64,000 bases of DNA from Patescibacteria group bacterium (GTDB taxonomy: Bacteria > Patescibacteriota > Patescibacteriia > UBA2591 > JAQUPP01). The stretch covers positions 75,717 through 139,716 of the forward strand of contig JAQUPP010000002.1 of NCBI GenBank assembly GCA_028716665.1, in the 5' to 3' direction. The notes below the pieces were generated by a model. That model worked only from the letters and a program-made list of their open reading frames with translations, searched no databases and was not told the DNA's origin. The position numbers and the translations under genes are program-made. Positions 1 to 64,000 of the stretch are shown here, one piece after another. Numbering within the stretch: the first letter of the stretch is position 1; each line of letters begins with the position of its first letter.

Positions 1-2
1 TT

Positions 3-110
3 TTAAGAACAAAAGGAAAAATTTTAACCATTATTGTTTTAGCCGTTTTGATTGGCGGTTTTATCGTCTCTTTAATCATTAAATCAGACAGAAGCAGAAC
101 AAGTCCTTGA
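3..110 (+). CDS. C-terminal fragment of a hypothetical membrane protein (5' end outside the window)
   Basis: Open frame from the window edge to TGA at 108-110. Encodes a hydrophobic helix (LTIIVLAVLIGGFIVSLII). Confidence 0.25.
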   Translation, partial: LRTKGKILTIIVLAVLIGGFIVSLIIKSDRSRTSP

Positions 111-302
111 AGTTTTTAGTATTTCTGTTATAATATCTTGGTATCAAAATAGTGAAACTTTGGCCTGATACAGATGATTTTAAAGATTAAAAATCAAAAT
201 GGAAAATGACAGTGTAAAATTTAAAAATTCAATAAATAATTTTGACATTTTGAATTGTCATTTTAATTTTTGATATTTGCATTTTTAATTATAAAAATTA
301 CC

Positions 303-1853
303 ATGGAATCCGAACAAGACAAAATTAAAAAGAAAGAAATTGAAGATGAGGTTATTTTATTTGCGGAAACGAATTATCGCAGTAAAAGACAAAAATTTGG
401 CATTAGAACCGACGATCGGCGCCGGCATATGTATATTGTCGGAAAAACCGGCGTAGGTAAGTCAACAGTGCTGGAAAATATGATATATCAGGATATTATC
501 GCCGGACATGGCGTGGCGATTGTTGATCCTCATGGAGATTTGGCTGAAAAAGCATTGGAATTTATTCCGGCCAACCGTATTAATGATACGGTTTATTTTA
601 ATCCGGCAGATTATGAATTTCCGTTTGCTTTTAACGTTTTGGAAAGAGTGGAAACAGGGGAGCGGCATTTGGTCGCTTCGGGTTTGATTGGAATTTTTAA
701 GAAAATTTGGGCTGATTCTTGGGGTCCAAGATTGGAATATGTTTTAAGAAACGCCATTTTGGCGCTTTTGGAATATCCGGGCAGTACTTTGCTCGGAATT
801 ATGCGTATTTTGGTTGATAAAGAATTTCGCGGCAAAGTGGTTGACCAGTTAAGTGATCCGGTGGTTAAATCTTTTTGGTTGGATGAATATCCGAAATATC
901 CGGACCGTTTGAGATCTGAGGCTATTGCTCCAATTCAAAATAAAGTCGGACAATTTCTTTCCACGGCTTTAATCAGAAATATCGTCGGCCAGATAAAATC
1001 AAAAATTGACTTGAGACAAATAATGGACGAAAAGAAAATTTTAATAATGAATCTTTCTAAAGGCAGAATCGGAGAAGACGCTTCGTCTCTTTTGGGCGCG
1101 ATGATGATTACAAAAATCCAATTGGCGGCCATGAGCAGAATTAATATTCCTGAAATAGATCGTCATGATTTTTATCTTTATGTTGATGAATTTCAAAATT
1201 TTGCCACTGATTCTTTCGCCAATATTCTTTCTGAAGCCAGAAAATATCATCTTAACTTGGTTATTGCTCATCAATATATCGGTCAATTGGCCACTGAAAC
1301 TTCCAGTAAAGTGCGCGACGCCGTATTCGGCAATGTCGGCACAATGGTTATTTTCAGAGTTGGCGCCGAAGACGCGGAATTTTTAGCCAAAGAATTTGCT
1401 CCCCGTTTTGAAGAAACCGATTTGGTTGACTTGGACAAATATAATATTTATGTAAAATTGATGATCGACGGTATCACTTCTGAGCCATTTTCCGCCGCTA
1501 CTTTGCCTCCGCTTTCCATTTTGGAAGATAATAAAGAAAAAATTATAAAAGTTTCCCGAGAGCGCTATACCGAACCGAGAAAGCAAGTTGAAGAAAAAAT
1601 AATGCGTTGGAGTGGTGTTCTTGCCGCCGGCCAAAGTTTATCTCAAGAATCAAATGTTGATAAATATGAAGCCGTTTGCAATGGTTGCGGCAAAACCGTT
1701 TTTGTCCCGTTTGTTCCGGATGGCATCAGACCGATTTATTGCAAGGATTGCTTGAAGAAAAATCGTCAAGTTTTTCAGCCTCAATCTCAACCCCGAAATA
1801 ATGTTTCGTTTAATGAAGCGATTAAGCGAGGTCCAATACCTTTTAAAAAGTAA
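303..1853 (+). CDS. VirD4/TraG/TraD-like P-loop ATPase (type IV coupling-protein-like, DUF87/HerA-like) with a C-terminal Cys4 zinc ribbon
   Basis: Walker A (GKTGVGKST) and Walker B (YLYVDEFQNF). C-terminal CNGCGKT...YCKDC motif. The ORF track starts at TTG 270; ATG 303 (MESEQDK) is more plausible. Confidence 0.55.
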   Translation: MESEQDKIKKKEIEDEVILFAETNYRSKRQKFGIRTDDRRRHMYIVGKTGVGKSTVLENMIYQDIIAGHGVAIVDPHGDLAEKALEFIPANRINDTVYFNPADYEFPFAFNVLERVETGERHLVASGLIGIFKKIWADSWGPRLEYVLRNAILALLEYPGSTLLGIMRILVDKEFRGKVVDQLSDPVVKSFWLDEYPKYPDRLRSEAIAPIQNKVGQFLSTALIRNIVGQIKSKIDLRQIMDEKKILIMNLSKGRIGEDASSLLGAMMITKIQLAAMSRINIPEIDRHDFYLYVDEFQNFATDSFANILSEARKYHLNLVIAHQYIGQLATETSSKVRDAVFGNVGTMVIFRVGAEDAEFLAKEFAPRFEETDLVDLDKYNIYVKLMIDGITSEPFSAATLPPLSILEDNKEKIIKVSRERYTEPRKQVEEKIMRWSGVLAAGQSLSQESNVDKYEAVCNGCGKTVFVPFVPDGIRPIYCKDCLKKNRQVFQPQSQPRNNVSFNEAIKRGPIPFKK

Positions 1854-2111
1854 GAGAATATAATTTTATTACATGTCACTCTTCAATTGTTATTGATAGA
1901 TTTTTAGAAGCGGCTAAATTGGGTGCTTTTTTATTATCAAGCGAGTGAGAGAAAAGCAATTCCGCTAATGCGGATTGCTTTTTCGAGCGAGCGCAGATAT
2001 CAAAGGGTTTGATACTCCTCTGCCAGCTGGCAGATGTGAAACGGGGGTTTGGGGCGTGCTCCGGGGTTTAATACCCTTTATTTTTAAGTAATAATTAAAT
2101 AAAATAAATTT

Positions 2112-2615
2112 ATGGCGATTCCAAAACAAATTCTTTCTTATCTTGAGAAAAATAAAATTAAATATGAAGCAATTGAACATCGGCCGGTTTTTACGGCTTG
2201 GGATTTGGTTCAAACTTTGCATTTGAAAAAACCGGAGGAGGCGGTTAAGACATTGATTTTCAATATTGATAATGAGCATGTTTTGATTTTGCTTCCGCCG
2301 AATAAAAATTTTGACAAAGCCAAATTCAAAAATTTGATGAATGGTCTTCGCAAAAAACAAGGATTAAAAGGCGTTAAAAAAATGGATTTTGTCAAAGAAG
2401 TTTGGATGAAAAAGAATATTAAAATCGGTAAATTGGGAGCCGTGCCGCCATTTGGTAAATTATTGAATTTGCCGGTTTTTGCGGATAACATTGTTTTAAA
2501 ACAAAAGAAAGTTTTGGTCAGTGGCGGCGATCATAATGTGTCTCTTAAAATTTCCATTAAAGATTTTATTAAATTGGAAGAGCCGATTAAAGGCAGTTTT
2601 AGCCAGAAAAAATAA
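2112..2615 (+). CDS. YbaK/ProX-type aminoacyl-tRNA deacylase domain protein
   Basis: Length and motif layout (LEKNKIKYE, GAVPPFG, VLVSGGDHNVSL) match the YbaK/EbsC family. Confidence 0.6.
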   Translation: MAIPKQILSYLEKNKIKYEAIEHRPVFTAWDLVQTLHLKKPEEAVKTLIFNIDNEHVLILLPPNKNFDKAKFKNLMNGLRKKQGLKGVKKMDFVKEVWMKKNIKIGKLGAVPPFGKLLNLPVFADNIVLKQKKVLVSGGDHNVSLKISIKDFIKLEEPIKGSFSQKK

Positions 2616-2636
2616 AGGGCTTTGTTAAAATTTTCT

Positions 2637-3344
2637 ATGTATAATATTAAAGTTAATGAATTTGAAGGGCCATTTGATCTACTGCTTCGTTTGATTGAAA
2701 AGGAAAAAATGGATATTACCGACATTTCTTTAGCCAAAGTGACTGATGAATTCGTCACTTATTTAACCAATGCCATTGAAATAAATTGGGAAGAATTGGC
2801 TGATTTTTTGGATATTGCTTCCAAGCTTCTTTTGATTAAATCAAAATTATTAATTCCCGGTTCAATCTTAGAGGAGGAAGAAGGAGGGGATTTGGTCGGT
2901 CAATTGAAAATTTACAAAGAATTTCATAATGCTTCGCAGAAAATAGGAAAAATTATCGCCAAGGGTCATTACGCTTTTTATCGGGATAAAATTCCTTTAA
3001 ATATGATTCCTCAAACATCATTAAATACGAAAATAACGGTCAAAATGCTGGAAAGATCATTTAAAAATGTCATGGAAACGATTTTATTCCAGATAAAATT
3101 GGCGCAAAAAACCATCAAGCATCAGGTTATTTCCTTGAAACAAAAAATCAATGAATTATTTGAACTGGTTTCGTCCAGCCAAAGAGTTATTTTAAACAAT
3201 TTTATTGATCAAAAAGAAAAAATAGAAAAAGTGGTCATATTTTTGGCGCTTTTGGATTTGGTGAAAAGAAAAATGATTACTGTTGATCAGGAAGAATTGT
3301 TCAGTGAAATTATCATTACCAAAAAAGAACAGCAACAAGCTTAA
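2637..3344 (+). CDS. scpA: segregation and condensation protein A (kleisin)
   Basis: N-terminal EFEGPFDLLLRLIEKEKMDI signature. The ORF track uses TTG 2622; ATG 2637 is preferred. Confidence 0.8.
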   Translation: MYNIKVNEFEGPFDLLLRLIEKEKMDITDISLAKVTDEFVTYLTNAIEINWEELADFLDIASKLLLIKSKLLIPGSILEEEEGGDLVGQLKIYKEFHNASQKIGKIIAKGHYAFYRDKIPLNMIPQTSLNTKITVKMLERSFKNVMETILFQIKLAQKTIKHQVISLKQKINELFELVSSSQRVILNNFIDQKEKIEKVVIFLALLDLVKRKMITVDQEELFSEIIITKKEQQQA

Positions 3345-3365
3345 TAATATTAAAATCAAGCGAAT

Positions 3366-3968
3366 ATGTTAAAATCAACCATTGAAAGTTTAATTTTTAT
3401 CTCCAACCGTCCTTTAACCAAAAAGGAAATATCTGTTATTACTGAGGCAAAAATTGAAGAAGTCGGACAGGTTCTTGAAGAATTGGTTAAAGAATATAAT
3501 GAGAAAAATGGCGGGATAAAAATAATTCAAGACGGCAAGGAATTTCAAATGGTTACCAATCCGGATAATACAACAATTATTCAAAAATTTTTGAAAGAAG
3601 AAGTAACCAGAGAATTGACGCCGGCCTCGCTGGAAACATTGGCGATTGTCGCTTATCGAGGTCCGATCAGCAGGGGAGAATTAGAACAAATCAGAGGAGT
3701 CAATTGCGCGATTATTTTGCGAAATCTTTTAATCAGAGGCTTGATCATAGAAAGTGATGCTGATAAAGATTTATCAAGCAAAGATCCGTTGAAATGCGCT
3801 TATAATATAAGTTTGGATTTTATTCGCCATTTGGGCATTACGGATATTAAAGATTTGCCAAATTACGAAAAACTTAACAGTCAAATACCATTGCAAACTT
3901 TAGCCGGCGAAGAACAACTGAATAAAAATCCGGAGCCTCCGCAGGAGTCAAGTGAAGAAACTTTATAG
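3366..3968 (+). CDS. scpB: segregation and condensation protein B
   Basis: IESLIFIS...PLT at the N-terminus. Sits immediately downstream of scpA. Confidence 0.8.
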   Translation: MLKSTIESLIFISNRPLTKKEISVITEAKIEEVGQVLEELVKEYNEKNGGIKIIQDGKEFQMVTNPDNTTIIQKFLKEEVTRELTPASLETLAIVAYRGPISRGELEQIRGVNCAIILRNLLIRGLIIESDADKDLSSKDPLKCAYNISLDFIRHLGITDIKDLPNYEKLNSQIPLQTLAGEEQLNKNPEPPQESSEETL

Positions 3969-3990
3969 TTTTTAAGTAGAGAGCTATCAG

Positions 3991-4075
3991 CCCCTCACAT
4001 GAAAATTATTGTCTTTTCCGAGTGAGTGCGGGCGACACAGGAGATTAATAATTTTGATAATTTTCATGTGAGGGG
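3991..4075. repeat. Perfect 19-bp inverted repeat (cccctcacatgaaaattat ... ataattttcatgtgagggg) with a 47-nt loop, right after the scpB stop codon
   Basis: Read directly from the sequence. Confidence 0.8.
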
Positions 4076-4089
4076 CCCTCATAGTTTAA
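4075..4089 (+). repeat. 15-bp direct duplicate of the tRNA-Arg 5' end (gccctcatagtttaa). The bona fide tRNA begins with the same 15-mer at 4198.
   Basis: Exact identity between 4075-4089 and 4198-4212. The intervening 108 bp carries two small hairpins (ctccgac/gtcggag and cccgac/gtcggg). Confidence 0.7.
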
Positions 4090-4197
4090 CTCCGACGCCT
4101 TAAAGGGTCGGAGTCCCGACCTCCAGAGCGTCGGGGCGGATAGAAAAATTTATTTTTTTTAGTAATTAGTCATTAGTAATTTGTAATTTGTTTTTCC

Positions 4198-4269
4198 GCC
4201 CTCATAGTTTAATGGATAGAACGTAGCCCTCCGAAGGCTGAAATGCAGGTTCGATTCCTGCTGAGGGCA
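4198..4269 (+). tRNA. tRNA-Arg (anticodon CCG)
   Basis: Manual cloverleaf. Acceptor gccctca/tgagggc, D-arm tagtttaatggatagaac, anticodon loop ctCCGaa, T-loop ttcgatt. Confidence 0.75.
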
Positions 4270-4328
4270 TTTGAAAAAACCAGCCAAAGTCCTCGGCATG
4301 CCGATGGCGGAATTATTTAAATAATATT

Positions 4329-5486
4329 ATGGCTAGAAAATCATCAATTAAAAATCTTAAGAAAGCGAGAAAAGCAAAGAATGACGAGTTTTATACTCAG
4401 TATATTGATATTCAAAAAGAGATTGAAAAATACCTGGATTATAATTCTGATACTTTTCGCAGCAAGGCAGTGTATTGCAATTGCGACGATCCGTTTGAGA
4501 GCAATTTCTTTCGCTATTTCGTGCTCAATTTCAACAAGCTTGGATTAAAACAGCTCATTACTACGAGCTACAAGCCTTCGCCCGTAGCGAACACGCAGCT
4601 AGGGTTGTTTGGGGATGATAAAACTCTTACAAAATCAAAAAGCCTGCCTGCCGGTAGGCAGGGCCGTGCTAAAATAACCGCCAACAAATTTATTATCAAC
4701 GAAGTGCGTGATATAGACAACGATGGTGAGTTTAACTTGGAAGATATTGCCAAACAGTTAAAGGTAAACAAAAATAATGAATGGGCGCCATTAGAAGGTG
4801 ATGGTGATTTTCGTAGCGATGAATGTGTAGAACTACTCAAGCAATCCGATATAGTAGTAACCAACCCACCCTTTAGTTTGTTTCGTGAATATTTTAGACA
4901 ACTTTTTGATTATAAAAAAAAGTTTTTGATTATCGGCAATATCAACTGCCTAACCTATAGAGAAATATTTCAAAAAATTAAAGAAAATATAGCATGGCTT
5001 GGTAATGGAATGGGGAGATGGATTTCTGGATTTATTGTTCCCGAATCCTACGACTTATACGGATCAGAGGCTCGGATAGATAAAAATGGAAACAGAATTG
5101 TAGCCACCAATAATTGTTTATGGCTAACTAATCTTGATCACGGTCGCCGCCACCAGCCATTACCGCTTATGACAATGGAAGAAAATTTGAAATACAGCAA
5201 ACATAAAGAAATTAAAGGTAAAAAAGCGTATGATAAATATGACAATTATGATGCGATTGAAATACCTTTTACCGATGCAATTCCAAGCGATTATAAAGGC
5301 GTAATGGGTGTGCCAGTTACATTTCTTGATAAATATAATCCCAAACAGTTTGAAATATTGGGAAATTCTAATGTGCGAGGAGAGCGAGAACATTTAATGA
5401 ACAAGGTAAAATCCGCAACGGATTGTACTTATATAAACGGAAAACCGCAATATGCTCGTATATTAATAAAACATAAGAAAAAATAA
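4329..5486 (+). CDS. EcoRI-family N6-adenine DNA methyltransferase (possible orphan or system-associated)
   Basis: The N-terminus MARKSSIKNLKKARKAKNDEFYTQYIDIQKEI...VYCNCDDPFESNFF closely matches the M.EcoRI N-terminus as I recall it. Catalytic NPPF (VVTNPPFSLF) is present. GC content and codon usage differ from flanking genes. Confidence 0.7.
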   Translation: MARKSSIKNLKKARKAKNDEFYTQYIDIQKEIEKYLDYNSDTFRSKAVYCNCDDPFESNFFRYFVLNFNKLGLKQLITTSYKPSPVANTQLGLFGDDKTLTKSKSLPAGRQGRAKITANKFIINEVRDIDNDGEFNLEDIAKQLKVNKNNEWAPLEGDGDFRSDECVELLKQSDIVVTNPPFSLFREYFRQLFDYKKKFLIIGNINCLTYREIFQKIKENIAWLGNGMGRWISGFIVPESYDLYGSEARIDKNGNRIVATNNCLWLTNLDHGRRHQPLPLMTMEENLKYSKHKEIKGKKAYDKYDNYDAIEIPFTDAIPSDYKGVMGVPVTFLDKYNPKQFEILGNSNVRGEREHLMNKVKSATDCTYINGKPQYARILIKHKKK

Positions 5487-5510
5487 TTTTTTAAATTTTA
5501 ATTTTTTAAA

Positions 5511-7058
5511 ATGGAAATAGCACTACCAAATCAAATTTATGGTGATAAAAAAATCATAATAGATGACTCAAAATCTGTTTTTGTTTTTATTGGTGCTAAT
5601 GGCTCAGGCAAATCAAAACTAATGGATCAAATAAAGGCACATATGACACAACAAACGAAAATAATTTCTGATGGGATTAATTCAGTTCCTCCTATTAATA
5701 CCATTGATGAGGAGAGCGTAAAACAAAATTCTTGGGGGAATAAAGTAGTTGATAATGTCACAAGCCTTATAAATGGTAACGATACTGTTAGACAAGTTAT
5801 TTTCTTTTGGTTTAAAAAACTATTTGGCAAAGAAATTAGTAAAGAGGGCAATCAATATTGGATAACAGAAGACGGTAATAAATTTCAATTGAATGCAGAC
5901 GGCGACGGATATAAAACATTTTTTAATTTAGCTTATTATTTAACAACTCCAGATTATAAATATTTAATTTTTGATGAACCGGAAAGATTCTTGCATCCTA
6001 ATTTGCAGATAAGCTTGTTTAATATGATAAAAAAGCTATCAAGGGATTATGGGAAACAGGTTTTTATTACAACACATTCATCACATTTTATCGACTTTCT
6101 TTCTGACGGAATTGAAGTTTTTCTTCTTAGTAAGCCAAAAAAAGAAACCTTTAACTTAACAGAAAAAATTAATAGCTCATCCGATAAAAATTTTACGACA
6201 TGGATTCACTACAATAAACATATTTTATTTAGCAAAACCATTGTTTTATTGGAGGGGTACACTGATCAAATATTTTTAAATCAACTTTTACAAAAGTTGA
6301 ATCATTCTGTATTTGGAAGAAATATTTCCTTTATTTCCGTGGCAGTAGAAAAAGAAAACGGTGGTAAGTCAAAAATTGTAAAATTTCAAAAAATTATTTC
6401 AGAATTTTTTACTTGTTGGAGTTTATTTGACTTGGATCTTTTGCTAAATAGTGGTGGGGAATTAAGTAAGTATTTAGATGCAACGGATGTTACAGAATTT
6501 GGTACATGGAGAAATAGTAAAACTCTTGATGACTTATCAAATCTACTAGCTGAACAAGAAATGACAAAAGTTTTTAAAACATTAAAAGCCAAAAAAGTAT
6601 TAATTTTGGAAAAAGGTGCCATTGAGAAATATTGTAAAAAAATTGGTGTTGCTGATAAATTAAAAGATAAATTATATGAAGAAGTTGACTATCTAAATTC
6701 ACTCACACTTGATTTAGTTGAATCTGAATATGGAGACTTAATTAATATAATATCTAGTCTAGATGGATTTAATTTTGATGAAAATGATGATTTATCGAAT
6801 TTAGTTTTTAGATTGATAATGGACTTTGAAAAAGAGGCGAAAACTCTAAATCCATATCAATATTTAAAAATTCCAAAATCTATACAGGATCATTTATTTA
6901 GTGACCCAGACAAAGGAGCAAGTTATGAGTTTAGATTTAGATTTTTGAGCGATAAATTATTTTCCATTAAAAAAACTTTTTCAACGGACGAAAAAAAAGA
7001 TTATATAGATTCAGTGTTTTCAAGCTCCAGTATCAGCCAAAGATATTTACAAAGGTAA
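5511..7058 (+). CDS. OLD-family nuclease: ABC-type ATPase domain fused to a Toprim domain
   Basis: Walker A GANGSGKS. Walker B/D-loop YLIFDEPERFLHP. H-loop ITTHS. Toprim glutamate IVLLEGYTDQ and DxD (FDLDLL). Very AT-rich with different codon usage. Confidence 0.7.
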   Translation: MEIALPNQIYGDKKIIIDDSKSVFVFIGANGSGKSKLMDQIKAHMTQQTKIISDGINSVPPINTIDEESVKQNSWGNKVVDNVTSLINGNDTVRQVIFFWFKKLFGKEISKEGNQYWITEDGNKFQLNADGDGYKTFFNLAYYLTTPDYKYLIFDEPERFLHPNLQISLFNMIKKLSRDYGKQVFITTHSSHFIDFLSDGIEVFLLSKPKKETFNLTEKINSSSDKNFTTWIHYNKHILFSKTIVLLEGYTDQIFLNQLLQKLNHSVFGRNISFISVAVEKENGGKSKIVKFQKIISEFFTCWSLFDLDLLLNSGGELSKYLDATDVTEFGTWRNSKTLDDLSNLLAEQEMTKVFKTLKAKKVLILEKGAIEKYCKKIGVADKLKDKLYEEVDYLNSLTLDLVESEYGDLINIISSLDGFNFDENDDLSNLVFRLIMDFEKEAKTLNPYQYLKIPKSIQDHLFSDPDKGASYEFRFRFLSDKLFSIKKTFSTDEKKDYIDSVFSSSSISQRYLQR

Positions 7059-7100
7059 AAATTATTAATAGACAAGAAAAAAATAACCAAATTAAATAAT

Positions 7101-8267
7101 ATGAAAACTATTTTAAAAACCAACATCACCGTTAAAGATATTTGCGATGGGTTTGTTTATAACGAACTTGAAGGCAAGGGCTTATTTGGTTTGTCCGGCA
7201 AGTTGACTATTCAACCGGAGTATCAACGCAATTATATTTATGCGTCTGACGGCGGGAAAAGAGAGATGGCTGTTATTGAATCAATACTCAAAGGTTACCC
7301 AATAGGTTTAATTTATTTTAATAAAGTTAGCGAAGATAAACTGGAAGTTTTAGATGGACAACAGCGCATTACCAGTGTCGGACGTTTTATCACCGACAAA
7401 TTTGCAATCAAAGATGAAAATGGGATGCAATATTTCGGCGGTATGGCAAAAGACAAGAAAGCTAAGATTTTAGAAACAAAATTGCTTATTTATGAATGCG
7501 AAGGCACAGAAAGCCAAATAAAAGAGTGGTTTAAAACAATCAATATTGCCGGAGTACCGCTCGTCCCTCAAGAATTGTTAAACGCGATTTATTCCGGACT
7601 ATTCGTTACATTAGGCAAAGAGGAGTTCAGTAACAGCCAAAATGCTAATATTCAAAAATGGAGCGCGTATATAAAAGGCAGCGCAAACCGACAGGCATTT
7701 TTTGAGAGGGCATTGGACTGGGCGAGTAAGGGAAATATTGATGACTACATGAGCCTCCATCGCTATGATAAAAATATTATTGAGTTAAAAAAATATTTCA
7801 ATAGTGTGATTGACTGGGTCTCTAGCGTCTTCACCGATGTGGAAAGCGAGATGTGCGGACTTGAGTGGGGACGACTGTACGAGCAGTATCATAAGAAAGC
7901 TTATGACCCCAAAAAAGTGTCATCCGAAGTGCGTAAGCTCTATGGCGATCCATACCTCAAAAACCGTAAAGGTATTTTTGAATTTATTTTAGGAGGTTCT
8001 ACTGATACGAAATTGCTTGAGGTTAGAATTTTTGATGAAGCAACCAAAAAAGCAGTTTATGCGACACAAACTGCAAAAGCAGAGAAAAAAGGCGAATCAA
8101 ATTGCCCGCATTGCGCTATTGGACATGATGCCAACAAGAGTAAAATTTGGAGTTTAAACGATATGGATGCTGACCATGTAGCGGCTTGGAGTAAGGGTGG
8201 TAAAAGCGATATTAAGAATTGCCAAATGCTGTGCAAAACGCATAATCGAGCAAAAGGTAATCGGTAA
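7101..8267 (+). CDS. DUF262 (GmrSD/SspE N-terminal, ParB-like) domain fused to a C-terminal HNH endonuclease
   Basis: [11 protein letters not shown] and DGQQRITS motifs. C-terminal CPHC...[10 protein letters not shown]...[16 protein letters not shown] finger. Confidence 0.75.
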
Positions 8268-8279
8268 GAAAAATTAATT

Positions 8280-9608
8280 ATGTTAAAATCAATTCTTAAA
8301 AAAATTATTCCCAAAAAATTATTTATTTTTTATTACCAGTCTTTAGCTTTATTGGCTGCTTTTTTTTATAATCAGCCGAGCCAAAAAATGATTGTTATCG
8401 GCATAACCGGCACGGCCGGTAAGTCAACTGTGGTAAATTTGGTCGGTCGGATTTTGGAAAAAGCCGGCTATCAATGCGGTTGGGCGACAACTTTCAATTT
8501 TAAAGTGGGCCCAAAAGAGTGGATTAATAAGACAAAAATGACCATGCTTGGCCGTTTTGCTCTTCAAAAAATGCTTAAACAGATGCTCGCAGCAGGCTCT
8601 AAATACGCGATAATTGAGACTTCTTCAGAAGGAATCATCCAAAGTCGCCATTTGGGAATTAATTACGATGTGGCGGTTTTTACCAATCTCAGCCCGGAAC
8701 ATATTGAATCTCACGGCGGTTTTGATAAATATCGCCAGGCCAAACAAAAACTTTTTTATAATTTAACAAAAAAACATAAACGAATTAATGGTCGGACGAT
8801 TAAGAAGGTGATTGTTGCTAATTTGGATGACGAAAATGCGGAACATTTTTTAAAATTTCCGGCTGATGAAAAATATGGCTATACAATTAAGAATCTAGAA
8901 TCTAGAATTAAGAATTTAGAAGGATTAAAAGTTGTTAAAGCCGAAAATATCTGTTTGGATTCAAATAATTCTAAATTCCAAATTCTAAATTCCAAATTCA
9001 TAATTAATTTAGCCGGAGAGTTTAATGTTTATAATTCTTTGGCGGCGATTTGTGTTGCCTTATCTCAAGGAGTGAGTTTGGAAATTTGCCAAAAAGCGCT
9101 GGAAGAAATTGAACTAATGCCCGGCCGAATGGAAAAAATAATTACTCATCCGTTTGAAGTAATCGTTGATTATGCGCATACTCCGGAGAGCTTAGAGCAA
9201 GTTTATAAAACTCTTCAAAATTCCAAATTCCAAATTCCAAATTCCAAATTGATATGTGTGCTTGGCGCGGCCGGCGGGGGACGGGACAAATGGAAAAGAC
9301 CGAAATTGGGAGAACTGGCGGAAAAATATTGTGATCATATTATCATTACCAACGAAGATCCGTATAATGAAAATCCGGAAAAAATTATTGATGAAATAAT
9401 TTCCGGAATTAAAAATAAAAATCAAGATAAAATTTTAAAAATTATTGATCGGAGAGAGGCGATTAGAAAAGCTTTAAGTTTGGCCAAAGAAAAAGACGTG
9501 GTGGTGATAACAGGCAAGGGGTGCGAGCAGTGCATTATGGGTCAGAATAATACCAGGTTTTTTTGGGATGATAGAGAGGTGGCAAAAGAAGAATTTAATA
9601 AAATATAG
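8280..9608 (+). CDS. Mur ligase family protein (MurE-like UDP-MurNAc-tripeptide synthetase)
   Basis: P-loop IGITGTAGKST. Central and C-terminal Mur ligase layout (ETSSEGI..., VDYAHTP, ITNEDP). Contains in-frame heptamer repeat arrays. Confidence 0.6.
   Translation: MLKSILKKIIPKKLFIFYYQSLALLAAFFYNQPSQKMIVIGITGTAGKSTVVNLVGRILEKAGYQCGWATTFNFKVGPKEWINKTKMTMLGRFALQKMLKQMLAAGSKYAIIETSSEGIIQSRHLGINYDVAVFTNLSPEHIESHGGFDKYRQAKQKLFYNLTKKHKRINGRTIKKVIVANLDDENAEHFLKFPADEKYGYTIKNLESRIKNLEGLKVVKAENICLDSNNSKFQILNSKFIINLAGEFNVYNSLAAICVALSQGVSLEICQKALEEIELMPGRMEKIITHPFEVIVDYAHTPESLEQVYKTLQNSKFQIPNSKLICVLGAAGGGRDKWKRPKLGELAEKYCDHIIITNEDPYNENPEKIIDEIISGIKNKNQDKILKIIDRREAIRKALSLAKEKDVVVITGKGCEQCIMGQNNTRFFWDDREVAKEEFNKI
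8888..9003. repeat. Two inverted arrays of 4-6 tandem TTCYNRA heptamers inside the Mur ligase CDS (8888-8923 and 8967-9003)
   Basis: Read directly. The reverse complement of the first array equals the unit of the second. Confidence 0.8.
9219..9250 (+). repeat. Third tandem array (TTCCAAA x4) inside the Mur ligase CDS
   Basis: Read directly. Confidence 0.8.
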
Positions 9609-9697
9609 TTTTTTAAATTTGGGGGTAAACTGTGGAAAACCCAGATTTACCTTTATTTAAGCCAAAATAGGCGAGTTAAAAATATTTTATAATGGGT

Positions 9698-9732
9698 TGA
9701 CAAAAAACGGCTTATTTGCTATCATGTATAAG
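9698..9732 (+). promoter_or_regulatory. Sigma70-like promoter upstream of rpoB (TTGACA-17-TATCAT)
   Basis: Consensus hexamers with 17-nt spacing. Confidence 0.45.
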
Positions 9733-9873
9733 TATTAAAATAAATAGACCAATAATTTTGTATATTCGGTCAACTAAAATTTAGTAGAAATAAAAAGGTT
9801 CCTGACGCTAAAAGTAGCGGAAGGTAATTTTTCTGTATCCCGTTTTTATTTAATAATTTTTTTAAATTTTAAT

Positions 9874-12800
9874 ATGTCTCGTACTCCTAGAAAATATTTT
9901 TCAAAATCTCGTTTTAGTATAGGATTGCCGGATTTGATTCAGATACAAAAAGATTCTTATAAATGGTTTTTGGACAAAGGGATTAAAGAATTATTGCAAG
10001 AATTTTCGCCTATTGAAGATTTTGTCGGTAAAAATTTCGAATTGAAATTTTTGGATTATAAAATCGGCGAACCGAAGTTCGACGAAGTTACTTCTAAAAA
10101 TAGAAATTTGAATTACGAAGTGCCACTCAAAGTCAAAGTGCGATTAACCAGCAGGTTAACCGGAAAAAGGGTAGACCAAGAAGTTTATTTTGGAGACCTT
10201 CCACTGATGACCGATCGGGGCACTTTTATTATTAACGGAATTGAAAGAGTCATTGTTAAACAATTAATCAGATCGCCCGGCGTGTTTTTTGACACGGAAT
10301 TAGTCAAGGGGCGATTTTCTTATAAAACAAAAATTATTCCCGAGAGAGGAGCTTGGCTTGAATTTGAAATTGATCCTCATAAAATTATTTATGTCAGAAT
10401 TGATCGTCAGAGAAAAACTCCGGTTTCTTCTCTTTTGAGAGTTTTCGGCGTCGGTTCGGATCAGGAAATTTTAGATTTATTCACGCCGAAAAATTTACCC
10501 AAAACAAAAGAAGAAGTAAAAAAAGAAATTCCTTATCTTGATTATATCAGAGCAACCATAGAAAAAGATCCGTCGTCTTCCGAAGATGAAGGATTAATTG
10601 AAGTTTATCGAAAAATCAGACCCGGAGATTTGGCTACCGTGGATAATGCCCGCAGCTTGATCCACGCCATGTTTTTCAATCCTCATCGTTACGATTTAAG
10701 CAAAGTCGGACGTTTCAAAATAAATGAAAGATTTAATTTTTCCGACAAAGTTGATGAGCGCGTTGTTCGAGTTGAGGACTTGGTGAGAATTCTTAAAGAA
10801 TTGATTAAATTGGATTATCATCAATTGATTGCCGATGATATTGATCATTTGGCAAATCGAAGAATCAGAGCCGTAGGCGAGTTGGTTCAAAACAGAATCA
10901 GAGTGGGCTTATTAAGGCTTCAGCGCATTGTCAGAGACAGAATGAGTACTTTGGAAGGCAAGAATTTATTGCCCGGACAATTGATTAATGTCAGACCGAT
11001 TAGCGGAGTAATTCGCGAATTTTTCATGTCCAGTCAGTTATCTCAATTTATGGATCAAACCAATCCGCTTTCAGAATTGGAACATAAGCGCAGATTAACC
11101 GTGGCCGGTCCCGGCGGTTTAAGCCGAGACAGAGCCGGTTTTGAAGTGCGCGATGTGCATCGAACTTTTTATGGAAAAATTTGTCCAATTGCCACACCGG
11201 AAGGACCAAACGTCGGTTTAGTCGGACACTTGGCTTGCTATGCCCGACTTGATGAATACGGATTTATTGAAACGCCTTACCGCAAAGTGACAAACGGAGT
11301 TTTAACAAATCAAATTGTTTATTTGAATTCTTTAGATGAAGATCGACATACCACGGCTCCATTTTCCACTCAGTTTGATGAAAACGGAAGAATCGTTGAG
11401 CAAAAAGTGGAAGCAAGGGTTAACGGCCGTCCGGGTTTTAGCACAAGAGATAAAGTGGAATTTATCGATGTGGCGCCAAACCAAATTGTCAGTGTCGGCA
11501 CTTCATTGATTCCATTTTTGGAACACGACGATGGTGTCAGAGCCTTGATGGGAACAAACATGCAACGTCAGGCTGTTCCTTTAATCAGACCGGAAGCTCC
11601 GCTTGTCGGAACCGGTATTGAAGCTAATATTGCCAAGGATTCCGGTTATTTAATACAAGCTGATATGTCAGGCAAGGTAACAGAAGTTGACGGCAATCAT
11701 GTTAAAATTTCAAATAAAAGCGGTAAAACCAGAACTTATAATTTAATCAAATACGATCGCTCAAATTTTGATACTTGTATTAATCAAAAACCCGTAGTGG
11801 AAAAAGGACAAGAAGTTGAGCCGGGTGATATTTTAGTGGAAGGTTCGGCAATGGAAGACGGGGAATTGGCACTCGGTCATAATATTTTAGTGGCCTTTAT
11901 GTCTTGGGAAGGAGGCAATTATGAAGATGCTATTTTGTTATCTTCAAAATTGGTCCAGCAAGATAAATTCAGTTCAATTTATATTGACGAACATATTATT
12001 GAAGTTCGCGAAACAAAATTCGGTCCGGAAGTGATTACTCGCGACATACCGAATGTCAGTGAAGAAAAATTAAAAAATCTTGATGATGAAGGCATTGTCA
12101 GAATCGGCGCCGAAGTCAAATCAGGAGATATTTTAGTCGGTAAAATTACGCCAAAAGGCGAAATGGAATTATCGGCTGAAGAAAAACTTTTACGCGCTAT
12201 CTTTGGAGAAAAAGCCCGCGATGTTCGCGATACTTCTCTTTATCTTGAACACGGCGAACATGGAAAAGTAATCAGTATTAAAATATTCTCGCGTGATGCA
12301 GGAGACAAGCTTCCGCCAGGCGTAGTCAAATCAATTAAAGTTTTGGTTGCTGATTTGAGAAAAGCGCAAGTGGGAGACAAAATGGCAGGCCGACACGGAA
12401 ATAAAGGTGTAATTTCCAGAATTGTTCCTGAAGAAAATATGCCGTATTTGGAAGACGGCACGCCGGTTGATATTATTTTAAATCCGCTTGGCGTAGTTTC
12501 CAGAATGAATTTGGGACAAATCTTAGAAACACACATGGGCTTTGCCGCTCAAAAATTAGGTTATAAAGTGGCTACCCCGGCCTTTAATGGTATTAATGAA
12601 AAAACAATCAAAGAAGAATTGGTTAAAGCCGGTTATCCGGCCAGCGGAAAAATGACTCTTTATGATGGCCGCAATGGTTTAAAATTTGAAGAACCGGTAA
12701 CCGTCGGATATATTTACATGTTGAAATTAAATCACTTGGTTGAAGATAAAATTCATCAACGTTCAATCGGTCCTTATTCATTGATTACGCAGCAGCCACT

Positions 12801-13098
12801 CGGCGGACGAGCTCAATTCGGCGGACAGAGATTCGGTGAAATGGAAGTCTGGGCGCTTGAAGGTTATGGCGCGGCTCATTCGTTACAGGAAATGCTGACA
12901 ATCAAATCAGACGATGTACCCGGCCGAACCAAAGCTTATGAATCAATTATCAAAGGCGAACCGGTGAGAGAAGTTCACATCCCGGAATCTTTTAACGTTT
13001 TGGTAAACGAATTGAGAGGATTGGGATTGAGCGTGGAAATGTTAAGAGACGGTAAATGCGTAAATACCGAACCAAATAAACCGAATAAAAAATCATAA
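9874..13098 (+). CDS. rpoB: DNA-directed RNA polymerase subunit beta
   Basis: Full-length conserved beta subunit motifs throughout. Confidence 0.95.
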   Translation: MSRTPRKYFSKSRFSIGLPDLIQIQKDSYKWFLDKGIKELLQEFSPIEDFVGKNFELKFLDYKIGEPKFDEVTSKNRNLNYEVPLKVKVRLTSRLTGKRVDQEVYFGDLPLMTDRGTFIINGIERVIVKQLIRSPGVFFDTELVKGRFSYKTKIIPERGAWLEFEIDPHKIIYVRIDRQRKTPVSSLLRVFGVGSDQEILDLFTPKNLPKTKEEVKKEIPYLDYIRATIEKDPSSSEDEGLIEVYRKIRPGDLATVDNARSLIHAMFFNPHRYDLSKVGRFKINERFNFSDKVDERVVRVEDLVRILKELIKLDYHQLIADDIDHLANRRIRAVGELVQNRIRVGLLRLQRIVRDRMSTLEGKNLLPGQLINVRPISGVIREFFMSSQLSQFMDQTNPLSELEHKRRLTVAGPGGLSRDRAGFEVRDVHRTFYGKICPIATPEGPNVGLVGHLACYARLDEYGFIETPYRKVTNGVLTNQIVYLNSLDEDRHTTAPFSTQFDENGRIVEQKVEARVNGRPGFSTRDKVEFIDVAPNQIVSVGTSLIPFLEHDDGVRALMGTNMQRQAVPLIRPEAPLVGTGIEANIAKDSGYLIQADMSGKVTEVDGNHVKISNKSGKTRTYNLIKYDRSNFDTCINQKPVVEKGQEVEPGDILVEGSAMEDGELALGHNILVAFMSWEGGNYEDAILLSSKLVQQDKFSSIYIDEHIIEVRETKFGPEVITRDIPNVSEEKLKNLDDEGIVRIGAEVKSGDILVGKITPKGEMELSAEEKLLRAIFGEKARDVRDTSLYLEHGEHGKVISIKIFSRDAGDKLPPGVVKSIKVLVADLRKAQVGDKMAGRHGNKGVISRIVPEENMPYLEDGTPVDIILNPLGVVSRMNLGQILETHMGFAAQKLGYKVATPAFNGINEKTIKEELVKAGYPASGKMTLYDGRNGLKFEEPVTVGYIYMLKLNHLVEDKIHQRSIGPYSLITQQPLGGRAQFGGQRFGEMEVWALEGYGAAHSLQEMLTIKSDDVPGRTKAYESIIKGEPVREVHIPESFNVLVNELRGLGLSVEMLRDGKCVNTEPNKPNKKS

Positions 13099-13126
13099 TT
13101 AATTTTCATTTTATATTTTATTTTTT

Positions 13127-16100
13127 ATGTCTACTCCTTCAACAATTAGAACATTGTCTTTGCCGGATGAAAAGTTAAGGAAGAATTCTGATTTTGATTC
13201 TATCAGACTGAAAATCGCTTCACCTGAAGAAATACTTAATTGGTCTTATGGAGAAGTGATAAAACCTGAGACTATCAATTATAGAACCGAGAGACCGGAA
13301 CGAGACGGTTTGTTTTGCGAAAGAATTTTCGGTCCGACCAAAGATTGGCAATGCTCTTGCGGAAAATATAAAAAAATTCGCTATCGCGGAATTGTTTGTG
13401 ATCGATGCGGAGTGGAAGTAACCAGGTCAATCGTCAGAAGAGAAAGAATGGGACACATAAAATTGACCGTGCCGGTGACTCATATTTGGTTTTTGCGCGG
13501 CGTACCTTCAAAAATAGGATTGATTTTGGATATGTCCATTCAGTCTTTGGAAAAAGTGGTTTATTTCGCCAATTTCATTATTACTGAAGTTAAAGAAGAT
13601 TTAAAAAAAGCCACTCTTGATGAAATAGAACAAGAATATAAAGACAAAAAGAAACAAATTAAAAATGAATTGACAGGTGAAGAATTTAATAAAGAGACAG
13701 ATCGGCTCAAAGCTTTATACGATGAAACAAAAAAAGAAATAAACAGTATTCATATTAAAAATTTATTAACCGAACCGCAATACAGAGATTTATCTTTAAA
13801 ATACGGACATTTTTTTGAAGTTGGCATTGGCGCTGATGCGGTCTCAAAACTTCTTCAAAATGTTGATTTGTTGAAATTGATCAAAGATTTGGAAAAAGAA
13901 ATAAAACACACCATTAATCTTTTGAAAAGACAAAAATTGATCAAAAGATTGAAATATATTAAAAATTTTCATAACAACAAACTCAAGCCGGAGAATATGG
14001 TTTTGACCGTTATTCCGGTTATTCCGCCTGATTTGCGCCCGCTCGTTCAACTTGACGGAGGCAGATTCGCTTCTTCCGACTTGAATGATTTATACAGAAG
14101 GGTTATTAATCGCAATAACAGATTGAAACGTTTGCACGAACTCAATGCGCCGGAAGTAATTTTACGAAATGAAAAAAGAATGCTTCAAGAAGCAGTTGAT
14201 TCTTTAATGGATAATGATATGCGAAGCGGAAAAACAGTGGTTGCTTCCACTGGTCAGCAAAGACCGTTAAAATCTTTAGCTGATATTTTGAAAGGCAAAC
14301 AAGGAAGGTTTCGTCAAAATCTTTTGGGAAAAAGAGTTGATTATTCCGGACGTTCAGTTATCGTTGTCGGTCCGAAATTGAAACTTTATCAATGCGGTTT
14401 GCCAAAAACAATGGCTATCGAACTTTTCAAACCGTTTATTGCCTGCGAACTTATTAAAAGGGGATTGGTTCACAATGTCCGCAGCGCCAATCGCTTGATA
14501 GAACAGGGGACGGAAGATGTTTGGGCTATTTTGGAAACAATTATTCAAACCGCTTATGTATTATTAAACCGCGCGCCAACCTTGCATCGTTTGGGCGTTC
14601 AAGCTTTTCAGCCGGTTCTGATAGAAGGAAAAGCAATTCAAATTCATCCTTTGGTTTGCGCCGCTTTTAATGCTGACTTTGACGGAGATCAAATGGCTGT
14701 TCATATTCCTATTACTGAAGAAGCGCGCCGAGAAGCCAAGGAAATTTTATTATCATCTAAAAATCTTTTAAAACCCGCAACCGGAGAACCGATTATTATT
14801 CCGGCCAAAGATATGGTTTGGGGAGCTTATTGGATGACGACATTGGAGAAAAAAGAAAAACAAGAAATGAAATTTTTCTCTTCTCAAAATGAAGCTGAGT
14901 TGGCTTATAAATTGGGCAAGGTCAGTTTGCGTCAGATTATTAAAGCAAGAGTGCTTGATCCTTCAAATAATAAAGATATAAAAATATTGGAAACCAGTGT
15001 TGGAAGATTGATTTTTAATTCCATTTTACCTGTTGGGCTTTATAAAATGGACAAAGTAGTGGATAAAAATAAATTAAAACAAATCATTGAAGATTGTTTG
15101 GAAATTTACGACGAAGAAACGACAGTCACGATGCTTGATAAAATAAAAGAAACTACTTTTTCTTATTTAACCACTTCCGGTCTTTCTTGGGGGATGGATG
15201 ATTTACCGACTCTTGAAGGAAAAGATAAAATTATCAAAGAAGCGGAGAAAAAAGTGGATGAAGTCCAGGATCAATTCAATATGGGTCTTTTAACCGAAGA
15301 AGAACGGTATCAGAAAAGCGTTGCCGTTTGGTTAAGCGCCAAAGATGTTATCGTTGATCTTTGTAAAAAATCTTTATCTTACACAAATACGGTTATTTCC
15401 ATGGTTAACTCCGGAGCAAGAGGTTCTTGGGCGCAGTTAGCTCAGATGTTCGGTACAAAAGGTATTGTTTCTTCGCCAACCGGAAGATTGATTGAATTGC
15501 CCATTAAATCTTCTTTTAAAGAAGGGTTTAATGTTTTGGAATTCTTCATCGCCACTCATGGTTCAAGAAAAGGTGTTTCTGATACGGCTTTGAGAACCGC
15601 CAGTGCCGGTTATCTTACTCGAAGAATGGTTGATGTTTGTCAAGATATATTAATTAATGAAGAAGATTGCGGAGACAAAGAAGGATTTAAAATAACCAGA
15701 GAAGATAATAAAATAATGGGTGAAACATGGGAGGCCAGATTATTAGGCCGAACTTCATTGGTAGAAATTAAAGATCCGAAAACAGGTAAGGTTGTCGTTA
15801 AAGCCAATGAAATTGTTACCAGAGATATTGCCAAAAAAATTAATGAAATTGATCCGGAAGAATTTATTATTCGTTCGGTTTTGACTTGCAAAAGCGACAA
15901 AGGAATATGCGCCAAGTGTTATGGTTATGATTTAGGTTTTAATAAACCGGTTAAACTTGGTGTTCCGGTCGGTATTGTGGCCGCTCAATCCATTGGTGAA
16001 CCTGGTACGCAGCTTACCTTAAGAACCTTCCATACGGGAGGTATTGCCGGTAAAGATATTACCCAAGGTTTGCCGAGAGTTGAAGAACTTTTTGAAGCCA

Positions 16101-16924
16101 GGCCGGTTAAAAGAAAAGCGGTTATGGCTCGACATAACGGCAATGCGGAATATATTGACGAAAATGATCAAAAAATTATTAAAATTAAATATCGCGGCGC
16201 GAAAGAAGATGTTTTTGTCATTCATGAAGATGAAGCATGGGATGTCAAAGTTAAAGAAGGCAAGACGGTTGATAAAAATGATGTTCTGGCGGTTTTTGAG
16301 AAACAAAAGATTGTTGCCAAACATAAGGGTGAAGTTAAATTTGACGGTAATTTTATTAAAGTGGTTTATGAGGACGATGACGCGGAAGAATACGACGTGG
16401 CCGGTTATACCGTCTGGATAAAAAATGGTGCTAAAGTGGAAGTCGGGCAGCAATTGACCGATGGATCTCTTGATTTATTGGAATTGTATGAATTAAGAGG
16501 AAAAGAAGCGGTCGCAAAGTATATTCTTAAAGAAATTCAATATATTTATTCTTCACAAGGACAGAAAGTTAATGACAAACATGTGGAAACGCTTGTTCGC
16601 CAAATGTTTTCAAGATGTTTGGTCAAAGAAAGCGGCGATACGAATCTTTTGTCCGGCGAAACAATATCCAAGGGTTATTTAATCAGATGCAATAAAGAGG
16701 TTAAAAAAGACGGAGGAGAATTGGCTGAAGCGGAAGAATTGTTATTGGGAATCACCCGTGTGTCTCTTTCAACCGACAGTTGGTTGTCCGCAGCTTCTTT
16801 CCAGGAAACACCGAGAGTTTTGATTAATGCGGCCGTAAGCGGCAGAAGAGATGAACTGAAAGGATTAAAAGAAAATGTTATTATCGGCAGATTGATTCCG
16901 GCAGGTACGGCTTGGAAAAAATAA
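13127..16924 (+). CDS. rpoC: DNA-directed RNA polymerase subunit beta'
   Basis: Zn-finger CxxC N-terminus, NADFDGD catalytic motif, conserved C-terminal region. Confidence 0.95.
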   Translation: MSTPSTIRTLSLPDEKLRKNSDFDSIRLKIASPEEILNWSYGEVIKPETINYRTERPERDGLFCERIFGPTKDWQCSCGKYKKIRYRGIVCDRCGVEVTRSIVRRERMGHIKLTVPVTHIWFLRGVPSKIGLILDMSIQSLEKVVYFANFIITEVKEDLKKATLDEIEQEYKDKKKQIKNELTGEEFNKETDRLKALYDETKKEINSIHIKNLLTEPQYRDLSLKYGHFFEVGIGADAVSKLLQNVDLLKLIKDLEKEIKHTINLLKRQKLIKRLKYIKNFHNNKLKPENMVLTVIPVIPPDLRPLVQLDGGRFASSDLNDLYRRVINRNNRLKRLHELNAPEVILRNEKRMLQEAVDSLMDNDMRSGKTVVASTGQQRPLKSLADILKGKQGRFRQNLLGKRVDYSGRSVIVVGPKLKLYQCGLPKTMAIELFKPFIACELIKRGLVHNVRSANRLIEQGTEDVWAILETIIQTAYVLLNRAPTLHRLGVQAFQPVLIEGKAIQIHPLVCAAFNADFDGDQMAVHIPITEEARREAKEILLSSKNLLKPATGEPIIIPAKDMVWGAYWMTTLEKKEKQEMKFFSSQNEAELAYKLGKVSLRQIIKARVLDPSNNKDIKILETSVGRLIFNSILPVGLYKMDKVVDKNKLKQIIEDCLEIYDEETTVTMLDKIKETTFSYLTTSGLSWGMDDLPTLEGKDKIIKEAEKKVDEVQDQFNMGLLTEEERYQKSVAVWLSAKDVIVDLCKKSLSYTNTVISMVNSGARGSWAQLAQMFGTKGIVSSPTGRLIELPIKSSFKEGFNVLEFFIATHGSRKGVSDTALRTASAGYLTRRMVDVCQDILINEEDCGDKEGFKITREDNKIMGETWEARLLGRTSLVEIKDPKTGKVVVKANEIVTRDIAKKINEIDPEEFIIRSVLTCKSDKGICAKCYGYDLGFNKPVKLGVPVGIVAAQSIGEPGTQLTLRTFHTGGIAGKDITQGLPRVEELFEARPVKRKAVMARHNGNAEYIDENDQKIIKIKYRGAKEDVFVIHEDEAWDVKVKEGKTVDKNDVLAVFEKQKIVAKHKGEVKFDGNFIKVVYEDDDAEEYDVAGYTVWIKNGAKVEVGQQLTDGSLDLLELYELRGKEAVAKYILKEIQYIYSSQGQKVNDKHVETLVRQMFSRCLVKESGDTNLLSGETISKGYLIRCNKEVKKDGGELAEAEELLLGITRVSLSTDSWLSAASFQETPRVLINAAVSGRRDELKGLKENVIIGRLIPAGTAWKK

Positions 16925-16948
16925 AGAGTTTTTATAATATTTAGTCAG

Positions 16949-17728
16949 ATGACAAAGAAATTAACAAATTTTTTGTTTATTCTAATTATAGGGTGTATTG
17001 TCCCCAAAATAGTTTTTGGGGACAATTTTAATTCAGTTGATATTGAAAAGGCGAAAAGCTTGGAGGCGAATCAAAAAGTGAAAGTTCAGGGTATTGTTAT
17101 AGTGGAACCGGACGTTTTATCCAGTCAATTTTTTTATCTTAACGGCATTCAAATTTATTCTTACAAAAAAGATTTCCCTCAATTATCTGTTGGCGACGAA
17201 GTTTCGGTACAGGGAATAATTTCAAAAATTAAGGGTGAAACAAGAATTAAAACAGCCACTAAAAATGATATTAAAGTTCTAAATAGGGGAATGGCGGCTG
17301 CGCCTCAGATAAAAGAAATAAAGGAAATTAATTTCCAATCAATCGGTTATTTGATAAAAATATCCGGTAAAGTGATTGAAAGAACAGGCACTAATGTTTT
17401 TATTAATGACAATACAGGCGAGATACTGGCTTATTTCAAACAATATGTTAAAATAGATTTGTCAAAAATTAAAGAAGGAGATGTAATTGAAATTACCGGA
17501 ATTTTAGCCCAGAATAATGATACTTGGCGTCTTTTGCCTCGCTTGGCCGAAGATATTAAAATTTTATCCGTTAATCAAAATATTCAATCAAAGCCGAATC
17601 TTTATTTATTGGGTTCAACTGCCAAGGTGATTGATTTCCAAAAATTAAAACCGTATTTTATCGCCAGTTCTGTCGTTTTACTTCTTGCCTTAATCATCTT
17701 TTTAATTATTAAAAATAAACAAAAATAA
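16949..17728 (+). CDS. hypothetical secreted/membrane-anchored protein (N-terminal signal/TM, C-terminal TM)
   Basis: Hydrophobic termini, no recognisable catalytic motif. Confidence 0.45.
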   Translation: MTKKLTNFLFILIIGCIVPKIVFGDNFNSVDIEKAKSLEANQKVKVQGIVIVEPDVLSSQFFYLNGIQIYSYKKDFPQLSVGDEVSVQGIISKIKGETRIKTATKNDIKVLNRGMAAAPQIKEIKEINFQSIGYLIKISGKVIERTGTNVFINDNTGEILAYFKQYVKIDLSKIKEGDVIEITGILAQNNDTWRLLPRLAEDIKILSVNQNIQSKPNLYLLGSTAKVIDFQKLKPYFIASSVVLLLALIIFLIIKNKQK

Positions 17729-17732
17729 TTTT

Positions 17733-18200
17733 ATGGAACGAACATTAGTTTTATTAAAACCGGATGCTCTTCAAAGAAATTTATTGGGCGAAATTGTTTC
17801 GCGTTTTGAAAGAAAGGGACTTAAAATTGTCGGAATCAAAATGATGAAATTGTCAGATGAAGTTTTGGCTGATCATTATTCTCATCATCGTGACAAGCCG
17901 TTTTTTGGCAAGTTGGTTAATTTTATGCAAAGCGCGCCGGTAGTAGCCATGGTCTTGGAAGGAATAGAAGCAATAGGAGCGGTACGGCTTTTATGCGGTC
18001 CAACTTCTGGACGCAAGGCTGATGCAGGCAGTATCAGGGGTGATTTTTCAATGAGCGTTCAACATAATATCGTTCATGCTTCAGATTCACTAGAGTCGGC
18101 AGAAAAGGAAATTTGGAGATTTTTTAATCAAAATGAAATTTTCGATTATCCCAAAATAGATCTTTCTGCCATTTACGGCGAAGAAGATTTGGAGAAATAA
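17733..18200 (+). CDS. ndk: nucleoside diphosphate kinase
   Basis: LVLLKPDA, GLKIVG and NIVHASDS motifs. Confidence 0.85.
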   Translation: MERTLVLLKPDALQRNLLGEIVSRFERKGLKIVGIKMMKLSDEVLADHYSHHRDKPFFGKLVNFMQSAPVVAMVLEGIEAIGAVRLLCGPTSGRKADAGSIRGDFSMSVQHNIVHASDSLESAEKEIWRFFNQNEIFDYPKIDLSAIYGEEDLEK

Positions 18201-18207
18201 AACGGGG

Positions 18208-18236
18208 TTGACATTTTCTAAAATTTTTGATATTAT
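18208..18236 (+). promoter_or_regulatory. Consensus promoter (GGGGTTGACA-17-TATTAT), near-identical to the one at 24692
   Basis: Read directly. Followed by a strong AAGGAGG RBS. Confidence 0.5.
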
Positions 18237-18272
18237 GTAGATAATATATAGTTCGTAAAAAAGGAGGAAAAT

Positions 18273-18698
18273 GTGAAAGATAAAATCTTTGAATTATTTT
18301 TTGGCAGTTATTGTTGGTGGAGATTTGCGCTACAAATGTTTTTTGGTTGGTTATTGCTTGTCGTCTCCACTATTTTAATTGTTTTAACTTCAGTCTCGGA
18401 AATAGTTTGTAATGTTTTGGGTGCGCTCATTTTAAGAGAGCCGCGCTTGGCTGAAAAAATAGAAATTAATTGGTTTGGGAAATCCACAATTATAAAATTT
18501 CTAGAATTTGAAGAAGAATTTTTCAGACAAATGTCAATATTCGGAATAGAGGAGAATGATCTTATTTGGTTTTGTTGGCGGATATTTATAACTATTCCTT
18601 ATAGCTTGCCGTTTATTTTGATAATGGAAATAGCCATAAAGATTGTTGATTTAATCAACCGAGGTCTTTATTGGTTGTGCCGAGGGGGTGAAGAATGA
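18273..18698 (+). CDS. hypothetical integral membrane protein
   Basis: Strong SD, GTG/ATG start, several hydrophobic helices. Confidence 0.45.
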   Translation: MKDKIFELFFGSYCWWRFALQMFFGWLLLVVSTILIVLTSVSEIVCNVLGALILREPRLAEKIEINWFGKSTIIKFLEFEEEFFRQMSIFGIEENDLIWFCWRIFITIPYSLPFILIMEIAIKIVDLINRGLYWLCRGGEE

Positions 18699-18844
18699 GG
18701 ATTATACGAGGCATATTTTTTATTATAAGAGCAGTAATTCTTGTAATAAGAGATTTGATTATGATAATAGGATTTGTATTAGGGGGAATCCTCTTTGTGA
18801 TATGGGTGGGGATATTCGGTTTATTCCGGTCTCATATGGAATAA
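18695..18844 (+). CDS. small hydrophobic protein (49 aa). Its ATG overlaps the stop of the upstream gene (ATGA).
   Basis: Translationally coupled ORF that the 6-frame track missed because it is short. Confidence 0.3.
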   Translation: MRIIRGIFFIIRAVILVIRDLIMIIGFVLGGILFVIWVGIFGLFRSHME

Positions 18845-18905
18845 AAAAATAAAAAAGCCTTTTAACTAAATGTTAAAAGGCTTTTAAATTTGAAGCGGTT
18901 AAAGA

Positions 18906-19151
18906 TTATTTAATGACTTTATTCAAATCTTTCAATAATTCTCCAAGATTTAATTCATATCTTTCGGCTATCATACCGATTCTTAATTTATCCATTTCAA
19001 AACTGGCCATTGGACAGCTTAAACAGGGTAAATTATATTTCATTAAAATTTTTTCCGCCTGGGGATGGCTCAAAATTTCTTTTAAAGTTGTTTCTTCAGT
19101 TATTTTATTTGTCATAATTTTATTTTTTAATGGACGGCGCAAGAAATGCAT
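18906..19151 (-). CDS. DUF1858-like redox disulfide protein associated with hydrogenase or hybrid-cluster protein
   Basis: LPCLSCPMA motif. Overlaps the hydA stop, consistent with translational coupling. Confidence 0.5.
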   Translation of the reverse strand: MHFLRRPLKNKIMTNKITEETTLKEILSHPQAEKILMKYNLPCLSCPMASFEMDKLRIGMIAERYELNLGELLKDLNKVIK

Positions 19152-20380
19152 AAATCATAAGCTCTGACCAGCATTTCTATTTTTTGCCGTTTTTGATTAG
19201 GGGATAATTTTTTTAAACTCGGAATGAATGTTTCCAGGTCTTTTTCCAAATTAAACAGAAATTGAGCAGTCGGAGTAATAATATTGGCCTTAACGATTTT
19301 GCCCTGATTGTCTATTTGATAAGCGTGAATCAGTAGTCCTCGCGGCGCCTCACAGGCTCCGACTCCATATCCGGCTTTAATTTTATAAGATACGCGATAG
19401 ATTTTATTTTTTGATTTCAAATGCTTTTGCAGAAGTTTTTGAGTTTCTTCAATGAGATGGATTATTTCTATCATTTGGGCAGTTACATTATGGAAGGTAT
19501 TATAACAAGGCAACTCAAGTCCTAATTTTTTCATTGCTTGGCGGGCATTTTTATTGAGTTTATTGCCGGCGATATTCAATCTGGCTAATGGCCCGACCAA
19601 ATAAGGCTGCTGATTGCGTTTCACCATGTTTATTATTTCATTCGCTCGTTGAAATTCAATTAATCCTGAGCTGTATTTCTGGGCCGGAATTGATAATTTT
19701 TCCGAAGAAGAAATATTGCCTTCATAGATTGCGTATTCTTTGTTATTTTTAAGTCCGACAAATTCAGTTTTTCTGGAAAATTTATTGATTTTTATTTTTC
19801 CAAACCAGTCAGATAAATCAATGGCGCTGGCTAAAATTTCCGGTTGTTTTTCCAAAAGTTTTTTTAATTTTTCCTGATTCGGAGCTTTTAAAAATCCTCC
19901 GATATTGGCTGACATCGGATGAACCGAACGGCCGCCGATTGTTTCAATCAATTCATTGCCGAATTCGCGAATTTTAATGATATTTTGAAAGGCCGCGGAA
20001 TGTTTTGACATCAAATCCAAGCTGTTTTCCAAGCCAAGATAATCAGAAGAGGCCATTAAAATATGAAGAGCGTGACTTTGAATAATTTGTCCATTAAGCA
20101 TTATTTTTCTTAAATTCACGATTGGCTCGGGAATTTTTATTTTTAAAGCCGCTTCAAGCGCTTTGGAGGCGGTGATACAATGAACAGCCGGGCAAAGTCC
20201 GCAAATTCTGGCCGTAATCAGCGACGCTTCTTCAATTGGCCGGCCAATAAGAATGCCTTCAATTAATCTCGCTCCTTCTTTAACCTCCATTCTGGCTTTA
20301 AGTATTTTACCGTTTAAAATATTCGCTTCCATGCCCGCGTGGCCCTCAATTTTATTTATGTGTTTAATGGTTAAGTTCAT
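19127..20380 (-). CDS. hydA: [NiFe]-hydrogenase large (alpha) subunit, group 3b sulfhydrogenase type
   Basis: N-terminal RICGLCPAVH and C-terminal DLCISCAVH nickel-binding motifs. The likely start is MNLTIKHINKIEGH (20380), not 20446. Confidence 0.8.
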   Translation of the reverse strand: MNLTIKHINKIEGHAGMEANILNGKILKARMEVKEGARLIEGILIGRPIEEASLITARICGLCPAVHCITASKALEAALKIKIPEPIVNLRKIMLNGQIIQSHALHILMASSDYLGLENSLDLMSKHSAAFQNIIKIREFGNELIETIGGRSVHPMSANIGGFLKAPNQEKLKKLLEKQPEILASAIDLSDWFGKIKINKFSRKTEFVGLKNNKEYAIYEGNISSSEKLSIPAQKYSSGLIEFQRANEIINMVKRNQQPYLVGPLARLNIAGNKLNKNARQAMKKLGLELPCYNTFHNVTAQMIEIIHLIEETQKLLQKHLKSKNKIYRVSYKIKAGYGVGACEAPRGLLIHAYQIDNQGKIVKANIITPTAQFLFNLEKDLETFIPSLKKLSPNQKRQKIEMLVRAYDLCISCAVH

Positions 20381-20424
20381 AAGCTTACTAAGTTGATAAG
20401 TATATAAGTTAATAAATTGATAAA

Positions 20425-20778
20425 TTATTTTTGAACTTTTATCCAAGAATTTAACATTTTGCTTACTTCTTCGGTTAAAATAATAATATCTTGATATTTT
20501 GTTTCATCGATATAAGTTAAATCTTTTGATAATAATATTTGATATCTCGTTTCTTCTAATGAACCATTGGCAATCATGTAAAAATGAATTCGATCTTTTA
20601 ATGTTGTTCTTCTAAAACCCTCGACAATATTGGAAGCAATAGATACTGCCGCTCTTCGCAGCTGGCTAGATAAACCATATTTTTCTTCTTCAGGGAATTG
20701 TTTGGTAATTTTATAAATTTTTAAAACCAATTCGTGAGCTTTCTGCCAAACCTTAATGTCTTGAAAACTTTTAATCAT
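20425..20778 (-). CDS. four-helix-bundle protein (TIGR02436, '23S rRNA intervening-sequence protein', Avd-like)
   Basis: KVWQKAHELVL...LSSQLRRAAVSIASNIVEG...RIHFYMIANGSLEETRYQILL is the classic family signature. Confidence 0.7.
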   Translation of the reverse strand: MIKSFQDIKVWQKAHELVLKIYKITKQFPEEEKYGLSSQLRRAAVSIASNIVEGFRRTTLKDRIHFYMIANGSLEETRYQILLSKDLTYIDETKYQDIIILTEEVSKMLNSWIKVQK

Positions 20779-20825
20779 ACTTATCTGCTTAGTTAGCTTA
20801 ATTACTTATTAACTTATCTGCTTAG

Positions 20826-21611
20826 TTAGCTTATCAGCTTCTTAAATTCGTCTTTAACGCCGAATTTTTCCAAAAGATTGTTTAAATCTTCATCGCTTAA
20901 TCCTTGTCTTTTAAAAATTTTTATTAAATTTTTTGCCGCCGGTTTGGATAAAAATCCGCGGCAAGCTGAACAAATCTCTCCGCTTTTTAAGCAAATTGCT
21001 TGGCATCCGCCCAAAGTAATCGGCCCGAGGCAGGGGAGTCCTTTTTGGAGCAGGCAATCATATTCTCTGATTTGGCATTCATAACAAACCGGTCGTTGAG
21101 GAATACATGGTATTTTACCGACTAATAATGAAGCGATTATTTTGGCAATTTCTTTTTTATTCGGCGGGCAACCGGGTATTTCCAAATCTATTTTTACATA
21201 CTCTTTTAAGGGTTTAATTAATGGGTTCTCAATATTTTTTGTTGATTTATAAATCTGTTTAATTAGTTTTTCTCTGTCGCGATAGTTTTTTATTTCCGGA
21301 ATTCCTCCAATGCAAGCGCAAGCGCCTATGGCGATTAAAAATTTGCTTTGTTTTCTAAATTGTTCTAATGTTTTGAGATTTTCTTTTGTTACCACCGAAC
21401 CCTCAACAAAAGCAATGTCAAATTTTGTCGGTGATTTACCGCTTTTTACCAAAGGAAATTCAGTTATTTGCAGTCGATCAACGACGCCCTTGAGAAGTTG
21501 TCCCAGGTTGATAATTTCCATTAAACAGCCGTTACAGGCGGTTAAAGAAATAATGGCAACAGTTGGTTTTTCCCGCCCTAGGCGGGTCGGCTTTGAGTTG
21601 ATATTTATCAT
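20826..21611 (-). CDS. hydD: [NiFe]-hydrogenase small (delta) subunit
   Basis: N-terminal LTACNGC motif and C-terminal Cys cluster. Sits between the hyp genes and hydA. Confidence 0.7.
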   Translation of the reverse strand: MININSKPTRLGREKPTVAIISLTACNGCLMEIINLGQLLKGVVDRLQITEFPLVKSGKSPTKFDIAFVEGSVVTKENLKTLEQFRKQSKFLIAIGACACIGGIPEIKNYRDREKLIKQIYKSTKNIENPLIKPLKEYVKIDLEIPGCPPNKKEIAKIIASLLVGKIPCIPQRPVCYECQIREYDCLLQKGLPCLGPITLGGCQAICLKSGEICSACRGFLSKPAAKNLIKIFKRQGLSDEDLNNLLEKFGVKDEFKKLIS

Positions 21612-21643
21612 AGTAATTATTTTTTTAGAAACACTCAGACAAT

Positions 21644-22285
21644 TTAATTTGTCTGAGTGTTTATGAATTCAAGGGCTCTTAAGGTGCTTTCAAGTAAACT
21701 TTTTTTCTTGGAAGAGTCAAGAATTTGTCGCGCTGTTCTCCAATGTATTGAGATCCAATCGTTGATTTTAAGATTTGGCAAGAGCTTCGGATACCAATTT
21801 ATTTCTATCCTTACTTTTTCGCCAAACGAAATTTTATCCTTAAATTCTAACGGCTGGACTTCTACCACAATTTTTTTTACCAATGACCCTTCTTTTTTGA
21901 TTTCTTTAACTTCACCAAAAGAAATCATGCAATCTTCTATACCGTACTTGATTAAAGTTGGTATCTCGGAAGGTTTTATTTTTGGCATATTGTTCAGGAC
22001 CGTGAAATTGTGATTCAAGGCACTGTTTTTTTGACTTGTCCATTTATATCCAAGCCAATAAGCCTCAATTACCTTGGTGGTGTACGGATTACTGATTTTC
22101 AAAAGCTTAGCAATTGTTCCGTAATAACAGGTGGGTTTCAATTTTGGGAGCGCCTCTCTTGCTTCATATCGGAATTTTTTTCCATTTGAGGCGATAAATT
22201 TTTTGAAAATTTCCGATGTTTTCAACTCTTTATCGCGTTGGCATCCCCAGGAATAAATTGCTGCTAAAATTTCGCCCTTTAACAT
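21644..22285 (-). CDS. hypothetical protein within the hydrogenase operon
   Basis: Overlaps the hypC stop. No recognisable motifs. Confidence 0.4.
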   Translation of the reverse strand: MLKGEILAAIYSWGCQRDKELKTSEIFKKFIASNGKKFRYEAREALPKLKPTCYYGTIAKLLKISNPYTTKVIEAYWLGYKWTSQKNSALNHNFTVLNNMPKIKPSEIPTLIKYGIEDCMISFGEVKEIKKEGSLVKKIVVEVQPLEFKDKISFGEKVRIEINWYPKLLPNLKINDWISIHWRTARQILDSSKKKSLLESTLRALEFINTQTN

Positions 22286-22500
22286 TTTTTACCTCCTTTG
22301 CCCTTTTGGGGCTTTAAAATTTTTAAAGACTCTTTCGCTTCTTTTTGAGATATTTTTTTAACCGCAAATCCATTTTGGGCTAAAATATAATCTCCCTTTT
22401 TAAGTTTCGGCACTAAAGAAATATTTATTTCTTTATTACTGTCCGTTAAAGCTTTATCTTTATTTATCTTAATGATTTTTTGAGGGTTTGCAAGGCACAT
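22279..22500 (-). CDS. hypC: hydrogenase maturation factor HypC
   Basis: MCLANPQKII...VSLVP...GDYILAQNGFA matches the HypC/HupF signature. Confidence 0.7.
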   Translation of the reverse strand: MCLANPQKIIKINKDKALTDSNKEINISLVPKLKKGDYILAQNGFAVKKISQKEAKESLKILKPQKGKGGKKC

Positions 22501-22639
22501 ACCAAATTTTTTAAAATTTTAAGTTATTCATAACGCGAAAATTTTACTAAAAATTTGAGTACCCGCCCAGATTTTTCATTGAAAAACTTGGGCGGGTAAC
22601 GATTTTGTTGCTCCGACTTAACGTCCGGAGACAAAATCG

Positions 22640-23449
22640 TTAAATCGCTCCAGGAATATTTTTTAATTCTTGATAAGAAAAAATTGGGCCGTGCTTGCAG
22701 GCATATTTTGAACCAATACTGCAATGTTGGCAAACGCCGATTCCGCAATGCATTCTTCGTTCCAAAGACAGAAAAATATTCGCGTCATCTAGTCCGGCTT
22801 GTTTTAATTTTTGAATGACAAATTTATACATTACCGGTGGGCCGCATAAAATGGCGGTTGCGCTGCTGTCAACTTTTATTTTATCAAAAAGGGTGGTAAT
22901 CAACCCGACATTTCCTTTCCAATTAGGACATTGTTTGTCCAAAGTGAGCGCCAAATTGGCGGATTTTTGCCAAGTTTTATATTCGTCTTTAAAAATCAAA
23001 TCTTTTGCCTCGCAAGCCCCGTAAAAAATTTGCATTTTGAAATTTTTATTATTCTGATTGGCCAAAATTAACGGTCTTAAAGGAACTAGTCCCAAGCCAC
23101 CGCCGATTAAAAGAATGTTGCCGGTCAGATTTTCGGGAAAGCCATTGCCAAAAGGTCCGCGAACAGTCAGCTGGTCGTTGATTTTTAATTGATGTATTTT
23201 TTTGGTTAATTGGCCTGCCTTGCGGACGCAAATTTGAAAATTTTTATTACTGTCATCCGGATTAGAGCAAACGGCAAAAGGCGCTTCAGAAAAAGAGGGG
23301 AGTCCGACTTCAATAAATTGGCCGGGAATAAATTTAAAATTTTTCTGATCTTCTTTATTTTTTAATTGCAAAGTAAAAAGTATGACTTCAGGCGTCTGTA
23401 TTTTGATATTTTTAATAACTGCAATTTTGGGAAGATAAGAATTTAACAT
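22640..23449 (-). CDS. hydG: sulfhydrogenase gamma subunit (PyrK-like FAD/NAD(P) oxidoreductase with a [2Fe-2S] cluster)
   Basis: Ferredoxin-reductase fold motifs and a C-terminal CGIGVCQHC. Confidence 0.7.
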   Translation of the reverse strand: MLNSYLPKIAVIKNIKIQTPEVILFTLQLKNKEDQKNFKFIPGQFIEVGLPSFSEAPFAVCSNPDDSNKNFQICVRKAGQLTKKIHQLKINDQLTVRGPFGNGFPENLTGNILLIGGGLGLVPLRPLILANQNNKNFKMQIFYGACEAKDLIFKDEYKTWQKSANLALTLDKQCPNWKGNVGLITTLFDKIKVDSSATAILCGPPVMYKFVIQKLKQAGLDDANIFLSLERRMHCGIGVCQHCSIGSKYACKHGPIFSYQELKNIPGAI

Positions 23450-23452
23450 AAA

Positions 23453-24481
23453 TTATTTTTTATTTTTTATGCTTTCTAATACTTCGTGAATCTTAATGCC
23501 GGCCGGGCAAACCATGGAGCATCGGCCGCAGCCAACACAGCCGGGGAAATTATATTCATCTGGGATGCGAACGAATTTATGATAATACCAATTGTAAATT
23601 CTCTCAGCCGTATTTTTTAAAAATTTATGACCGCCGGTTATTTCGGAAAATTCGGCGTAAAAACAAGAATCCCAGCATTTTTTTCTCATTCCCTCGTCTT
23701 TATTTAAGCAAGGTTGATCCGCCAAGCTGAAACAAAAACAAGTCGGGCAGACAATCGTGCATTTTCCGCATTCAATGCATCTTTGATCAAGATTTTGCCA
23801 AATATCGGTTTCAAGCGAGCCGGGCATTTTTTCTTTTATTTTTGTCATTTCCGGATTAGCCCCTTGTTCTTTAATCGGGCCGGCGTATTCAATGTGTTCA
23901 AAATCAGATTTCCAGCCGCTTTGTTTGGTAAAATCGTTTAAAATTTGCTGGCCCTTTTTAGAACCGGTAAAAATTTTAAATTCAGAAGATTTTTTTTCTT
24001 TTGCTTGACCTAAGAAAATATCAAATTGCAAATGTTCCAAAATATCTTCTTCGTATTTATCTTCCCAAACTTTGAAAGACAGAGATTGAAATTGGGGGAT
24101 TTGAGATTGCCCGATAATTAAAGTATTGTTTAATCTGGCTTGATAATACGGATCTTTTTCAAAAACTTGATTATAAAGCAAAATGGCTTTAAGATCAAAA
24201 ATGCTGACTCCGATTAAAGCTTGCTTAAAAGCGGTTAAATCAGCCTTAAAATCGTCTTTTTTGTATTTAAATAAAATCTCCCGTGAAGGCACGAGAAATT
24301 TTTTAAAAGAATATAACGGTAATTGGCCGGAAAAATCAAGCTGAGACGGCTCGTTAATCGGTTTAATCAAAATTTGTCCGTCTTCTTTTATTGGACCAAT
24401 AACAATATAGTTTTTTTCTTGAAGCCATTTAATGAATTTTTGCAACTGTTTTTTATCCATACCAGGTAGTGATCCGCCCAT
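23453..24481 (-). CDS. hydB: sulfhydrogenase beta subunit (two [4Fe-4S] clusters)
   Basis: CIECGKCTIVCPTC and CVGCGRCSMVCP motifs. Confidence 0.7.
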   Translation of the reverse strand: MGGSLPGMDKKQLQKFIKWLQEKNYIVIGPIKEDGQILIKPINEPSQLDFSGQLPLYSFKKFLVPSREILFKYKKDDFKADLTAFKQALIGVSIFDLKAILLYNQVFEKDPYYQARLNNTLIIGQSQIPQFQSLSFKVWEDKYEEDILEHLQFDIFLGQAKEKKSSEFKIFTGSKKGQQILNDFTKQSGWKSDFEHIEYAGPIKEQGANPEMTKIKEKMPGSLETDIWQNLDQRCIECGKCTIVCPTCFCFSLADQPCLNKDEGMRKKCWDSCFYAEFSEITGGHKFLKNTAERIYNWYYHKFVRIPDEYNFPGCVGCGRCSMVCPAGIKIHEVLESIKNKK

Positions 24482-24630
24482 AATTTTACAATAAAATTAT
24501 TAAGGAGGACAATATTTTTTTATTTTAGATAGATTTTATCTATATACCAAGTTGTAATTTTTGGCGGACTACTACCTGGCATAATTTAAACATACCAGAT
24601 TTATTAATTTTGTCAAAATTTTATTCTTGA

Positions 24631-24691
24631 CCCCGCACCTTTTGGCGATGGTATTTTTTAAATGCGAAGCATGTCGCCAAAAGGTGCGGGG
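24631..24691. promoter_or_regulatory. Perfect 18-bp inverted repeat (ccccgcaccttttggcga / tcgccaaaaggtgcgggg) abutting the -35 of the 24692 promoter
   Basis: Read directly. Sits between the divergent hydrogenase operon and the 24778 gene. Confidence 0.6.
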
Positions 24692-24726
24692 TTGACATTT
24701 TCAAAAAATTTTGCTATTATAATAAC
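24692..24726 (+). promoter_or_regulatory. Consensus promoter (GGGGTTGACA-17-TATTAT). Near-identical copy of 18208.
   Basis: Read directly. Confidence 0.5.
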
Positions 24727-24777
24727 AACCAAATAATTAAGTTTGGGGATAGTAGTACACCAAAAAGGAGGTGGAAA

Positions 24778-25227
24778 ATGAGAATAAGTTTAAGCAAAGA
24801 GGACTTTACAACTTTAGTCATATTGGCTCTTTTAGTCATATTAACTTTTCTATTGGTATGGCAATGGCAAATTACTTTGCTAATAACTAAAGGATTAGCC
24901 CTTCCATTAGCCATAATTTATGGATTGGCAACATGGGAATTAAAAGTTAAGCCCCTTTCTCCACGCAGTATTTTTGAAGAAAACTATAAGACAGAAATAA
25001 CTCAAAATGGGATGGTTGGATTCTGGACATGTTTATTGATATTCTTCTTAGCAGCGACTATTACGGATGTTTTAGGTACAATGGGTATAATGACTATGGG
25101 AGATTTATTAGAAACAAAGCATAAATGGCCATGGTTTATAGCGATTGATGTTATTCTTATAGTCTGTCTGTTTATTTCAAAAAGAAGACGGGATAGCCTA
25201 CCATTGAACTCAAAAGAAAAAACTTAA
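24778..25227 (+). CDS. hypothetical integral membrane protein
   Basis: AAGGAGG RBS, four predicted TM helices. Confidence 0.45.
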   Translation: MRISLSKEDFTTLVILALLVILTFLLVWQWQITLLITKGLALPLAIIYGLATWELKVKPLSPRSIFEENYKTEITQNGMVGFWTCLLIFFLAATITDVLGTMGIMTMGDLLETKHKWPWFIAIDVILIVCLFISKRRRDSLPLNSKEKT

Positions 25228-25286
25228 TTCTCAAAAAACAAAAGGTCTTCCGATAGTATTTCGGAAGACCTTTAAAATTAAAAAAT

Positions 25287-25724
25287 TTACTTTTTTCCGG
25301 TTGAGCCGAAACCGCCGCGGGATTTTTCGCTGATTTTTTCCGTTTCTTGCCAAACAACTTTTTTTACCGGGATAATCAAACCTTGAGCAATCCTTTCACC
25401 AACTTCTATTTTTACCAATTTGGCGGAAAAATTATAAGCGGCAAAATTTATTTCATCTGCTGGACCATTAAAATCCTGATCAACAATGCCGATATTATTA
25501 GCCATCATCAAGCCTTTTTTAAATGTTCCGCTTCGGCTGGCAATCAAAAGAAAATGGCCGGCCGGTACTTTGATAATCAGATTGGTCGGTAAAAGTTTAA
25601 TTTCTTGAGGTTTTATTTCTGCGGCAATTCTGGAATAAATGTCAAAAGCTGCGGCGCCTTTTGTCTTGTATTCAGGCAAGGGGAGTGATTTGTCAATTCG
25701 TTTGATTTTTATTTTATTGCTCAT
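25287..25724 (-). CDS. dut: dUTP diphosphatase
   Basis: dUTPase motifs GAAAFDIY, SRSG, GIVDQDFNG, GERIAQ, RGGFGSTG. Confidence 0.85.
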   Translation of the reverse strand: MSNKIKIKRIDKSLPLPEYKTKGAAAFDIYSRIAAEIKPQEIKLLPTNLIIKVPAGHFLLIASRSGTFKKGLMMANNIGIVDQDFNGPADEINFAAYNFSAKLVKIEVGERIAQGLIIPVKKVVWQETEKISEKSRGGFGSTGKK

Positions 25725-25730
25725 ATTTTT

Positions 25731-26339
25731 TTAATGACTCTCGCTCAAAACAATTTCCATTGCTTCCTGGGAAACGCCGAAAATCGGAGCCAAAGGTATT
25801 GCTAAATAAGAATTTTGCGATTTATCATCTGAGATTTTAATAAATTCAGGATTTTGTTTTAATTGGTCAATCAATTTCTTCTTTTCAATTTCCAATTTTT
25901 CGCGCGGCACCAGCAAATAGCCGGCGAATTTGTTGGCTTGGGTTTCCAAATATCCGTATTGCTCAGCCGGTATTTGTTCAACCAATTCGTAAAGCTTATA
26001 AATATTATTCAGTTTAAAAGCGCTGTAAATGTCTTTGTGCAGAATATAATGTCCTATTTCATGAGCAAATGAAAATCTTAATCTGTTTTGCTGCCGATCG
26101 TCTTTATACATGTCGGCGTCAACATAAAGAGTTTGCCAATTAAAAGAAATATGCGCGTCCATATCGCAGTCGCGCCTTAAATTCGGAATGGGAATAATTT
26201 GAATTTTTAATTTACCATCTATAATTTTTTCAATGTCCACCGGCAACAATTCTCCGCAATATCTGTCCCGAAATTCATCTGCCGCTTTTTTAATTTCTTC
26301 TTTACTTATAAATGGCACCCTTATATCGCAATAATCCAT
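25731..26339 (-). CDS. ImmA/IrrE-family zinc metallopeptidase (COG2856)
   Basis: HEIGHYILH HExxH motif in the ImmA/IrrE context. 6-nt gap to dut. Confidence 0.7.
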   Translation of the reverse strand: MDYCDIRVPFISKEEIKKAADEFRDRYCGELLPVDIEKIIDGKLKIQIIPIPNLRRDCDMDAHISFNWQTLYVDADMYKDDRQQNRLRFSFAHEIGHYILHKDIYSAFKLNNIYKLYELVEQIPAEQYGYLETQANKFAGYLLVPREKLEIEKKKLIDQLKQNPEFIKISDDKSQNSYLAIPLAPIFGVSQEAMEIVLSESH

Positions 26340-26347
26340 ATTATTTT

Positions 26348-26725
26348 TTAGGCATTTCTGATTAATTCTATCAAACGATCAATTTCCACTTTGGTCGGTT
26401 TCTCGTTTCTTAAAGTTCGGAAAAATACCGGCAAATATCCAACGGCATCACCTTGAGATAAAATATCTTCCGGGATAATGCCCTGATTTATTTGCGCTTC
26501 GTCCGTGAATTCTTGTAATTCTTTTTCATTTCCGGAAAGTCCCAATGCCTTGGCCCATTTAATCAATGTGTTAGCGTCCGCCGGGGGAGAGATTCGCCCT
26601 CTTTCTATCTTGCTCCAATTGCTCGGATCATAATTGACCAATTTGCATACTTCTCTCAAACTAAGATCATTTTTAATTCGTAATTCTTTCAAAGTTTCGC
26701 CGAATTTTTGCAAGTTTTTATTCAT
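26348..26725 (-). CDS. XRE-family helix-turn-helix transcriptional regulator
   Basis: LKELRIKNDLSLREVCKLVNYDPSNWSKIERG HTH. Immediately upstream of ImmA. Confidence 0.75.
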   Translation of the reverse strand: MNKNLQKFGETLKELRIKNDLSLREVCKLVNYDPSNWSKIERGRISPPADANTLIKWAKALGLSGNEKELQEFTDEAQINQGIIPEDILSQGDAVGYLPVFFRTLRNEKPTKVEIDRLIELIRNA

Positions 26726-26762
26726 AAATTTATTGATTACGTTTTTTATTTTTAAAATTGAC

Positions 26763-26784
26763 CTGTGGTATAACTATACCACAG
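26763..26784. promoter_or_regulatory. Perfect 22-bp palindrome (CTGTGGTATA-AC-TATACCACAG) in the XRE promoter, a candidate operator
   Basis: Read directly. Overlaps the -35 region of the minus-strand XRE gene. Confidence 0.6.
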
Positions 26785-26896
26785 AAAATAAAAAAATACA
26801 AATATCTTGTGGATAACTTTTTGATTCTTAAATAGCTATAAAATTTGAGTTTTCATCTGATGAAATAATTAGAAATTTTCATTTTATTTTAATTTT

Positions 26897-26936
26897 ACTA
26901 AACGTTTTTTCACGGCCGTGAAAAAACGTTTAGTAC
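26897..26936. terminator. Perfect 40-bp palindrome (tactaaacgtttttt-cacggccgtg-aaaaaacgtttagta). Bidirectional terminator-like. Shares its arms with the 56342 element.
   Basis: Read directly. Confidence 0.6.
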
Positions 26937-26948
26937 TTACTTGTTTTA

Positions 26949-28352
26949 TTACAAAGTGACGAAAATATAACCCTGATTTTTCAATTCTTTGATAATAATA
27001 TAAAGAGCCTTAATCGTCTCTTCGCGATTAGCTTTGTGATCTAAATTTAATCCGTCATGTAAAACAATAATTGAACCGGAGTGGACATTTTTTAAAATAT
27101 TTTTGGAAATACTTTCGGCTTTGGCATATTTAAGATAATCAGTCGTCATGTTATTCCACTCAATCATTCGTAATCCTTCTTGACGCGCGCTTTTTAACAT
27201 CGTCGGAGTGCGCCAGCCGTGCGGCGGCCTGAAAAGAGTAGGGTGTTCGCCGGTTGTTTGAAAAATAATTTCATTGGTTTGACGGATTTCTTGTTCAATG
27301 TTTTTTGCTTTTTCAAAAGGCAAACCAAAAGAATGATAATAACTGTGGTTTCCTATTTCGTGGCCTTGATCTGCAATATTTTTGGCGATATTCGGATATG
27401 TCGCCACATTGTCGCCGACTAAAAAGAAAGTCGCCTTAATATCTTCATCTTTTAAAATTTTTAAAATTTCCTCTGTATATTGGCCATTGGGGCCGTCATC
27501 AAATGTAAGCGCAACCATTTTTCGTTGATTTTTTTGGGCAGGTATTTTATTTTCCACCTTGCCGAAGAGTTGAGATCTCGGACTGCAAATTCCATAAATT
27601 ATAATAGTTAAAATAACGAAAATTTTTCCTGTGGTCAAAATTACTTTATTTTTAAAAACAAGAACGGGCTTCTTTAATATAAAAAATATACAATAATTAA
27701 TTGTATAGAGACAGATGGTTTTTAAAAATCCTGATTTTTGATAACGTCTTGCCGAGGTGGTTGCCCAAAGATTTTTAAAATAATAAACCTTGCCGACTGA
27801 AATCATTTTTTTCGTTAAATCGGCATCCTCGCCGTAAAATTTAATATCAGTGTTAAAGCCACCGATATCGGTCAGTTTATTTTTTTTAATTGCGAAATTG
27901 CCGCCGACAATCAAACGTATTAATTTTATTTTGAAACAAAAGAAGAAACCTTTGATAAAATTATTAATTGCTTTGCCGCCATCATAAAAAGTAAAAGGAT
28001 TATAAACAACTACTGCATCCCGATGAGATTTAATAAAAAAGGCTATCTTTTCCAAATAGTCTTCGGGTACGATAAAATCGGCGTCAGTATAAACCAACCA
28101 GTCGCCTTGAGCGTTTTCTAGGCCGCTTTGTCGCGCTTGTGGCAAGCCAATTCTTGGCTCGTAAATATATTTGACATTGTTTTTTTTAACAATTTCAGCC
28201 GTGTTGTCAGTGCTGGCATTATCAACAACAATAATTTCAGAGGGTTGTAATTTTTGTTTTTTAAAAGAATCTAAACAATTTTGGATATAACCGGCTTCGT
28301 TCCGGGCAGGAATGATTACGGAAAATTTTATAGAAGTTTCGTCTTTATCCAT
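26949..28352 (-). CDS. bifunctional family-2 glycosyltransferase / polysaccharide deacetylase (NodB homology) membrane protein
   Basis: N-terminal FSVIIPARNE...VDNASTDNT (GT2) and C-terminal VALTFDDGPN...HEIGNHSYYH (deacetylase), with TM segments between. Confidence 0.7.
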   Translation of the reverse strand: MDKDETSIKFSVIIPARNEAGYIQNCLDSFKKQKLQPSEIIVVDNASTDNTAEIVKKNNVKYIYEPRIGLPQARQSGLENAQGDWLVYTDADFIVPEDYLEKIAFFIKSHRDAVVVYNPFTFYDGGKAINNFIKGFFFCFKIKLIRLIVGGNFAIKKNKLTDIGGFNTDIKFYGEDADLTKKMISVGKVYYFKNLWATTSARRYQKSGFLKTICLYTINYCIFFILKKPVLVFKNKVILTTGKIFVILTIIIYGICSPRSQLFGKVENKIPAQKNQRKMVALTFDDGPNGQYTEEILKILKDEDIKATFFLVGDNVATYPNIAKNIADQGHEIGNHSYYHSFGLPFEKAKNIEQEIRQTNEIIFQTTGEHPTLFRPPHGWRTPTMLKSARQEGLRMIEWNNMTTDYLKYAKAESISKNILKNVHSGSIIVLHDGLNLDHKANREETIKALYIIIKELKNQGYIFVTL

Positions 28353-28399
28353 TTTTATTTATTATTATGAAATAAAAAATTGGGACAAATTTTTTATTA

Positions 28400-28470
28400 T
28401 CGGGATACCCGGAGTCGAACCGGGGCTGCACCCACCCCAAGGGCGCGTCCTACCGCTAGACTATACCCCG
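28400..28470 (-). tRNA. tRNA-Pro (anticodon GGG)
   Basis: Manual cloverleaf on the minus strand. Acceptor cggggta/tatcccg, anticodon loop ttGGGgt, T-loop ttcgact. Confidence 0.75.
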
Positions 28471-28521
28471 AATTAAAAACTCAAAAATAAATTTTTTAAT
28501 TTTTTATTTTTGAGTTTCAAA

Positions 28522-28692
28522 TTATTTTTTCTTCATTGCCTTCGCGCATCTGGTACAAACTTTCACCCTCTTGCCAGAAATCGTTTTTGTCTGTAAATTT
28601 ATAAACTGTCTCTTTAAGGTGTGAACCTTGGAATGCGATCGGGAAGCGTCTGTTGACGGTCCGCGTTTGCAAATTGAACAAGTTCTAGACAT
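28522..28692 (-). CDS. rpmB: 50S ribosomal protein L28
   Basis: MSRTCSICKRGPSTDASRSHS...KRQFINLQ...VKVCTRCAKA matches the bL28 family. Too short for the ORF track. Confidence 0.65.
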   Translation of the reverse strand: MSRTCSICKRGPSTDASRSHSKVHTLKRQFINLQTKTISGKRVKVCTRCAKAMKKK

Positions 28693-28744
28693 AAAATTAA
28701 ATTGATTATAATTAATGTTTTAATAATAACAGAAAGTTAAAAAT

Positions 28745-29353
28745 TTGACAAGTATGTTTTTTCTTTTAATCATCATTTTCTCGGCCATTATTCATGAATA
28801 TATGCACGCTTGGACAGCGGATCGCTTGGGCGACCCCACGGCCAAATTAATGGGACGATTAACTTTAAATCCTTTGGCGCATATTGAATTGTTCGGGACT
28901 ATTTTAATGCCCTTCTTATTATATGTTTTATCAGGCGGACGTTTTTTAATCGCCTCCGCCAAACCGGTTCCCATTAATCCGAACGCTTTAAGCAATAAAA
29001 AATACGGAATGGCGATTGTCGGCGCAGCCGGACCTTTGGCGAATTTTATAGTTGCCTTAATTTTCGGTTTGATAATCAGGGTTTTACCTCCAAGTTCCTT
29101 TACTTCTTTTTTGAGTATTATTGTTTACGCAAATATTTTATTATTTGTTTTTAATTTGATTCCGGTTCCGCCGCTTGACGGTTCAAGAATTTTATTTGCT
29201 TTTCTGCCGCCTCGTTTTCAATATTATTCTTTGGTTATAGAACGCTATGGTTTTATGATTTCATTGATTGTCGCTTTCCTGATTTTTCAACTGATTCAAC
29301 CGATTATGTTTTGGATTTATCATTTACTTGTCGGTCGGTCATTATTATTTTAA
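28745..29353 (+). CDS. M50-family (site-2 protease-like) integral membrane zinc metalloprotease
   Basis: HEYMHA HExxH motif in a TM helix. Polytopic membrane protein. Confidence 0.55.
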   Translation: MTSMFFLLIIIFSAIIHEYMHAWTADRLGDPTAKLMGRLTLNPLAHIELFGTILMPFLLYVLSGGRFLIASAKPVPINPNALSNKKYGMAIVGAAGPLANFIVALIFGLIIRVLPPSSFTSFLSIIVYANILLFVFNLIPVPPLDGSRILFAFLPPRFQYYSLVIERYGFMISLIVAFLIFQLIQPIMFWIYHLLVGRSLLF

Positions 29354-29425
29354 TTTGACTTGACAAGATTTTTAGATAGTTTACAATATTTAATTACTAT
29401 CTAAACTAACTTAAATTTTTTTAGT

Positions 29426-29845
29426 ATGCCAACTATAAATCAATTAGTAAAAAGAGGAAGAAAAAAAGCTGTTAAGAAATCCAAAAGTGTCGCATTGCAG
29501 ACAACTTTTAATGTTCTAACAAGAAGAAGAAAAAGTGCACCGTCCGGACATCCGTTTTTAAGAGGTGTTTGTTTAAAAGTGACAACCATGACACCTAAAA
29601 AACCAAACTCCGCTCTTCGAAAAATCGCCAGGCTTAGATTATCCAATGGAATGGAAGTTACCGCTTATATTCCGGGAATCGGCCATAATCTTCAAGAGCA
29701 TTCAGTGGTTATGATAAAAGGCGGAAAAGTTAAAGATTTGCCAGGTGTTCGTTATCATATTGTTCGCGGTGTTTATGATGCCAGCGGCGTTGAAGGACGA
29801 AAACAGAGCCGAAGTCTTTATGGTGCTAAAAAAACTAAAAAATAA
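29426..29845 (+). CDS. rpsL: 30S ribosomal protein S12
   Basis: [12 protein letters not shown]...[10 protein letters not shown]. Confidence 0.95.
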
Positions 29846-29878
29846 AATCAAGTTTAATTTATTTATTTAATTTAAAGT

Positions 29879-30349
29879 ATGAGAGGAAAACAATCTATAA
29901 AAAGAAAAATTTTACCGGATATCAAATATAATTCGTTAAAGTTGGCGAAATTCATTAACTATATAATGGAAAGGGGAAAGAAAACAACTGCCCAAAAAAT
30001 AGTTTATGGCGCGATTGATATTTTGGCCAAACAAAACAATAAAGACGGATTAGAAGTTTTTAATCAAGCCATGGAAAATATTTCTCCAATGGTTGAATTG
30101 AGATCTCGCAGAGTTGGCGGAGCCAACTATCAAGTTCCGGTTCAAACTACTGAAGATCGCCGTTTTGTCTTGGCTTCACGCTGGATAATTGAAGCAGCCA
30201 GAAATCGCAAAGGCAAGGCTATGGCTGAGAAATTAGCCCAAGAAATGACAGATGCCTTGAATAATCAAGGATTGGCAATCAAAAAAAAGGACGATGTTTA
30301 TCGTATGGCTGAAGCAAATAAGGCTTTTGCTCATTTTGCTCAATATTAA
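29879..30349 (+). CDS. rpsG: 30S ribosomal protein S7
   Basis: Conserved S7 sequence and operon position. Confidence 0.9.
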
Positions 30350-30360
30350 TTTTAAATTTT

Positions 30361-32460
30361 ATGCCCAGAGAATATAGTTTACATCAAACACGTAATATAG
30401 GTATTATCGCTCATATTGACGCCGGTAAAACCACAGTTTCCGAGCGTATTTTATATTATACCGGTAAAAAACATAAAATCGGAGAAGTTCATGAAGGCGC
30501 AGCTGAAATGGATTGGATGGTTCAAGAAAGAGAAAGGGGGGTAACAATTACTGCCGCGGCCACCACGGTTTTTTGGCAAGTTCCAGGAGAAGAATTAGTC
30601 CGCATCAATCTTATCGACACTCCGGGCCATATTGATTTTACGGCCGAAGTTCAGAGATCTTTAAGAGTTTTGGATGGCGGCGTAGTGGTTTTTGACGGAG
30701 TCGCCGGTGTAGAACCGCAATCAGAAACTGTTTATCATCAGGCGGAAAAATTTAAAGTGCCTTTAATTGCTTTTGTTAATAAAATGGACAGAATGGGCGC
30801 GGATTTTTATGCTGACATCGCTTCTATTCATGAAAGATTAACGCCAAGTGCCCGACCGGTTCAATTGCCGATTGGCGCTGAGTCTAATTTTAAAGGCATT
30901 ATTGATTTATTCACTCGTAGAGCCACTGTATATTATGATGAAATGGGAAAAGATATGAGAGAAGAAGATGTGCCTCAAGACATGAAAGAATTAGTTGAAA
31001 AATACAGAGCGGAATTGATTGAAGCCATTGTTGAACAAGATGATAAATTAATGCAGCAATATTTGGGTGGTAAAGAACCGCCAATAGAAGAATTAAAAAA
31101 AGTTTTACGCCAGGCAGTTATTAATAATAAAATAATGCCGGTTTTTTGCGGTTCAGCTTTAAAAAATAAAGGAGTTCAATCATTATTGGACGGAATTTGC
31201 ACATATTTGCCTTCACCATTGGATGTTCCTCCGCTCGAAGGTACGGTTCCGGATACTGATAAAAAAGAGATTCGTAAAGCTGATGATAACGAACCGTTCT
31301 CCGCTTTGGCTTTTAAAATCGCCACTGATCCGTTTGTGGGAAGATTATGTTATTTTAGAGTTTATTCCGGCCATTTGCCGGCAGGTTCTTATATTTTAAA
31401 TACTACGACCGGTAATAAAGAAAGAGTCAGCAGAATCGTAAGAATGCACGCCAATCAAAGAGATGAAATCAATGAAGTTTTTGCCGGAGACATTGCCGCC
31501 ATTGTCGGTATTAAAAATACCCGCACCGGCGACACGCTTTGTGATCCCGATCATCCGATTACTTTGGAGAATATCGTTTTCCCGGAACCGGTTATCTCTA
31601 TTGCCGTTGAACCGAAAACTAAAATTGATCAAGAAAAAATGGGTGTGGTTATTTCAAAATTGGTTGAAGAAGATCCAACATTTAAAGTTAAAGTTGATGA
31701 AAATACCGGCCAAACTATTATTTCCGGAATGGGAGAATTTCATTTGGAAATTATCGTTGATAGATTAAAAAGAGAATTCAAAGTTGATGTCAACGTCGGT
31801 CAGCCGCAAGTTGCTTATAAAGAAACAATTAGTCAAAAAGTGGAAATTCAAGGAAAATATGTTCATCAATCAGGTGGACGCGGTCAATACGGAGATTGTT
31901 GGTTAAGATTGGAACCACTTGAAAGAGGCAAGGGTTTTGAATTTGTTGACGAAATTAAAGGTGGTACGATTCCCAGAGAATATATTCCGGCTGTTAAAAA
32001 GGGTGTCATAGAATCAATGGCAAACGGCGTTTTAGCCGGCTTCCCGTTGGTTGATATGAAGGTTGCCGTGTTCGACGGTTCTTATCACGAAGTTGATTCT
32101 TCGGAAGCAGCGTTTAAAATTGCCGCTTCAAGAGCCATTAAAGAAGGAACCTTAAAAGCAAAACCTGTTTTATTAGAACCGGTAATGAAAATTGAAGTAT
32201 TGGTTCCGGAAAAATTCATGGGAGAAATTATTGGCGATCTTAATTCTCGACGCGCTCAAATTCAAGGGACAAGAACTCGCGGACAAATGAGAGTAATTGA
32301 CGCAACCGTACCGCTTGGAGAAATGTTCAGTTATACGACTGTTTTGAGATCTTTGACTGAAGGCAGAGGAAACTCAAATTTGGAATTTTCCAATTATGCC
32401 GAAGTGCCGATGAATGTTCAAAATAAAATTGTTGAAAAAGGAAAATCAACCATCAAATAA
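30361..32460 (+). CDS. fusA: elongation factor G
   Basis: [13 protein letters not shown]-domain, full length. Confidence 0.95.
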
Positions 32461-32610
32461 TTTGTGGGTTTGTTGTGGAAAAGTAAGTATTGTCAAATTA
32501 AAATTAAAATAGTATACTTAACAGAATAATAATTTAAATTAATATTTTTAATTCGCGACTAATAAAATTTAAAAAGTAGTTCGCGATTAATTAATGAGGT
32601 AAATAAAAAT

Positions 32611-33816
32611 ATGGCAGAAAAAGAAAAATTTCAAAGAAATAAATCTCACGTCAATGTTGGTACTATTGGACACGTTGACCATGGTAAGACCACTTTAACT
32701 GCGGCTATTTTGCAATGTTTAAGAGCCAGCGGTATGAAAGCTGAAAATAGGTCTATTGACCAAATTGATAATGCCCCGGAAGAAAGAGAAAGAGGTATTA
32801 CCATTGCTTTGGCTCACGTAGAATATGAAACAGCAAAACGTCATTATGCCCATATCGATTGTCCGGGCCATGCTGACTATATTAAAAACATGATCACCGG
32901 TGCTGCTCAAATGGATGGAGCAATTTTGGTCGTTTCCGCTGCTGATGGTCCAATGCCGCAAACAAGAGAGCACATTCTTTTGGCTCGCCAAGTAGGCGTG
33001 CCGGCCATTGTCGTTTTCTTAAATAAAACAGATATGGTTGATGATAAAGAATTCATTGAATTGGCTAAAGAAGAAGTAAAAGATTTACTTAGAAAAAATG
33101 AATTCCCGGCTGATGAAATTCCTTTTATCGAAGGTTCAGCTTTGAAAGCCTTGGAATGCAAATGCGGTAAAGCAGATTGTCCTCACTGCGGCCCGATTTT
33201 AAAATTAGTGGAAGCTTTGGACAGTTATGTTCCTGAGCCAAAAAGAGATACTGACAAACCTTTCTTAATGCCTATTGAAGATATTTTCTCCATTGAAGGA
33301 AGAGGCACTGTTGTGACTGGTAGAATTGAGAGAGGAGTGGTTAAAGTGGGCGATGAAGTTGAAATTATCGGTATCAGACCAACAATAAAAACAACTGTTA
33401 TCGGCATTGAAATGTTTAGAAAATCATTAGATGAAGGTATGGCGGGCGATAATGCCGGTATACTTTTACGCGGTATCAAGAAAGAAGATGTGGAGAGAGG
33501 TCAGGTTATCGTTAAACCGGGCACTGTTGTTCCTCATTCTGAATTTGAAGGAAAGGTTTATATTCTTTCAAAAGAAGACGGAGGCAGACACACTCCATTC
33601 TTTAATGGTTATAAACCGCAATTTTATATCAGAACAACTGATGTGACCGGTGACGCTACTCTTCCGGAAGGAACAGAAATGGCCATGCCTGGAGATACGA
33701 TTAATTTGAATATTAAATTGATCAAACAGGTCGCCTTGGAAGAACAACAGAAATTCGCTATTCGTGAAGGCGGAAAGACTGTTGGCGCGGGCGTCGTAAC
33801 TAAAATAATTAAATAA
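32611..33816 (+). CDS. tuf: elongation factor Tu (carries a Cys4 insertion [11 protein letters not shown])
   Basis: GHVDHGKTT and DCPGHADY motifs. Full length. Confidence 0.95.
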
Positions 33817-33875
33817 ATCTTTTATTCAACCCCCTAAATCTTAGGGGGTTGAAAAGATTTTGTTCTTTATATCAA

Positions 33876-34229
33876 ATGTCAGAAGAAAAAAAGAAAATTA
33901 AACAAACTCAAAAAGAAGCTGATTTTAAGCCGCGTATTCGCATTAAAGTTAAATCATATGACCATCGTGTCATTGATGAAGCTTTGAAAAGCATTATTGA
34001 AGCGGTAAAAAGATCCGATGCCAAAATTATTGGACCGATTTTTTTGCCCACTGAAATAAAAAAGTTTACTGTTTTAAGGTCTTCTTTTGTTCACAAAGAT
34101 GCGAGAGATCAATTTGAGAAGAGAATTCACAAACGATTGATTGACATCACGGATTTTGATCCGAAAACAATAGAAACTTTAACCAGTCTTCGTTTACCGG
34201 CAGGAGTGGATATAGAAATCAAGTTGTAA
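33876..34229 (+). CDS. rpsJ: 30S ribosomal protein S10
   Basis: RIRIKVKSYDHRVID. The ORF track starts at TTG 33849; ATG 33876 is preferred. Confidence 0.85.
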   Translation: MSEEKKKIKQTQKEADFKPRIRIKVKSYDHRVIDEALKSIIEAVKRSDAKIIGPIFLPTEIKKFTVLRSSFVHKDARDQFEKRIHKRLIDITDFDPKTIETLTSLRLPAGVDIEIKL

Positions 34230-34368
34230 TATTAAGTTGATTATTAATTTATTTAATTCATTTTTGAATGAAGTGATATTAAGTAAACAATTTTGGCCAG
34301 ATTACGAGCCGGGCAGGTAGCCAGGCAGAAAAAACTTGGCTTTAACCCGACTTTTTTAATAAAAAGAT

Positions 34369-34983
34369 ATGAAGTTTATTCTCGGTAAAAAAATAGAAAT
34401 GACTCAAGTTTTTCAAGACGATAATGTCGTCCCGGTGACAAAAATTGAAGCCGGTCCTTGTTGGGTCACTCAAATCAAAACGACAGAAAAAGATAAATAT
34501 GAAGCGATTCAGATTGGTTTAGGTTTGCAAAAAAAAATAAATAAGCCCCTTGGAGGACATTTAAAAAATTTGCCCGCGGAAGTGAAAACTCAGAACAGAT
34601 GGTTAAGAGAGTTTCGCGTTTCGGGTTCGGACTTGAAAATAGGGGATCAGATCAATGTTGATATTTTTCAAAAAGGAGAAAAAGTAAAAATTATCGGCAC
34701 TTCAAAAGGAAAGGGTTTTCAGGGCGGCGTAAAAAGACATGGTTTCGCCGGTGCGACAAAAAGTCACGGCACCAAGCATGCTTTGAGAGAACCGGGTTCA
34801 ATCGGCGCCACTGCTCCGCAAAGAGTTTTCAAGGGAATGAGAATGGCCGGACGAATGGGCGGCGAACAAACCACAGCTTTGAATTTGGAAATTATTGATA
34901 TTCAACCTGAAAAGAATATAATTTTAGTCAAAGGCGCAGTTCCGGGAATGAGAGGAAGTTTATTGGAAATCAAATCTTTATAA
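34369..34983 (+). CDS. rplC: 50S ribosomal protein L3
   Basis: Conserved L3 sequence. Confidence 0.9.
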   Translation: MKFILGKKIEMTQVFQDDNVVPVTKIEAGPCWVTQIKTTEKDKYEAIQIGLGLQKKINKPLGGHLKNLPAEVKTQNRWLREFRVSGSDLKIGDQINVDIFQKGEKVKIIGTSKGKGFQGGVKRHGFAGATKSHGTKHALREPGSIGATAPQRVFKGMRMAGRMGGEQTTALNLEIIDIQPEKNIILVKGAVPGMRGSLLEIKSL

Positions 34984-35006
34984 TTCAAAAATAAAATTTT
35001 TATCAG

Positions 35007-35654
35007 ATGCCAAGTACAATTACCATCTACAATCAAAACGCGGAAAAAATAGGTGAGGAAAAATTAAATTCCCATATTTTTGGCGTTAAAGCGAATAAAA
35101 GCCTTATTCATCAGGTTGTGGTTGCTCAATTGGCCAATCGACGCGGCGCTTATTCTCATACTAAAACCAGAGGACAAGTTCGCGGCGGCGGCAAAAAACC
35201 TTGGGCGCAGAAAGGAACCGGACGAGCCAGAGTCGGTTCAATTCGCAGTCCATTGTGGCGCGGCGGCGGCATTATTTTCGGGCCGACCAATGAAAGAAAT
35301 TTTTCTTTGAAAGTCAATAAAAAAGTCAAACGACAGGCGCTTTTAATGTGTTTGTCTGACAAAGTTTTGGAAAATAAATTATTCGTTTTGGATAAATTGG
35401 AAATACCGGAAATCAAAACAAAAGTTTTTGTTCAGATTTTGCAGAAATTTTTCCCTTTTGCCAAAAAATTAAAAGTAATAATTTGTCTTGAGGATAAAAA
35501 TGAGACAGCTATGAAATCAGCCAGAAACATCAAAGGAGTCAAAATTATGCCGGTGACAAATTTAAATGTTTACGATCTGTTGTCTAATGAAAATTTATTC
35601 ATTACTCTTGCGGGATTAAAGACAATAGAAAAGAATTTTAAATCCATAAAATAA
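35007..35654 (+). CDS. rplD: 50S ribosomal protein L4
   Basis: Conserved L4 sequence. Confidence 0.9.
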   Translation: MPSTITIYNQNAEKIGEEKLNSHIFGVKANKSLIHQVVVAQLANRRGAYSHTKTRGQVRGGGKKPWAQKGTGRARVGSIRSPLWRGGGIIFGPTNERNFSLKVNKKVKRQALLMCLSDKVLENKLFVLDKLEIPEIKTKVFVQILQKFFPFAKKLKVIICLEDKNETAMKSARNIKGVKIMPVTNLNVYDLLSNENLFITLAGLKTIEKNFKSIK

Positions 35655-35661
35655 ATTCAGT

Positions 35662-36072
35662 ATGTCTTTTATAAAAAAACAACCTACCAAGCCTCAAAAT
35701 ATTCCGGTTCAAAAAGAAATCGTGAAAACCGAAGAAATTCAGAAAACGGAAGAAAAACATTCAACCCCGTCTACTTCTACTAAAACCATTAAATTAGCTT
35801 ATAAAATATTGATTAAGCCGATTATAACCGAGAAAATTGCTCAACAGGAAGCGGAAGGGCGATATGCTTTTCAAGTGGCAAGAGACGCGAATAAAATCGA
35901 AGTCCGAAAAGCGATTAAAGAACTTTATCATGTTAATCCGATTAAAGTTAATATTATGAAAGTCAGCGGCAAAGCGGTCAGATACGGCAAATCAAAAGGC
36001 AGAACTGTTAATTGGAAAAAAGCTTTAGTTTTTTTAGCAAAAGGCCAAAAAATAGAATTGGCAAAAAGATAA
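35662..36072 (+). CDS. rplW: 50S ribosomal protein L23 (with an N-terminal extension of about 40 aa)
   Basis: Conserved L23 core after a low-complexity N-terminus. Confidence 0.85.
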   Translation: MSFIKKQPTKPQNIPVQKEIVKTEEIQKTEEKHSTPSTSTKTIKLAYKILIKPIITEKIAQQEAEGRYAFQVARDANKIEVRKAIKELYHVNPIKVNIMKVSGKAVRYGKSKGRTVNWKKALVFLAKGQKIELAKR

Positions 36073-36078
36073 TAATTT

Positions 36079-36921
36079 ATGCTTCAAATTTATAAACCAA
36101 CAACGCCAGGCAGGCGAAAAATGAGTATCGTCAAAAGTAAAGAATTGACGAGAGAAGAACCGAATAGGGGTTTGATTAATATAAAAAAATCAAGAGCCGG
36201 CAGAAGTCATGGACGGATAGCGGTCAGACATCAAGGAGCGGGAGAAAAAAAATTCTACCGACAAATTGATTTTAAACAAGATAAATTTAATATTCCCGGT
36301 AAAGTGGCAAGATTGGAATATGATCCGAATCGCACTTGCTGGATCGCTTTAATTTTTTATCCTGATGGAGAAAAAAGATATATTCTGGCTCCGGATAAAC
36401 TTAAAGTCGGCGATACAGTGATGAGCTCAAAAGAAAAGATTGAGCCACAAACAGGGAACAGAATGCCTCTAAAATTTATACCTACGGGTTATAATATTTG
36501 CAACATTGAATTGCAACCGGGCACAGGCGGACAAATTGTAAGATCCGCGGGCGCGCTCGCAACTTTAATGACTTATGAAGGAAAATACGTCGGCGTAAAA
36601 TTACCTTCAAGTGAAAGAAGGTTAATTTCAGAAAATTGTTCAGCAACAATCGGACAAGTTTCCAATCCGGAATGGCAGCATACTAATTGGGGCAAAGCGG
36701 GCAGAATGCGTCACAGAGGAATCAGACCGTCAGTCAGAGGAAAGGCGATGGCTCCTGTTGCTCATCCGCACGGCGGAGGCGAAGGCCATTCTCCAATCGG
36801 TATGGTTGCTCCTAAAACTCCATGGGGAAAGCCGGCTTTAGGCGTCAAAACACGCAATAAAAAGAAATGGACAAATAAATATATTATTAACCGAAGAGTT
36901 AAAAAGGTTAGAAAAAAATAA
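36079..36921 (+). CDS. rplB: 50S ribosomal protein L2
   Basis: Conserved L2 sequence. Confidence 0.95.
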   Translation: MLQIYKPTTPGRRKMSIVKSKELTREEPNRGLINIKKSRAGRSHGRIAVRHQGAGEKKFYRQIDFKQDKFNIPGKVARLEYDPNRTCWIALIFYPDGEKRYILAPDKLKVGDTVMSSKEKIEPQTGNRMPLKFIPTGYNICNIELQPGTGGQIVRSAGALATLMTYEGKYVGVKLPSSERRLISENCSATIGQVSNPEWQHTNWGKAGRMRHRGIRPSVRGKAMAPVAHPHGGGEGHSPIGMVAPKTPWGKPALGVKTRNKKKWTNKYIINRRVKKVRKK

Positions 36922-36924
36922 AAT

Positions 36925-37269
36925 ATGAGTAGAAGTCTTAAAAAGGGTCCGTGGATTGATCCTAAATTACTTAAAAAAATATCAAACTTAAAACCCGGAG
37001 ACAAAACAATTATTAAAACTTGGTCCAGGGGATCAGTTGTTGTGCCGGAAATGGTGGGTTTTACTATTGCCATTCATAATGGCAAAATTCACGTACCATT
37101 GCTTATTATTGAAAATATGATTGGCCATAAATTGGGAGAGTTTGTTTTGACCAGAAAATTTGTCAGACATGGTGGCAAGATGCAAAAAGAAATGGAACAA
37201 TCAGCGAGTATTGCCGCCGGCGCCAAAACTCAGGCTTCTCAAGTTGCTCCGCCAGCCGCTAAAAAATAA
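36925..37269 (+). CDS. rpsS: 30S ribosomal protein S19
   Basis: [16 protein letters not shown]. Confidence 0.9.
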
Positions 37270-37275
37270 AAAATT

Positions 37276-37869
37276 ATGAAAATATCCGTTACTACAAAAC
37301 ATTTGAAAATGTCTCCTAAAAAAATGCGACAAGTTGTCGCCGTGATTAGGAATATGGATGTTACGGACGCGATAGATCAATTGAATTTTATTCCGCGAAA
37401 AGCCAGTCTTTTGATATTAAAAACTTTAAAATCAGGCATTGCCAATGCTCAACATAATTTCAATTTGAAAAAAGAAAATCTTTTTATAAAAGAAATTTTT
37501 GTCAATCAAGGCCCGGTGTTAAAGAGATTTACTTCCAAGGCTTTTGGACGGGTGGGGGATATACACAAAAGAAGTTCTGATTTAACGATATTTTTAGATG
37601 AAAGAGTCGCTTCGAAAAATATAAAACCGATAACTCAAAAATTGGATAAAATCGTTCCGGAGTCGCAAGCAAAAGAAGAAGATAAGCCAATGGACAGAAT
37701 CTCCGATGAAATTTCCGATTCAAAACCGAATAAGGAATTTTCAAAACCAAAAGAACAGAAAATCTTTGATGCTCATCGAAAAGGTAAATATAAGCCAGGA
37801 GGAAATAAAGATAAAAGTAAAAATACAGGTGGTACGCTTAAAAGATTATTTAATAGAAAAAGTATTTAA
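37276..37869 (+). CDS. rplV: 50S ribosomal protein L22 (with a lysine-rich C-terminal extension of about 80 aa)
   Basis: L22 core in the N-terminal 115 aa. Confidence 0.85.
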   Translation: MKISVTTKHLKMSPKKMRQVVAVIRNMDVTDAIDQLNFIPRKASLLILKTLKSGIANAQHNFNLKKENLFIKEIFVNQGPVLKRFTSKAFGRVGDIHKRSSDLTIFLDERVASKNIKPITQKLDKIVPESQAKEEDKPMDRISDEISDSKPNKEFSKPKEQKIFDAHRKGKYKPGGNKDKSKNTGGTLKRLFNRKSI

Positions 37870-37877
37870 TATATAGT

Positions 37878-38513
37878 ATGGGACATAAAGTTAATCCAAA
37901 AATTTTTCGTATACCGGTCATTAGAGAATGGGAATCAAAATGGTTTGCCAAAGACTTGAAATTTAGGCAATTCTTGAAAGAAGATGTGTTGATGAGAAAA
38001 TTTTTGGCTAAAAAATTTAAAAATTGCGGCATTTCCAAAGTTATTATTGAAAGATCGGTTAATATTATAAGAATTATTATTCATACGGCCAAACCGGGAT
38101 TGATCATCGGCAAGGGAGGTATTGATATTGAAAAACTTAAGACAGAATTAAAAAAGAGTTTTATTCCAAAAGATATTTCGCTTGAAGTTAATGTTCTTGA
38201 AGAAGGCGCTCCGATGTTGTCGGCTGCTTGCTTGCTTGAAACCGCGATTGCCGAAGTGGAAAAAAGAACTCCAATTCGCCGAGTAATGAAAAAAACTCTC
38301 AAGGTAGCGCAAACTGGCGGAGCATTGGGAGCTAAAATTGTTGTAGGAGGAAGATTGGGAGGAGCTGAAATCGCCAGAGTTGAAAAATTAACTTGGGGTA
38401 AACTCCCACTTCATACATTAAGAGCGGATATAGATTATTCCAGGGGAGTCGCCCATACTCTTTATGGAGCGATAGGCCTAAAAGTTTGGGTTTATAAAGG
38501 ATTAAAATTTTAA
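37878..38513 (+). CDS. rpsC: 30S ribosomal protein S3
   Basis: MGHKVNPKIFR KH domain. Confidence 0.9.
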   Translation: MGHKVNPKIFRIPVIREWESKWFAKDLKFRQFLKEDVLMRKFLAKKFKNCGISKVIIERSVNIIRIIIHTAKPGLIIGKGGIDIEKLKTELKKSFIPKDISLEVNVLEEGAPMLSAACLLETAIAEVEKRTPIRRVMKKTLKVAQTGGALGAKIVVGGRLGGAEIARVEKLTWGKLPLHTLRADIDYSRGVAHTLYGAIGLKVWVYKGLKF

Positions 38514-38519
38514 TTAGGT

Positions 38520-38554
38520 CTAAGAAGCTAAAAAGCTAATTCCTAAAAAGCTAA
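38520..38554 (+). repeat. 35-bp exact repeat (ctaagaagctaaaaagctaattcctaaaaagctaa), copy 1 (S3-L16 spacer)
   Basis: Identical to 40172-40206. Confidence 0.85.
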
Positions 38555-38556
38555 TT

Positions 38557-38967
38557 ATGTTAATGCCACGAAAGGTAAAATATAGAAAAATGCATAAAGG
38601 GCGCCGACGCAATAAAAATTTGGCTTGTACCAAGGTTAGTTTGAATTTTGGAGAATACGGATTAAAAGGACTCGAAGCTTGCTGGATTACGGCTCGTCAA
38701 ATTGAAGCGGCTCGTCGTACTATCACTCGTTTTTTACACAAGGGTGGGAAAGTTTGGATTAGAGTTTTTCCTGATAAATCCGTAACTATGAAAGGAGCTG
38801 AAACTCCAATGGGCGGAGGAAAAGGAGCGGTTGACCATTATGTGGCAATTGTTAGAGCCGGAACTATTTTATTTGAAATTACCGGCGTGGATGAAGTAAC
38901 AGCCAAAGAAGCATTAACTTTAGCTTCTCATAAATTACCCATTAAAACTAAATTTTTGAAAAAATAA
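38557..38967 (+). CDS. rplP: 50S ribosomal protein L16
   Basis: Conserved L16 sequence. Confidence 0.9.
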
Positions 38968-38970
38968 ATT

Positions 38971-39156
38971 ATGAAAGTTAAAGAATTACGCCAAAAATCA
39001 AATGCTGAACTTACCGCTTTATTGGCGGATTTGAAAGAAAAATATCGCGGATTTCGTTTTGATATTCAATTGAAACAACAGAAAAATGTTAAAGAAATAG
39101 ATAAAGTTAAAAAAACAATTGCTAGAATCCTTACTATTTTAAAAGAAAAAATATGA
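38971..39156 (+). CDS. rpmC: 50S ribosomal protein L29
   Basis: Sequence and position. Confidence 0.85.
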   Translation: MKVKELRQKSNAELTALLADLKEKYRGFRFDIQLKQQKNVKEIDKVKKTIARILTILKEKI

Positions 39157-39386
39157 AAAGAGTTTTTAAAGGCATTGTAACAAGCAATAAGATGCAGAAA
39201 ACAATCGTTGTTAAGATTGATCGGATTAAGATACATCCATTATACAAAAAAAGATATAAATTCAGCAGAAAATATAAAGTTCATGATCCTAAAAATGAAG
39301 CTAAAATAGGACAGACTGTTGTTTTCGCAGAATGCAGGCCTTTATCTAAAGATAAAAAATGGAAATTAGTGGAGGTGGTTAAATAA
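39153..39386 (+). CDS. rpsQ: 30S ribosomal protein S17
   Basis: Sequence and position. Confidence 0.85.
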   Translation: MKRVFKGIVTSNKMQKTIVVKIDRIKIHPLYKKRYKFSRKYKVHDPKNEAKIGQTVVFAECRPLSKDKKWKLVEVVK

Positions 39387-39401
39387 AAATAAAATTATTT
39401 T

Positions 39402-39773
39402 ATGATTCAAGATAGATCAATTATAAAAGTAGCGGATAACACCGGAGCGAAAGAGCTGAGAGTTATTCATGTTTTTAAAGGATACAAAAGACGTTACGGC
39501 GGAATAGGGGATATTTTTACAGCTTCAATTCAAAGGGCCGTTCCTCATACTATGGTTAAAAAAGGAGAAGTGGTTCAGGCAGTTTTAATCAGAAGCAGAA
39601 AAGAAATAAGAAGACCGTCGGGAATCTATATCAGATTTGAAGATAACGCAGCGGTTATTATTGATAAAAAATCCAAAGAACCGCGCGGTACCAGAATTTT
39701 TGGCCCGGTAGCCAGAGAATTAAGAGATAAAGAATTCACTAAAATTATTTCCATGGCTCCGGAAGTGTTATAA
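39402..39773 (+). CDS. rplN: 50S ribosomal protein L14
   Basis: [18 protein letters not shown]. Confidence 0.9.
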
Positions 39774-39792
39774 TTTAGAATAAATTTTTGTT

Positions 39793-40101
39793 ATGAAAAT
39801 TAGAAAAGGAGATACAGTAAAAATGATGCAAGGTAAAGATCGCGGCAAAAAAGGCCGGGTAGTTAAGGTTTTCCCGCAAGAGAATAAAATTATGGTTGAA
39901 GAAATCAATATGGTGATTAAACATGTAAGAGCTAAGCGTGAAAATGAAAAAGGCCAACGAATCAGAAAACCAATGCCATTTAACGCTTCAAGAGTTTTAC
40001 TTGTTTGCCCAAAATGCGCTCAAACCATCAGAATTGCTTCAAAAGTATTGGCTGATGGAAGAAAAATAAGATTTTGCAAGAAATGTAAAGAAGTAATATA
40101 A
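39793..40101 (+). CDS. rplX: 50S ribosomal protein L24 (with a C-terminal CxxC...CxxC zinc ribbon)
   Basis: KIRKGDTVKMMQGKDRGKKG KOW motif plus a C-terminal Cys4. Confidence 0.85.
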   Translation: MKIRKGDTVKMMQGKDRGKKGRVVKVFPQENKIMVEEINMVIKHVRAKRENEKGQRIRKPMPFNASRVLLVCPKCAQTIRIASKVLADGRKIRFCKKCKEVI

Positions 40102-40171
40102 ATCAGCTTCTTAGCTGGTAGCTTCTTAGCTTTTTAGGGCTAGAAACTACAAAACCAACTTTAAAAATTTT

Positions 40172-40206
40172 CTAAGAAGCTAAAAAGCTAATTCCTAAAA
40201 AGCTAA
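40172..40206 (+). repeat. 35-bp exact repeat, copy 2 (L24-L5 spacer). Part of a larger imperfect inverted repeat (agcttcttagct ... agctaagaagct) at 40105-40204.
   Basis: Read directly. Confidence 0.85.
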
Positions 40207-40209
40207 AAT

Positions 40210-40755
40210 ATGAATTTAAAAACAAAATATTTAAAAGAAGCGGTTCCGGCCATGAAAGAAAAATTTGGCTATAAGAATGATATGGCGGTTCCGAAAATAA
40301 AAAAAGTGACGATTAATATCGGTTTAAATCGTGCAATAATGGAAAAAGATCAGAAATTTGTTGATTTGACTACTGATACGATATTGAGAATTACCGGACA
40401 ACAACCGGTTAAAACTTTATCTCAAAAATCAATTGCCGGTTTTAAAATCAGACAAGGACTTGTTGTCGGCTTGAAAGTTACCTTAAGAGGATCTAAAATG
40501 TATGATTTTTTGGAAAAATTAATTAAAATATCTTTTCCAAGAACAAGAGATTTCAGGGGTATTTCAATGAATAACGTTGATAAACAAGGTAACTTATCAA
40601 TCGGACTGAAGGAACAAATTGTTTTTCCTGAAATATCTCCGGAAAGCATCACTAAAGTTCACGGTCTTGAAATTATTATCACCACTTCAGCTAAAGAAAA
40701 AGAAAAAGGAATTGAACTTTTTAAACTAATAGGATTTCCATTCAAAAAATCTTAA
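40210..40755 (+). CDS. rplE: 50S ribosomal protein L5
   Basis: Conserved L5 sequence. Confidence 0.9.
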   Translation: MNLKTKYLKEAVPAMKEKFGYKNDMAVPKIKKVTINIGLNRAIMEKDQKFVDLTTDTILRITGQQPVKTLSQKSIAGFKIRQGLVVGLKVTLRGSKMYDFLEKLIKISFPRTRDFRGISMNNVDKQGNLSIGLKEQIVFPEISPESITKVHGLEIIITTSAKEKEKGIELFKLIGFPFKKS

Positions 40756-40757
40756 TT

Positions 40758-40943
40758 ATGGCAATTTTATCACAAATTTTAAAATCTCAAAGAAAACCTA
40801 AATTTGGAACGCGAATTGTCCGACGCTGTTGGCGTTGCGGCAGAAAAAGGGGATACATGAGAGATTTTGATTTATGCAGAATTTGTTTCCGAGAATTAGC
40901 CACCAAGGGTGCTATTCCCGGCATCAGAAAGAGCAGCTGGTAA
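40758..40943 (+). CDS. rpsZ: 30S ribosomal protein S14, type Z (zinc-binding)
   Basis: 61 aa with a CxxC...CxxC motif. Confidence 0.9.
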   Translation: MAILSQILKSQRKPKFGTRIVRRCWRCGRKRGYMRDFDLCRICFRELATKGAIPGIRKSSW

Positions 40944-41063
40944 GTTCATAAGTTAGTAAGTAGATAAGTTAAGAATTTAATGAAACATAACTTATATAAA
41001 TAAACTTAAAAATTTAAAAAAACTTATAAACTTATAATCTTAGTAAGCTTATAAACTTAATTT

Positions 41064-41486
41064 ATGGTAGATCCAATCGCAGATTTATTAACAAGAATTA
41101 GAAATGCCTCAGCGGTGAGAAAAGCTGAAGTTATTTTACCTTACTCTAAAATTAAATTTGAGATGGTAAGTCTTTTAGAGAGAGAGGGGTTGATTGAAAA
41201 AGCTGAAATTACTGAAGCTGATTCAAAGAAAAATAAAGATGTTTTAGCGGCTAATTTTAAACAAATTAAAATAATTTTAAAATATAGCAGAAACGGACAA
41301 TCGGCTATCACTAATTTAAAGCGTGTTTCCACTCCCGGCAGACGGATTTATGTTAAAAAAGGCAGAGCGCCAAGAGTATTGGATGGATTGGGAATATCAA
41401 TTTTAACCACTTCTCAAGGCATTATGACCAATAAAGAAGCGTACAAAAAGGGTTTAGGAGGAGAATTAATTTGTCAAATTTGGTAA
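41064..41486 (+). CDS. rpsH: 30S ribosomal protein S8
   Basis: DPIADLLTRIRNA. Confidence 0.9.
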   Translation: MVDPIADLLTRIRNASAVRKAEVILPYSKIKFEMVSLLEREGLIEKAEITEADSKKNKDVLAANFKQIKIILKYSRNGQSAITNLKRVSTPGRRIYVKKGRAPRVLDGLGISILTTSQGIMTNKEAYKKGLGGELICQIW

Positions 41487-41495
41487 TTAAATTAT

Positions 41496-42044
41496 ATGTC
41501 ACGTATCGGAAAAAAAATTATTTCTATTCCGCAAGGAACAGAAGTCAAAATTAAAGATCAGCATATTTCTGTAAAGGGGCCGAAGGGGACCATGGATTTG
41601 GATTTTCCTTCTTTTATAATGGTTAAAAGTGAAAATAATGAAATATTGGTAACAGTGACAAATCCCGAAGATAAGACAGAAAGATCTTTATGGGGAACTA
41701 TGAATCGATTGATTTCGAATATGGTTCATGGAACTAAAAATGGATTTGAGAAAAAACTTGAATTAGTGGGTATTGGTTTTAAGGCCCAGGTAACCGGTCA
41801 AAAATTAACTTTAAACATAGGTTTTTCCCATCCGGTGGAATTTCCTTTTTCAAAAGATATTGAAATAAAAATAGAGAAAAATATTCTTACTATTGGCGGA
41901 ATTGACAAGCAGGCAGTTGGCAATGTAGCCGCTAAAATAAGAAAATTAAAACCACCGGAGCCTTATAAGGGGACTGGTATCAGATATCTTGGTGAGGTTG
42001 TGAAGAAGAAGGCAGGTAAAAAAGTCTCAGCTACATCTTCCTAA
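41496..42044 (+). CDS. rplF: 50S ribosomal protein L6
   Basis: MSRIGKKII. Confidence 0.9.
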   Translation: MSRIGKKIISIPQGTEVKIKDQHISVKGPKGTMDLDFPSFIMVKSENNEILVTVTNPEDKTERSLWGTMNRLISNMVHGTKNGFEKKLELVGIGFKAQVTGQKLTLNIGFSHPVEFPFSKDIEIKIEKNILTIGGIDKQAVGNVAAKIRKLKPPEPYKGTGIRYLGEVVKKKAGKKVSATSS

Positions 42045-42061
42045 AATATAAATAAAAAATT

Positions 42062-42445
42062 ATGGCTACTGATTCTAAAATATTATTACGAAAAAAGAGG
42101 CATCTTCGCATTCGAGCGAAGATTAAAGGGACGGCGGAACGCCCCAGACTTTCTGTTTTTAAAAGTAATAAATATATTTACGCTCAATTGATTGATGACG
42201 ACAAAGGAGTAACTCTTGAATCGGCTTGCAGTTTGAATTTAAAGAAAAGCAGTGATAAAATGGAAACTAATGAAAAATATTCCACCGGTAAAAAAGCAGT
42301 TGCTTTTTTAGTCGGACAGTTAATCGCTAAAAAAGGATTAGAAAAGGGAACCAAAGAAGTTGTTTTTGATAGAGGGGGATATAAATATCAAGGTAGAATA
42401 GAAGCAATAGCCGAAGGAGCCAGAGCGGGCGGATTGAAATTTTAA
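42062..42445 (+). CDS. rplR: 50S ribosomal protein L18
   Basis: Sequence and position. Confidence 0.85.
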
Positions 42446-42474
42446 TTTTAATATTGAAATACTAAAAATTTAAT

Positions 42475-42960
42475 ATGATGCAACAAAGATCAAATCGTAG
42501 AAATGCCTCTGAATCAAAAGTTGAGCCTGAATTCAAACAACAATTGATTGAATTGGCCAGGGTAACCAGGGTGGTCCAGGGCGGAAAACGCATGAGTTTT
42601 CGCGCTTGTATTGCTATTGGCAATTGCAAGGGTGATGTTGGCGTGGGAGTGGCAAAAGGCGCTGATGTATCTTTAGCTATGACAAAGGCCACAAGAGAAG
42701 CAAACAAAAATTTAATTAAAATACCTATTACTGACGAAACTATTCCTCATTGGGTGAAAGTTAAAGAAGGATCGGCGGTAATTTTATTAAGACCGGCGGA
42801 GAAAGGACACGGGATTGTGGCGGGCGGAGTATCCAGAGTTATACTGGCCTTAACCGGTATTAAAAATATCACTGCTAAAACATTAGGTTCTCGCAATAAA
42901 ATTAATAATGCTAGGGCGACAATTAAAGCCCTTCAAGCTTTAAGATATGATAGAATATAA
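42475..42960 (+). CDS. rpsE: 30S ribosomal protein S5
   Basis: Conserved S5 sequence. Confidence 0.9.
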   Translation: MMQQRSNRRNASESKVEPEFKQQLIELARVTRVVQGGKRMSFRACIAIGNCKGDVGVGVAKGADVSLAMTKATREANKNLIKIPITDETIPHWVKVKEGSAVILLRPAEKGHGIVAGGVSRVILALTGIKNITAKTLGSRNKINNARATIKALQALRYDRI

Positions 42961-42962
42961 TT

Positions 42963-43454
42963 ATGGCTATTTCTTTATCAAAATTAACTCCTAAAATTAA
43001 TTCTCGTCATCGCAGAAAAGTTGTCGGCAGAGGCAATGCCTCAGGACACGGCTGCTATTCATGTCGCGGATTAAAAGGACAAAGAGCAAGAACAGGTGGC
43101 AAAAGAAAATTAAAACTTATGGGATTTAAAACTGTTTTAAGGCGCATCCCAAAGTTGGGAGGCTTTAAAAGTATTTATCCTAAATTAGTTGTAATAAATT
43201 TAGACATATTGGAGAAAAAATTCAGCAATGAAGCGACAATTGACCCGGAAAAATTGGTTGAAATCGGTTTGGTTAAGAAAATGCAAAAATCAAACGGAAT
43301 AAAAATTTTAGGCAATGGTAAGTTAACCAAAAAATTTATCGTTAAAGCGCAGGCCTTTTCTAAATCGGCTACTGAAGCCATTGAAAAAGCCGGCGGCCAA
43401 GCGATTAAAATAACGGTTTTGTCTGCAAAGGCAAGTCCGAAGGACGAAGCCTGA
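42963..43454 (+). CDS. rplO: 50S ribosomal protein L15 (follows S5 directly; there is no L30 gene)
   Basis: Conserved L15 sequence. Confidence 0.9.
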   Translation: MAISLSKLTPKINSRHRRKVVGRGNASGHGCYSCRGLKGQRARTGGKRKLKLMGFKTVLRRIPKLGGFKSIYPKLVVINLDILEKKFSNEATIDPEKLVEIGLVKKMQKSNGIKILGNGKLTKKFIVKAQAFSKSATEAIEKAGGQAIKITVLSAKASPKDEA

Positions 43455-43654
43455 GTAGAAACAAAACCCTTACCCCCTCCTTTATCTCAACGATAAACTT
43501 TCGATAATCGTTAAGATAAAAGGCGAAGCCGCTTCGCTTACGGCGTATCGTAAAAGGATAGACCCCCGATGGAGTAAAGAAGGGGGTACGCAAAATTGTA
43601 GTTAAAAATTTTGCTCCGCCAGCTGGTGGATTAAATAAATTAAATAATTTTGGT

Positions 43655-44929
43655 ATGTTGGAAAAATTAAGGAGAATTTGGGATATCAGAGAATTGAGAA
43701 AAAAACTGCTTTTTGTTATAGGAATGCTGGTTGTTTTTAGAATTGCCGCTCATATTCCGGTTCCCGGAATTAACGTGGCCAATCTTCAAGATTTTTTCTC
43801 CCGTAATCAGGTTTTGGGCATGTTGAATATTCTCTCCGGTGGAGCAATGAGTAATTTTTCTTTAGTCGCTTTAGGCGTTGGTCCTTATATCACCGCCTCT
43901 ATTATTATGCAGCTTTTAACAATGATCGTGCCTCGCCTTGAAGCTTTAAGCAAAGAGGGTTCAACCGGTTATCAAAAAATTAATCAATATTCCAGATTAA
44001 TTACCGTACCTTTAGCAATTCTTCAAGCTTACGCCATGATTATGATTTTTAAACAATCAAGTCAGCATTTGATTGAATTCACTTCAAAAATACAGATGAT
44101 TAATACCATCATTATTATGACGGCTGGAACTATTTTCCTGATGTGGATAGGTGAACTTATTACTGAAAAGAAAGTAGGTAATGGTATTTCTTTAATCATT
44201 TTTGCCGGTATCGTTGAACAATTGCCGATTTCTTTGCAGCAATCAATTGTTACTTTTGACAAAGCGCAAATTTTTAATTTTTTAATACTCGGTATCTTGG
44301 CTTTAATTACAATTGCCGGAGTTGTCCTTTTAACCGAAGGACAAAGAAATATTCCGGTTACTTATGCTCGCAGAATTCGCGGTAATAGAATGTTTGGCGG
44401 AATGGACACATACTTGCCGTTAAAAGTTAATCAAGCAGGAATGATCCCGATCATCTTTGCTATTTCAATTGTCTTGTTTCCCGGTTTTATCGGCCAATTA
44501 ATGGGTCGGTCGGGTACGGCTTGGATCGCCGGTTTAGGTTCGCATATGGTGACTCTTTTTCAAAATCAAATTATTTACGGTTTAAGCTATTTTATTTTAG
44601 TTGTTGCGTTCACTTATTTTTATACAAGTATTATTTTTCATCCGACTCAAATCGCTGATAATTTGCAAAAACAAGGTGGATTTGTACCGGGTCTTAGACC
44701 GGGTCAACCAACAGCAAGTTATCTGTCTTCAATCAGCAATCGAATTATGCTGGCAGGCGCAACCGCTTTGGGTCTTGTCGCCATTTTACCTATTATTACT
44801 CAAGGAGCTTTTAAAATAAATTCTTTCACTATCGGTGGTGCCGGTATTTTAATCGTCGTCAGTGTTGTTTTGGAAACGGTTAAACAGGTTCAATCTCAAA
44901 TTTCCATGTACGAATACGAAGATTTATAA
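43655..44929 (+). CDS. secY: preprotein translocase subunit SecY
   Basis: Ten TM helices and conserved SecY motifs. Confidence 0.95.
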   Translation: MLEKLRRIWDIRELRKKLLFVIGMLVVFRIAAHIPVPGINVANLQDFFSRNQVLGMLNILSGGAMSNFSLVALGVGPYITASIIMQLLTMIVPRLEALSKEGSTGYQKINQYSRLITVPLAILQAYAMIMIFKQSSQHLIEFTSKIQMINTIIIMTAGTIFLMWIGELITEKKVGNGISLIIFAGIVEQLPISLQQSIVTFDKAQIFNFLILGILALITIAGVVLLTEGQRNIPVTYARRIRGNRMFGGMDTYLPLKVNQAGMIPIIFAISIVLFPGFIGQLMGRSGTAWIAGLGSHMVTLFQNQIIYGLSYFILVVAFTYFYTSIIFHPTQIADNLQKQGGFVPGLRPGQPTASYLSSISNRIMLAGATALGLVAILPIITQGAFKINSFTIGGAGILIVVSVVLETVKQVQSQISMYEYEDL

Positions 44930-44995
44930 TTTTTGAAATTTTAAAATTAGCCCTTGTCCTGTAAGGGGACCTTGGCAAAACAAAGGAGGTAAAAA

Positions 44996-45652
44996 ATGAA
45001 CAAATCTTTAAAAATTGTTTTGATCGGCCAACCTGGTTCCGGTAAAGGTACCCAGGTAGATTTAATACACAAAAATTTGGGATTGGTTCTGATTCCTTCA
45101 CCTGGAGATATTTATCGAGATCCGGAGTTCAGGAAAACAAAGTGGGGAGAAATTGTTGCTCCGATAATTGACAGAGGAGAATTCGCTCCGAATGATATAA
45201 CCAATCAGATTATGAAAGAGAAATTTGCCATTTTAACAGATAATGGCAAAACAGGATTTATTTCCGAAGGTTATCCTCGAACCATGGGTCAGGCTGAATT
45301 TACTGACAAAGAAATAGGTATTGATTTCTTGATTAATTTAGAGGTTCCTAAAGATATGATTGTAGGGAGATTGTCAGGCCGTCGCATTTGTCCGCAGTGT
45401 AAAAAAAATTATCATCTGGTTACTTTACCGCCAAAAAAAGATGAAATTTGTGACATTTGCCAGGTGTCTTTGGTGCAACGAGAAGATGACAAACCGGAAG
45501 CGATTACAAAAAGACTTGATGTTTATCATCAAACAGCCGAACCAACTATTGAATATTATCGCCGACAAAATAAGGTAATTGATATCAACGGCAATCAATC
45601 AGTGGAAAAGGTTTTTGAAGATATAAAACAGGCCTTAGAAAAATATCTATGA
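44996..45652 (+). CDS. adk: adenylate kinase (zinc-binding lid CPQC...CDIC)
   Basis: GQPGSGKGTQ P-loop. Confidence 0.9.
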   Translation: MNKSLKIVLIGQPGSGKGTQVDLIHKNLGLVLIPSPGDIYRDPEFRKTKWGEIVAPIIDRGEFAPNDITNQIMKEKFAILTDNGKTGFISEGYPRTMGQAEFTDKEIGIDFLINLEVPKDMIVGRLSGRRICPQCKKNYHLVTLPPKKDEICDICQVSLVQREDDKPEAITKRLDVYHQTAEPTIEYYRRQNKVIDINGNQSVEKVFEDIKQALEKYL

Positions 45653-46407
45653 TTCCTATTAAAGACGAAAGAGAGATTGAAATCATGCGCCAAGCTGGGC
45701 GCATTTTGTCTGAAGTAATAAAAAAAATCGTCCCGATGATTAATCGGGACGATTCTACTTTAAATTTGGATAAATTGGCCGAAAAATTGATTATTGAAGC
45801 CGGAGCGCAGCCTGCCTTTAAAGGTTACGGCTCGGGCCGAAATGCTTATCCGGCCACTCTTTGTATTTCCATAAATAATGAAGTTGTTCACGGCATACCC
45901 AGACAAGATAAAAAATTTAAACAAGGCGATATTGTCGGTTTGGATTGCGGGGTAAAATATAAGGGTTATTTTTCCGATATGGCGGTTACGGTGCCGGTGG
46001 GCAAGATTTCTCCCGAGGCGCAGCGCTTGATAAATGTAACTAAAAATTCTTTGAATTTGGCAATCAAAAAAATAAAACCAAATATTTATTTGGGCGATAT
46101 TTCTTATGAAATACAAAATTATGTGGAAAAAAATAAATTTTCCGTTGTTCGTCATTTTTGCGGTCATGGTATTGGCAAAGAACTTCACGAAGAACCTTCT
46201 ATTTTGAATTTTGGCAAAAAGGGGACTGGGCCTAAACTATTGCCGGGCATGGTCTTAGCTTTTGAGCCAATGGTTAATCAAGGCCGTTATGAAGTGGAGG
46301 TTTCAGGTGATGGATGGACTGTAGTGACTAAGGACGGCTCTTTATCCGCTCATTTTGAACACACGATTTTGGTCACCAAAAAGGGCTGCGAAGTTTTGAC
46401 CAGATAA
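45649..46407 (+). CDS. map: methionine aminopeptidase type I
   Basis: Conserved metal-binding residues (D, D, H, E, E) in the expected pattern. Confidence 0.9.
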   Translation: MIPIKDEREIEIMRQAGRILSEVIKKIVPMINRDDSTLNLDKLAEKLIIEAGAQPAFKGYGSGRNAYPATLCISINNEVVHGIPRQDKKFKQGDIVGLDCGVKYKGYFSDMAVTVPVGKISPEAQRLINVTKNSLNLAIKKIKPNIYLGDISYEIQNYVEKNKFSVVRHFCGHGIGKELHEEPSILNFGKKGTGPKLLPGMVLAFEPMVNQGRYEVEVSGDGWTVVTKDGSLSAHFEHTILVTKKGCEVLTR

Positions 46408-46458
46408 TTTTAAATTATCTGGAAAGAAAAGGGACCGCTTTTGTGGCGGCCCTTTTGA

Positions 46459-46887
46459 TTAATAGGTATAGAGACTACAATAGTCTATCCAATGTGGGTA
46501 TAGTCGTTTAGTAGCACTAAGACTACTATTATAATGTACGACTGGATTTGGTTTGTATATCTTTTCGTTAGTTTTTTGACGAAGAGAGTCAAGCCATTTT
46601 TGGTTTGCAATAATAGAATTTTCACAAATTCTTAGTATATCCAGTTCTTCTTCACTGGTTCTAATATCCTTGAGAGTCAAGCCGCCCTTTGTAAGTTCCT
46701 TTCTGAGTAAGTTAAGTTGATCATCATAGTTAGGAACTCCACCAAGACGAAGATGTTCGAGTAAACCATAAGCTGTTTTATAACTCTCGGTATGTGTAAC
46801 TTTATATCTCTTAATGAATTCGCTATCGTTTGTTACGCAAATTACTACGGTACAGAATATCCAAGTTTCAACCCAAAATTTTTTCAT
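46459..46887 (-). CDS. hypothetical secreted protein (has a signal peptide)
   Basis: N-terminal hydrophobic signal. No known motifs. Confidence 0.4.
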   Translation of the reverse strand: MKKFWVETWIFCTVVICVTNDSEFIKRYKVTHTESYKTAYGLLEHLRLGGVPNYDDQLNLLRKELTKGGLTLKDIRTSEEELDILRICENSIIANQKWLDSLRQKTNEKIYKPNPVVHYNSSLSATKRLYPHWIDYCSLYTY

Positions 46888-46967
46888 TTTCCCCTCCCTT
46901 TTTTAAATAACCGGTTTATATTTTATATAAATATTATAGCAAATTTTTGCTTTTTGTCAAGATGAGA

Positions 46968-48350
46968 TTATTTTAATTCAGCCGGCATTTTAAAATCAAT
47001 TTTGGTTGGTTTGATGTATTTGGCAATTAGTTCGCGAGTGTTGTTGACGTTTAATTGTTCAGCCAGAAAACTGAATTTTTCACCAATGACTTGGCAAAAT
47101 TTTTCTTTGATTTCAGGGCTGATTTGAGAAATTTCTTTTTCAAATGCACCCCAAGTTTTTTTTCTTAAATTATACAAAAATTGTTCATCGTTCCAATTTT
47201 CTTTTCGTTCTTTTTGGCAGTTATTTTTAAGCCAATCATACATTTTTTCTTTCAAATCTTGAGGAAAATATGGGTTGTCTAAAATAATGTTTTGAAAAGC
47301 CGTGGCCAAATGAATTTCCAGAACTTGATTTTGGGTGAATTTATTGAACATTTCATCTTTCAAAGTGGAGGCGCCGTGAGCTACTGCGCCGCCTAATCCA
47401 TATTCTTGGCAGGCGATTTGTCCGAGATTTTTAAGAGTGTCAAAATCAATTTCTATATCGGCCATTTTGCCGTCTGCCAGCATTATGCCGCCATGGCTGG
47501 TGCCTGATTGGACGCTGATTTTGGAAAGGCCTGTGGAAATATTTGAATTTTTTAAAATTTGGTTATAATTGTTTAAAAATGCTTTCAGCTCTTCGGGGGT
47601 TGAATTTTTTTTGCCGATTTCTCCGATTTCTCCGCCAATGGAAACGGTTATATCTTTTGGCTCCAGTTTTCTGATAAATGATGTCAGCTCGGCCGTGGTT
47701 TCAAAATTTTTTCTTTGTTGTTCTTCAAGTGAAGATTGGGTTAAATCAACCAAAGTGGAGGCGTCTATGTCAATATTATAAAAACCGGCTTCAATGGATT
47801 CTTTAATTGTATTTTTTAAATTATTTAATTCTTGCTCGGGATTTTCTTGATATTTTTTTAAATTTATTTGGCCGTGATCTAATTGAATAAATACTGGTCC
47901 GGAAAATCCTTGTTTGATCGCCGCGGCCAAAATAACAGCCGCGTATTCAATAGGGGGTTGGGCGGTATAAACCATTTCCGTGCGAGCCAATTCAAAAATA
48001 AAAGCACCGATATTTTTTTTAATCGCTGTTTGAAAAATAACCTGGGCTGATTCATAAGTTAATCCTCGTAAATTCATGGCCGGCACGGTTATATCTTTAA
48101 ATTCTCCGCGGCCATGAGCCAGATAAAAATCGTTAATTGAAGCCGGATAAACGTTTAATTTTTGGCCGATTTTTAAAATCAGCCAATGGCAAGCTTTTTT
48201 AATCGCTAAATCATCGTTTAAAGCCGCGTTTTCCGCCAACTCGTCAATAGTTTCGTTTAATTGTTCTTTATCTAAAATATCCAAGCCGTCATTTTCTATT
48301 TTTATGGCCTTGATATTTTGAATTAAATCTGGAATATTTTTATAAATCAT
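46968..48350 (-). CDS. class II (metal-dependent) fructose/tagatose-bisphosphate aldolase family protein with an N-terminal extension of about 130 aa
   Basis: Motif layout VFIQLDHG, IDIDAS, IGGEIGEIG, QSGTSHGG parallels class II FBA. Confidence 0.55.
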   Translation of the reverse strand: MIYKNIPDLIQNIKAIKIENDGLDILDKEQLNETIDELAENAALNDDLAIKKACHWLILKIGQKLNVYPASINDFYLAHGRGEFKDITVPAMNLRGLTYESAQVIFQTAIKKNIGAFIFELARTEMVYTAQPPIEYAAVILAAAIKQGFSGPVFIQLDHGQINLKKYQENPEQELNNLKNTIKESIEAGFYNIDIDASTLVDLTQSSLEEQQRKNFETTAELTSFIRKLEPKDITVSIGGEIGEIGKKNSTPEELKAFLNNYNQILKNSNISTGLSKISVQSGTSHGGIMLADGKMADIEIDFDTLKNLGQIACQEYGLGGAVAHGASTLKDEMFNKFTQNQVLEIHLATAFQNIILDNPYFPQDLKEKMYDWLKNNCQKERKENWNDEQFLYNLRKKTWGAFEKEISQISPEIKEKFCQVIGEKFSFLAEQLNVNNTRELIAKYIKPTKIDFKMPAELK

Positions 48351-48439
48351 ACTTTAATCATAAGCTGATTTTTATGTTTAGTCAACTAAAACAGCGAGAC
48401 CGTTGATAAGCGGCCTCGCTGTTTTTATATAAATAATCT

Positions 48440-49330
48440 TTATTTTATCGGTTTGTGGGGTTTTACGAATAAATTTTGTTCATCCGGATTGCCCAAAGTT
48501 TTGTCCATCTCTTTTTCGTATCCGCCTAAGTCCTTCGTACTATTGATAAATTCTTCTATTTTTTCCAAACTGTCTAATTCGGGTTCTAAATTGAACCCTT
48601 TTTGTTTTAATTCATGCAATCTTTTTAGGGCAAATGCCCATGCATTTCTTTCTTCTATTGCCAATAATTTTTCATATTGGACAAATAGATTTTTTGACAC
48701 CGGGTACGATTCTTTTTCGTATTGAGGACAATAAAGCACCTCATTATTTTTAAGAGTTTTCCGTTTTTTTCCTTTAACAGCTTGCCAAGATCCCTCTAGT
48801 TTTAATTCTATATCAAGTATTTGTTTTTCAATTTTTTCGTCAATCCAAGAATGACCGATTTCATGAAATAAAGTAAGTATATTGCCTTTTTCCTTTAAAT
48901 CGCCGTAAAACAATACTTCAATTTTTCTGTATCCTCCTTCTTCTTTCTCGAATTCCATTGTTTCAAGCCCAAAAGTGTCTTCTTCCGGCAGGCCGTTATA
49001 TTTGGCGTTAGACAAATAAATTGTTTTTTTTGATAACATTTGATGGATAGATTCTCCGTCTCCATTTTTATTGAAAATTTTAATATCTTTGGTAATAAAC
49101 AATCCTTCTTTTTGTTTTTCGTTTTGAGCGGGATAATTAACCCTTTCAATATTAGAGGGTAATTTTTTATAGCAAATAATTTCTTGAACAGGAACACCGC
49201 CCTTAAGTTCTCCTTTAATTTCAAGGGTTTTTCCATTTTCAAGACTATTTAAATCAGCCGAAAGAGATTTTCTCTCCGGTATTTTTTGTAATTCAGGGGA
49301 ATTTGAAAATTCCATATTTCTTTCTCTCAT
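48440..49330 (-). CDS. hypothetical protein with an HExxH motif (LFHEIGHSW). Possible metallopeptidase.
   Basis: Motif only. Confidence 0.35.
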   Translation of the reverse strand: MRERNMEFSNSPELQKIPERKSLSADLNSLENGKTLEIKGELKGGVPVQEIICYKKLPSNIERVNYPAQNEKQKEGLFITKDIKIFNKNGDGESIHQMLSKKTIYLSNAKYNGLPEEDTFGLETMEFEKEEGGYRKIEVLFYGDLKEKGNILTLFHEIGHSWIDEKIEKQILDIELKLEGSWQAVKGKKRKTLKNNEVLYCPQYEKESYPVSKNLFVQYEKLLAIEERNAWAFALKRLHELKQKGFNLEPELDSLEKIEEFINSTKDLGGYEKEMDKTLGNPDEQNLFVKPHKPIK

Positions 49331-49411
49331 ATTAAATAAATTTTAGCATATTTTTTGAAAAATGTCAAATAAAATAGGCAGATTTTAAATCTGCCTATTA
49401 AATGGCGAATA

Positions 49412-49648
49412 TCAGTATGATTGTACTTTCAGCAATGGTTCTTTGACTGTTTGCGGGGGCATTTCTTGAAATTTAATTTTACATTTTTCACAATATAATC
49501 CATGGTCAACTTCATGAGATTGATTTTTTGAGCCGGGACCAAATATTGGCGGGCCGTTTTTGGGATTATATTCTGTTCTCACGTCGCGCATAATTCTTCC
49601 GCCGCAAATAGGACATTTACCATTTGTTGGATTAGCCATTTTTATCAC
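49412..49648 (-). CDS. small zinc-ribbon protein (CPICGG...CEKC)
   Basis: Two CxxC pairs. Convincing terminator downstream. Confidence 0.4.
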   Translation of the reverse strand: MIKMANPTNGKCPICGGRIMRDVRTEYNPKNGPPIFGPGSKNQSHEVDHGLYCEKCKIKFQEMPPQTVKEPLLKVQSY

Positions 49649-49653
49649 CTCCT

Positions 49654-50277
49654 TTAATTTAATGAACGATGATTTTTGATATGCCTCCAGATATATAAAA
49701 TTACAGCTAAAATAATTAAAACCGCGATTAATACATCAAAATTGTGAAATTTTTCTCTGATTAAATCCCAATTGTTTCCCATTTTAATGCCCAGCCAAGT
49801 AAATAAGGCACACCAAGGCAAAGCGCCGACAAAGGTATAAAAAGAAAACTTTTTAAGATTCATTTTAGAGATGCCGGCCGGAAAGGAAATATAGGTTCTG
49901 ACAATAGGCAAGAGGCGACCAAAAAAAACAGTTAAATCTCCGAACTTGGCAAACCATTTGTCCGCCATATCCAAGTCGTGTTTGGAAATTAAAATATATT
50001 TGCCGTATTTTTCAATCAAAGGGCGTCCGCCTTTAAAGCCAATCCAATAAGCCAGAAGAGAGCCGATTAAATTTCCGAATGCTCCGATTATCGCTACTAG
50101 CAGAAAATTCATTTTTCCCATAGCCACTAAGAAACCGGAAAAGGGCATAATTATTTCAGAGGGGATGGGGATACCGCAGCTTTCCAAAAGCATTAATAAA
50201 AAAACTCCGCTATAGCCGCTAAAGCCGATAGTTTTAATTATAATATTGGCCAGAAAATTGATAAAATCAGTAATCAT
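49654..50277 (-). CDS. DedA/VTT-family membrane protein
   Basis: Conserved DedA core (LLMLLESCGIPIPSEIIMPFSGFLV). Confidence 0.7.
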   Translation of the reverse strand: MITDFINFLANIIIKTIGFSGYSGVFLLMLLESCGIPIPSEIIMPFSGFLVAMGKMNFLLVAIIGAFGNLIGSLLAYWIGFKGGRPLIEKYGKYILISKHDLDMADKWFAKFGDLTVFFGRLLPIVRTYISFPAGISKMNLKKFSFYTFVGALPWCALFTWLGIKMGNNWDLIREKFHNFDVLIAVLIILAVILYIWRHIKNHRSLN

Positions 50278-50415
50278 ATTGATTTATTATAGCAGACTTT
50301 TAAATTTAAACAAATTGAAAATAAGTTTAAGTATTGACAGAAATTTAATTTTAAGATATTATGAATAAATATTTGCGGTACCTTAAAATAAAAAAAAAGG
50401 GGGGGGTGATAAAAA

Positions 50416-51203
50416 TGAATAAATTTTTATGGGGAATAATTATTTTATTTATTTTCAGCCAAGAAAGTAATTTATTCGCCGGTGAAAATAATCAAGCGGA
50501 ACGCGAAAATCTTTTTCAAGAATTAATGGAAAAAGATTTTACTCGCCAAGAATTGGAAAATATTTTTTCCGATAAACGTGTTGAGATTTATGACAGTTTG
50601 ATTGGTCCGTTTGGGAAAGAGAATGAAAAAAAGAGACAAAAATATTTGGAATTTCTTTTGTCTGACGCATCAGTCCAGGATGGTAAAACCTTTCTCCTGA
50701 CTAATGAGGCTATCCTTTCGGATGTTGAGAAAGAAATAGGCGTGGACAAAGAAATTATCGTTTCTGTTATGAAAGTGGAGACTGACTTAGGCCGGTACTT
50801 CGGCAATTATCGAGTCTTTAATGTTTATAACACTCTCTATTTTAAATCTCATTCTGTAAAGAAAAGAGAGTGGGCCAAACAAGAGTTGATCTGTTTCTTA
50901 GTTATTTGTAAAGAAAATGGATTTGATCCCTTGAGTATCTTTGGATCTTCAGCCGGGGCTTTTGGTTGGTGCCAGTTTCTTCCCTCAAGTTGGAAATACA
51001 CTTGTGACGGAAACAATGATGGCGTGATCGATTTGTTCAATTTTACCGATGCTGCTTATAGCACAGCGATTTTTTTAAGAGAAAGAGGCAAGTGGCAAGA
51101 AGGAAAGTGGAATAAAGAAGCGATCTTTAAATACAACAGAAGCTTGTTTTACGTAAAGACGGTTTATTTGTATGCCCAAAAAATTGGGTTTGATCAAAAA
51201 TAA
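50416..51203 (+). CDS. lytic murein transglycosylase (MltB/SLT_2-like)
   Basis: GAFGWCQFLPSSW motif. Signal peptide after ATG 50416. The track start at 50361 lies inside the promoter. Confidence 0.6.
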
Positions 51204-51315
51204 AAAAGCGGCTTTCTAAAAAAAGAAAGCCGCTTTTACATTGAATTTGACAAAAGTCGTAAATTTGTTATTATATTTATAGTTCTTATTAAACCTTAAA
51301 ATAAAAGGAGGGATA

Positions 51316-51786
51316 ATGATTATTCAATTAGGGCCATCAGCTATACCTTATAATAAGAGATTTCAATTTATGTGTTGTTGTTCTTATTATAAGCATCCGC
51401 ATGGTTGTCCAAATTTTGGTAAAAAATCTGATTGTCCGCCAAATTTGCCCTTGATTACCAAAGTTTTTGATTTCGGGCAAAAAATTTATTTAATTTACAC
51501 TGAATTTGATTTGGCCGCGCATGCCGAACGAATGCTGAAAATGCATCCGGATTGGAGTGAACATCAGATTTATTGCGTTCTCTATTGGCAGTCTAAAGCA
51601 AGGGTTTTTCAGCGGAAAGAAGAGGGGATGGCGATTAAACAACATGGTTTGGAATATATCTGTCGTTCTCCGGAAGCGCACGGTGTAAATATTACAGAAT
51701 TAATGAAAACTCAAGGAATCGTCTTGGAATGGCCGCCCAGAAAAATTACCCGTTTGGTTTCTTTAGGGGGATGGAAAATAAAATAA
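51316..51786 (+). CDS. hypothetical cysteine-rich protein (MCCCSYYKHPHGCPNFG...CPP N-terminus)
   Basis: Consensus promoter (51248) and strong SD. No known family recognised. Confidence 0.4.
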   Translation: MIIQLGPSAIPYNKRFQFMCCCSYYKHPHGCPNFGKKSDCPPNLPLITKVFDFGQKIYLIYTEFDLAAHAERMLKMHPDWSEHQIYCVLYWQSKARVFQRKEEGMAIKQHGLEYICRSPEAHGVNITELMKTQGIVLEWPPRKITRLVSLGGWKIK

Positions 51787-51849
51787 AGAGGTCAATAAAT
51801 TAATAAAATTGACCTCTTTTTTTAATGAAAATTCGTTTAAGATAAATTC

Positions 51850-52290
51850 TTAAAATTTTAGACAAATTTTAAGAATCCCCACGCAAATTAACCCCATCTC
51901 TGCTAAAATTAAAGGAACTAATAACCATTTCTTTTTCTCAATCTCATCAGTAAGATTAAAATCAATAATGGAGGTCATATAGACGATGACAAGAATGAAA
52001 CCAATGGTGATGGCGACTGCTGCAATAATGGAAGCAGTGGTTTTGAAAAAAGTGAAGACGGAAAAGAAAGTGAAATCAATAGCAGTGGCAGCGAATGCAG
52101 TGAAGAATGAAACGAAGAAGAATTTGATATTAGTAACAAAAGCAAAATAGACAGAAGCAATAAGGGTAAAAACAAGAACAAGGGCGAGGGCGATGATCAC
52201 GTCTTTGGTTAAACTAAATGTTATTGCAAAAAACCCGATTGCAAGAACAATCGCAGACAATACAGATAGACCCAGAGTTAATTTTTTCAT
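51850..52290 (-). CDS. hypothetical integral membrane protein
   Basis: Four TM helices. Shares its promoter/5'UTR with the 53437 gene. Confidence 0.45.
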   Translation of the reverse strand: MKKLTLGLSVLSAIVLAIGFFAITFSLTKDVIIALALVLVFTLIASVYFAFVTNIKFFFVSFFTAFAATAIDFTFFSVFTFFKTTASIIAAVAITIGFILVIVYMTSIIDFNLTDEIEKKKWLLVPLILAEMGLICVGILKICLKF

Positions 52291-52444
52291 TTTTCCTCCT
52301 TTATAAAAATAACTATTTTAAATTATAGATAAAATTAGAAATTTGTCAACTCTTTCATAAAGAAATTTTTATCTTTCTTTAAAATTATGATTTAAGTGGA
52401 TAATTGTCCTTGACAAAAATTAAAGAACTGATATTATATTTATT

Positions 52445-52720
52445 AACCAGTATAGATTGCAGTCCTAAAAAGTTAGAAAGTCTTCTCGAGGTGGGCGTCT
52501 TGAGAAGACCTATACACCCGTATCCACGCTGTAGTACTAACTGGTCACGCCTGGTGGATTTTCCATGGAGAATCCATTGGAAACGGAACGTAAGGTTAAA
52601 GTGGGTTATTAAGGGTCCCATATCGCCTATGTCATCCTTGGGGTCGCATAGCTACGAGCTCTAAGGTTCTGACATTTTAAAGCGGGGTTGGTCAACGACC
52701 ACCCCGCCTCTTTTTTATTT
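52445..52720 (+). ncRNA. candidate structured ncRNA of unknown class (GC-rich, about 275 nt, with its own promoter and terminator)
   Basis: TTGACA(52410)-17-TATTAT promoter. Roughly 48% GC against a 33% background. Internal hairpins. Rho-independent terminator at 52682-52725. The only ORF uses TTG inside the -35 box and has atypical codons. Confidence 0.4.
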
Positions 52721-52734
52721 AAAAAATAGTTTTA

Positions 52735-52884
52735 GGCTTGTTTCTTTTGTGACGGATTCGCCCTATTTGTATTTTTTATTGTTTTTCTTGCCTCTAGCAT
52801 TAATCTTTTTGCTACCAATCTTTTTTGGGTTTTATGGGAATGTGATTTTTTGTGTCTATTTAATCCCGTGCTTCTTTTTGCCAT
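52735..52884 (-). CDS. small very basic protein (50 aa, MAKRSTGLNRHKKSHSHKTQKRL...). Possibly a ribosomal-type small protein.
   Basis: Open frame immediately downstream of the cupin gene and ending at the terminator hairpin. Not in the ORF track. Confidence 0.3.
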
Positions 52885-52908
52885 ATAATATTTTTATTAA
52901 TTAGTTAA

Positions 52909-53307
52909 TTATTCTGTGGTTTTACCGTCAAATTCTTCGCCATTGGTTTCCGCCTCTTCTTTGGTCGCGCGGACTATGCCATCTTTATGATGAGCGGGGG
53001 AATAAATGGTATAAAGTTTTAAGTCCTCAACCTCTGACGTATTGATAACATTGTGTTTTGCTCCGGCGGGCACAACTATTGCGGTGCCATTACCGACTTC
53101 ATATTCATTGCCGTCAATAATCACTTTGCCTTGACCCGCTTCAAAGCGAAAAAATTGATCATTATCATTGTGAATTTCCATTCCAATTTCTTCTTTAGGC
53201 AGGAGACTCATCAGCACCAACTGGCTGTGTTTTCCTGTGTATAGAACTTTGCGGAAATTTTTATTTTCTAAAGTGTCTTTTTCAATATTGGCGTTAAATC
53301 CTTTCAT
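52909..53307 (-). CDS. cupin-domain protein
   Basis: Cupin motif GNGTAIVVPAGAKHNVIN. Confidence 0.55.
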   Translation of the reverse strand: MKGFNANIEKDTLENKNFRKVLYTGKHSQLVLMSLLPKEEIGMEIHNDNDQFFRFEAGQGKVIIDGNEYEVGNGTAIVVPAGAKHNVINTSEVEDLKLYTIYSPAHHKDGIVRATKEEAETNGEEFDGKTTE

Positions 53308-53436
53308 AAGTTTTAAAATTAATCAATTAAAATAAATTAATCTTTTATAACTATAAGTCTTCTATGTCATTTTGTCAATACTTTATCTTTTTAAAAAAAA
53401 TACCACCTCAACATTGTCGAAGTGGTATGATTTTAT

Positions 53437-53718
53437 TCAAGTGATAATTTTAAAAAGTTCTAATTTTACACAAGGATCAGTTAAGGATGGCCTATCATTA
53501 ACATTGGCAATAGTGTTGGGTGTAGTTTCTTTTTTTTCGAGCAAGGGACAATATTCTGGTCGACATGCAACTCTTTTTGTGTGATGTTTTGGTGCGTCAG
53601 GGTGCATACACAGAACTCCAAAATATGGCTCGCAATCTTTATAAAATGGACATTTTGTGTCGGGCCACGAGAAATCATCAGAATACCTAAATTCAGGTAT
53701 GTAGTCTTCTTTTTTCAT
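53437..53718 (-). CDS. hypothetical small cysteine-rich protein
   Basis: Strong SD. Promoter/5'UTR duplicated at 52291. Confidence 0.4.
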   Translation of the reverse strand: MKKEDYIPEFRYSDDFSWPDTKCPFYKDCEPYFGVLCMHPDAPKHHTKRVACRPEYCPLLEKKETTPNTIANVNDRPSLTDPCVKLELFKIIT

Positions 53719-53822
53719 TTTTCCTCCTTTATAAAAATAACTATTTAAAATTATAAATAAAATTAGAAATTTGTCAATACTTTATCTTTATCAAAAAAAC
53801 GAGTTAAAATAACTCGTTTTTT

Positions 53823-53897
53823 TGGGGTGGCTAACGGGATTCGAACCCGTGATAAGACTTCCACAGAGTCTTGTGTTACCACTACACTATAGCCACC
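53823..53897 (-). tRNA. tRNA-His (anticodon GTG, with G-1 and an encoded CCA)
   Basis: Manual cloverleaf. Anticodon loop ctGTGga. Extra 5' G. Confidence 0.75.
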
Positions 53898-53904
53898 ATG
53901 GGCT

Positions 53905-53978
53905 GGTACCCCCAAGAGGAATCGGACCTCTATGTTCAGCTTAGAAGGCTGACGTTCTATCCATTGAACTATGGGGGC
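53905..53978 (-). tRNA. tRNA-Arg (anticodon TCT, encoded CCA)
   Basis: Manual cloverleaf. Acceptor gccccca, anticodon loop ctTCTaa. Confidence 0.75.
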
Positions 53979-54023
53979 AATAAAAATTTAAAATTAAAAG
54001 ACAAATAGACTACGAGACATTTT

Positions 54024-54905
54024 CTATTTCATTTTTCTTAAAGCTTCGATGCGTTTTTGAATCGGCGGATGAGTGGAAAAAAGATTGGCCATTAAACTGT
54101 TTTGACCAAAAGGATTGGCAATATATAAATGAGCAGTGGCCGCCTCGGCTCTTTTTAAAGGTTGTTTATCTTGAGAAATTTTTTCCAAAGCGCTGGCTAG
54201 TCCCTCGGGATAACGAGTCAAAAGCGCACCGGAAGCGTCGGCTAAATATTCTCTTTTTCTGGAAACTGCCAATTTAATTAATTGAGCGATAATAGGCGAG
54301 AGAACGATTAAAACAATGCCAACGATTAAAAAAATTGAACTGCCATTATCTCTGTCGCTTCGGTCGCGATTGCCGGAAAATCCGGTTTGAAAAACTAAAC
54401 GAGCTAAAATATTAATCAGTCCGACCAAAACTATAACCAAGGTCATTAAGCGAATATCGTAATTTTTAACATGACTTAATTCGTGAGCGATTACTCCTTC
54501 CAATTCTTGATTTTCCAATTTTTGGATAATGCCCGTAGTTAAGGCGATAGAGGCGTGATTTGGATCGCGGCCGGTGGCAAAAGCGTTAGGCGACGAATCA
54601 TTAATAATATAAATTTTAGGTGTAGGCAGTCCGGCAGTAATGCAAAGATTTTCCACCATTCGATAAACATAAGGATTTTCAGATTTATTCAAAGGTTGAG
54701 CGCCTGAACTCCAAAGAGCCATTTTATCACCTGAATAATAACCGAACAAGGTGGTAAAAAAAGCGAAAAATCCGGCTATAATCAATCCCGCAGAACCGAT
54801 TGAAGTGTATTTGGAAACGATCCAGCCGATGAATAAAATAAACGCGCAAAAAATAACAATCAGTAAAATAGATTTATGTTTATTGGAATCAATTTCTTTG
54901 TACAT
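54024..54905 (-). CDS. htpX: HtpX-like M48 zinc metalloprotease
   Basis: HELSHVKNYD motif, N-terminal TM helices. Confidence 0.75.
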   Translation of the reverse strand: MYKEIDSNKHKSILLIVIFCAFILFIGWIVSKYTSIGSAGLIIAGFFAFFTTLFGYYSGDKMALWSSGAQPLNKSENPYVYRMVENLCITAGLPTPKIYIINDSSPNAFATGRDPNHASIALTTGIIQKLENQELEGVIAHELSHVKNYDIRLMTLVIVLVGLINILARLVFQTGFSGNRDRSDRDNGSSIFLIVGIVLIVLSPIIAQLIKLAVSRKREYLADASGALLTRYPEGLASALEKISQDKQPLKRAEAATAHLYIANPFGQNSLMANLFSTHPPIQKRIEALRKMK

Positions 54906-54929
54906 AAGTTTTTCGCATCTTACCTCAAA

Positions 54930-55883
54930 CTAGTTTTTTCTTTTTTTATCGTGGAAGGCCTGATAAACATCTTTTAAATGTTGGTCTGTGACGTGAGTAT
55001 AAATTTGAGTGGTGGTAATATTTTTATGTCCTAATAATTCTTGAACCGCTCTCAAGTCCGCGCCGCCGGCCAATAAATCAGTGGCAAAACTGTGACGCAA
55101 AGTATGGGTGGTGATTTTTTTGGTAATACCGGCTACTTTGGCGTATTTTTTAACCAGTCTTTGAATGGAGCGGGGAGTGAGGCCTGGTTTATTTTTTTGT
55201 CCTTTTTCTTTTTTCGCGCTGTCGGTTCCCGCTTTGTCGTGTCGGACAAAAACATTCGGTTCCATATCAGTCCGCGTTTCCAAATATTTTTTCAAGCAAT
55301 ATTTTGCCTGATTTGATAAAAACACCAATCTCCATTTTTTACCTTTTCCGCAAACACTGAAATCATCTTTTTTTAAATTAATATCATCAATTTTTAAATT
55401 AGTCAATTCTGAAACGCGCAAGCCGGTGGAAAAAAGCAGCTCCAAGATTGATTTATCGCGCAGTTTTATGATATCCGGCTGTTCTATTTGAAACGGCGCT
55501 TCAAGCAGTTTTTCCAAATCATCGCCCTCTAAAAAAGAAACTTGTCTTTCGCCGGTTTTTGCCAATTCAATTTTTTCCGGAGCATAAGTTTTAATGTCTC
55601 TCTTGGCCAGATATTTTAAAAAATTTCTTAAAGCGATTAAGTGATAATTTTGAGTGGAGGTGGAAAGGCCGCTTTCAGAACGTGAGTTTTTCAAGCGAGA
55701 AAGAAAAAGGCGGTATTGTCGGACAACATCCGAAGTTATTTCTTGAGGCGAATTGGCACCGGTTTGTTTTAAAAATCGTTCCAAATAAAATTTGTAATTT
55801 CTGACAGTTAAATCCGAAGAACCTTTTTCGATTTCCAAATGTTCCAGAAACTCAGTGATTAAATTTTTTAAGTCGTTTGCCAT
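54930..55883 (-). CDS. tyrosine site-specific recombinase (XerC/XerD family)
   Basis: C-terminal HTLRHSFATDLL...LGH...TQIYTHV catalytic motif. Confidence 0.8.
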   Translation of the reverse strand: MANDLKNLITEFLEHLEIEKGSSDLTVRNYKFYLERFLKQTGANSPQEITSDVVRQYRLFLSRLKNSRSESGLSTSTQNYHLIALRNFLKYLAKRDIKTYAPEKIELAKTGERQVSFLEGDDLEKLLEAPFQIEQPDIIKLRDKSILELLFSTGLRVSELTNLKIDDINLKKDDFSVCGKGKKWRLVFLSNQAKYCLKKYLETRTDMEPNVFVRHDKAGTDSAKKEKGQKNKPGLTPRSIQRLVKKYAKVAGITKKITTHTLRHSFATDLLAGGADLRAVQELLGHKNITTTQIYTHVTDQHLKDVYQAFHDKKRKN

Positions 55884-55913
55884 GTTATGATTATGACAAA
55901 TTCTTTAAATAAG

Positions 55914-56330
55914 TCAAGGTTTTGCGACGCCAGAAAAACTCTTTATTTTAATCATATATCCGATGGCTGCTCCCATTGAATCAATACCAATATCCATTAA
56001 AGAACTGACTCGGCCAAAAATAAATTTTTGGTGCCACTCGTCTGAAAAAGCGTAAAGAATGGAGAATAAAAGCGCCCAGAACATTTTTTGTTTTTTGGAT
56101 AAATTATCAAGCGCCCGAAATAACAGTAAAAATAAAATATAAAATTCTGCCATGTGAGCGATTTTTCTTAAAACAGTATCCCAAAATTCACTCAAAGAAC
56201 TTCGCAAATCGGGGATAGAGGAAAAATAAAAAATCAATCCGGCCCAAATAATAACCGGCAGCCACAAATTCAGCCATTTTTTTAATTTTGTCATGGTTTT
56301 AATAATATTGATTAAAACCATATTCGTCAA
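55914..56330 (-). CDS. VanZ-like membrane protein
   Basis: FSDEWHQ motif, TM helices. Confidence 0.5.
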   Translation of the reverse strand: MTNMVLINIIKTMTKLKKWLNLWLPVIIWAGLIFYFSSIPDLRSSLSEFWDTVLRKIAHMAEFYILFLLLFRALDNLSKKQKMFWALLFSILYAFSDEWHQKFIFGRVSSLMDIGIDSMGAAIGYMIKIKSFSGVAKP

Positions 56331-56341
56331 GTATTTATTAT

Positions 56342-56389
56342 TAAATTACTAAACGTTTTGGAGCGGCTGCATCAAAACGTTTAGTAATT
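56342..56389. promoter_or_regulatory. Perfect 17-bp-arm inverted repeat (aaattactaaacgtttt ... aaaacgtttagtaattt) in the divergent VanZ/DHH promoter region. Arms shared with the 26897 palindrome.
   Basis: Read directly. Confidence 0.6.
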
Positions 56390-56510
56390 TAATCTGCAAG
56401 AAATGTTGTTTTATAGATATAATAATTAGGTTTTTTTGGTGTTATTATGATTGACATAAAATCATTTTTTTAATATAATATTAATCATAGTTTAGAGTTA
56501 AATTTAATTT

Positions 56511-57851
56511 TTGTTTATGAATCAAGAACAAAAACAAGAACAAATATTTGATAGTCATAAATCTCAGCATGAAAAATATCAGGCCATTTTAGATGAGACC
56601 GCCAAAGAAATGGAGAAAATTACTTTTTCTCGAGCAGATAAAGAAGAAATTTCCGAACTTAAAGAATCTGAAGAAAAATTCAGAGAGAGTTCGCGTGAAT
56701 TATGGAAAGAATTTGCTGTTCATGGAATTTTGCGTTTTGATCACAAAGAGAAAAAAATAAAATTGCAGTCACATACTGATTTGGACGGAAAAACTTGTTT
56801 AGGGTTTTTGAAAATGGCAGGTTTTAACGTTGATAATGTAACTTATGTACCGCCCGGAGAATTTATTCCAGGAGCAACCAATTTAGATACCGGTATGAAA
56901 ACAGGAATAGTTGTTTCAGAAGAAGATGAGACTGCCTGGTTTGACCATCACGGAAACGAATCTACGGAAAAAAGTATTCCGGCTAGTCGTCATCTTTATT
57001 TAGGTCTTATATCTAAAGGTTTTTTAAAAAAAGATCCTGTTTTAGATAAATTATCTCAGTTTGTTTCCCGCGTAGATCGCGCTCAATATCCTGATGCCAA
57101 AGAACTTTTTACCATAAGCGATCGCACTGTTTTCGGACTTCAGAGATTTTTTAGTTTTGAAAATTTATATGATTATTTTCAGCAAGGCCGTTCGCCTCAA
57201 GAAATTCTTTCAGATGAAGATTTAGAAAAATATGGCCTTGTTCAAAGAAGTAATGAACAGAGAGGAGTAATTAAAAGTTCTTTAGAAACCATTGAAAAAT
57301 TAAAAGAAAATGGATTTGTTATTAAGACGAAATTCGGCGAAGTAGTGATTGATATAGATAAAAAAGTAGCCGGTGGTTATCAGGCCGTCAGAGCTGCCGA
57401 TTATGACGGTTATGTTTTATATTCTCCGCGATTTGAAAGTTTTTTTATTTCAATTCATCAGGCGGATTTGTCAAAAATTGATTTTTCACAGGGAAAAAAT
57501 ATTCGAGAGAATATGTGGATTAAACCGCAAGATGAAAAAAAACCTTTAACTATTCCACTTCGAGAAGTAATTGAAAAATTAGGCGGTGAAATTCCTAAAC
57601 AAGGATCTTTAAAGGAAACAACAGAAATGATTGATTTGCGTTTTAAAGAATTTATAGTCACTCCGCTAACTTCGCGTGATAAAAATAATGAAATTAAAAC
57701 TATCACCTGGGATCTGGGAAAATTGGCTATTTTCCCCAAAGATTTTAAATTTGATCCCGGTAAAAAATATAAGGTCAAAATCAAATTTGATTCCGCCCCA
57801 GGGGAAAGAAAAGGCTTTTATATTTTAGAAGTTTTAAAAGAAGCAGAATAA
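56511..57851 (+). CDS. DHH-family phosphoesterase-like protein
   Basis: HTDLDGKTC (DHH motif I/II-like) and FDHHGNE (DHH motif III). Confidence 0.4.
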   Translation: MFMNQEQKQEQIFDSHKSQHEKYQAILDETAKEMEKITFSRADKEEISELKESEEKFRESSRELWKEFAVHGILRFDHKEKKIKLQSHTDLDGKTCLGFLKMAGFNVDNVTYVPPGEFIPGATNLDTGMKTGIVVSEEDETAWFDHHGNESTEKSIPASRHLYLGLISKGFLKKDPVLDKLSQFVSRVDRAQYPDAKELFTISDRTVFGLQRFFSFENLYDYFQQGRSPQEILSDEDLEKYGLVQRSNEQRGVIKSSLETIEKLKENGFVIKTKFGEVVIDIDKKVAGGYQAVRAADYDGYVLYSPRFESFFISIHQADLSKIDFSQGKNIRENMWIKPQDEKKPLTIPLREVIEKLGGEIPKQGSLKETTEMIDLRFKEFIVTPLTSRDKNNEIKTITWDLGKLAIFPKDFKFDPGKKYKVKIKFDSAPGERKGFYILEVLKEAE

Positions 57852-58136
57852 ATGATCATTTTGGGTTGCTAAAAATAATAGAATGTGCTAATATAATAAT
57901 ATTATAATTAAACTTAAATTATGCCAGGTAGTGGACTTTGACTCGTCCTCCCACCGCTAAAAAGTTTTACCTGGTAATACCATAATTGCGCGCTTAATCA
58001 ATTAAAAAAGTCTAATTTTGTTGATTTTTGGTCGGACAAAAAATTCATATAACAAACAAAGGTTTCCTAAATAATTTAATTAATAACTTAAAACTTTGGT
58101 AATTTTACAAAAATTGTCAAAGTTCTACTACTTGGT

Positions 58137-58400
58137 ATGCTTAAAAAAGAAGAAAAAAAACAAATTATCACCGACAATCAAATTAACGAAACTGACACCG
58201 GTTCGTCTGAGGTTCAAATCGGTCTCTTAACCAAAGAGATTGAAAGTTTGACCGAACATTTGAAAGCTCATATCCATGATTTTTCATCCAGGCGCGGTTT
58301 GATAAAAAAAGTCAGCCAAAGACGAAAATTTTTAAAATATCTTCAAGCTAACGACCCTAAAAGTTACGAGAAGATTATTAAAAAACTTAAAAGAAAATAA
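58137..58400 (+). CDS. rpsO: 30S ribosomal protein S15
   Basis: Conserved S15 sequence (GSSEVQIGLLT, HLKAHIHDF...RRGL). Confidence 0.9.
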   Translation: MLKKEEKKQIITDNQINETDTGSSEVQIGLLTKEIESLTEHLKAHIHDFSSRRGLIKKVSQRRKFLKYLQANDPKSYEKIIKKLKRK

Positions 58401-58412
58401 TAAAATTTTAGT

Positions 58413-58928
58413 ATGATCAAACATAAAGATCAGAGGATCGGAGTTTTTATTGACGTGCAGAACATGTATCATTCTGCCAAAAATTTGTATCATGCCAATG
58501 TTAACTTTGCAAAAGTTTTGGAAGAAATTGTTGCCGGACGTCAATTGATCCGAGCTATCGCTTATGTTATCAAATCAGACAGCCGCGAAGAACAAACTTT
58601 TTTTGAAGCGCTTTCAAATCAAGGGTTTGAATTGAAAATAAAAGATTTGCAAATTTTCCCGGGCGGAATGAAAAAAGCGGATTGGGATGTTGGAATGGCG
58701 GTTGATGCGATTAAATTAGCCGACAAAGTTGATGTGGTTATTTTGGTAACCGGCGATGGAGACTTTATCCCGTTAGTTTCTTATTTAAAAGAAAACAAGG
58801 GCTGCCGAGTGGAGCTGGTGGCTTTTGAACGAACCACTTCGTCTAAATTAGTTGAAACAGTCGATGAGTTTACCGATTTGGGCAAAAACATTAAGAAATT
58901 TCTAATTAAAAGATACAACAACAAATAA
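58413..58928 (+). CDS. NYN/LabA-like (PIN-related) ribonuclease-domain protein
   Basis: IGVFIDVQNMYHS and VILVTGDGDFIPLV motifs of the NYN/LabA family. Confidence 0.65.
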   Translation: MIKHKDQRIGVFIDVQNMYHSAKNLYHANVNFAKVLEEIVAGRQLIRAIAYVIKSDSREEQTFFEALSNQGFELKIKDLQIFPGGMKKADWDVGMAVDAIKLADKVDVVILVTGDGDFIPLVSYLKENKGCRVELVAFERTTSSKLVETVDEFTDLGKNIKKFLIKRYNNK

Positions 58929-59171
58929 CAAGGGCCGCAAATTTCTCCTTCACTCAGCGCTCCAATCCCTTGAAAATTATACTCGTTTTATTCTGAAAAA
59001 TTCATAACTCCTCTCCCGACTATAGCGGGATCGTCAAACAGATGAATTTTTCAATAAAACTCCTTAATTTTCTAAGGCTTTTCCGCGACATCGTTCAGGC
59101 GAAATTTGCTAAATGTAAGAAATAATTAACTACTAAATTATCAAATAAAATAAATATAAATTGTTAAAAAA

Positions 59172-61349
59172 ATGACTATGGAATTTACAACAGATGTAGC
59201 AGGCAAAAAATTAATAGTAAAAACCGGTGAAATAGCCGGTCAAGCAAATGGTTCTTGCACAGTTCAGTACGGTGAAACAACCGTTTTGGCCACCGCCGTT
59301 ATGGGCGATAAAGACCAAGAGGGAATGGATTATTTCCCTTTAATGGTTGAATACGAAGAACGTTTTTACGCAGCAGGAAAAATCAAAGGTTCTCGCTTTA
59401 TAAAAAGAGAGACTCGTCCACCAGACGAGGCTATTTTAATTGGACGCTTAATTGACCGCTCTATCCGTCCTCTTTTTGATCAAGATATGCGACGCTCGGT
59501 TCAAGTTATTTTAACCGTGCTTTCCATTGATCATGAAAATGATCCTGATATACCGGCGCTTCTCGGCGCTTCCATCGCTTTGCATATGTCCAATATCCCT
59601 TGGAACGGACCGATAGCAGGCGTAAGGGTCGGACAAATTAATGGAGAACTTGTTGTTAACCCAACTCAAACTTTAAGAGCTACCAGTAATCTTGATTTAA
59701 TGATTTGCGGAATGAATAAAAGAGTTTTAATGATTGAAGCCGGTGCTCAAGAAATAGAAGCTGACGTAATGTATAAAGCAATGGAATTGGGCGCGGAAGA
59801 ATTTGAAAAAATCAATAAATTTATTGAAGAAATCAGAGAAAAAACAGGCAAGCCAAAAATGGTTTTGGTGTCTTCTCTGAGTCCGGAAGATATTGCTGCC
59901 AAAGAAGAAGTTAAAAAAATTACTGAAGAAGTTGTTAAAGCGGAAATGCCGAAATATTTCTTTGATCATCCGTTAAAAATGAAAGAAGACAGAATCGGCG
60001 CCAAGAAAAAATTGATTGCCCGTTTGGAAGAAGTTTTTATTGAAAAAAATATTGGTAAAGACAGAAGAGGCAAAGGTTTTGATTATGCCATGAAATTAAT
60101 TTATCAGGAAATCAGCCAAGCTATTTTGGATCGCGATCAAAGAATTGACGGACGCAAACTTGATGAACTTAGAGAAATTTCCTGCCAAGTCGGAGTTCTG
60201 CCAAGAGTTCACGGTTCAGCCATATTTAACAGAGGAGAAACACAAGTACTCTCGGTTGTTACTTTGGGCGGTCCGGGTATGGAACAATATTTGGACACCA
60301 TGGAAGACAGCAGCCGAAAACGCTATATGCATCATTATAATTTCCCGCCGTTTTGTTCTGGAGAAGCCGGGCCTTTAAGACAAACAGGACGAAGAGAAGT
60401 TGGTCATGGCGCTTTGGCGGAAAAAGGAATTTTACCGATTTTGCCGGATAAAGAAAATTTTCCTTATACTCTCAGATTGGTTTCAGAAGTTCTTTCTTCA
60501 AACGGCTCCACTTCAATGGCCGCGACTTGCGCTTCAGTTTTATCATCAATGGATGCCGGTATTCCGATTAAAAAATTAGTATCCGGTATAGCCGTTGGTT
60601 TAGCTTCTGAAGAAGGGGATAATGGATTTAAAAAATATAAAGTTATAACCGATATCCAAGATTTGGAAGACGGGCCAGGCGGAATGGATTTTAAAATTAT
60701 CGGAACGCCGACAGGAATTACCGCCATTCAAATGGATACAAAAACAAAAGGTTTAACTTTTGACGTAATTAAAGAAACTTTTCAGGCCTCAGCAAATGCT
60801 CGAGTTAAGATTCTGGAAATAATGACTCAAGCTATGCCGAAGCCCAGAGAAAATTTCTCACCTTACGCGCCAAGAGTGACCATGATTAAAATTAATCCTG
60901 ATAAAATCAGAGATGTGGTCGGACCGGGTGGAAAAATGATTAATGAAATCGTTGCTCAAACCGGATCAACAATTGATATTGAACAAGACGGCACAGTTAT
61001 GGTTACTTCATTGAATGAAGAATCAAAAAATAAAGCGGTTGAATGGATTAAAAATATCACTCATGAAGTTAAGGCCGGTGAAATTTTCCAAGGTAAAATT
61101 ACCAGAATTATGGATTTTGGCGCTTTTGCCGAAGTCGTGCGCGGTCAAGAAGGATTGATTCATGTTTCAGAAATGGCCAATTATCGCGTTGAACATCCTG
61201 ATGATTTGGTTAAAGTCGGCGACATTGTACCGGTCAAAGTGATGGAAATTGACAGACAAGGCAGAATTAATCTTTCAATGAGAGCCTTACTTGAAGGCGG
61301 CGATCAAGCTCGTCCGAATCGAGGAGGCAATGATGATCGTCGAAGATAG
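59172..61349 (+). CDS. pnp: polynucleotide phosphorylase
   Basis: Two RNase PH domains plus KH and S1 domains. Full length. Confidence 0.95.
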   Translation: MTMEFTTDVAGKKLIVKTGEIAGQANGSCTVQYGETTVLATAVMGDKDQEGMDYFPLMVEYEERFYAAGKIKGSRFIKRETRPPDEAILIGRLIDRSIRPLFDQDMRRSVQVILTVLSIDHENDPDIPALLGASIALHMSNIPWNGPIAGVRVGQINGELVVNPTQTLRATSNLDLMICGMNKRVLMIEAGAQEIEADVMYKAMELGAEEFEKINKFIEEIREKTGKPKMVLVSSLSPEDIAAKEEVKKITEEVVKAEMPKYFFDHPLKMKEDRIGAKKKLIARLEEVFIEKNIGKDRRGKGFDYAMKLIYQEISQAILDRDQRIDGRKLDELREISCQVGVLPRVHGSAIFNRGETQVLSVVTLGGPGMEQYLDTMEDSSRKRYMHHYNFPPFCSGEAGPLRQTGRREVGHGALAEKGILPILPDKENFPYTLRLVSEVLSSNGSTSMAATCASVLSSMDAGIPIKKLVSGIAVGLASEEGDNGFKKYKVITDIQDLEDGPGGMDFKIIGTPTGITAIQMDTKTKGLTFDVIKETFQASANARVKILEIMTQAMPKPRENFSPYAPRVTMIKINPDKIRDVVGPGGKMINEIVAQTGSTIDIEQDGTVMVTSLNEESKNKAVEWIKNITHEVKAGEIFQGKITRIMDFGAFAEVVRGQEGLIHVSEMANYRVEHPDDLVKVGDIVPVKVMEIDRQGRINLSMRALLEGGDQARPNRGGNDDRRR

Positions 61350-61420
61350 AAAACGATACTAAAAAATAAGCTGATAAGCTGGTAAGCTGGTAAGTAAATA
61401 AGTAGTGAATAAAAAATAAT

Positions 61421-62002
61421 ATGAATGACAAAAGGGCAAAATTAATAATAAGAATTGTTGCCGGAGTGATTTTCGTTTTGTCACTTATTCTATCAATCAT
61501 AAGTCTTTTATCTTTAGTGACTAAAATTTCTGGAATTAATAGAACAATATTCAGTGCGTATATCCAGATTTTTATGACCAGTAGATTTATGAATCATTTT
61601 TTCATTGATGTTATTGGTAGTCAGTTTATTTTTATACCTTTATATCTCTTATTTTTAAGTTTGATAATAGGTATATTTGGATTAATTGCTTCAAAAGGGC
61701 TATGGCAATATAGAAAATGGTGGAAGGTTGCTTTAATTATTCTCTCATTATTTTTAATAATTCTGAGTGGAAAAGGGATTCTATGGGTTTTATTGGGATT
61801 GGGTATTGGAATTGGTGACTCTGGGAGATATATTTCTCTTAAAGATATTTTTTATGTGTTACAAAAATTCGGAGTATTAAAATTTTTTGAAGCAGTCATA
61901 TTCTTTGTCTTTTTTATTTGTCTATTTTCATTTAATAAAACAATAAGAAATGTTTTTGAGAAACAAAAAACTGGAGTAGCAGAATCAAAAAATAACGAAT
62001 AA
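61421..62002 (+). CDS. hypothetical integral membrane protein
   Basis: Multiple TM helices. Confidence 0.4.
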   Translation: MNDKRAKLIIRIVAGVIFVLSLILSIISLLSLVTKISGINRTIFSAYIQIFMTSRFMNHFFIDVIGSQFIFIPLYLLFLSLIIGIFGLIASKGLWQYRKWWKVALIILSLFLIILSGKGILWVLLGLGIGIGDSGRYISLKDIFYVLQKFGVLKFFEAVIFFVFFICLFSFNKTIRNVFEKQKTGVAESKNNE

Positions 62003-62027
62003 GAAAATAAAATTTTAAATTTAATTT

Positions 62028-63104
62028 ATGCCAATAAATAAAGACTCCCTGCCTACCGGCAGGCAGGAAAAATTTTATCCGGGCGAAAGAAAAAATATTT
62101 TGGTTACAGGTGGAGCCGGTTTTATCGGTTCTCACCTTTGCGACCAATTGATAGCAGACAATAATGTTATTTGCGTGGATGATTTCATTGGCGGCGGAAA
62201 TTTGAACAATATCAGTCATCTCTTACAGAACCCGAATTTCCGTTTTATCAAGCATGATATTAATTTGCCGATAAATTTTGAAGAATTTCCGGAATTAGCG
62301 AATTTTAAAATTAAAATTCACGGCATTCAGGAAATTTTTCATTTAGCTTCTCCAACCTCGGCTAAAAACTTTAATCAGTTGCGATTGAAAAGTTTGCACA
62401 CCAATGCCATCGGCACGATTAATATTTTGGAAATGGCTAAATTGTATAAAGCAAAAATTCTTTTTACTTCTTCAGCCGTGGTTTACGGTTCTCGTCGCAA
62501 AGATAATTCTTCTTTCAAAGAAAGTGATTTTGGTTCTGTTAATTTTATCAGTCCGAGAGCTTGCTATGATGAAGGGAAACGTTTTGCCGAAACAGCCATG
62601 ATGACTTATCGGGAAATGTACGGATTGGATACTAAGATTGTCAGAATTTTCAGAACTTACGGTCCGCGTGAAACTCTTTTTGACGGACAAATGGTTCCTG
62701 ATTTTGTTCTGCAAGCGCTTACGCAGCAGCCTTTGATTATTTACGGAGATGGAAATTTTTCAACTTCGCTTTGTTACGTAGGCGATGTTGTTGACGGCAT
62801 TATTTCAATGATGGACTCAAATGAAATCGGACCGATAAATTTGGGCGGATCAGAAGAATATAAATTGGTGGATCTGGCTAATAAAATTATAGAAATTACT
62901 CATTCTCAATCCAAAGTTGAGTTTAAATCACCGCTCCTTTTTATGACTCCGCTCGGTCTGCCCGATATCAGTTTGGCGAAAGAAAAATTAAATTGGCTCC
63001 CGGTTGTCGGATTAAATGACGGTCTGGAAAAATTAGTTGATTATGTTAAGGCTAACAGAATATTACTGGAACCTTTAATAAGTCAGTATGGAGAAAAATT
63101 TTAA
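62028..63104 (+). CDS. NAD-dependent epimerase/dehydratase (UDP-glucuronate decarboxylase / dTDP-glucose dehydratase-like SDR)
   Basis: VTGGAGFIGSH Rossmann motif and YDEGKR catalytic motif. The N-terminal 20 codons contain the 21-bp repeat. Confidence 0.7.
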   Translation: MPINKDSLPTGRQEKFYPGERKNILVTGGAGFIGSHLCDQLIADNNVICVDDFIGGGNLNNISHLLQNPNFRFIKHDINLPINFEEFPELANFKIKIHGIQEIFHLASPTSAKNFNQLRLKSLHTNAIGTINILEMAKLYKAKILFTSSAVVYGSRRKDNSSFKESDFGSVNFISPRACYDEGKRFAETAMMTYREMYGLDTKIVRIFRTYGPRETLFDGQMVPDFVLQALTQQPLIIYGDGNFSTSLCYVGDVVDGIISMMDSNEIGPINLGGSEEYKLVDLANKIIEITHSQSKVEFKSPLLFMTPLGLPDISLAKEKLNWLPVVGLNDGLEKLVDYVKANRILLEPLISQYGEKF

Positions 63105-63768
63105 TAAAATTGTTATTGTTATCCCGGCTTATAACGAAATTAAAACCATTAAAGAAGTTATTAAAGACGCTCAAACAATAACCAAAGAAATAATAGTTAT
63201 TGACGATGCTTCTTCGGATAAAACCGGCGAAGCGGCAAAAAATAGCGGAGCGAAAGTTTTCAGACATATCCTTAACTTGGGATTAGGAGGAGCCTTAAAA
63301 ACAGGATTTGACGCGGCTCTCAGAGAAAATGCCGATATAGTCGTAACCATGGATGCCGATGGCCAGCATAAAGCAAAAGAAATTCCGAATTTAATCAAAC
63401 CGATTTTGGAAGATAAGGCGGACGCGGTGATCGGATCAAGATTTTTAAATTATCAAGAAATGCCAAAAAGCAGGCGAATGTGCAACTTGGCGGCCAATTG
63501 GATTACTTTTATAATTTGCGGGGTTAAGACTACGGACAGTCAATCGGGATTAAGGGCGTTCAATCGAGTTGCTCTGGAAAAAATAGAAATAAAAAGCAGA
63601 CACATGGAAGTCTCTTCCGAATTTTTTAAGGAAATTAAAAATAAAAAACTTCGTTTTGCGGAGGTGCCGACTGAAAGTATTTACACGGAATATTCTTTAT
63701 CCAAAGGGCAAAATTTTTTCTTGGGTATTAAAACTTTGTTCAAATTAATTATAGATAGATTTATATAA
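63088..63768 (+). CDS. family-2 glycosyltransferase (DPM1-like)
   Basis: VIPAYNE...IVIDDASSDKT...DADGQH. Confidence 0.7.
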   Translation: MEKNFNKIVIVIPAYNEIKTIKEVIKDAQTITKEIIVIDDASSDKTGEAAKNSGAKVFRHILNLGLGGALKTGFDAALRENADIVVTMDADGQHKAKEIPNLIKPILEDKADAVIGSRFLNYQEMPKSRRMCNLAANWITFIICGVKTTDSQSGLRAFNRVALEKIEIKSRHMEVSSEFFKEIKNKKLRFAEVPTESIYTEYSLSKGQNFFLGIKTLFKLIIDRFI

Positions 63769-63770
63769 AT

Positions 63771-64000
63771 ATGCTTTGGATTCAAATATTATTCATTTTT
63801 TTAATTTTATTTATAATCAGCAGATTGATTTTAAGACTGAAAAATAATCAAATTAATTTTTTAAATTTTCTGGCTTGGTTGATTTTTTGGTTGGCGGCGA
63901 CAATAGCGGTCATTTGGCCGGAAGTCACCAGTTTCTTGGCTAGAATATTAGGTGTGGGAAGGGGAGCGGATATTATCGTATATTTCTCCCTTATTTTATT
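63771..64000 (+). CDS. small membrane protein (GtrA/DUF2304-like companion of the GT2), 3' end truncated by the window
   Basis: Hydrophobic ORF starting at the GT2 stop. Confidence 0.35.
   Translation, partial: MLWIQILFIFLILFIISRLILRLKNNQINFLNFLAWLIFWLAATIAVIWPEVTSFLARILGVGRGADIIVYFSLIL

Follow-up and report, generated by a model that had tools for sequence, protein, structure and literature searches.

In-frame insertions in two genes of a Patescibacteria group bacterium as probable orphan copies of a palindromic repeat from a tRNA/GIY-YIG cassette

The window, the whole 64-kb stretch of Patescibacteria group DNA analysed here, contains genes for an adenine-specific DNA methyltransferase and for an NAD-dependent epimerase/dehydratase, each carrying one copy of the same short GC-rich palindrome (Table 1). 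An Rfam scan of the window returned four tRNAs and nothing else. Upstream of an intact tRNA-Arg lies an interrupted copy of its 5' part, which reads GCCCTCATAGTTTAA, then 48 nt made up of two GC-rich hairpins, then GGATAGAA.

Table 1. Genes, palindrome copies and tRNA features in the window
Feature	Position	Strand	Remarks
Interrupted 5' copy of tRNA-Arg	4075..4145	+	sequence compared with intact tRNA
Two GC-rich hairpins (48 nt) in the interrupted copy	4090..4137		
Intact tRNA-Arg (CCG)	4198..4269	+	374 nt upstream of the methyltransferase palindrome copy
Host gene 1: EcoRI-family adenine-specific DNA methyltransferase, 385 aa	4329..5486	+	Pfam PF13651, E = 5.5e-128
In-frame insertion AGCCTGCCTGCCGGTAGGCAG, 21 nt	4641..4661	+	methyltransferase codons 105-111 (SLPAGRQ)
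20-nt palindromic core CCTGCCTGCCGGTAGGCAGG	4643..4662		methyltransferase gene
Host gene 2: NAD-dependent epimerase/dehydratase (UDP-glucuronate decarboxylase-like), 358 aa	62028..63104	+	Pfam Epimerase match
In-frame insertion TCCCTGCCTACCGGCAGGCAG, 21 nt	62046..62066	+	dehydratase codons 7-13 (SLPTGRQ)
20-nt palindromic core CCTGCCTACCGGCAGGCAGG	62048..62067		dehydratase gene

An earlier note on this DNA had reported a 21-mer at 62047-62067 whose reverse complement recurs at 4643-4663. Re-checking of the window confirmed that CCCTGCCTACCGGCAGGCAGG lies at the first of these positions on the forward strand and its exact reverse complement at the second, and that the peptides encoded there are SLPTGRQ and SLPAGRQG, respectively. 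Such a match had been judged essentially impossible by chance; none of 100 dinucleotide-preserving shuffles of the window produced one, even when up to three mismatches were tolerated. The core of the palindrome spans 20 nt; beyond it the two copies share one extra G only, and their wider flanks are unrelated. As DNA it folds into a hairpin of about -8 kcal/mol with an 8-bp stem and a CCGG loop. The element had been described as a near-palindrome, and the core is indeed a single transition away from a perfect one, both copies being the same single-transition (GT/AC) variant. They do lie as reverse complements of one another, but since so little separates the core from perfect symmetry, their inverted orientation merely marks the strand which carries that transition.

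Three further motifs had been linked to this element, of which the two CAGCTG-core palindromes are distinct from it. The CAGCTG palindrome placed at 2017-2030 is CTGCCAGCTGGCAG, in fact at 2020-2033, and was found only once. That placed at 43618-43631 corresponds to a motif at 43615-43630 (TCCGCCAGCTGGTGGA), which belongs to a different recurrent palindrome, CCGCCAGCTGGCGG. The motif placed at 34296 lies near 34313, is not a palindrome and was linked to nothing.

Alignment with homologues, which the earlier note had proposed, identifies each window copy as a net 21-nt insertion adding the seven residues S-L-P-A/T-G-R-Q. All 15 aligned homologues of the methyltransferase (79-96% identity) have a seven-residue gap at SLPAGRQ, and the protein is 385 aa long in the window versus 378 aa in its nearest relatives. 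In the DNA of three of the homologues (L121-L123) the empty site reads CAAAA followed directly by GGACGC, giving a 21-nt gap. The conserved Gly codon of the target begins with the last G of the core. On balance the gene has gained AG and 19 nt of core ahead of the target G, and insertion of a 20-mer or of a 22-mer (G-core-G) would account for the junction only if an extra change is assumed. The insertion sits in the most indel-prone stretch of the homologue alignment and, in a poor structural model (mean pLDDT 56.5), in a predicted coil segment (residues 95-115, pLDDT <50), which hints that it may occupy a variable loop. Dehydratase homologues of 76% identity or less are without SLPTGRQ, are 7-8 residues shorter and read M..K(E)-QKFYPGE, the conserved KFYPGE motif lying on the far side of the insertion. 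Here the added residues (7-13) fall in the N-terminal tail, before the Rossmann GxxGxxG, and the Pfam Epimerase match starts at residue 24. In a sister genome (L124, about 91% identical) the same dehydratase site is filled by the perfect palindrome, which encodes SLPAGRQ. Orthologues which keep the peptide without nucleotide identity had been named as the observation that would speak against a common element; the opposite was seen in the orthologues.

Since the site is also filled in L124, the dehydratase insertion predates the split from that genome, whilst the methyltransferase insertion, missing from relatives up to 96% identical, appears younger. A search of the window against L124 for further small mobile inserts returned ordinary AT-rich indels only. 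No function of the hairpin is evident for either host gene.

That both window copies are the same single-transition variant could be accounted for by a private event, in which ectopic gene conversion or recombination copied 21 nt between the two genes, or by an assembly artefact. However, the variant makes up 48 of 130 sampled copies (37%), and the sequence is present both in cultured isolates and in MAGs that come from many laboratories. The methyltransferase with its insertion is recorded on three contigs (two of them read, one from a separate NCBI assembly), and the dehydratase insertion is common to a second genome. As a complete explanation a private event is thus refuted and barely credible; copying between the two sites within the genome is possible as a last step.

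The palindrome family was defined operationally as the core with unrelated flanks, and both window copies belong to it. The core, CCTGCCTRCCGGYAGGCAGG, occurs with unrelated flanks in the genomes of at least 120 species from many phyla, a lower bound corresponding to at least 120 loci. The exact 20-mer is common to Patescibacteria, Bacteroidota, Omnitrophota, Planctomycetota, Nitrospirota, several proteobacterial groups and viral contigs. It is present in 48 IMG/VR viral contig stretches, compared with 0, 2 and 0 for three composition-matched control palindromes, so that counting the element more widely, as had been advised, revealed enrichment of the core across public collections. Among hairpins with the same 7-bp stem the loops GCCGGC (40) and GCCGGT/ACCGGC (14) dominate, and no other loop is found more than three times. 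Most sampled loci have a single copy, mostly intergenic. The repeat is prone to sit in the loops of other hairpins, in its own loop, in heptamer repeat arrays and near tRNA genes: flanks pair at -12 kcal/mol or better in 18% of copies versus 4% of controls, the core nests within itself after position 9 or 11, period-7 repeats flank 15.8% of copies versus 2.6% of controls (p = 2e-14), and a tRNA lies within 400 nt of 17 of 184 copies. Copies in real genes (FtsK, TrpRS, RfbB, ScpB, a histidine kinase and others) are in the LP(A/T)GRQ frame in 11 of 11 cases. Insertion relative to homologous sequence was seen for the two window genes, for a TrpRS (L094) with an exact seven-residue gap against PDB 2a4m, and for 35 tRNA copies described below; the gain is 21 nt or seven residues in the three genes where it is measurable. 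The element does not have the form of a MITE, with terminal inverted repeats and a target-site duplication: the 35 precise tRNA insertions show no duplication, direct repeats of at least 4 nt flank 3 of 127 copies, and most copies have neither a target-site duplication nor flanks that extend the palindrome.

These data also bear on the view that the hairpin is selected in place, as a terminator, RNA stabiliser, operator or DNA uptake sequence, or recurs by (CCTG)n/(CAGG)n slippage, and is not copied. The hairpin does form, at about the stability given above; most copies are intergenic, the 20-mer stands between genes in some phage contigs, and at one locus (L111) the core is inside a terminator-like hairpin. 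Against this, convergence is not expected to yield exact identity over 20 nt across many phyla with controls essentially absent, and insertion relative to homologues is directly shown. In an intrinsic terminator, a GC hairpin and the T-run behind it close a transcription unit; both window copies are within ORFs and no T-run lies 3' of either (the next bases are GCCGTGC in one and AAAAATTTTA in the other). Known DNA uptake sequences occur about once per kb, and two copies per 64 kb are far too sparse for such a role. We regard selection in place as highly unlikely.

A candidate partner emerged from the neighbours of the repeat. All-against-all clustering of the ORFs at 120 loci revealed no widely shared neighbour, the only groups being a set of GIY-YIG ORFs and a three-member IS200-like group. 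In the sample selected by the 20-mer, a small GIY-YIG ORF was present at 10 loci, within 161 nt of a copy in 8 of them, and in the unbiased 20-mer sample only about 4% of copies adjoin such an ORF. The reciprocal sample consisted of 80 metagenome loci fetched only by homology to the ~77-aa GIY-YIG nuclease, 76 of them with enough upstream sequence. The core, with up to two mismatches, was found within 260 nt upstream of the GIY-YIG ORF, mostly at 9-60 nt, in 54 of the 76 (71%), a figure which holds for the subfamily defined by queries from 20-mer-selected loci and not for all small GIY-YIG genes. Most loci scored as being without the core have core derivatives or other palindromes at the same place (e.g. 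L121 and L311). An intact tRNA follows within 150 nt downstream of the ORF in 56 of 80 loci, and 35 of 45 cassettes have a 5' copy of this tRNA into which the core is set as a precise 20-nt interruption, the interrupted copy having a median identity of 98% to the intact one. Of these precise interruptions, 24 are at tRNA positions 20-24 and 34 follow an A. At some loci, among them L264, L128 and L157, the tRNA that carries the 20-mer is full-length. As read from these loci, the cassette is a partial 5' tRNA copy interrupted by the palindrome, then a ~77-aa ORF with a GIY-YIG domain only, then the intact tRNA. The ORFs (75-86 aa) match Pfam GIY-YIG PF01541 above its curated cut-off (E = 1e-14 to 1e-15) and are predicted nucleases consisting of the catalytic domain only; a search of NCBIfam gave no family-level match. 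Cultured phages, when searched for the cassette, yielded only distant GIY-YIG genes, and one that was inspected had no adjacent tRNA. A literature search on the core sequence, its peptides or the combination of GIY-YIG, tRNA and palindrome returned nothing relevant.

As a conserved neighbour of the GIY-YIG gene, the core is a candidate recognition site, and the protein-binding site given as an alternative in the earlier note may hold as well, although a 77-aa catalytic domain without a DNA-binding domain is unlikely to read 20 bp. The nuclease is tied to the palindrome by adjacency, and from this we infer that it moves the copies.

The window itself contains no GIY-YIG ORF, neither copy lying about 10-60 nt upstream of one or interrupting a partial duplicate of an adjacent tRNA, and the flanks of both are coding sequence without tRNA similarity. 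The interrupted tRNA-Arg copy has the layout of the GIY-YIG cassettes, being upstream of an intact tRNA, but has a different insert and no ORF. It is probably a decayed relative of the cassette, to judge by this arrangement, and a tie between its insert and the 20-mer is uncertain.

REP/REPIN-RAYT systems, in which a REP-associated tyrosine transposase (IS200-like, Y1) moves the repeat, offer another model, one that would suit a short, dispersed and mostly intergenic palindrome whose single-transition variant contains GTAG. At locus L047 an IS200-like transposase ORF starts 14 nt after a copy ends. Such a transposase is, however, encoded at only 3 of 120 sampled loci and is adjacent at one, on one side only; none is encoded in the window, and the reciprocal GIY-YIG association is far stronger. 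Moreover, REPs are lineage-specific and avoid coding sequence, whereas the 20-mer is identical across phyla and occurs in genes. We consider a REP-like element very improbable and, albeit weakly, already refuted.

Both window sites are thus probably orphan copies of the 20-nt GC-rich palindromic repeat CCTGCCTGCCGGCAGGCAGG, or of its single-transition variant, the conserved element of the widespread tRNA/GIY-YIG cassette. This accords with the suggestion in the earlier note of a miniature mobile element tolerated in frame, which gains support from the seven-codon insertions and from dispersal with unrelated flanks far above control levels. The palindrome would be copied to new places as a hairpin-forming unit, with a preference for single-stranded loops such as its own loop, tRNA D-loops and those in other hairpins. 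The copying would be carried out or triggered by the cassette nuclease, its gene lying at another genomic site or on a phage. Copies within genes would survive only where the net length is a multiple of three, in the cysteine-free frame (LPAGRQ) and at a flexible surface segment. Whereas cassettes are interrupted by exactly 20 nt, the three measurable genes have gained 21 nt or seven residues and, given this and the gain of AG plus 19 nt of core in the methyltransferase, simple cut-and-paste of a fixed 20-mer is inadequate. More speculatively, the cassette could represent a new mobile system, in which a minimal (~77-aa) GIY-YIG nuclease beside tRNA genes writes a fixed 20-nt hairpin into single-stranded loops. 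Doing so would disable the flanking duplicated tRNA fragment, protecting the cassette from re-cutting or deletion, and would seed orphan hairpins in the genomes and phages of many phyla, including in-frame seven-codon insertions in housekeeping genes; we put this forward tentatively.

Six cassettes (L264, L280, L283, L288, L310 and L296) have the core both before and after the ORF, with about 300 nt between the two copies, an arrangement which would allow a different route. An entire cassette bounded by two palindromes could have inserted into each gene, and recombination between the palindromes could then have deleted the ORF to leave one copy as a footprint. On this route, TrpRS, FtsK, ScpB and other such genes would have had to carry a disruptive intermediate of ~300 nt. 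Furthermore, the cassette palindromes lie within tRNA fragments, which would also remain behind, and no tRNA-like sequence flanks the window copies. Such a footprint is unlikely.

The proposed relation between orphan repeats and a cassette nuclease has parallels in known systems. REP/REPIN sequences of Proteobacteria are dispersed short palindromic repeats with many orphan copies, and a repeat-flanked nuclease-type gene (RAYT) is taken to be their mobiliser (PMC3116915). Common to both are a short dispersed palindrome that itself encodes nothing, many orphans and one nuclease-type partner gene. Here, by contrast, the partner is a ~77-aa GIY-YIG domain and not an HUH/Y1 transposase, the element is tied to tRNA genes, and its sequence does not vary between phyla, whereas REPs are species-specific. 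Nor are the copies confined to intergenic regions or arranged as a rule in inverted doublets, 11 being in verified genes and most being single, and no repeat-flanked Y1 transposase was seen at the sampled loci.

The small dispersed repeats (SDRs) of Nostocaceae are hairpin-forming repeats of 21-27 nt, recognised as insertions by orthologue comparison and reported only from this family (Elhai et al. 2008, Genome Res 18:1484). The present repeat is also a 20-22 nt hairpin with nested copies, heptamer flanks and insertion relative to orthologues. SDRs too are reportedly self-nested and embedded in arrays of tandem heptamers. We know of no enzyme for SDRs and of no nuclease or tRNA cassette linked to them. 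No cyanobacterium is among the 120 genome loci listed here, which argues against membership of SDR1-8, whose hosts are heterocystous cyanobacteria.

Rickettsia palindromic elements (RPEs) are 100-150 bp long, known only from Rickettsia and inserted in frame in protein-coding genes. They likewise represent palindromic selfish DNA adding a tolerated peptide segment, but the insertions described here are only 21 nt long and the family spans many phyla. The GC clusters of yeast mitochondrial DNA are species-specific GC-rich palindromes of 30-50 bp spread in an AT-rich genome and sometimes in frame in a gene (var1). They share with the present repeat a short GC-rich palindrome, an AT-rich genome and some in-frame insertion, and differ in being organellar, longer, species-specific and without a tRNA/GIY-YIG cassette. 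SegB of phage T4, encoded in the tRNA gene cluster, and I-TevI are GIY-YIG homing endonucleases of 220-245 aa with DNA-binding domains, which spread selfishly by cutting near their own insertion point. The cassette ORF, known from its sequence, has the same catalytic domain and adjoins tRNA genes, but is ~77 aa long without a DNA-binding domain and is accompanied by a dispersed palindrome and an interrupted tRNA duplicate, neither of which is to our knowledge associated with SegB or I-TevI.

Very short dispersed palindromes, such as REPs, cyanobacterial SDRs and organellar GC clusters, are common; most are lineage-specific and the agent that spreads them is mostly unknown. The present repeat differs in that the exact 20-mer extends across phyla and that a concrete partner can be proposed for it, namely the minimal GIY-YIG nuclease of a stereotyped tRNA cassette; a single small protein and a single oligonucleotide would thus suffice for a direct test of how 20-nt repeats move. 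Derivation from the repeat would account for the peptides LPAGRQ, PACRQAG and CLPAGR that recur in metagenomic proteins, and interrupted tRNA fragments beside tRNA genes would be flagged as cassette parts and not as pseudogenes. The same seven-residue insert can be accommodated by essential genes, among them TrpRS, FtsK and ScpB.

The 21-mer CCCTGCCTACCGGCAGGCAGG was recovered by a search of the window at 62047–62067 on the forward strand, with its exact reverse complement at 4643–4663, as an earlier note had stated. In 100 shuffles of the window (G+C 35%) that preserved its dinucleotides no such match arose, even with up to three mismatches tolerated. Both copies share a near-palindrome of 20 nt and one further G, and the flanks outside this unit are unrelated. 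In a computed fold of the single-stranded DNA, the near-palindrome makes a hairpin of about −8 kcal/mol, with a stem of 8 bp and CCGG as its loop. Its perfect form is CCTGCCTGCC/GGCAGGCAGG, and each window copy is one transition away from this, adjoining the central CCGG (G8 to A, equivalent to C13 to T on the opposite strand). The inverted orientation also described in the note thus stands as regards the exact reverse complement, but merely tells which strand bears that change.

A scan in which each species was represented by a single genome found the 20-mer CCTGCCTRCCGGYAGGCAGG in at least 120 loci. The hosts of the loci listed include many Patescibacteria lineages, Bacteroidota (cultured isolates included), Ignavibacteria, Omnitrophota, Planctomycetota, Nitrospirota, Thermodesulfobacteriota, Bdellovibrionales, delta- and gammaproteobacterial MAGs, Chloroflexi and others, and the flanks of the copies in these loci have nothing in common. 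By arithmetic, about two chance matches are expected in 596 Gb at uniform composition, and fewer still in AT-rich loci, where most copies are. IMG/VR contains about 60 copies on 48 stretches, against 0, 2 and 0 for three control palindromes matched in composition and sharing the central ten bases. For viral hairpins built on the stem CCTGCCT/AGGCAGG with a 6-nt loop of any sequence, the matches listed include GCCGGC 40 times, GCCGGT/ACCGGC 14 times and every other loop at most three times, these counts being lower bounds with biased proportions. Independent assemblies and the spread of the sequence in public data rule out, as a full explanation, an artefact or a gene conversion private to this genome. 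Nor does a locally selected hairpin or uptake sequence fit, since it conflicts with the exact identity across phyla, the near-absence of control palindromes, the copies inside ORFs without a T-run and the low density. The window copies very probably belong to a dispersed repeat family and are orphan insertions, orphans being copies that stand apart from any nuclease cassette.

Aligning orthologues of both window genes, the check that the earlier note had proposed, bears out insertion, each gene having seven extra codons relative to its homologues. The methyltransferase has 385 residues against 378 in its closest relatives, and SLPAGRQ (residues 105–111) is missing from all 15 aligned homologues (79–96% identity). 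In the DNA of three relatives (L121–L123) the empty site reads ...CAAAA/GGACGC..., as against ...CAAAA-AGCCTGCCTGCCGGTAGGCAG-GGCCGT... in the window, a net gain of 21 nt (4641–4661), the final G of the palindrome copy coming from the target's invariant Gly codon. The site is the stretch with the most indels in the alignment, and in a poor structural model (mean pLDDT 56.5) the insertion falls in a low-confidence coil segment. It was found in this organism only. In the dehydratase, SLPTGRQ forms residues 7–13 (62046–62066); homologues of up to 76% identity start M..K(E)-QKFYPGE..NILVTGGAGF and are 7–8 residues shorter, which shows that the N-terminal tail is coding and SLPTGRQ extra. A syntenic sister genome (L124, about 91% DNA identity) has the perfect palindrome at the matching site, encoding SLPAGRQ, and the dehydratase insertion therefore predates the split of the two genomes. 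On this sequence comparison the methyltransferase insertion appears to be the younger. The sister genome also lacks a 193-residue multi-pass membrane ORF, with just about 50 nt in its place.

Across 130 copies (128 from genomes and the two in the window) among the matches listed, 81 are perfect, 48 have one of two symmetric transitions and one has both, against about eight double changes calculated for independent decay at the observed rate. With all 48 single-transition copies turned to the same orientation, 32 have G at −1 and 29 have it at +1. These copies look like a propagating subfamily; they might instead arise by recurrent mutation, and the difference between the sister genome and the window at the orthologous dehydratase site shows that the transition position mutates.

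Counting only genes confirmed by Pfam, PDB matches or obvious homology, 11 copies lie inside genes, the two window genes included. All 11 are read as x-L-P-(A/T)-G-R-Q-x, and the calculated probability of one shared frame by chance is (1/3)^11. The palindrome has a stop codon in none of its frames; the two frames other than LP(A/T)GRQ encode cysteine. Aligned with PDB 2a4m, the tryptophanyl-tRNA synthetase (TrpRS) shows a gap of exactly 7 residues.

Features of the window and confirmed genes with a copy of the palindrome
Feature	Position or locus	Remarks
Inverted repeat CCCCTCACATGAAAATTAT ... ATAATTTTCATGTGAGGGG	3990-4075	long; arms ~45 nt apart; adjoins interrupted tRNA-Arg copy
Interrupted 5' tRNA-Arg copy	4075-4145	48-nt insert after position 15, folding into two GC-rich hairpins
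TTAGTAA heptamer array	4159-4188	between interrupted and intact tRNA-Arg
Intact tRNA-Arg	4198-4269	374 nt upstream of methyltransferase palindrome copy
EcoRI-family adenine methyltransferase ORF	4329-5486	PF13651
EcoRI-family methyltransferase, OLD-family ATPase/TOPRIM protein (5511-7058), GmrSD-like HNH protein (7101-8267)	4329-8267	defence-type row adjoining tRNA-Arg
Mur ligase ORF	8280-9608	in-frame tandem heptamer arrays at 8890-8921, 8967-9005, 9214-9250
8-nt-unit arrays	20372-20427, 20780-20844, 40941-41060, 38520-38556, 40170-40230, 61364-61402	intergenic
74-nt AT-rich segment, two copies	52282-52355, 53710-53783	95% identity, 1.4 kb apart
Membrane ORF region	61385-62008	ORF 61421-62002, between PNPase and dehydratase genes
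NAD-dependent epimerase/dehydratase ORF	62028-63104	
FtsK	L018	copy in gene
Sortilin-like protein	L019	copy in gene
TrpRS	L094	copy in gene
RfbB	L032	nested double copy in gene
ScpB	L074	copy in gene
Histidine kinase	L098	copy in gene + second repeat
PMT-family glycosyltransferase	L105	copy in gene
Membrane proteins, two	L060, L112	copy in each

The majority of copies lie outside long ORFs. The palindrome prefers loops: the flanks pair at −12 kcal/mol or better in 18% of copies as against 4% of mismatched flank pairs, which places the copy at the tip of a hairpin that was there before, and several copies are nested in a further one, within its loop, following position 9 or 11. Period-7 repeats occur in the flanks of 15.8% of copies, compared with 2.6% of random positions in the same loci (six-fold, p = 2e-14), and period 8 is likewise enriched. 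The 20-mer often stands beside a second recurrent hairpin, CCCTCTCC...GGAGAGGG, followed by GGGGTGAGG (L098, L151/L152 with three copies, L017, L076); in L098 (about 1270–1330) the composite is in frame in the histidine kinase ATPase domain and encodes SLSFGEGQGLPAGRQGEV.

A tRNA gene lies within 400 nt of 17 of 184 copies, the copies being mostly upstream, and in L003, L006, L021, L044, L052, L093 and L168 the copy is inside a duplicated 5' fragment of the neighbouring tRNA. Full-length-looking tRNAs with the 20-mer were also seen, tRNA-Arg with a copy in the D-loop (L264, 1739–1830) and tRNA-Met with one in the variable region (L128, about 8580–8670; L157, 2239–2330). In L021 (4013–4225) a tRNA-like 5' half with the 20-mer is separated from a matching 3' half (…GGTTCGATTCCCACCCCTGACACCA) by a complete tRNA-Met, which looks like a split or invaded tRNA.

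The palindrome is in tight physical linkage with two partners, a minimal GIY-YIG nuclease and a duplicated fragment of a tRNA. In L052 a 79-residue GIY-YIG ORF separates an interrupted tRNA-Lys fragment from an intact tRNA-Lys, and small GIY-YIG ORFs occur in ten loci of the sample selected by the 20-mer, within 161 nt of a copy in eight; the chance of such adjacency in loci this size is estimated at a few percent each. For a reciprocal test, eight GIY-YIG proteins were aligned and metagenome loci fetched via protein homology alone, 80 loci being kept at 42–57% identity to the query, one identical hit apart. Of the 76 loci with at least 100 nt upstream, 54 have the core (the 20-mer with at most two mismatches, mostly exact) no more than 260 nt before the start codon, a figure (71%) that applies to this nuclease subfamily, the query proteins originating from loci chosen by the 20-mer. 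In nearly all of the 54, 9–60 nt separate the core end from the start codon. A same-strand tRNA gene, most commonly Leu, Arg, Phe, Lys or Asn, follows within 150 nt of the ORF in 56 of 80 loci.

Of 45 distinct cassettes, 35 have to the left of the core a sequence that corresponds to the downstream tRNA from position 1 to p and resumes on the right at p+1, without gain or loss of a base. For 24 of these cassettes p falls at 20–24, where the D-loop has its 3' edge, and in 34 of the 35 the core is preceded by A. The interrupted copy extends to about tRNA position 37, with a median identity of 98% to the intact gene. Most loci scored as core-less have derivatives in the same place (among them a core with a second palindrome nested centrally, a core of 19 nt or some other GC-rich palindrome). 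In some loci the layout is mirrored, with the interruption in the T-loop of a 3' tRNA fragment. L121, one of the relatives with an empty methyltransferase site, has a cassette of this kind with a different palindrome. Cassettes carry an insert of 20 nt, so that in genes only the rare events gaining 21 nt can survive, which is consistent with selection filtering a frame-blind process.

No GIY-YIG gene was found within the 64-kb window. Its interrupted tRNA-Arg has the layout of the cassettes, but without the ORF and the 20-mer, and judging from this arrangement is probably a decayed relative. In the adjoining defence-type row, L121–L123 have the GmrSD gene directly after the methyltransferase with no OLD gene between, so the window OLD gene is an extra insertion.

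Other repeats accompany these features. At 43615–43630, TCCGCCAGCTGGTGGA is a single transition away from a second palindrome, CCGCCAGCTGGCGG, which is exact in five unrelated loci (L014, L021, L022, L046, L055), usually as T...A, and sometimes lies near the 20-mer or tips a longer hairpin. A third recurrent palindrome, CCGATAGCTATCGG, is found in five Bacteroidota-type loci. The intergenic palindrome placed by the earlier note at 2017–2030 is present as CTGCCAGCTGGCAG, 3 nt away at 2020–2033, and occurs once only in all sequence searched. The Mur ligase arrays have the units AGAATCT, AATTCCA and TTCCAAA and their translation includes NSKFQILNSKF and QNSKFQIPNSK, the third array region showing a 4-residue gap against a MurE-like PDB chain. 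Some of the intergenic arrays (TAAGTTAA, GCTTATTA, CTAAAAAG, ATAAGCTG) are distant inverted copies of one another. Both 74-nt segments end in TTTTTTCATTTTTCCTCC on the forward strand and look like duplicated upstream regions of minus-strand genes.

Several known systems invite comparison. REP/RAYT systems likewise combine orphan palindromes with one flanked nuclease gene, but mobilisation of the 20-mer in this manner is unlikely: the enzyme family differs, the 20-mer lacks intergenic restriction, and a transposase is adjacent in just one of 120 listed loci and in none in the window. Elhai's cyanobacterial SDRs, compared by their description, resemble the 20-mer in size and contexts but not in host range. 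Rickettsia RPEs and yeast mitochondrial GC clusters resemble it in their effect on proteins, although the RPEs differ in length, and unlike MITEs the 20-mer has neither terminal repeats nor a target-site duplication. The GIY-YIG domain is common to the cassette ORF and homing endonucleases such as T4 SegB, which is located among tRNA genes. The cassette ORFs, by contrast, have no DNA-binding domain, matching the Pfam GIY-YIG catalytic domain and nothing besides. Within the incomplete coverage of the literature searched, no account was found of the 20-mer, of its peptides or of the cassette.

The cassette may be a selfish unit residing at tRNA genes, with the intact tRNA kept alongside and the palindrome marking or disabling the partial duplicate. 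The palindrome might split a nuclease target, or break a direct repeat whose recombination would delete the cassette. That the GIY-YIG nuclease moves the palindrome is a tentative reading of the sequence arrangement. Orphans could alternatively be footprints of whole-cassette insertion followed by deletion, which is possible for intergenic copies and unlikely inside essential genes. We favour, with reasonable confidence, orphan insertions of a dispersed family combined with a putative nuclease step. Orphan copies would have been seeded elsewhere by the same activity, or by palindrome-templated repair of off-target breaks, and both window copies would be such orphans.

Follow-up and report, generated by a model that had tools for sequence, protein, structure and literature searches.

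An XRE repressor and M78 peptidase cassette with a predicted operator in its own promoter precedes dut in a Patescibacteria genome

Within the 64-kb stretch of Patescibacteria DNA analysed here (the window), the minus strand carries three consecutive genes encoding an XRE-family repressor (26348..26725; 125 aa; Pfam HTH_31, 2.5e-12), an M78 (ImmA/IrrE/CapP-like) zinc metallopeptidase (25731..26339; 202 aa; Pfam Peptidase_M78, 8.9e-13) and Dut, a trimeric dUTP diphosphatase (25287..25724; 145 aa; Pfam dUTPase, 1.3e-22). ORF calls place intergenic gaps of 8 and 6 nt between them, and together with the Pfam matches they confirm the gene order and spacing given in the original prediction; the three genes are probably co-transcribed. 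A terminator-like hairpin with a T tract after dut (25241..25273, minus strand; 13 pairs, 6 of them G-C, then TGTTTTTT) is predicted to close the operon. At the other end, a perfect 20+20 hairpin (26896..26935, unstranded; arms 100% complementary) appears to end the upstream gene, a GT2/polysaccharide-deacetylase fusion (26949-28352), and to insulate the XRE promoter from it. The block lies, as first described, on the 3' side of tRNA-Pro(GGG) (28399-28471, minus strand), after the GT2-deacetylase gene, and a search for RNA families returned the tRNA as its sole match.

The XRE promoter contains the perfect 22-bp palindrome that had been reported there, CTGTGGTATA-AC-TATACCACAG (10+2+10; 26763..26784, unstranded), within which the family core TGTGGTA-N6-TACCACA occupies 26764-26783. 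Its position relative to the promoter elements differs from the one first proposed. The palindrome does not overlap the -35 element; it contains an extended -10, TGg-TATAGT (26773-26781, minus strand), and overlaps the probable start site. The -35 hexamer, TTGTAT (26796..26801, minus strand; read directly from the sequence), is weak and lies 17 nt upstream of TATAGT; because only 3 of its 6 bases match the consensus, it does not appear in the list from the consensus promoter scan. In orthologous promoters TTGACA stands at the -35 position, 11-14 nt upstream of the palindrome, and the central N6 of the operator reads TATAAT-like.

A perfect palindrome is by itself unremarkable in this window, where nine different ones with arms of 10 nt or more occur compared with about 1.5 expected; the significance of this one comes from its conservation in relatives. 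Of 73 genome loci, 52 carry the core ahead of the XRE gene when up to 2 mismatches are allowed. It also covaries with the recognition helix of the repressor, W37 occurring with GTGGTA in 60 loci and Ile or Leu with GTTGTA in 7, with 0 exceptions, although this association may stem from only one or two evolutionary events. Conservation, a position fixed over the -10 and covariation together provide strong comparative evidence for the earlier proposal that the palindrome is the operator of the XRE protein, and we regard it as the predicted operator through which the cassette would act on its own promoter. The scan nevertheless lists the palindrome as terminator-like on the minus strand (10 pairs, then TCAATTTTAA), and most of the other perfect palindromes in the window resemble terminator hairpins by inspection, as would be expected if it were merely an intrinsic terminator or RNA hairpin and no protein-binding site. 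To this explanation we assign almost no weight, since the upstream gene already has the far stronger 20+20 hairpin, the sequence itself, and not pairing alone, is conserved across phyla, and the palindrome keeps a fixed distance to the -35 while covarying with a recognition-helix residue. Free compensatory variation of the arms was not observed among the relatives.

Comparison across genomes shows that the XRE-M78 pair is a conserved stand-alone cassette, present at about 140 loci in Patescibacteria and several other phyla. A pattern-limited search of 185,579 species genomes yielded 78 loci, in nearly all of which the XRE gene is directly upstream of the M78 gene, matching the adjacent, co-oriented XRE-HTH and M78/COG2856 genes of the window. 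The same adjacency was seen in 43 of the 53 metagenomic loci with enough downstream room; ten metagenomic XRE homologues had no adjacent protease, and an orphan protease without an XRE gene was not seen. At the level of single proteins, there are 629 relatives of the XRE protein at E<=1e-10 and 489 clusters of the M78 family at 50% identity with E<=1e-30, which are mostly about 200 aa long among the 150 listed. The gene that follows the pair differs between genomes and may be of housekeeping or toxin/defence type. For example, DarT-DarG (L052), Fic (L018, L032), TIR (L292) and E2/multiubiquitin (L058) genes all occur directly downstream of the cassette, and the DNA-metabolism genes found there comprise RarA/MgsA, RecO, GIY-YIG, DarT and dut. 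All-against-all clustering of the neighbours recovered only the pair and no conserved third gene. The sporadic occurrence of the cassette across many phyla, in unrelated neighbourhoods, suggests that it is portable, and the presence of toxin and defence genes behind it keeps plausible the earlier reading of a regulatory or antitoxin module that controls neighbouring genes.

The domain organization of the XRE protein was derived from family alignments (A2 and A3) and consists of an HTH (residues 3-79) with recognition helix N36-W37-S38-K39, a linker (80-94) and two C-terminal helices (95-107 and 112-124), with the conserved motif LPxFFRTLRNxKPT. The AF2 model of the protein, predicted with database homologues, has a pLDDT of 81 overall and a C-terminal domain of low confidence (about 61-72). 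Residues L98, P99, F102, R103 and T104 vary little or not at all across phyla, and codons L98-K112 (LPVFFRTLRNEKPTK; 26390..26434, minus strand) form a putative protease target region by analogy with known substrates. The candidate scissile bonds are F102/R103 and L105/R106, since the hydrophobic-Arg bonds of the FFRTLR segment resemble the sites mapped in CapH (F82/R83; 10.1101/2022.04.27.489752) and DdrO (L106/R107; PMC6868357). ImmA cleaves ImmR between its last two predicted helices, at F95/M96 (PMC6868357). Neither sequence profiles nor Foldseek matched the C-terminal domain to those of DdrO or CapH; only the HTH matches.

The M78 peptidase has an intact HExxH motif, H93-E94-x-x-H97 (HEIGH, encoded at 26049-26063), followed by a downstream Glu, E132, that is probably the third zinc ligand; H93, E94, H97 and E132 are invariant in an alignment of 27 diverse homologues (A1). 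A small helical domain accompanies the peptidase domain, no GAF domain is present, and the AF2 model of the protein (pLDDT 91.6) ends after the helical linker. The best Foldseek matches are CapP, PprI and IrrE, with TM about 0.5 (about 0.5-0.57 for 8sln and 3dte), and the profile matches the CapP structure 7t5t (1.5e-8). The GAF domain of CapP and IrrE forms half of an ssDNA-sensing groove (PMC13228613). Because this half is absent here, a CapP-type groove cannot form in the same way, and the signal for the GAF-less peptidase may differ from that of CapP and IrrE, or there may be no cleavage, as with Rir/Crh (PMC6868357).

A literature search returned no paper on the TGTGGTA-N6-TACCACA operator or on this XRE/M78 subfamily; its closest known counterparts are CapH/CapP, DdrO/IrrE and ImmR/ImmA. 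CapH/CapP, which regulate CBASS and other defence operons (Lau et al. 2022, 10.1101/2022.04.27.489752; PMC13228613), likewise consist of an adjacent XRE-HTH repressor and M78 HExxH peptidase, and they provide the best HMM matches (PADLOC capH, 4.2e-7, and capP, 6.2e-17) as well as the best PDB sequence (7t5t) and fold matches. CapH also shares the N-terminal HTH and a short, helical C-terminal part that contains a hydrophobic-Arg bond, and in a minority of relatives the cassette precedes genes of defence type, namely those for DarT-DarG, Fic, TIR and E2/multiubiquitin listed above. However, the capP match covers only profile positions 3-122 of 242, so the 202-aa peptidase does not have the CapP-type domain structure; it also has no cysteine between HExxH and E132, where CapP carries its cysteine-switch loop, and the gene downstream in the window is dut and not a defence operon.

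The pair of DdrO and IrrE (PprI; PMC6868357, PMC10904395), which governs the radiation-desiccation response of Deinococcus, resembles the window's in the size of the XRE protein (about 125-130 aa), its N-terminal HTH and C-terminal helical domain, the fold of the peptidase and helical linker and the repression by DdrO of its own gene, which is predicted for the window's XRE protein; IrrE differs in carrying the GAF domain. ImmR/ImmA of ICEBs1 and prophage immunity modules show the same combination of a short, GAF-less M78 anti-repressor protease adjoining an XRE repressor, which in the window is predicted to be autoregulated as in those systems, and the assignment of the pair to the ImmR/ImmA class of repressor and protease, made in the original prediction, has strong comparative support. 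Unlike ICEBs1, the window shows no divergent int/xis or lytic promoter arrangement, and the similarity to the ICEBs1 repressor (7t8i, E 0.0057) is confined to the HTH.

A type II toxin-antitoxin (TA)-like module would have much the same outward appearance. In it, the XRE protein would be an autoregulating antitoxin to the M78 protein, which would modulate growth or act as a toxin, with no dedicated sensing and with dut unrelated; an HTH gene in first place, tight coupling, predicted autoregulation and a sporadic spread across phyla with variable neighbourhoods all fit this arrangement. COG2856/XRE pairs with these properties, sometimes with a third toxin-like gene, have been predicted to be TA-like (Makarova et al. 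2009, PMC2701414), and a Brucella pair has been treated as a TA system (PMC10538038). In addition, the nearest NCBIfam model describes a 'repressor/antitoxin' family, but the score falls well short of the cut-off. Yet in every experimentally studied pair that the 2019 DdrO paper lists (ImmA, IrrE and Rir; PMC6868357), and in the later case of CapP, the protease acts on the partner repressor and not as a toxin, and the conserved C-terminal motif of the XRE protein resembles known cleavage regions. The ten XRE genes without a protease would be unusual for an antitoxin, but the opposite arrangement, a toxin on its own, did not turn up. A conserved operator and a cleavage-like motif point to a switch and not to an addiction module, and we consider a TA-like function unlikely.

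The dut product is an ordinary dUTPase by sequence. It matches the NCBIfam equivalog PRK00601 (NF001862) over its full length, including the C-terminal GFGSTG of motif V, with 116.6 bits at a cut-off of 103; solved dUTPases match it down to 6e-23, and the RSG, GxVDxDF, ERIAQ and GGFGSTG motifs align, with Phe instead of the usual Tyr in motif III. The gene follows the XRE-M78 pair only at L001-L005, whose M78 proteins are at least 93% identical, and at none of the other roughly 70 genome loci or the 65 metagenomic XRE loci. In the synteny comparison that the original prediction had proposed, the XRE-M78 pair is kept in relatives and the linkage to dut is limited to the closest of them; the idea that dut belongs to the module as a signal or built-in component is not supported. 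On this evidence, dut is a recent, lineage-specific passenger and no part of the switch. Genes 65-88% identical to this dut sit elsewhere, in unrelated contexts, an arrangement close to the one that the original prediction had itself named as speaking against it. Since dut lies 6 nt downstream of the peptidase gene and before the only terminator, the dUTPase would probably be repressed and induced with the switch; promoter-like matches inside the peptidase gene (e.g., 25862-25834) could drive dut constitutively.

It had also been proposed that the block could be a remnant of a tRNA-integrated element. Given the location on the 3' side of tRNA-Pro(GGG) and the typical association of ImmR/ImmA pairs with mobile elements (PMC6868357), such a remnant, with or without a dUTPase that derepresses the XRE protein as phage Dut does SaPI Stl, would not be out of place, and the XRE profile does match Stl weakly (E 4.5e-4), over the HTH only. 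The surrounding DNA argues otherwise. No att-like direct repeat of the tRNA-Pro 3' end occurs in 15000-28480, the G+C content of the block (0.36-0.37) is like that of its flanks, and the called genes within 8 kb on either side are of housekeeping types (rpsL-rpsG-fusA-tuf, hydrogenase), with no integrase Pfam family among them. The block therefore shows none of these marks of an ICE, prophage or island, and a search of 2.9 million viral contigs (IMG/VR) brought up just one relative. A conserved partnership of the Stl-Dut type is likewise not seen, and because the linkage of dut to the pair is confined to near-identical relatives, no co-evolution of repressor and dut is possible. We consider both an integrated element and derepression by dUTPase highly improbable.

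In the DdrO/IrrE system, irrE and ddrO lie apart in the genome, and the RDRM motif serves DdrO in the control of a dispersed regulon. In the window the two genes are adjacent and their predicted operator bears no relation to RDRM. The search for further operator copies that had been suggested with the original prediction found none: the palindrome at 26763-26784 has no second copy in the 64-kb window at up to 3 mismatches, and about 600 kb of flanks around related loci contained no second site. A scan of metagenomes for promoter plus operator (TTGAC-N11-14-operator) returned 121 sites, of which 64 are followed by a member of the XRE family. The other 57 occur mostly on contigs whose G+C content is much higher, and the genes that follow them, including a 537-aa HisZ-like gene, a Phd/YefM antitoxin and Rrf2 regulators, are unrelated; these sites were on such grounds rejected as regulon members, and the motif is not exclusive to this XRE family. 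In viral contigs, 120 stretches matched the bare 14-base operator pattern, none of them near an XRE/M78 relative, and these matches were taken as chance. It is thus improbable that the XRE protein is a global DNA-damage regulator like DdrO/IrrE, a LexA substitute with a dispersed regulon of which dut is a direct member. The fold and HMM likeness of the peptidase to IrrE/PprI and CapP, the DNA-metabolism genes downstream of the cassette in relatives and a DnaA-box-like element that flanks the promoter would all agree with such a role, but so sporadic a family, at 78 loci in the pattern-limited genome search, is not a lineage-wide core regulator.

The DnaA-box-like element, TTATCCACA (26808..26816, minus strand), lies 6 nt upstream of the -35 hexamer and is single-copy in the window. 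An exact copy is present in 18 of 44 Patescibacteria upstream regions, always in the same orientation and in most of the 18 at 32-37 nt upstream of the operator; with 15 copies elsewhere in 324 kb, this amounts to an approximately 44-fold enrichment at the promoter position. Among 62 metagenomic loci, 5 carry the element at -34 to -36. No conservation of its flanks was seen across the compared promoters. The conserved sequence and position of TTATCCACA suit a consensus DnaA box, which either DnaA or the XRE protein may bind.

Taken together, we favour, with a probability of roughly 60%, the reading that the block is an autoregulated repressor/protease switch of the XRE/COG2856 class (ImmR/ImmA, DdrO/IrrE, CapH/CapP) that in this genome drives dut by read-through. 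A dimer of the 125-aa XRE protein would bind the palindrome TGTGGTA-N6-TACCACA and, because the palindrome is built into the extended -10/start region of the operon's own promoter, would shut the operon by promoter occlusion. By analogy with the studied pairs, we infer that the 202-aa M78 peptidase, probably co-transcribed, would respond to a signal, most probably stress from DNA damage or replication, by inactivating the repressor, with the conserved C-terminal FFR-TLR segment, which is probably needed for dimerisation, as the most likely place of the cut. Cleavage would derepress the promoter and bring whichever co-oriented gene lies downstream under the control of the cassette, in this case a dut of housekeeping type. 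A bolder version, in which the family is an undescribed GAF-less switch with a near-invariant Trp-G operator code, its Patescibacteria members are wired to DnaA and sense replication status or stress, dut is replication-stress-inducible here and DarTG, Fic and TIR are gated elsewhere, is speculative and distinctly unlikely to hold as a whole.

For the window itself, these results mostly deflate the finding, in that no remnant of a mobile element was found and the link to the dUTPase is, on this evidence, a recent accident. The pair appears to be of an ordinary bacterial stress-switch kind; its subfamily is uncharacterised, and comparative data allow the operator to be deduced. What it offers is a clean and experimentally tractable example of an XRE/M78 switch, with a 125-aa repressor, a 202-aa GAF-less protease and a predicted operator defined to the base, including a natural specificity swap (Trp-G, Ile/Leu-T). 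A possible replication-linked input can be tested, starting from the conserved DnaA-box-like element. More broadly, the system could help to show how GAF-less members of this class sense their signal, and whether cassettes of this kind act as portable, inducible promoters of whichever gene follows them.

The minus strand carries three consecutive ORFs in the same orientation, encoding an XRE-type HTH protein (26348-26725, 125 aa, Pfam HTH_31), an M78 peptidase (25731-26339, 202 aa, Pfam Peptidase_M78) and a dUTPase (dut; 25287-25724, 145 aa, Pfam dUTPase), and the gaps of 8 and 6 nt between them agree with the tight coupling described in the original prediction. The operon is framed by a perfect 20+20 hairpin (26896-26935) that ends the upstream GT2/polysaccharide-deacetylase gene and by a terminator-like hairpin after dut (25241-25273). 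Genes called within 8 kb on each side are of housekeeping types (rpmB, rpsL-rpsG-fusA-tuf and a NiFe hydrogenase cluster). Inserted inside the hydrogenase cluster is a 23S-rRNA-IVP/bAvd (Pfam) gene (20425-20778, minus strand, 117 aa), immediately adjoined by a tandem 33-nt direct repeat (20779-20811 and 20812-20844). In addition, a 149-aa membrane-protein gene (24778-25227) is preceded by a near-consensus promoter (TTGACA-17-TATTAT with TG) into which a perfect hairpin with 19-nt arms (24630-24648 / 24674-24692; block 24630-24720) leads directly, and a 91%-identical copy of the 34-nt promoter block of this gene is found at 18203-18236.

A scan for peptidase relatives using one genome per species yielded 78 loci, nearly all of which carry an XRE gene of the same family immediately upstream of the peptidase gene, with identities to the window XRE protein of 52-73% within Patescibacteria and 33-54% in Desulfobacterota, Ignavibacteriota, Bacteroidota, Verrucomicrobiota, Planctomycetota and others. 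The three-gene block was not found beyond the five closest loci (L001-L005, with peptidases at least 93% identical), where dut follows the pair; dut was near none of 65 metagenomic XRE loci. Genes 65-70% identical to the window dut adjoin alaS, HU, patatin or RNase Y genes, and one that is 88% identical is placed after a TPR-like ORF. These comparisons indicate that the XRE/M78 pair is a conserved cassette to which dut does not belong, and that dut is a passenger in the window operon. Since only near-identical genomes show the linkage, the proposal that Dut acts as a derepressor signal, in a partnership with the repressor like that of SaPI Stl-Dut, finds no support. The dut product scores above the NCBIfam equivalog cut-off and aligns over its full length to solved trimeric dUTPases, GGFGSTG motif included; its sole oddity is motif III (GIVDQDFNGP), where Phe stands in place of the usual sugar-discriminating Tyr, with a short insertion after it. 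The peptidase gene contains weak promoter-like matches from which dut could be expressed independently.

The predicted 22-bp palindrome before the XRE gene, CTGTGGTATA-AC-TATACCACAG, is located at 26763-26784, is perfect and has no second copy in the window. Its perfection by itself is not remarkable, as the window holds nine perfect palindromes with arms of at least 10 nt (~1.5 expected), most of which resemble terminators by inspection. In 52 of 73 loci the palindrome core, TGTGGTA-N6-TACCACA, recurs before the XRE gene with no more than two mismatches. The suggested search for other operator copies returned none in the window with up to three mismatches and only one in ~600 kb of flanks (L058 position 3350), ~290 nt upstream of the L058 XRE gene and near a second, divergent copy of the pair. 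This Bacteroidota genome has two divergent XRE/M78 pairs side by side (2251-3256 and 3634-4618) with operator-like sites between them. In the recognition helix, residue 37 is Trp at the 60 loci with a GTGGTA half-site and Ile or Leu at the 7 loci with GTTGTA, without exception to either rule. This covariation, which could stem from no more than one or two evolutionary events, links the XRE protein to the palindrome DNA, and with the recurrence of the core it is strong comparative evidence that the palindrome is the operator of the XRE repressor, as originally proposed. A role as a terminator was rejected because the sequence itself is kept and not pairing alone, the -35 element lies at a constant distance, and a stronger hairpin already ends the upstream gene.

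In Patescibacteria loci the core is preceded, at a distance of 11-14 nt, by a canonical TTGACA, so that the palindrome centre reads TGnTATAAT. The corresponding window elements, both on the minus strand, are a -35 element TTGTAT (26796-26801) and, after a 17-nt spacer, an extended -10 element TGg-TATAGT (26773-26781); thus, the operator covers the extended -10 and start region and not, as had been predicted, the -35. A metagenome scan for TTGAC-N11-14-core found 121 sites, 64 of which are followed by this XRE family. TTGAC-N11-14-TGTGGTA-N6-TACCACA is also found in higher-GC organisms before unrelated genes (L203, L206/L251, L300, L302; L207 and ~20 identical gut-metagenome contigs; L215/L262), namely those for Rrf2-family regulators, a HisZ-like protein (537 aa, human-gut contigs) and a Phd/YefM-type antitoxin, indicating that the motif is not exclusive to the XRE family of the cassette. 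A single N6 operator is the arrangement in Patescibacteria; relatives outside this phylum often have an N7 spacer, and their XRE genes are preceded by two overlapping or tandem operators (TGTGGTA-N7-TACCA/TGTGGTA-N7-TACCACA; L043, L046, L051, L052, L055, L056, L059, L065, L066), which suggests that two dimers bind cooperatively.

Six nucleotides upstream of the -35 element is a nonamer, TTATCCACA (26808-26816, minus strand, single copy in the window), which is identical to the consensus DnaA box. Exact copies are present in 18 of 44 Patescibacteria upstream regions (about 40%; L001-L042); they share one orientation, and almost every one is found 32-37 nt before the operator. With 15 copies elsewhere in 324 kb, the enrichment at XRE promoters is ~44-fold over surrounding DNA. 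Metagenomic loci have it in 5 of 62 cases, at -34 to -36. The sequence flanking the nonamer is not conserved, and the nonamer (TATCCACA) is one inserted base apart from the operator half-site TACCACA. It could be bound by DnaA or serve as an additional site for the XRE protein.

The peptidase motif H93-E94-x-x-H97 and E132 are invariant in 27 homologues, with no cysteine between HExxH and E132. The protein is closest to the PADLOC capP model (6.2e-17) and, by sequence profile, CapP 7t5t (1.5e-8), and its predicted model (pLDDT 91.6) has CapP, PprI and IrrE as fold neighbours at TM ~0.5. Its family comprises 489 clusters at 50% identity with E<=1e-30, and the best 150 listed are mostly ~200 aa. 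CapP and IrrE bind ssDNA in a groove between their peptidase and GAF domains (PMC13228613), whereas the window peptidase ends after a helical linker and lacks a GAF domain, so this mode of ssDNA sensing is not transferable. The repressor has capH as its best HMM match, and its model comprises an HTH (residues 3-79), the only part that matches known structures, a linker and two low-confidence C-terminal helices (95-107 and 112-124). A C-terminal motif, LPxFFRTxR..KPT, is kept across phyla and contains the hydrophobic-Arg bonds F102/R103 and L105/R106. By analogy with the mapped cleavage sites of CapH (F82/R83; 10.1101/2022.04.27.489752) and DdrO (L106/R107; PMC6868357), either bond is a candidate cleavage site.

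We infer that an XRE dimer would block its own extended -10 promoter until the M78 peptidase is switched on by a signal; the analogy with ImmA, IrrE and CapP makes DNA-damage or replication stress the most likely one. The active peptidase would cut or otherwise disable the repressor C-terminal segment, which is probably required for dimerisation. The freed promoter would then transcribe the XRE and peptidase genes and, by read-through, dut, as far as the terminator at 25241-25273.

A remnant of a tRNA-integrated element, one origin originally considered, is not borne out: no repeat of the tRNA-Pro 3' end was found within 15000-28480, no G+C anomaly was seen at the block, no integrase Pfam family occurs among genes called within 8 kb on each side, and 2.9 million viral contigs contain only one relative of the peptidase. 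The locus thus differs from ImmR/ImmA, which has a mobile-element context. When neighbours were clustered all against all, no gene other than the pair proved to be conserved. Genes 3' of the pair vary by genome and include housekeeping genes (RarA/MgsA, RecO, MurB, YbeY, MscS, dut), toxin- or defence-like genes (DarT-DarG, Fic/SoFic, TIR, GNAT, GIY-YIG, E2/multiubiquitin, type I R-M) and some of unknown type. For example, in an arrangement shared with CapH/CapP, genes directly 3' in the same orientation encode DarT-DarG (L052:4664-6174, 18-nt gap), a TIR protein (L292:1353-2210, 4-nt overlap), Fic/SoFic (L018:3545-4672; L032:4695-5792) and multiubiquitin-E2 (L058:4720-6967). Of 53 metagenomic XRE homologues that have the same operator, about 10 lack an adjoining M78 gene (L214, L277, L280, L290, L314, L320 and others) and precede other ORFs, which by inspection include Bro-N/DinD-like (L277, L280) and HsdM-like (L320) genes. 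In several MAGs (L042, L045, L057, L036) the peptidase frame is split or shortened, with tblastn matches in two frames or a short ORF, reflecting either pseudogenes or assembly errors. The sporadic distribution and variable contexts indicate that the cassette is accessory and that its two genes have probably been transferred together by horizontal transfer.

The features originally described are confirmed; of their interpretation, the proposed repressor-protease switch and its predicted operator are supported, and the -35 overlap, Dut signalling and tRNA-island remnant fall away. The system falls within the known XRE/COG2856 class, of which it is best described as a new, uncharacterised subfamily. 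The operator code, minimal protease and DnaA-box-like element of this family are directly testable.

Follow-up and report, generated by a model that had tools for sequence, protein, structure and literature searches.

A candidate stand-alone structured RNA gene on a strain-specific segment of a Patescibacteria genome

To our knowledge, very little has been learned about the regulatory and structural RNAs of the candidate phyla radiation (CPR), where standard annotation stops at tRNAs, rRNAs, and a handful of housekeeping RNAs. The closest described systems to the locus considered here are the stand-alone small RNAs (sRNAs) of other bacteria, such as the staphylococcal Rsa RNAs and the RNAIII-type transcripts. 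6S RNA is likewise structured, some 200 nt long, and transcribed from an independent promoter, and in type I toxin–antitoxin systems such as tisB/istR-1 an RNA gene lies divergent from a membrane-protein gene in a variable region. GC-rich long intergenic regions in AT-rich genomes are well established as pointers to structured RNA genes (PMC8632094), and the TIGR arrays of TIGR-Tas, which are common in CPR genomes and easily missed by standard tools, are non-coding transcripts rich in hairpins (PMC12045711).

The DNA analyzed here (the window) is a 64,000-nt stretch of contig JAQUPP010000002.1 from a Patescibacteria genome, in which an initial annotation made from the sequence alone had marked one region as a candidate novel non-coding RNA (Table 1). 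Like the Rsa and RNAIII-type sRNAs, this element has its own σ70 promoter in the right orientation and its own Rho-independent terminator, has no protein-coding capacity, lies between unrelated genes, and is predicted to fold into a string of stable hairpins; unlike them, it has no homologues in our searches and no C-rich or other recognizable seed motif. The most economical reading, which we hold somewhat more firmly than its negation, is a lineage-specific, independently transcribed structured sRNA. The locus would then be a self-contained gene whose product is a stable and highly structured non-coding RNA, transcribed from a near-consensus promoter of its own to an intrinsic terminator of its own, with the RNA being made and presumably acting in trans, and the gene would be specific to this Patescibacteria lineage, residing on a 1.46-kb segment together with the genes for a DUF2284 protein and the membrane protein TM146. 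That the gene is real and expressed seems to us slightly the better bet, on grounds that lie in the sequence itself: a promoter and a terminator, no coding potential, an exceptional folding energy, GC enrichment, and absence from relatives.

Table 1. Features of the candidate RNA gene and its surroundings, in positions of the 64,000-nt window
Feature	Position	Strand	Description
σ70-type promoter	52410..52437	+	-35 TTGACA 52410-52415, 16-nt spacer, -10 TATTAT 52432-52437
Predicted transcript	52445..52716	+	~272 nt, 47% GC, no credible ORF
Domain I, four-way junction	52446..52545	+	-35.3 kcal/mol, z -3.99
Hairpin II	52551..52580	+	13 bp including 4 G-U, loop CAUG, z -2.9
Single-stranded linker AAACGGAACGUA	52581..52592	+	12 nt, purine-rich, pairing probabilities mostly <0.3
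Domain III	52593..52628	+	outer 4-bp helix, inner 5-bp helix, 11-nt loop UUAUUAAGGGU
Hairpin IV	52629..52675	+	6 + 11 bp with bulges, loop CAUAGCUA, -18.3 kcal/mol, z -4.05
Intrinsic terminator	52682..52716	+	stem 52682-52707, then CUC, U6 at 52711-52716
Open frame, 86 aa, TTG start (ORF86)	52404..52664	+	judged spurious
Open frame, 78 aa	52385..52621	-	judged spurious; absent from the initial annotation
Strain-specific 1.46-kb segment	51259..52720		carries DUF2284, TM146, RNA; boundaries uncertain by ~15 nt
DUF2284-like Cys-rich protein	51316..51786	+	same 1.46-kb segment as the RNA
TM146, orphan 146-aa multi-pass membrane protein	51850..52290	-	divergent from the RNA

A search of the window against Rfam 15 (4227 families) at gathering thresholds returned four tRNAs only and nothing at the element, and with relaxed filters at E ≤ 10 over the 500 nt around it there were chance-level hairpin matches only, scoring 13 to 20 bits against gathering thresholds of 34 to 127 (RsaJ, 15 bits against 100; scaRNA, 20 against 127; U7; SSRC38). 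The weak RsaJ match is only a generic hairpin. ARAGORN found no tRNA or tmRNA at the element. The Rfam comparison, proposed in the initial annotation, matched no described family, and with the ARAGORN result it agrees with the earlier remark that no tmRNA, RNase P, or SRP hallmark motifs could be found. A highly divergent housekeeping RNA (6S, RNase P, SRP, or tmRNA) missed by the Rfam models in this phylum has in its favor that CPR RNAs are often atypical and that a 6S RNA or a reduced RNase P could have this size and a promoter of its own, but besides the empty searches the fold itself is at odds with it. The P1 helix of RNase P, the closing stem of 6S RNA, and the acceptor stem of tmRNA all require pairing of the ends, whereas here the two ends do not pair with each other, the first 100 nt folding back on themselves with a probability of at least 0.9. 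A fold that begins with a self-contained four-way junction and continues in separate hairpins cannot accommodate the end-to-end pairing of these three RNAs. The gene is moreover missing in sister species, which is unexpected for a housekeeping function, and we consider this explanation extremely improbable. Compared with 6S RNA specifically, the candidate lacks both a rod that runs from end to end around a central bubble and conservation in close relatives.

Several other known arrangements were compared with the locus and set aside. In the case of a type I toxin–antitoxin RNA, the neighboring TM146 has 146 rather than fewer than 60 residues, the RNA has no complementarity to the TM146 mRNA, and it has no small hydrophobic toxin ORF of its own. 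For a TIGR array, the loops of the candidate are 4 to 11 nt long, compared with the approximately 36-nt dual-spacer loops with box C/D-like motifs of the published arrays, and the locus has neither a Nop-domain Tas gene nearby nor internal repeated units (PMC12045711); the Pfam matches of the neighboring proteins are to cupin, DUF2284, SLT, and M48 only. A DGR template was rejected because no similar sequence occurs elsewhere in the window, and a CsrA sponge because the four GGA motifs counted by eye equal the number estimated from base composition, their clustering being due to a palindrome.

The initial annotation had placed a TTGACA-17-TATTAT promoter at 52410, and both boxes are found at these coordinates, though the spacer measures 16 nt rather than 17. 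The promoter is near-consensus, matching in 11 of 12 positions, and has an extended -10 element, with TG at 52429-52430 forming a TGn just 5′ of TATTAT; it predicts a transcription start at about 52444-52446. With a cutoff of at least 11 of 12 matches, the window contains 14 such promoters, compared with 1.6 ± 1.3 expected under a first-order Markov model, an approximately 9-fold excess. All except one are intergenic (13/14), and 12 lie 10 to 150 nt upstream of a gene on the same strand. Since strong matches are over-represented and gene-proximal, they are a good predictor of real promoters in this genome, and the one at 52410 is the sole member of the set without an ORF downstream, the next plus-strand gene being about 4 kb away. 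The near-consensus σ70 promoters of this genome often carry the extended -10 TG, which makes consensus-based prediction unusually effective here.

This arrangement also bears on a cis-acting role, in which the element would serve either as a 5′ leader or riboswitch whose expression platform is the terminator, or as an antisense partner, convergent with read-through transcripts of the orf93–cupin–50-aa ORF operon. A terminator at the end is indeed a feature of many riboswitch leaders, and the convergent operon ends just 16 nt past the U-run. The distance to the next plus-strand gene leaves a leader with nothing to control within 4 kb downstream, however, the genes on either side being encoded on the minus strand; no riboswitch family matched even at E ≤ 10, and any overlap with the convergent mRNA would be confined to the terminator. 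We therefore think a cis-acting element very unlikely.

Composition sets the transcribed region apart from its surroundings. The initial annotation had contrasted about 48% GC in the element with 33% in the genome, and the enrichment holds with somewhat different figures, 46.9% for 52444-52716 and 35.5% for the window average. The richest 200-nt stretch inside the element reaches 50% GC and so ranks among the highest 0.4% of 200-nt windows, and the remaining GC peaks of the window are in coding regions or, slightly lower, alongside a tRNA-Arg gene. With its 47 to 50% GC, the element resembles tRNA genes and is unmatched by any other equally long ORF-free stretch in the window. Like the candidates of the published GC-rich intergenic region pipeline, it occupies a long intergenic region whose GC content is unusually high for its AT-rich genome, and it differs from them in being a single sequence, whereas the published motifs have multiple representatives and covariation (PMC8632094).

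Two further GC-rich intergenic regions were seen in the window. Positions 3969-4197, upstream of tRNA-Arg(CCG), contain an inverted repeat, its arms (3991-4010 / 4058-4077) about 20 bp long, and, at 4075-4089, a 15-nt direct copy of the 5′ end of the tRNA gene (4198-4212) that is reminiscent of an integration scar; this region has no Rfam match. The second stretch, at 1900-2080, is ORF-poor, reaches 56% GC per 100 nt, and has a hairpin followed by a T-run near 1955-1995 and a GCCAGCTGGC palindrome, again with no Rfam match at E ≤ 1.

The distance from the predicted start at 52445 to the end of the U-run agrees with the roughly 270 nt that had initially been described behind the promoter, and the strong terminator that had been placed at 52682-52725 is likewise found. 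Its stem has 11 bp with one bulged U, and 52678-52716 folds to -18.3 kcal/mol (z -3.8). The plus strand carries the U6 run, compared with a weak UUUAAAAU tail on the opposite strand, so the terminator is oriented for plus-strand transcription, on the same strand as the promoter. It was overlooked by an automatic terminator scan, probably because of the bulged U and the 3-nt offset of the U-run.

The whole transcript has a predicted minimum free energy of -96.6 kcal/mol, compared with -75.1 ± 5.4 for dinucleotide shuffles (z -3.99), and none of the 200 shuffles folds as well. The predicted fold is well defined, with pair probabilities mostly at or above 0.9, and 13 of its 89 base pairs are G-U. 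In domain I, whose pair probabilities are mostly 0.8 to 0.9 or higher, a closing helix of 17 bp with two 1-nt bulges (52446-52463 / 52528-52545) leads to three hairpins at 52465-52476, 52480-52509 (12 bp, loop GUGGGC), and 52512-52523 (loop ACCC). The second of these contains the inverted repeat that the initial annotation had singled out as an internal stem, and it forms a perfect 12-bp hairpin (52480-52491 / 52498-52509). Hairpin II is a near-palindrome around CCATGG, and the linker that follows is the longest accessible single-stranded part of the transcript. Domain I, hairpin II, hairpin IV, and the terminator each fold significantly better than shuffles when taken singly, whereas domain III does not (z -1.4). 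The GGGU of the domain III loop (52613-52616) is complementary to the ACCC loop of domain I (52516-52519), suggesting a speculative kissing contact between the two.

The long, nearly perfect helices suggest that the element is evolutionarily young, as old functional RNAs typically have short, interrupted helices. The minus strand likewise folds well (z -3.6), the plus strand being the more stable by 10 kcal/mol, and the assignment of strand therefore relies mainly on the promoter and the terminator. Folding on both strands would also be expected if the element acted as DNA, with its inverted repeats serving as protein-binding or recombination sites, for example at the end of a mobile cassette or in an operator cluster. 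Hairpin II corresponds to a 22-bp near-palindrome and the 12-bp repeat has no mismatch, the strain-specific segment and the element share their right-hand end, and a XerC-type recombinase gene and tRNA genes lie 1 to 3 kb away. On the other hand, each of the 13 G-U pairs would turn into an A-C mismatch if the opposite strand were read; the boundaries of the segment show neither clear terminal inverted repeats nor a clean target duplication; no transposase, IS200/IS605, IS110, or integron gene is nearby; and no other copies of the element occur in the window or the searched loci. A DNA-level element is thus, in our estimation, a very improbable account of the locus.

The earlier view that the region has no credible ORF is borne out by several measures. 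The plus-strand frame reported at 52404..52664 does open with TTG, but this codon precedes the -35 hexamer by 6 nt instead of lying inside it, and is hence upstream of the predicted RNA 5′ end. The codon log-odds of ORF86 and of the 78-aa frame are negative in all frames, and their GC3 values are 0.47 and 0.39, respectively, compared with 0.32 ± 0.04 in real genes. Neither has a Pfam match; neither was called as a protein among approximately 15 billion predicted sequences, and the annotators of the record called no gene at the element. HMMER comparison of the ORF translation with 1.84 billion representative proteins gave no real homologue, the sole match being weak, to a 1326-aa protein that aligned in 19 stretches, probably as a repeat artifact. 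Within the transcript there are frames of 57 aa from GTG and of 15 aa from ATG (MENPLETERKVKVGY), neither of which is hydrophobic or has a convincing ribosome-binding site. Such open frames are what a small protein would need, whether ORF86, its 57-aa GTG-initiated version, or the 15-aa peptide, and a GGUGGA does lie 6 nt 5′ of the ATG of the last of these, but this putative ribosome-binding site is buried within the 13-bp hairpin. Taken with the position of the ORF86 start and the codon and homology results, this makes a small protein a highly unlikely product of the region.

Relatives of the element were sought at several levels of sensitivity. By nhmmer, the RNA gave identical copies or chance matches only in up to 149 loci (1.8 Mb), and HtpX-anchored synteny in GTDB genomes (80 loci, 1.35 Mb) showed no gene order shared beyond the species and was likewise empty by nhmmer. 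Two single-sequence covariance models, one of domain I and one of 52548-52680, found only themselves or chance matches in 1.47 Mb of Patescibacteria loci and the window, and unfiltered in six more loci; one weak match, in locus L152, is by eye apparently a tRNA gene. No RNA was found in the surroundings of DUF2284 homologues (63-71% identity) in five other contexts. In the JGI metagenomes, the ORF86 translation used as a six-pattern DNA probe gave nothing related among the matches listed (at least 600), and an exact 17-mer of the single-stranded linker gave 55 matches, about the number expected by chance on a rough estimate, none of which extends. Five exact or purine/pyrimidine-coded patterns had 0 matches in viral contigs, and blastn against phage and plasmid collections returned nothing.

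The loci and collections searched therefore hold no homologues with compensatory base changes, by which an Rfam-type family is recognized. Of the candidate novel non-coding RNA proposed initially, an independent, non-coding, structured plus-strand unit outside Rfam 15 stands, whereas homologous regions, on which the proposal was to be checked, are absent from the searched collections. A novel class of non-coding RNA would accordingly have to be argued from one sequence. That the element is the first member of a new class of structured RNA in Patescibacteria, with for example a protein-scaffolding or catalytic role, forming an accessory module with TM146 and having relatives that few-pattern scans missed, strikes us as a long shot.

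With respect to a mode of action, there is again a difference from the Rsa and RNAIII-type sRNAs, in that the RNA shows no complementarity reaching 12 nt with the mRNAs of the 64-kb window, including the divergent TM146 mRNA. A crude target prediction by duplex folding against the 73 translation-initiation regions of the window gave no outlier, and the values for the neighboring genes are below average except for DUF2284, which is approximately 1 SD better than the mean and no outlier either. Most nucleotides of the predicted fold are locked in long helices (17, 12, 13, and 6 + 11 bp), leaving the linker and a few loops exposed. The sequestration of the sequence in long helices and the lack of such a complement make a protein-binding or scaffold role likelier than that of a base-pairing regulator. 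Within the probability that we give to a real, expressed RNA gene, a protein-binding mode takes up only a minor part and is offered tentatively.

The sequence of the element is identical in two NCBI metagenome-assembled genome records (GCA_028713475.1 and GCA_028690995.1; loci L001 and L002). Three relatives (L084, L085, and L087), whose HtpX is 97% identical and whose flanking DNA has 85 to 90% nucleotide identity, align with the window to 52721 and resume at 51237, with the 1.46 kb between missing, and those relatives with 97 to 99% amino acid identity in HtpX whose DNA is on record have the syntenic site without the segment. In the three relatives the pair formed by the cupin gene and a 50-aa ORF abuts an SLT or VTT gene via a shared bidirectional terminator, and two further contigs with an identical 50-aa ORF likewise lead straight to VTT. 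The segment boundaries, as seen against L084 (9407-9431), L087, and L085, adjoin two terminators that both begin with AAAGCGG. The 50-aa ORF itself (52732-52884, minus strand; MAKRSTGLNRHKKSHSHK...), which is very basic and follows the cupin gene at a distance of 24 nt, probably encodes a genuine small protein; it is 94 to 96% identical in the sister species, where it has been called (MFA6146032.1), and is uncalled in the records with the window sequence.

The history of the segment can be approached through its two protein genes. Homologues of DUF2284 have at most 71% identity, and in the closest genome that bears one (L088) the gene adjoins XerC and is near HtpX; this arrangement, together with identities to the window proteins of 71% (DUF2284), 66% (XerC), and 64% (HtpX), is consistent with vertical descent. 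DUF2284 is thus probably ancestral to the neighborhood, with the sister species having lost the segment, although the segment may alternatively have arisen through rearrangement in this lineage, which we do not favor. Whether the segment was lost or gained, the RNA is dispensable, and it is not linked to DUF2284 in the other contexts searched. The TM146 gene is preceded by a perfect promoter (52349→52322) and an AGGAGG ribosome-binding site, and its product, recorded from NCBI and Logan sources on three contigs, matched only itself among 5.8 billion clusters.

Rearrangement in this neighborhood is also visible on the other side of the cupin gene. The interval between HtpX and cupin (53308-54023, compared with 6880-8821 in L084) varies among very close strains, those with 97 to 99% identical HtpX: in the window it contains tRNA-Arg(TCT), tRNA-His, and the Cys-rich orf93, and in relatives a methyltransferase with either a DUF4412-like gene or an 80-aa gene. 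The XerC-type recombinase gene adjoins HtpX. A 56-nt block with a perfect minus-strand TTGACA-16-TATAAT promoter is present twice, at 52300-52355 and 53728-53783, with 93% identity, one copy driving TM146 and the other orf93, and the matching copy in the sister species is directly upstream of cupin.

These observations count in favor of what is the only serious competitor to an RNA gene, that the element is a non-functional by-product of local rearrangement, with GC-rich foreign or scrambled DNA left between a promoter-like sequence and a terminator and its transcript having no role. The hot spot of strain variation, the duplicated promoter block, the absence of the 1.46-kb segment from relatives, the orphan status of the neighboring TM146, and the lack of any detected conservation of the element all agree with it. 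Leftover DNA is not, however, expected to fold 4 SD better than its shuffles, and in three separate sub-domains, nor to end in a U-run whose orientation matches the strand of an 11/12 extended -10 promoter. We regard a by-product as the less likely account, while giving it real weight. The considerations that speak against an RNA gene are that no homologue was found in the searched collections, that the segment is dispensable, that the helices look young, and that the minus strand also folds with a z of -3.6.

Taken at the level of class, the locus provides no evidence for a new kind of RNA and appears to fit a generic stand-alone bacterial sRNA gene confined to a single lineage. As one sequence from one population, its present value is as a target for metatranscriptome or RNA-seq data rather than as evidence for new biology. 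If the gene is real and expressed, it would supply a concrete and experimentally tractable sRNA from an uncultivated Patescibacteria lineage, and it would represent a strain-specific RNA gene that comes and goes together with an orphan membrane protein.
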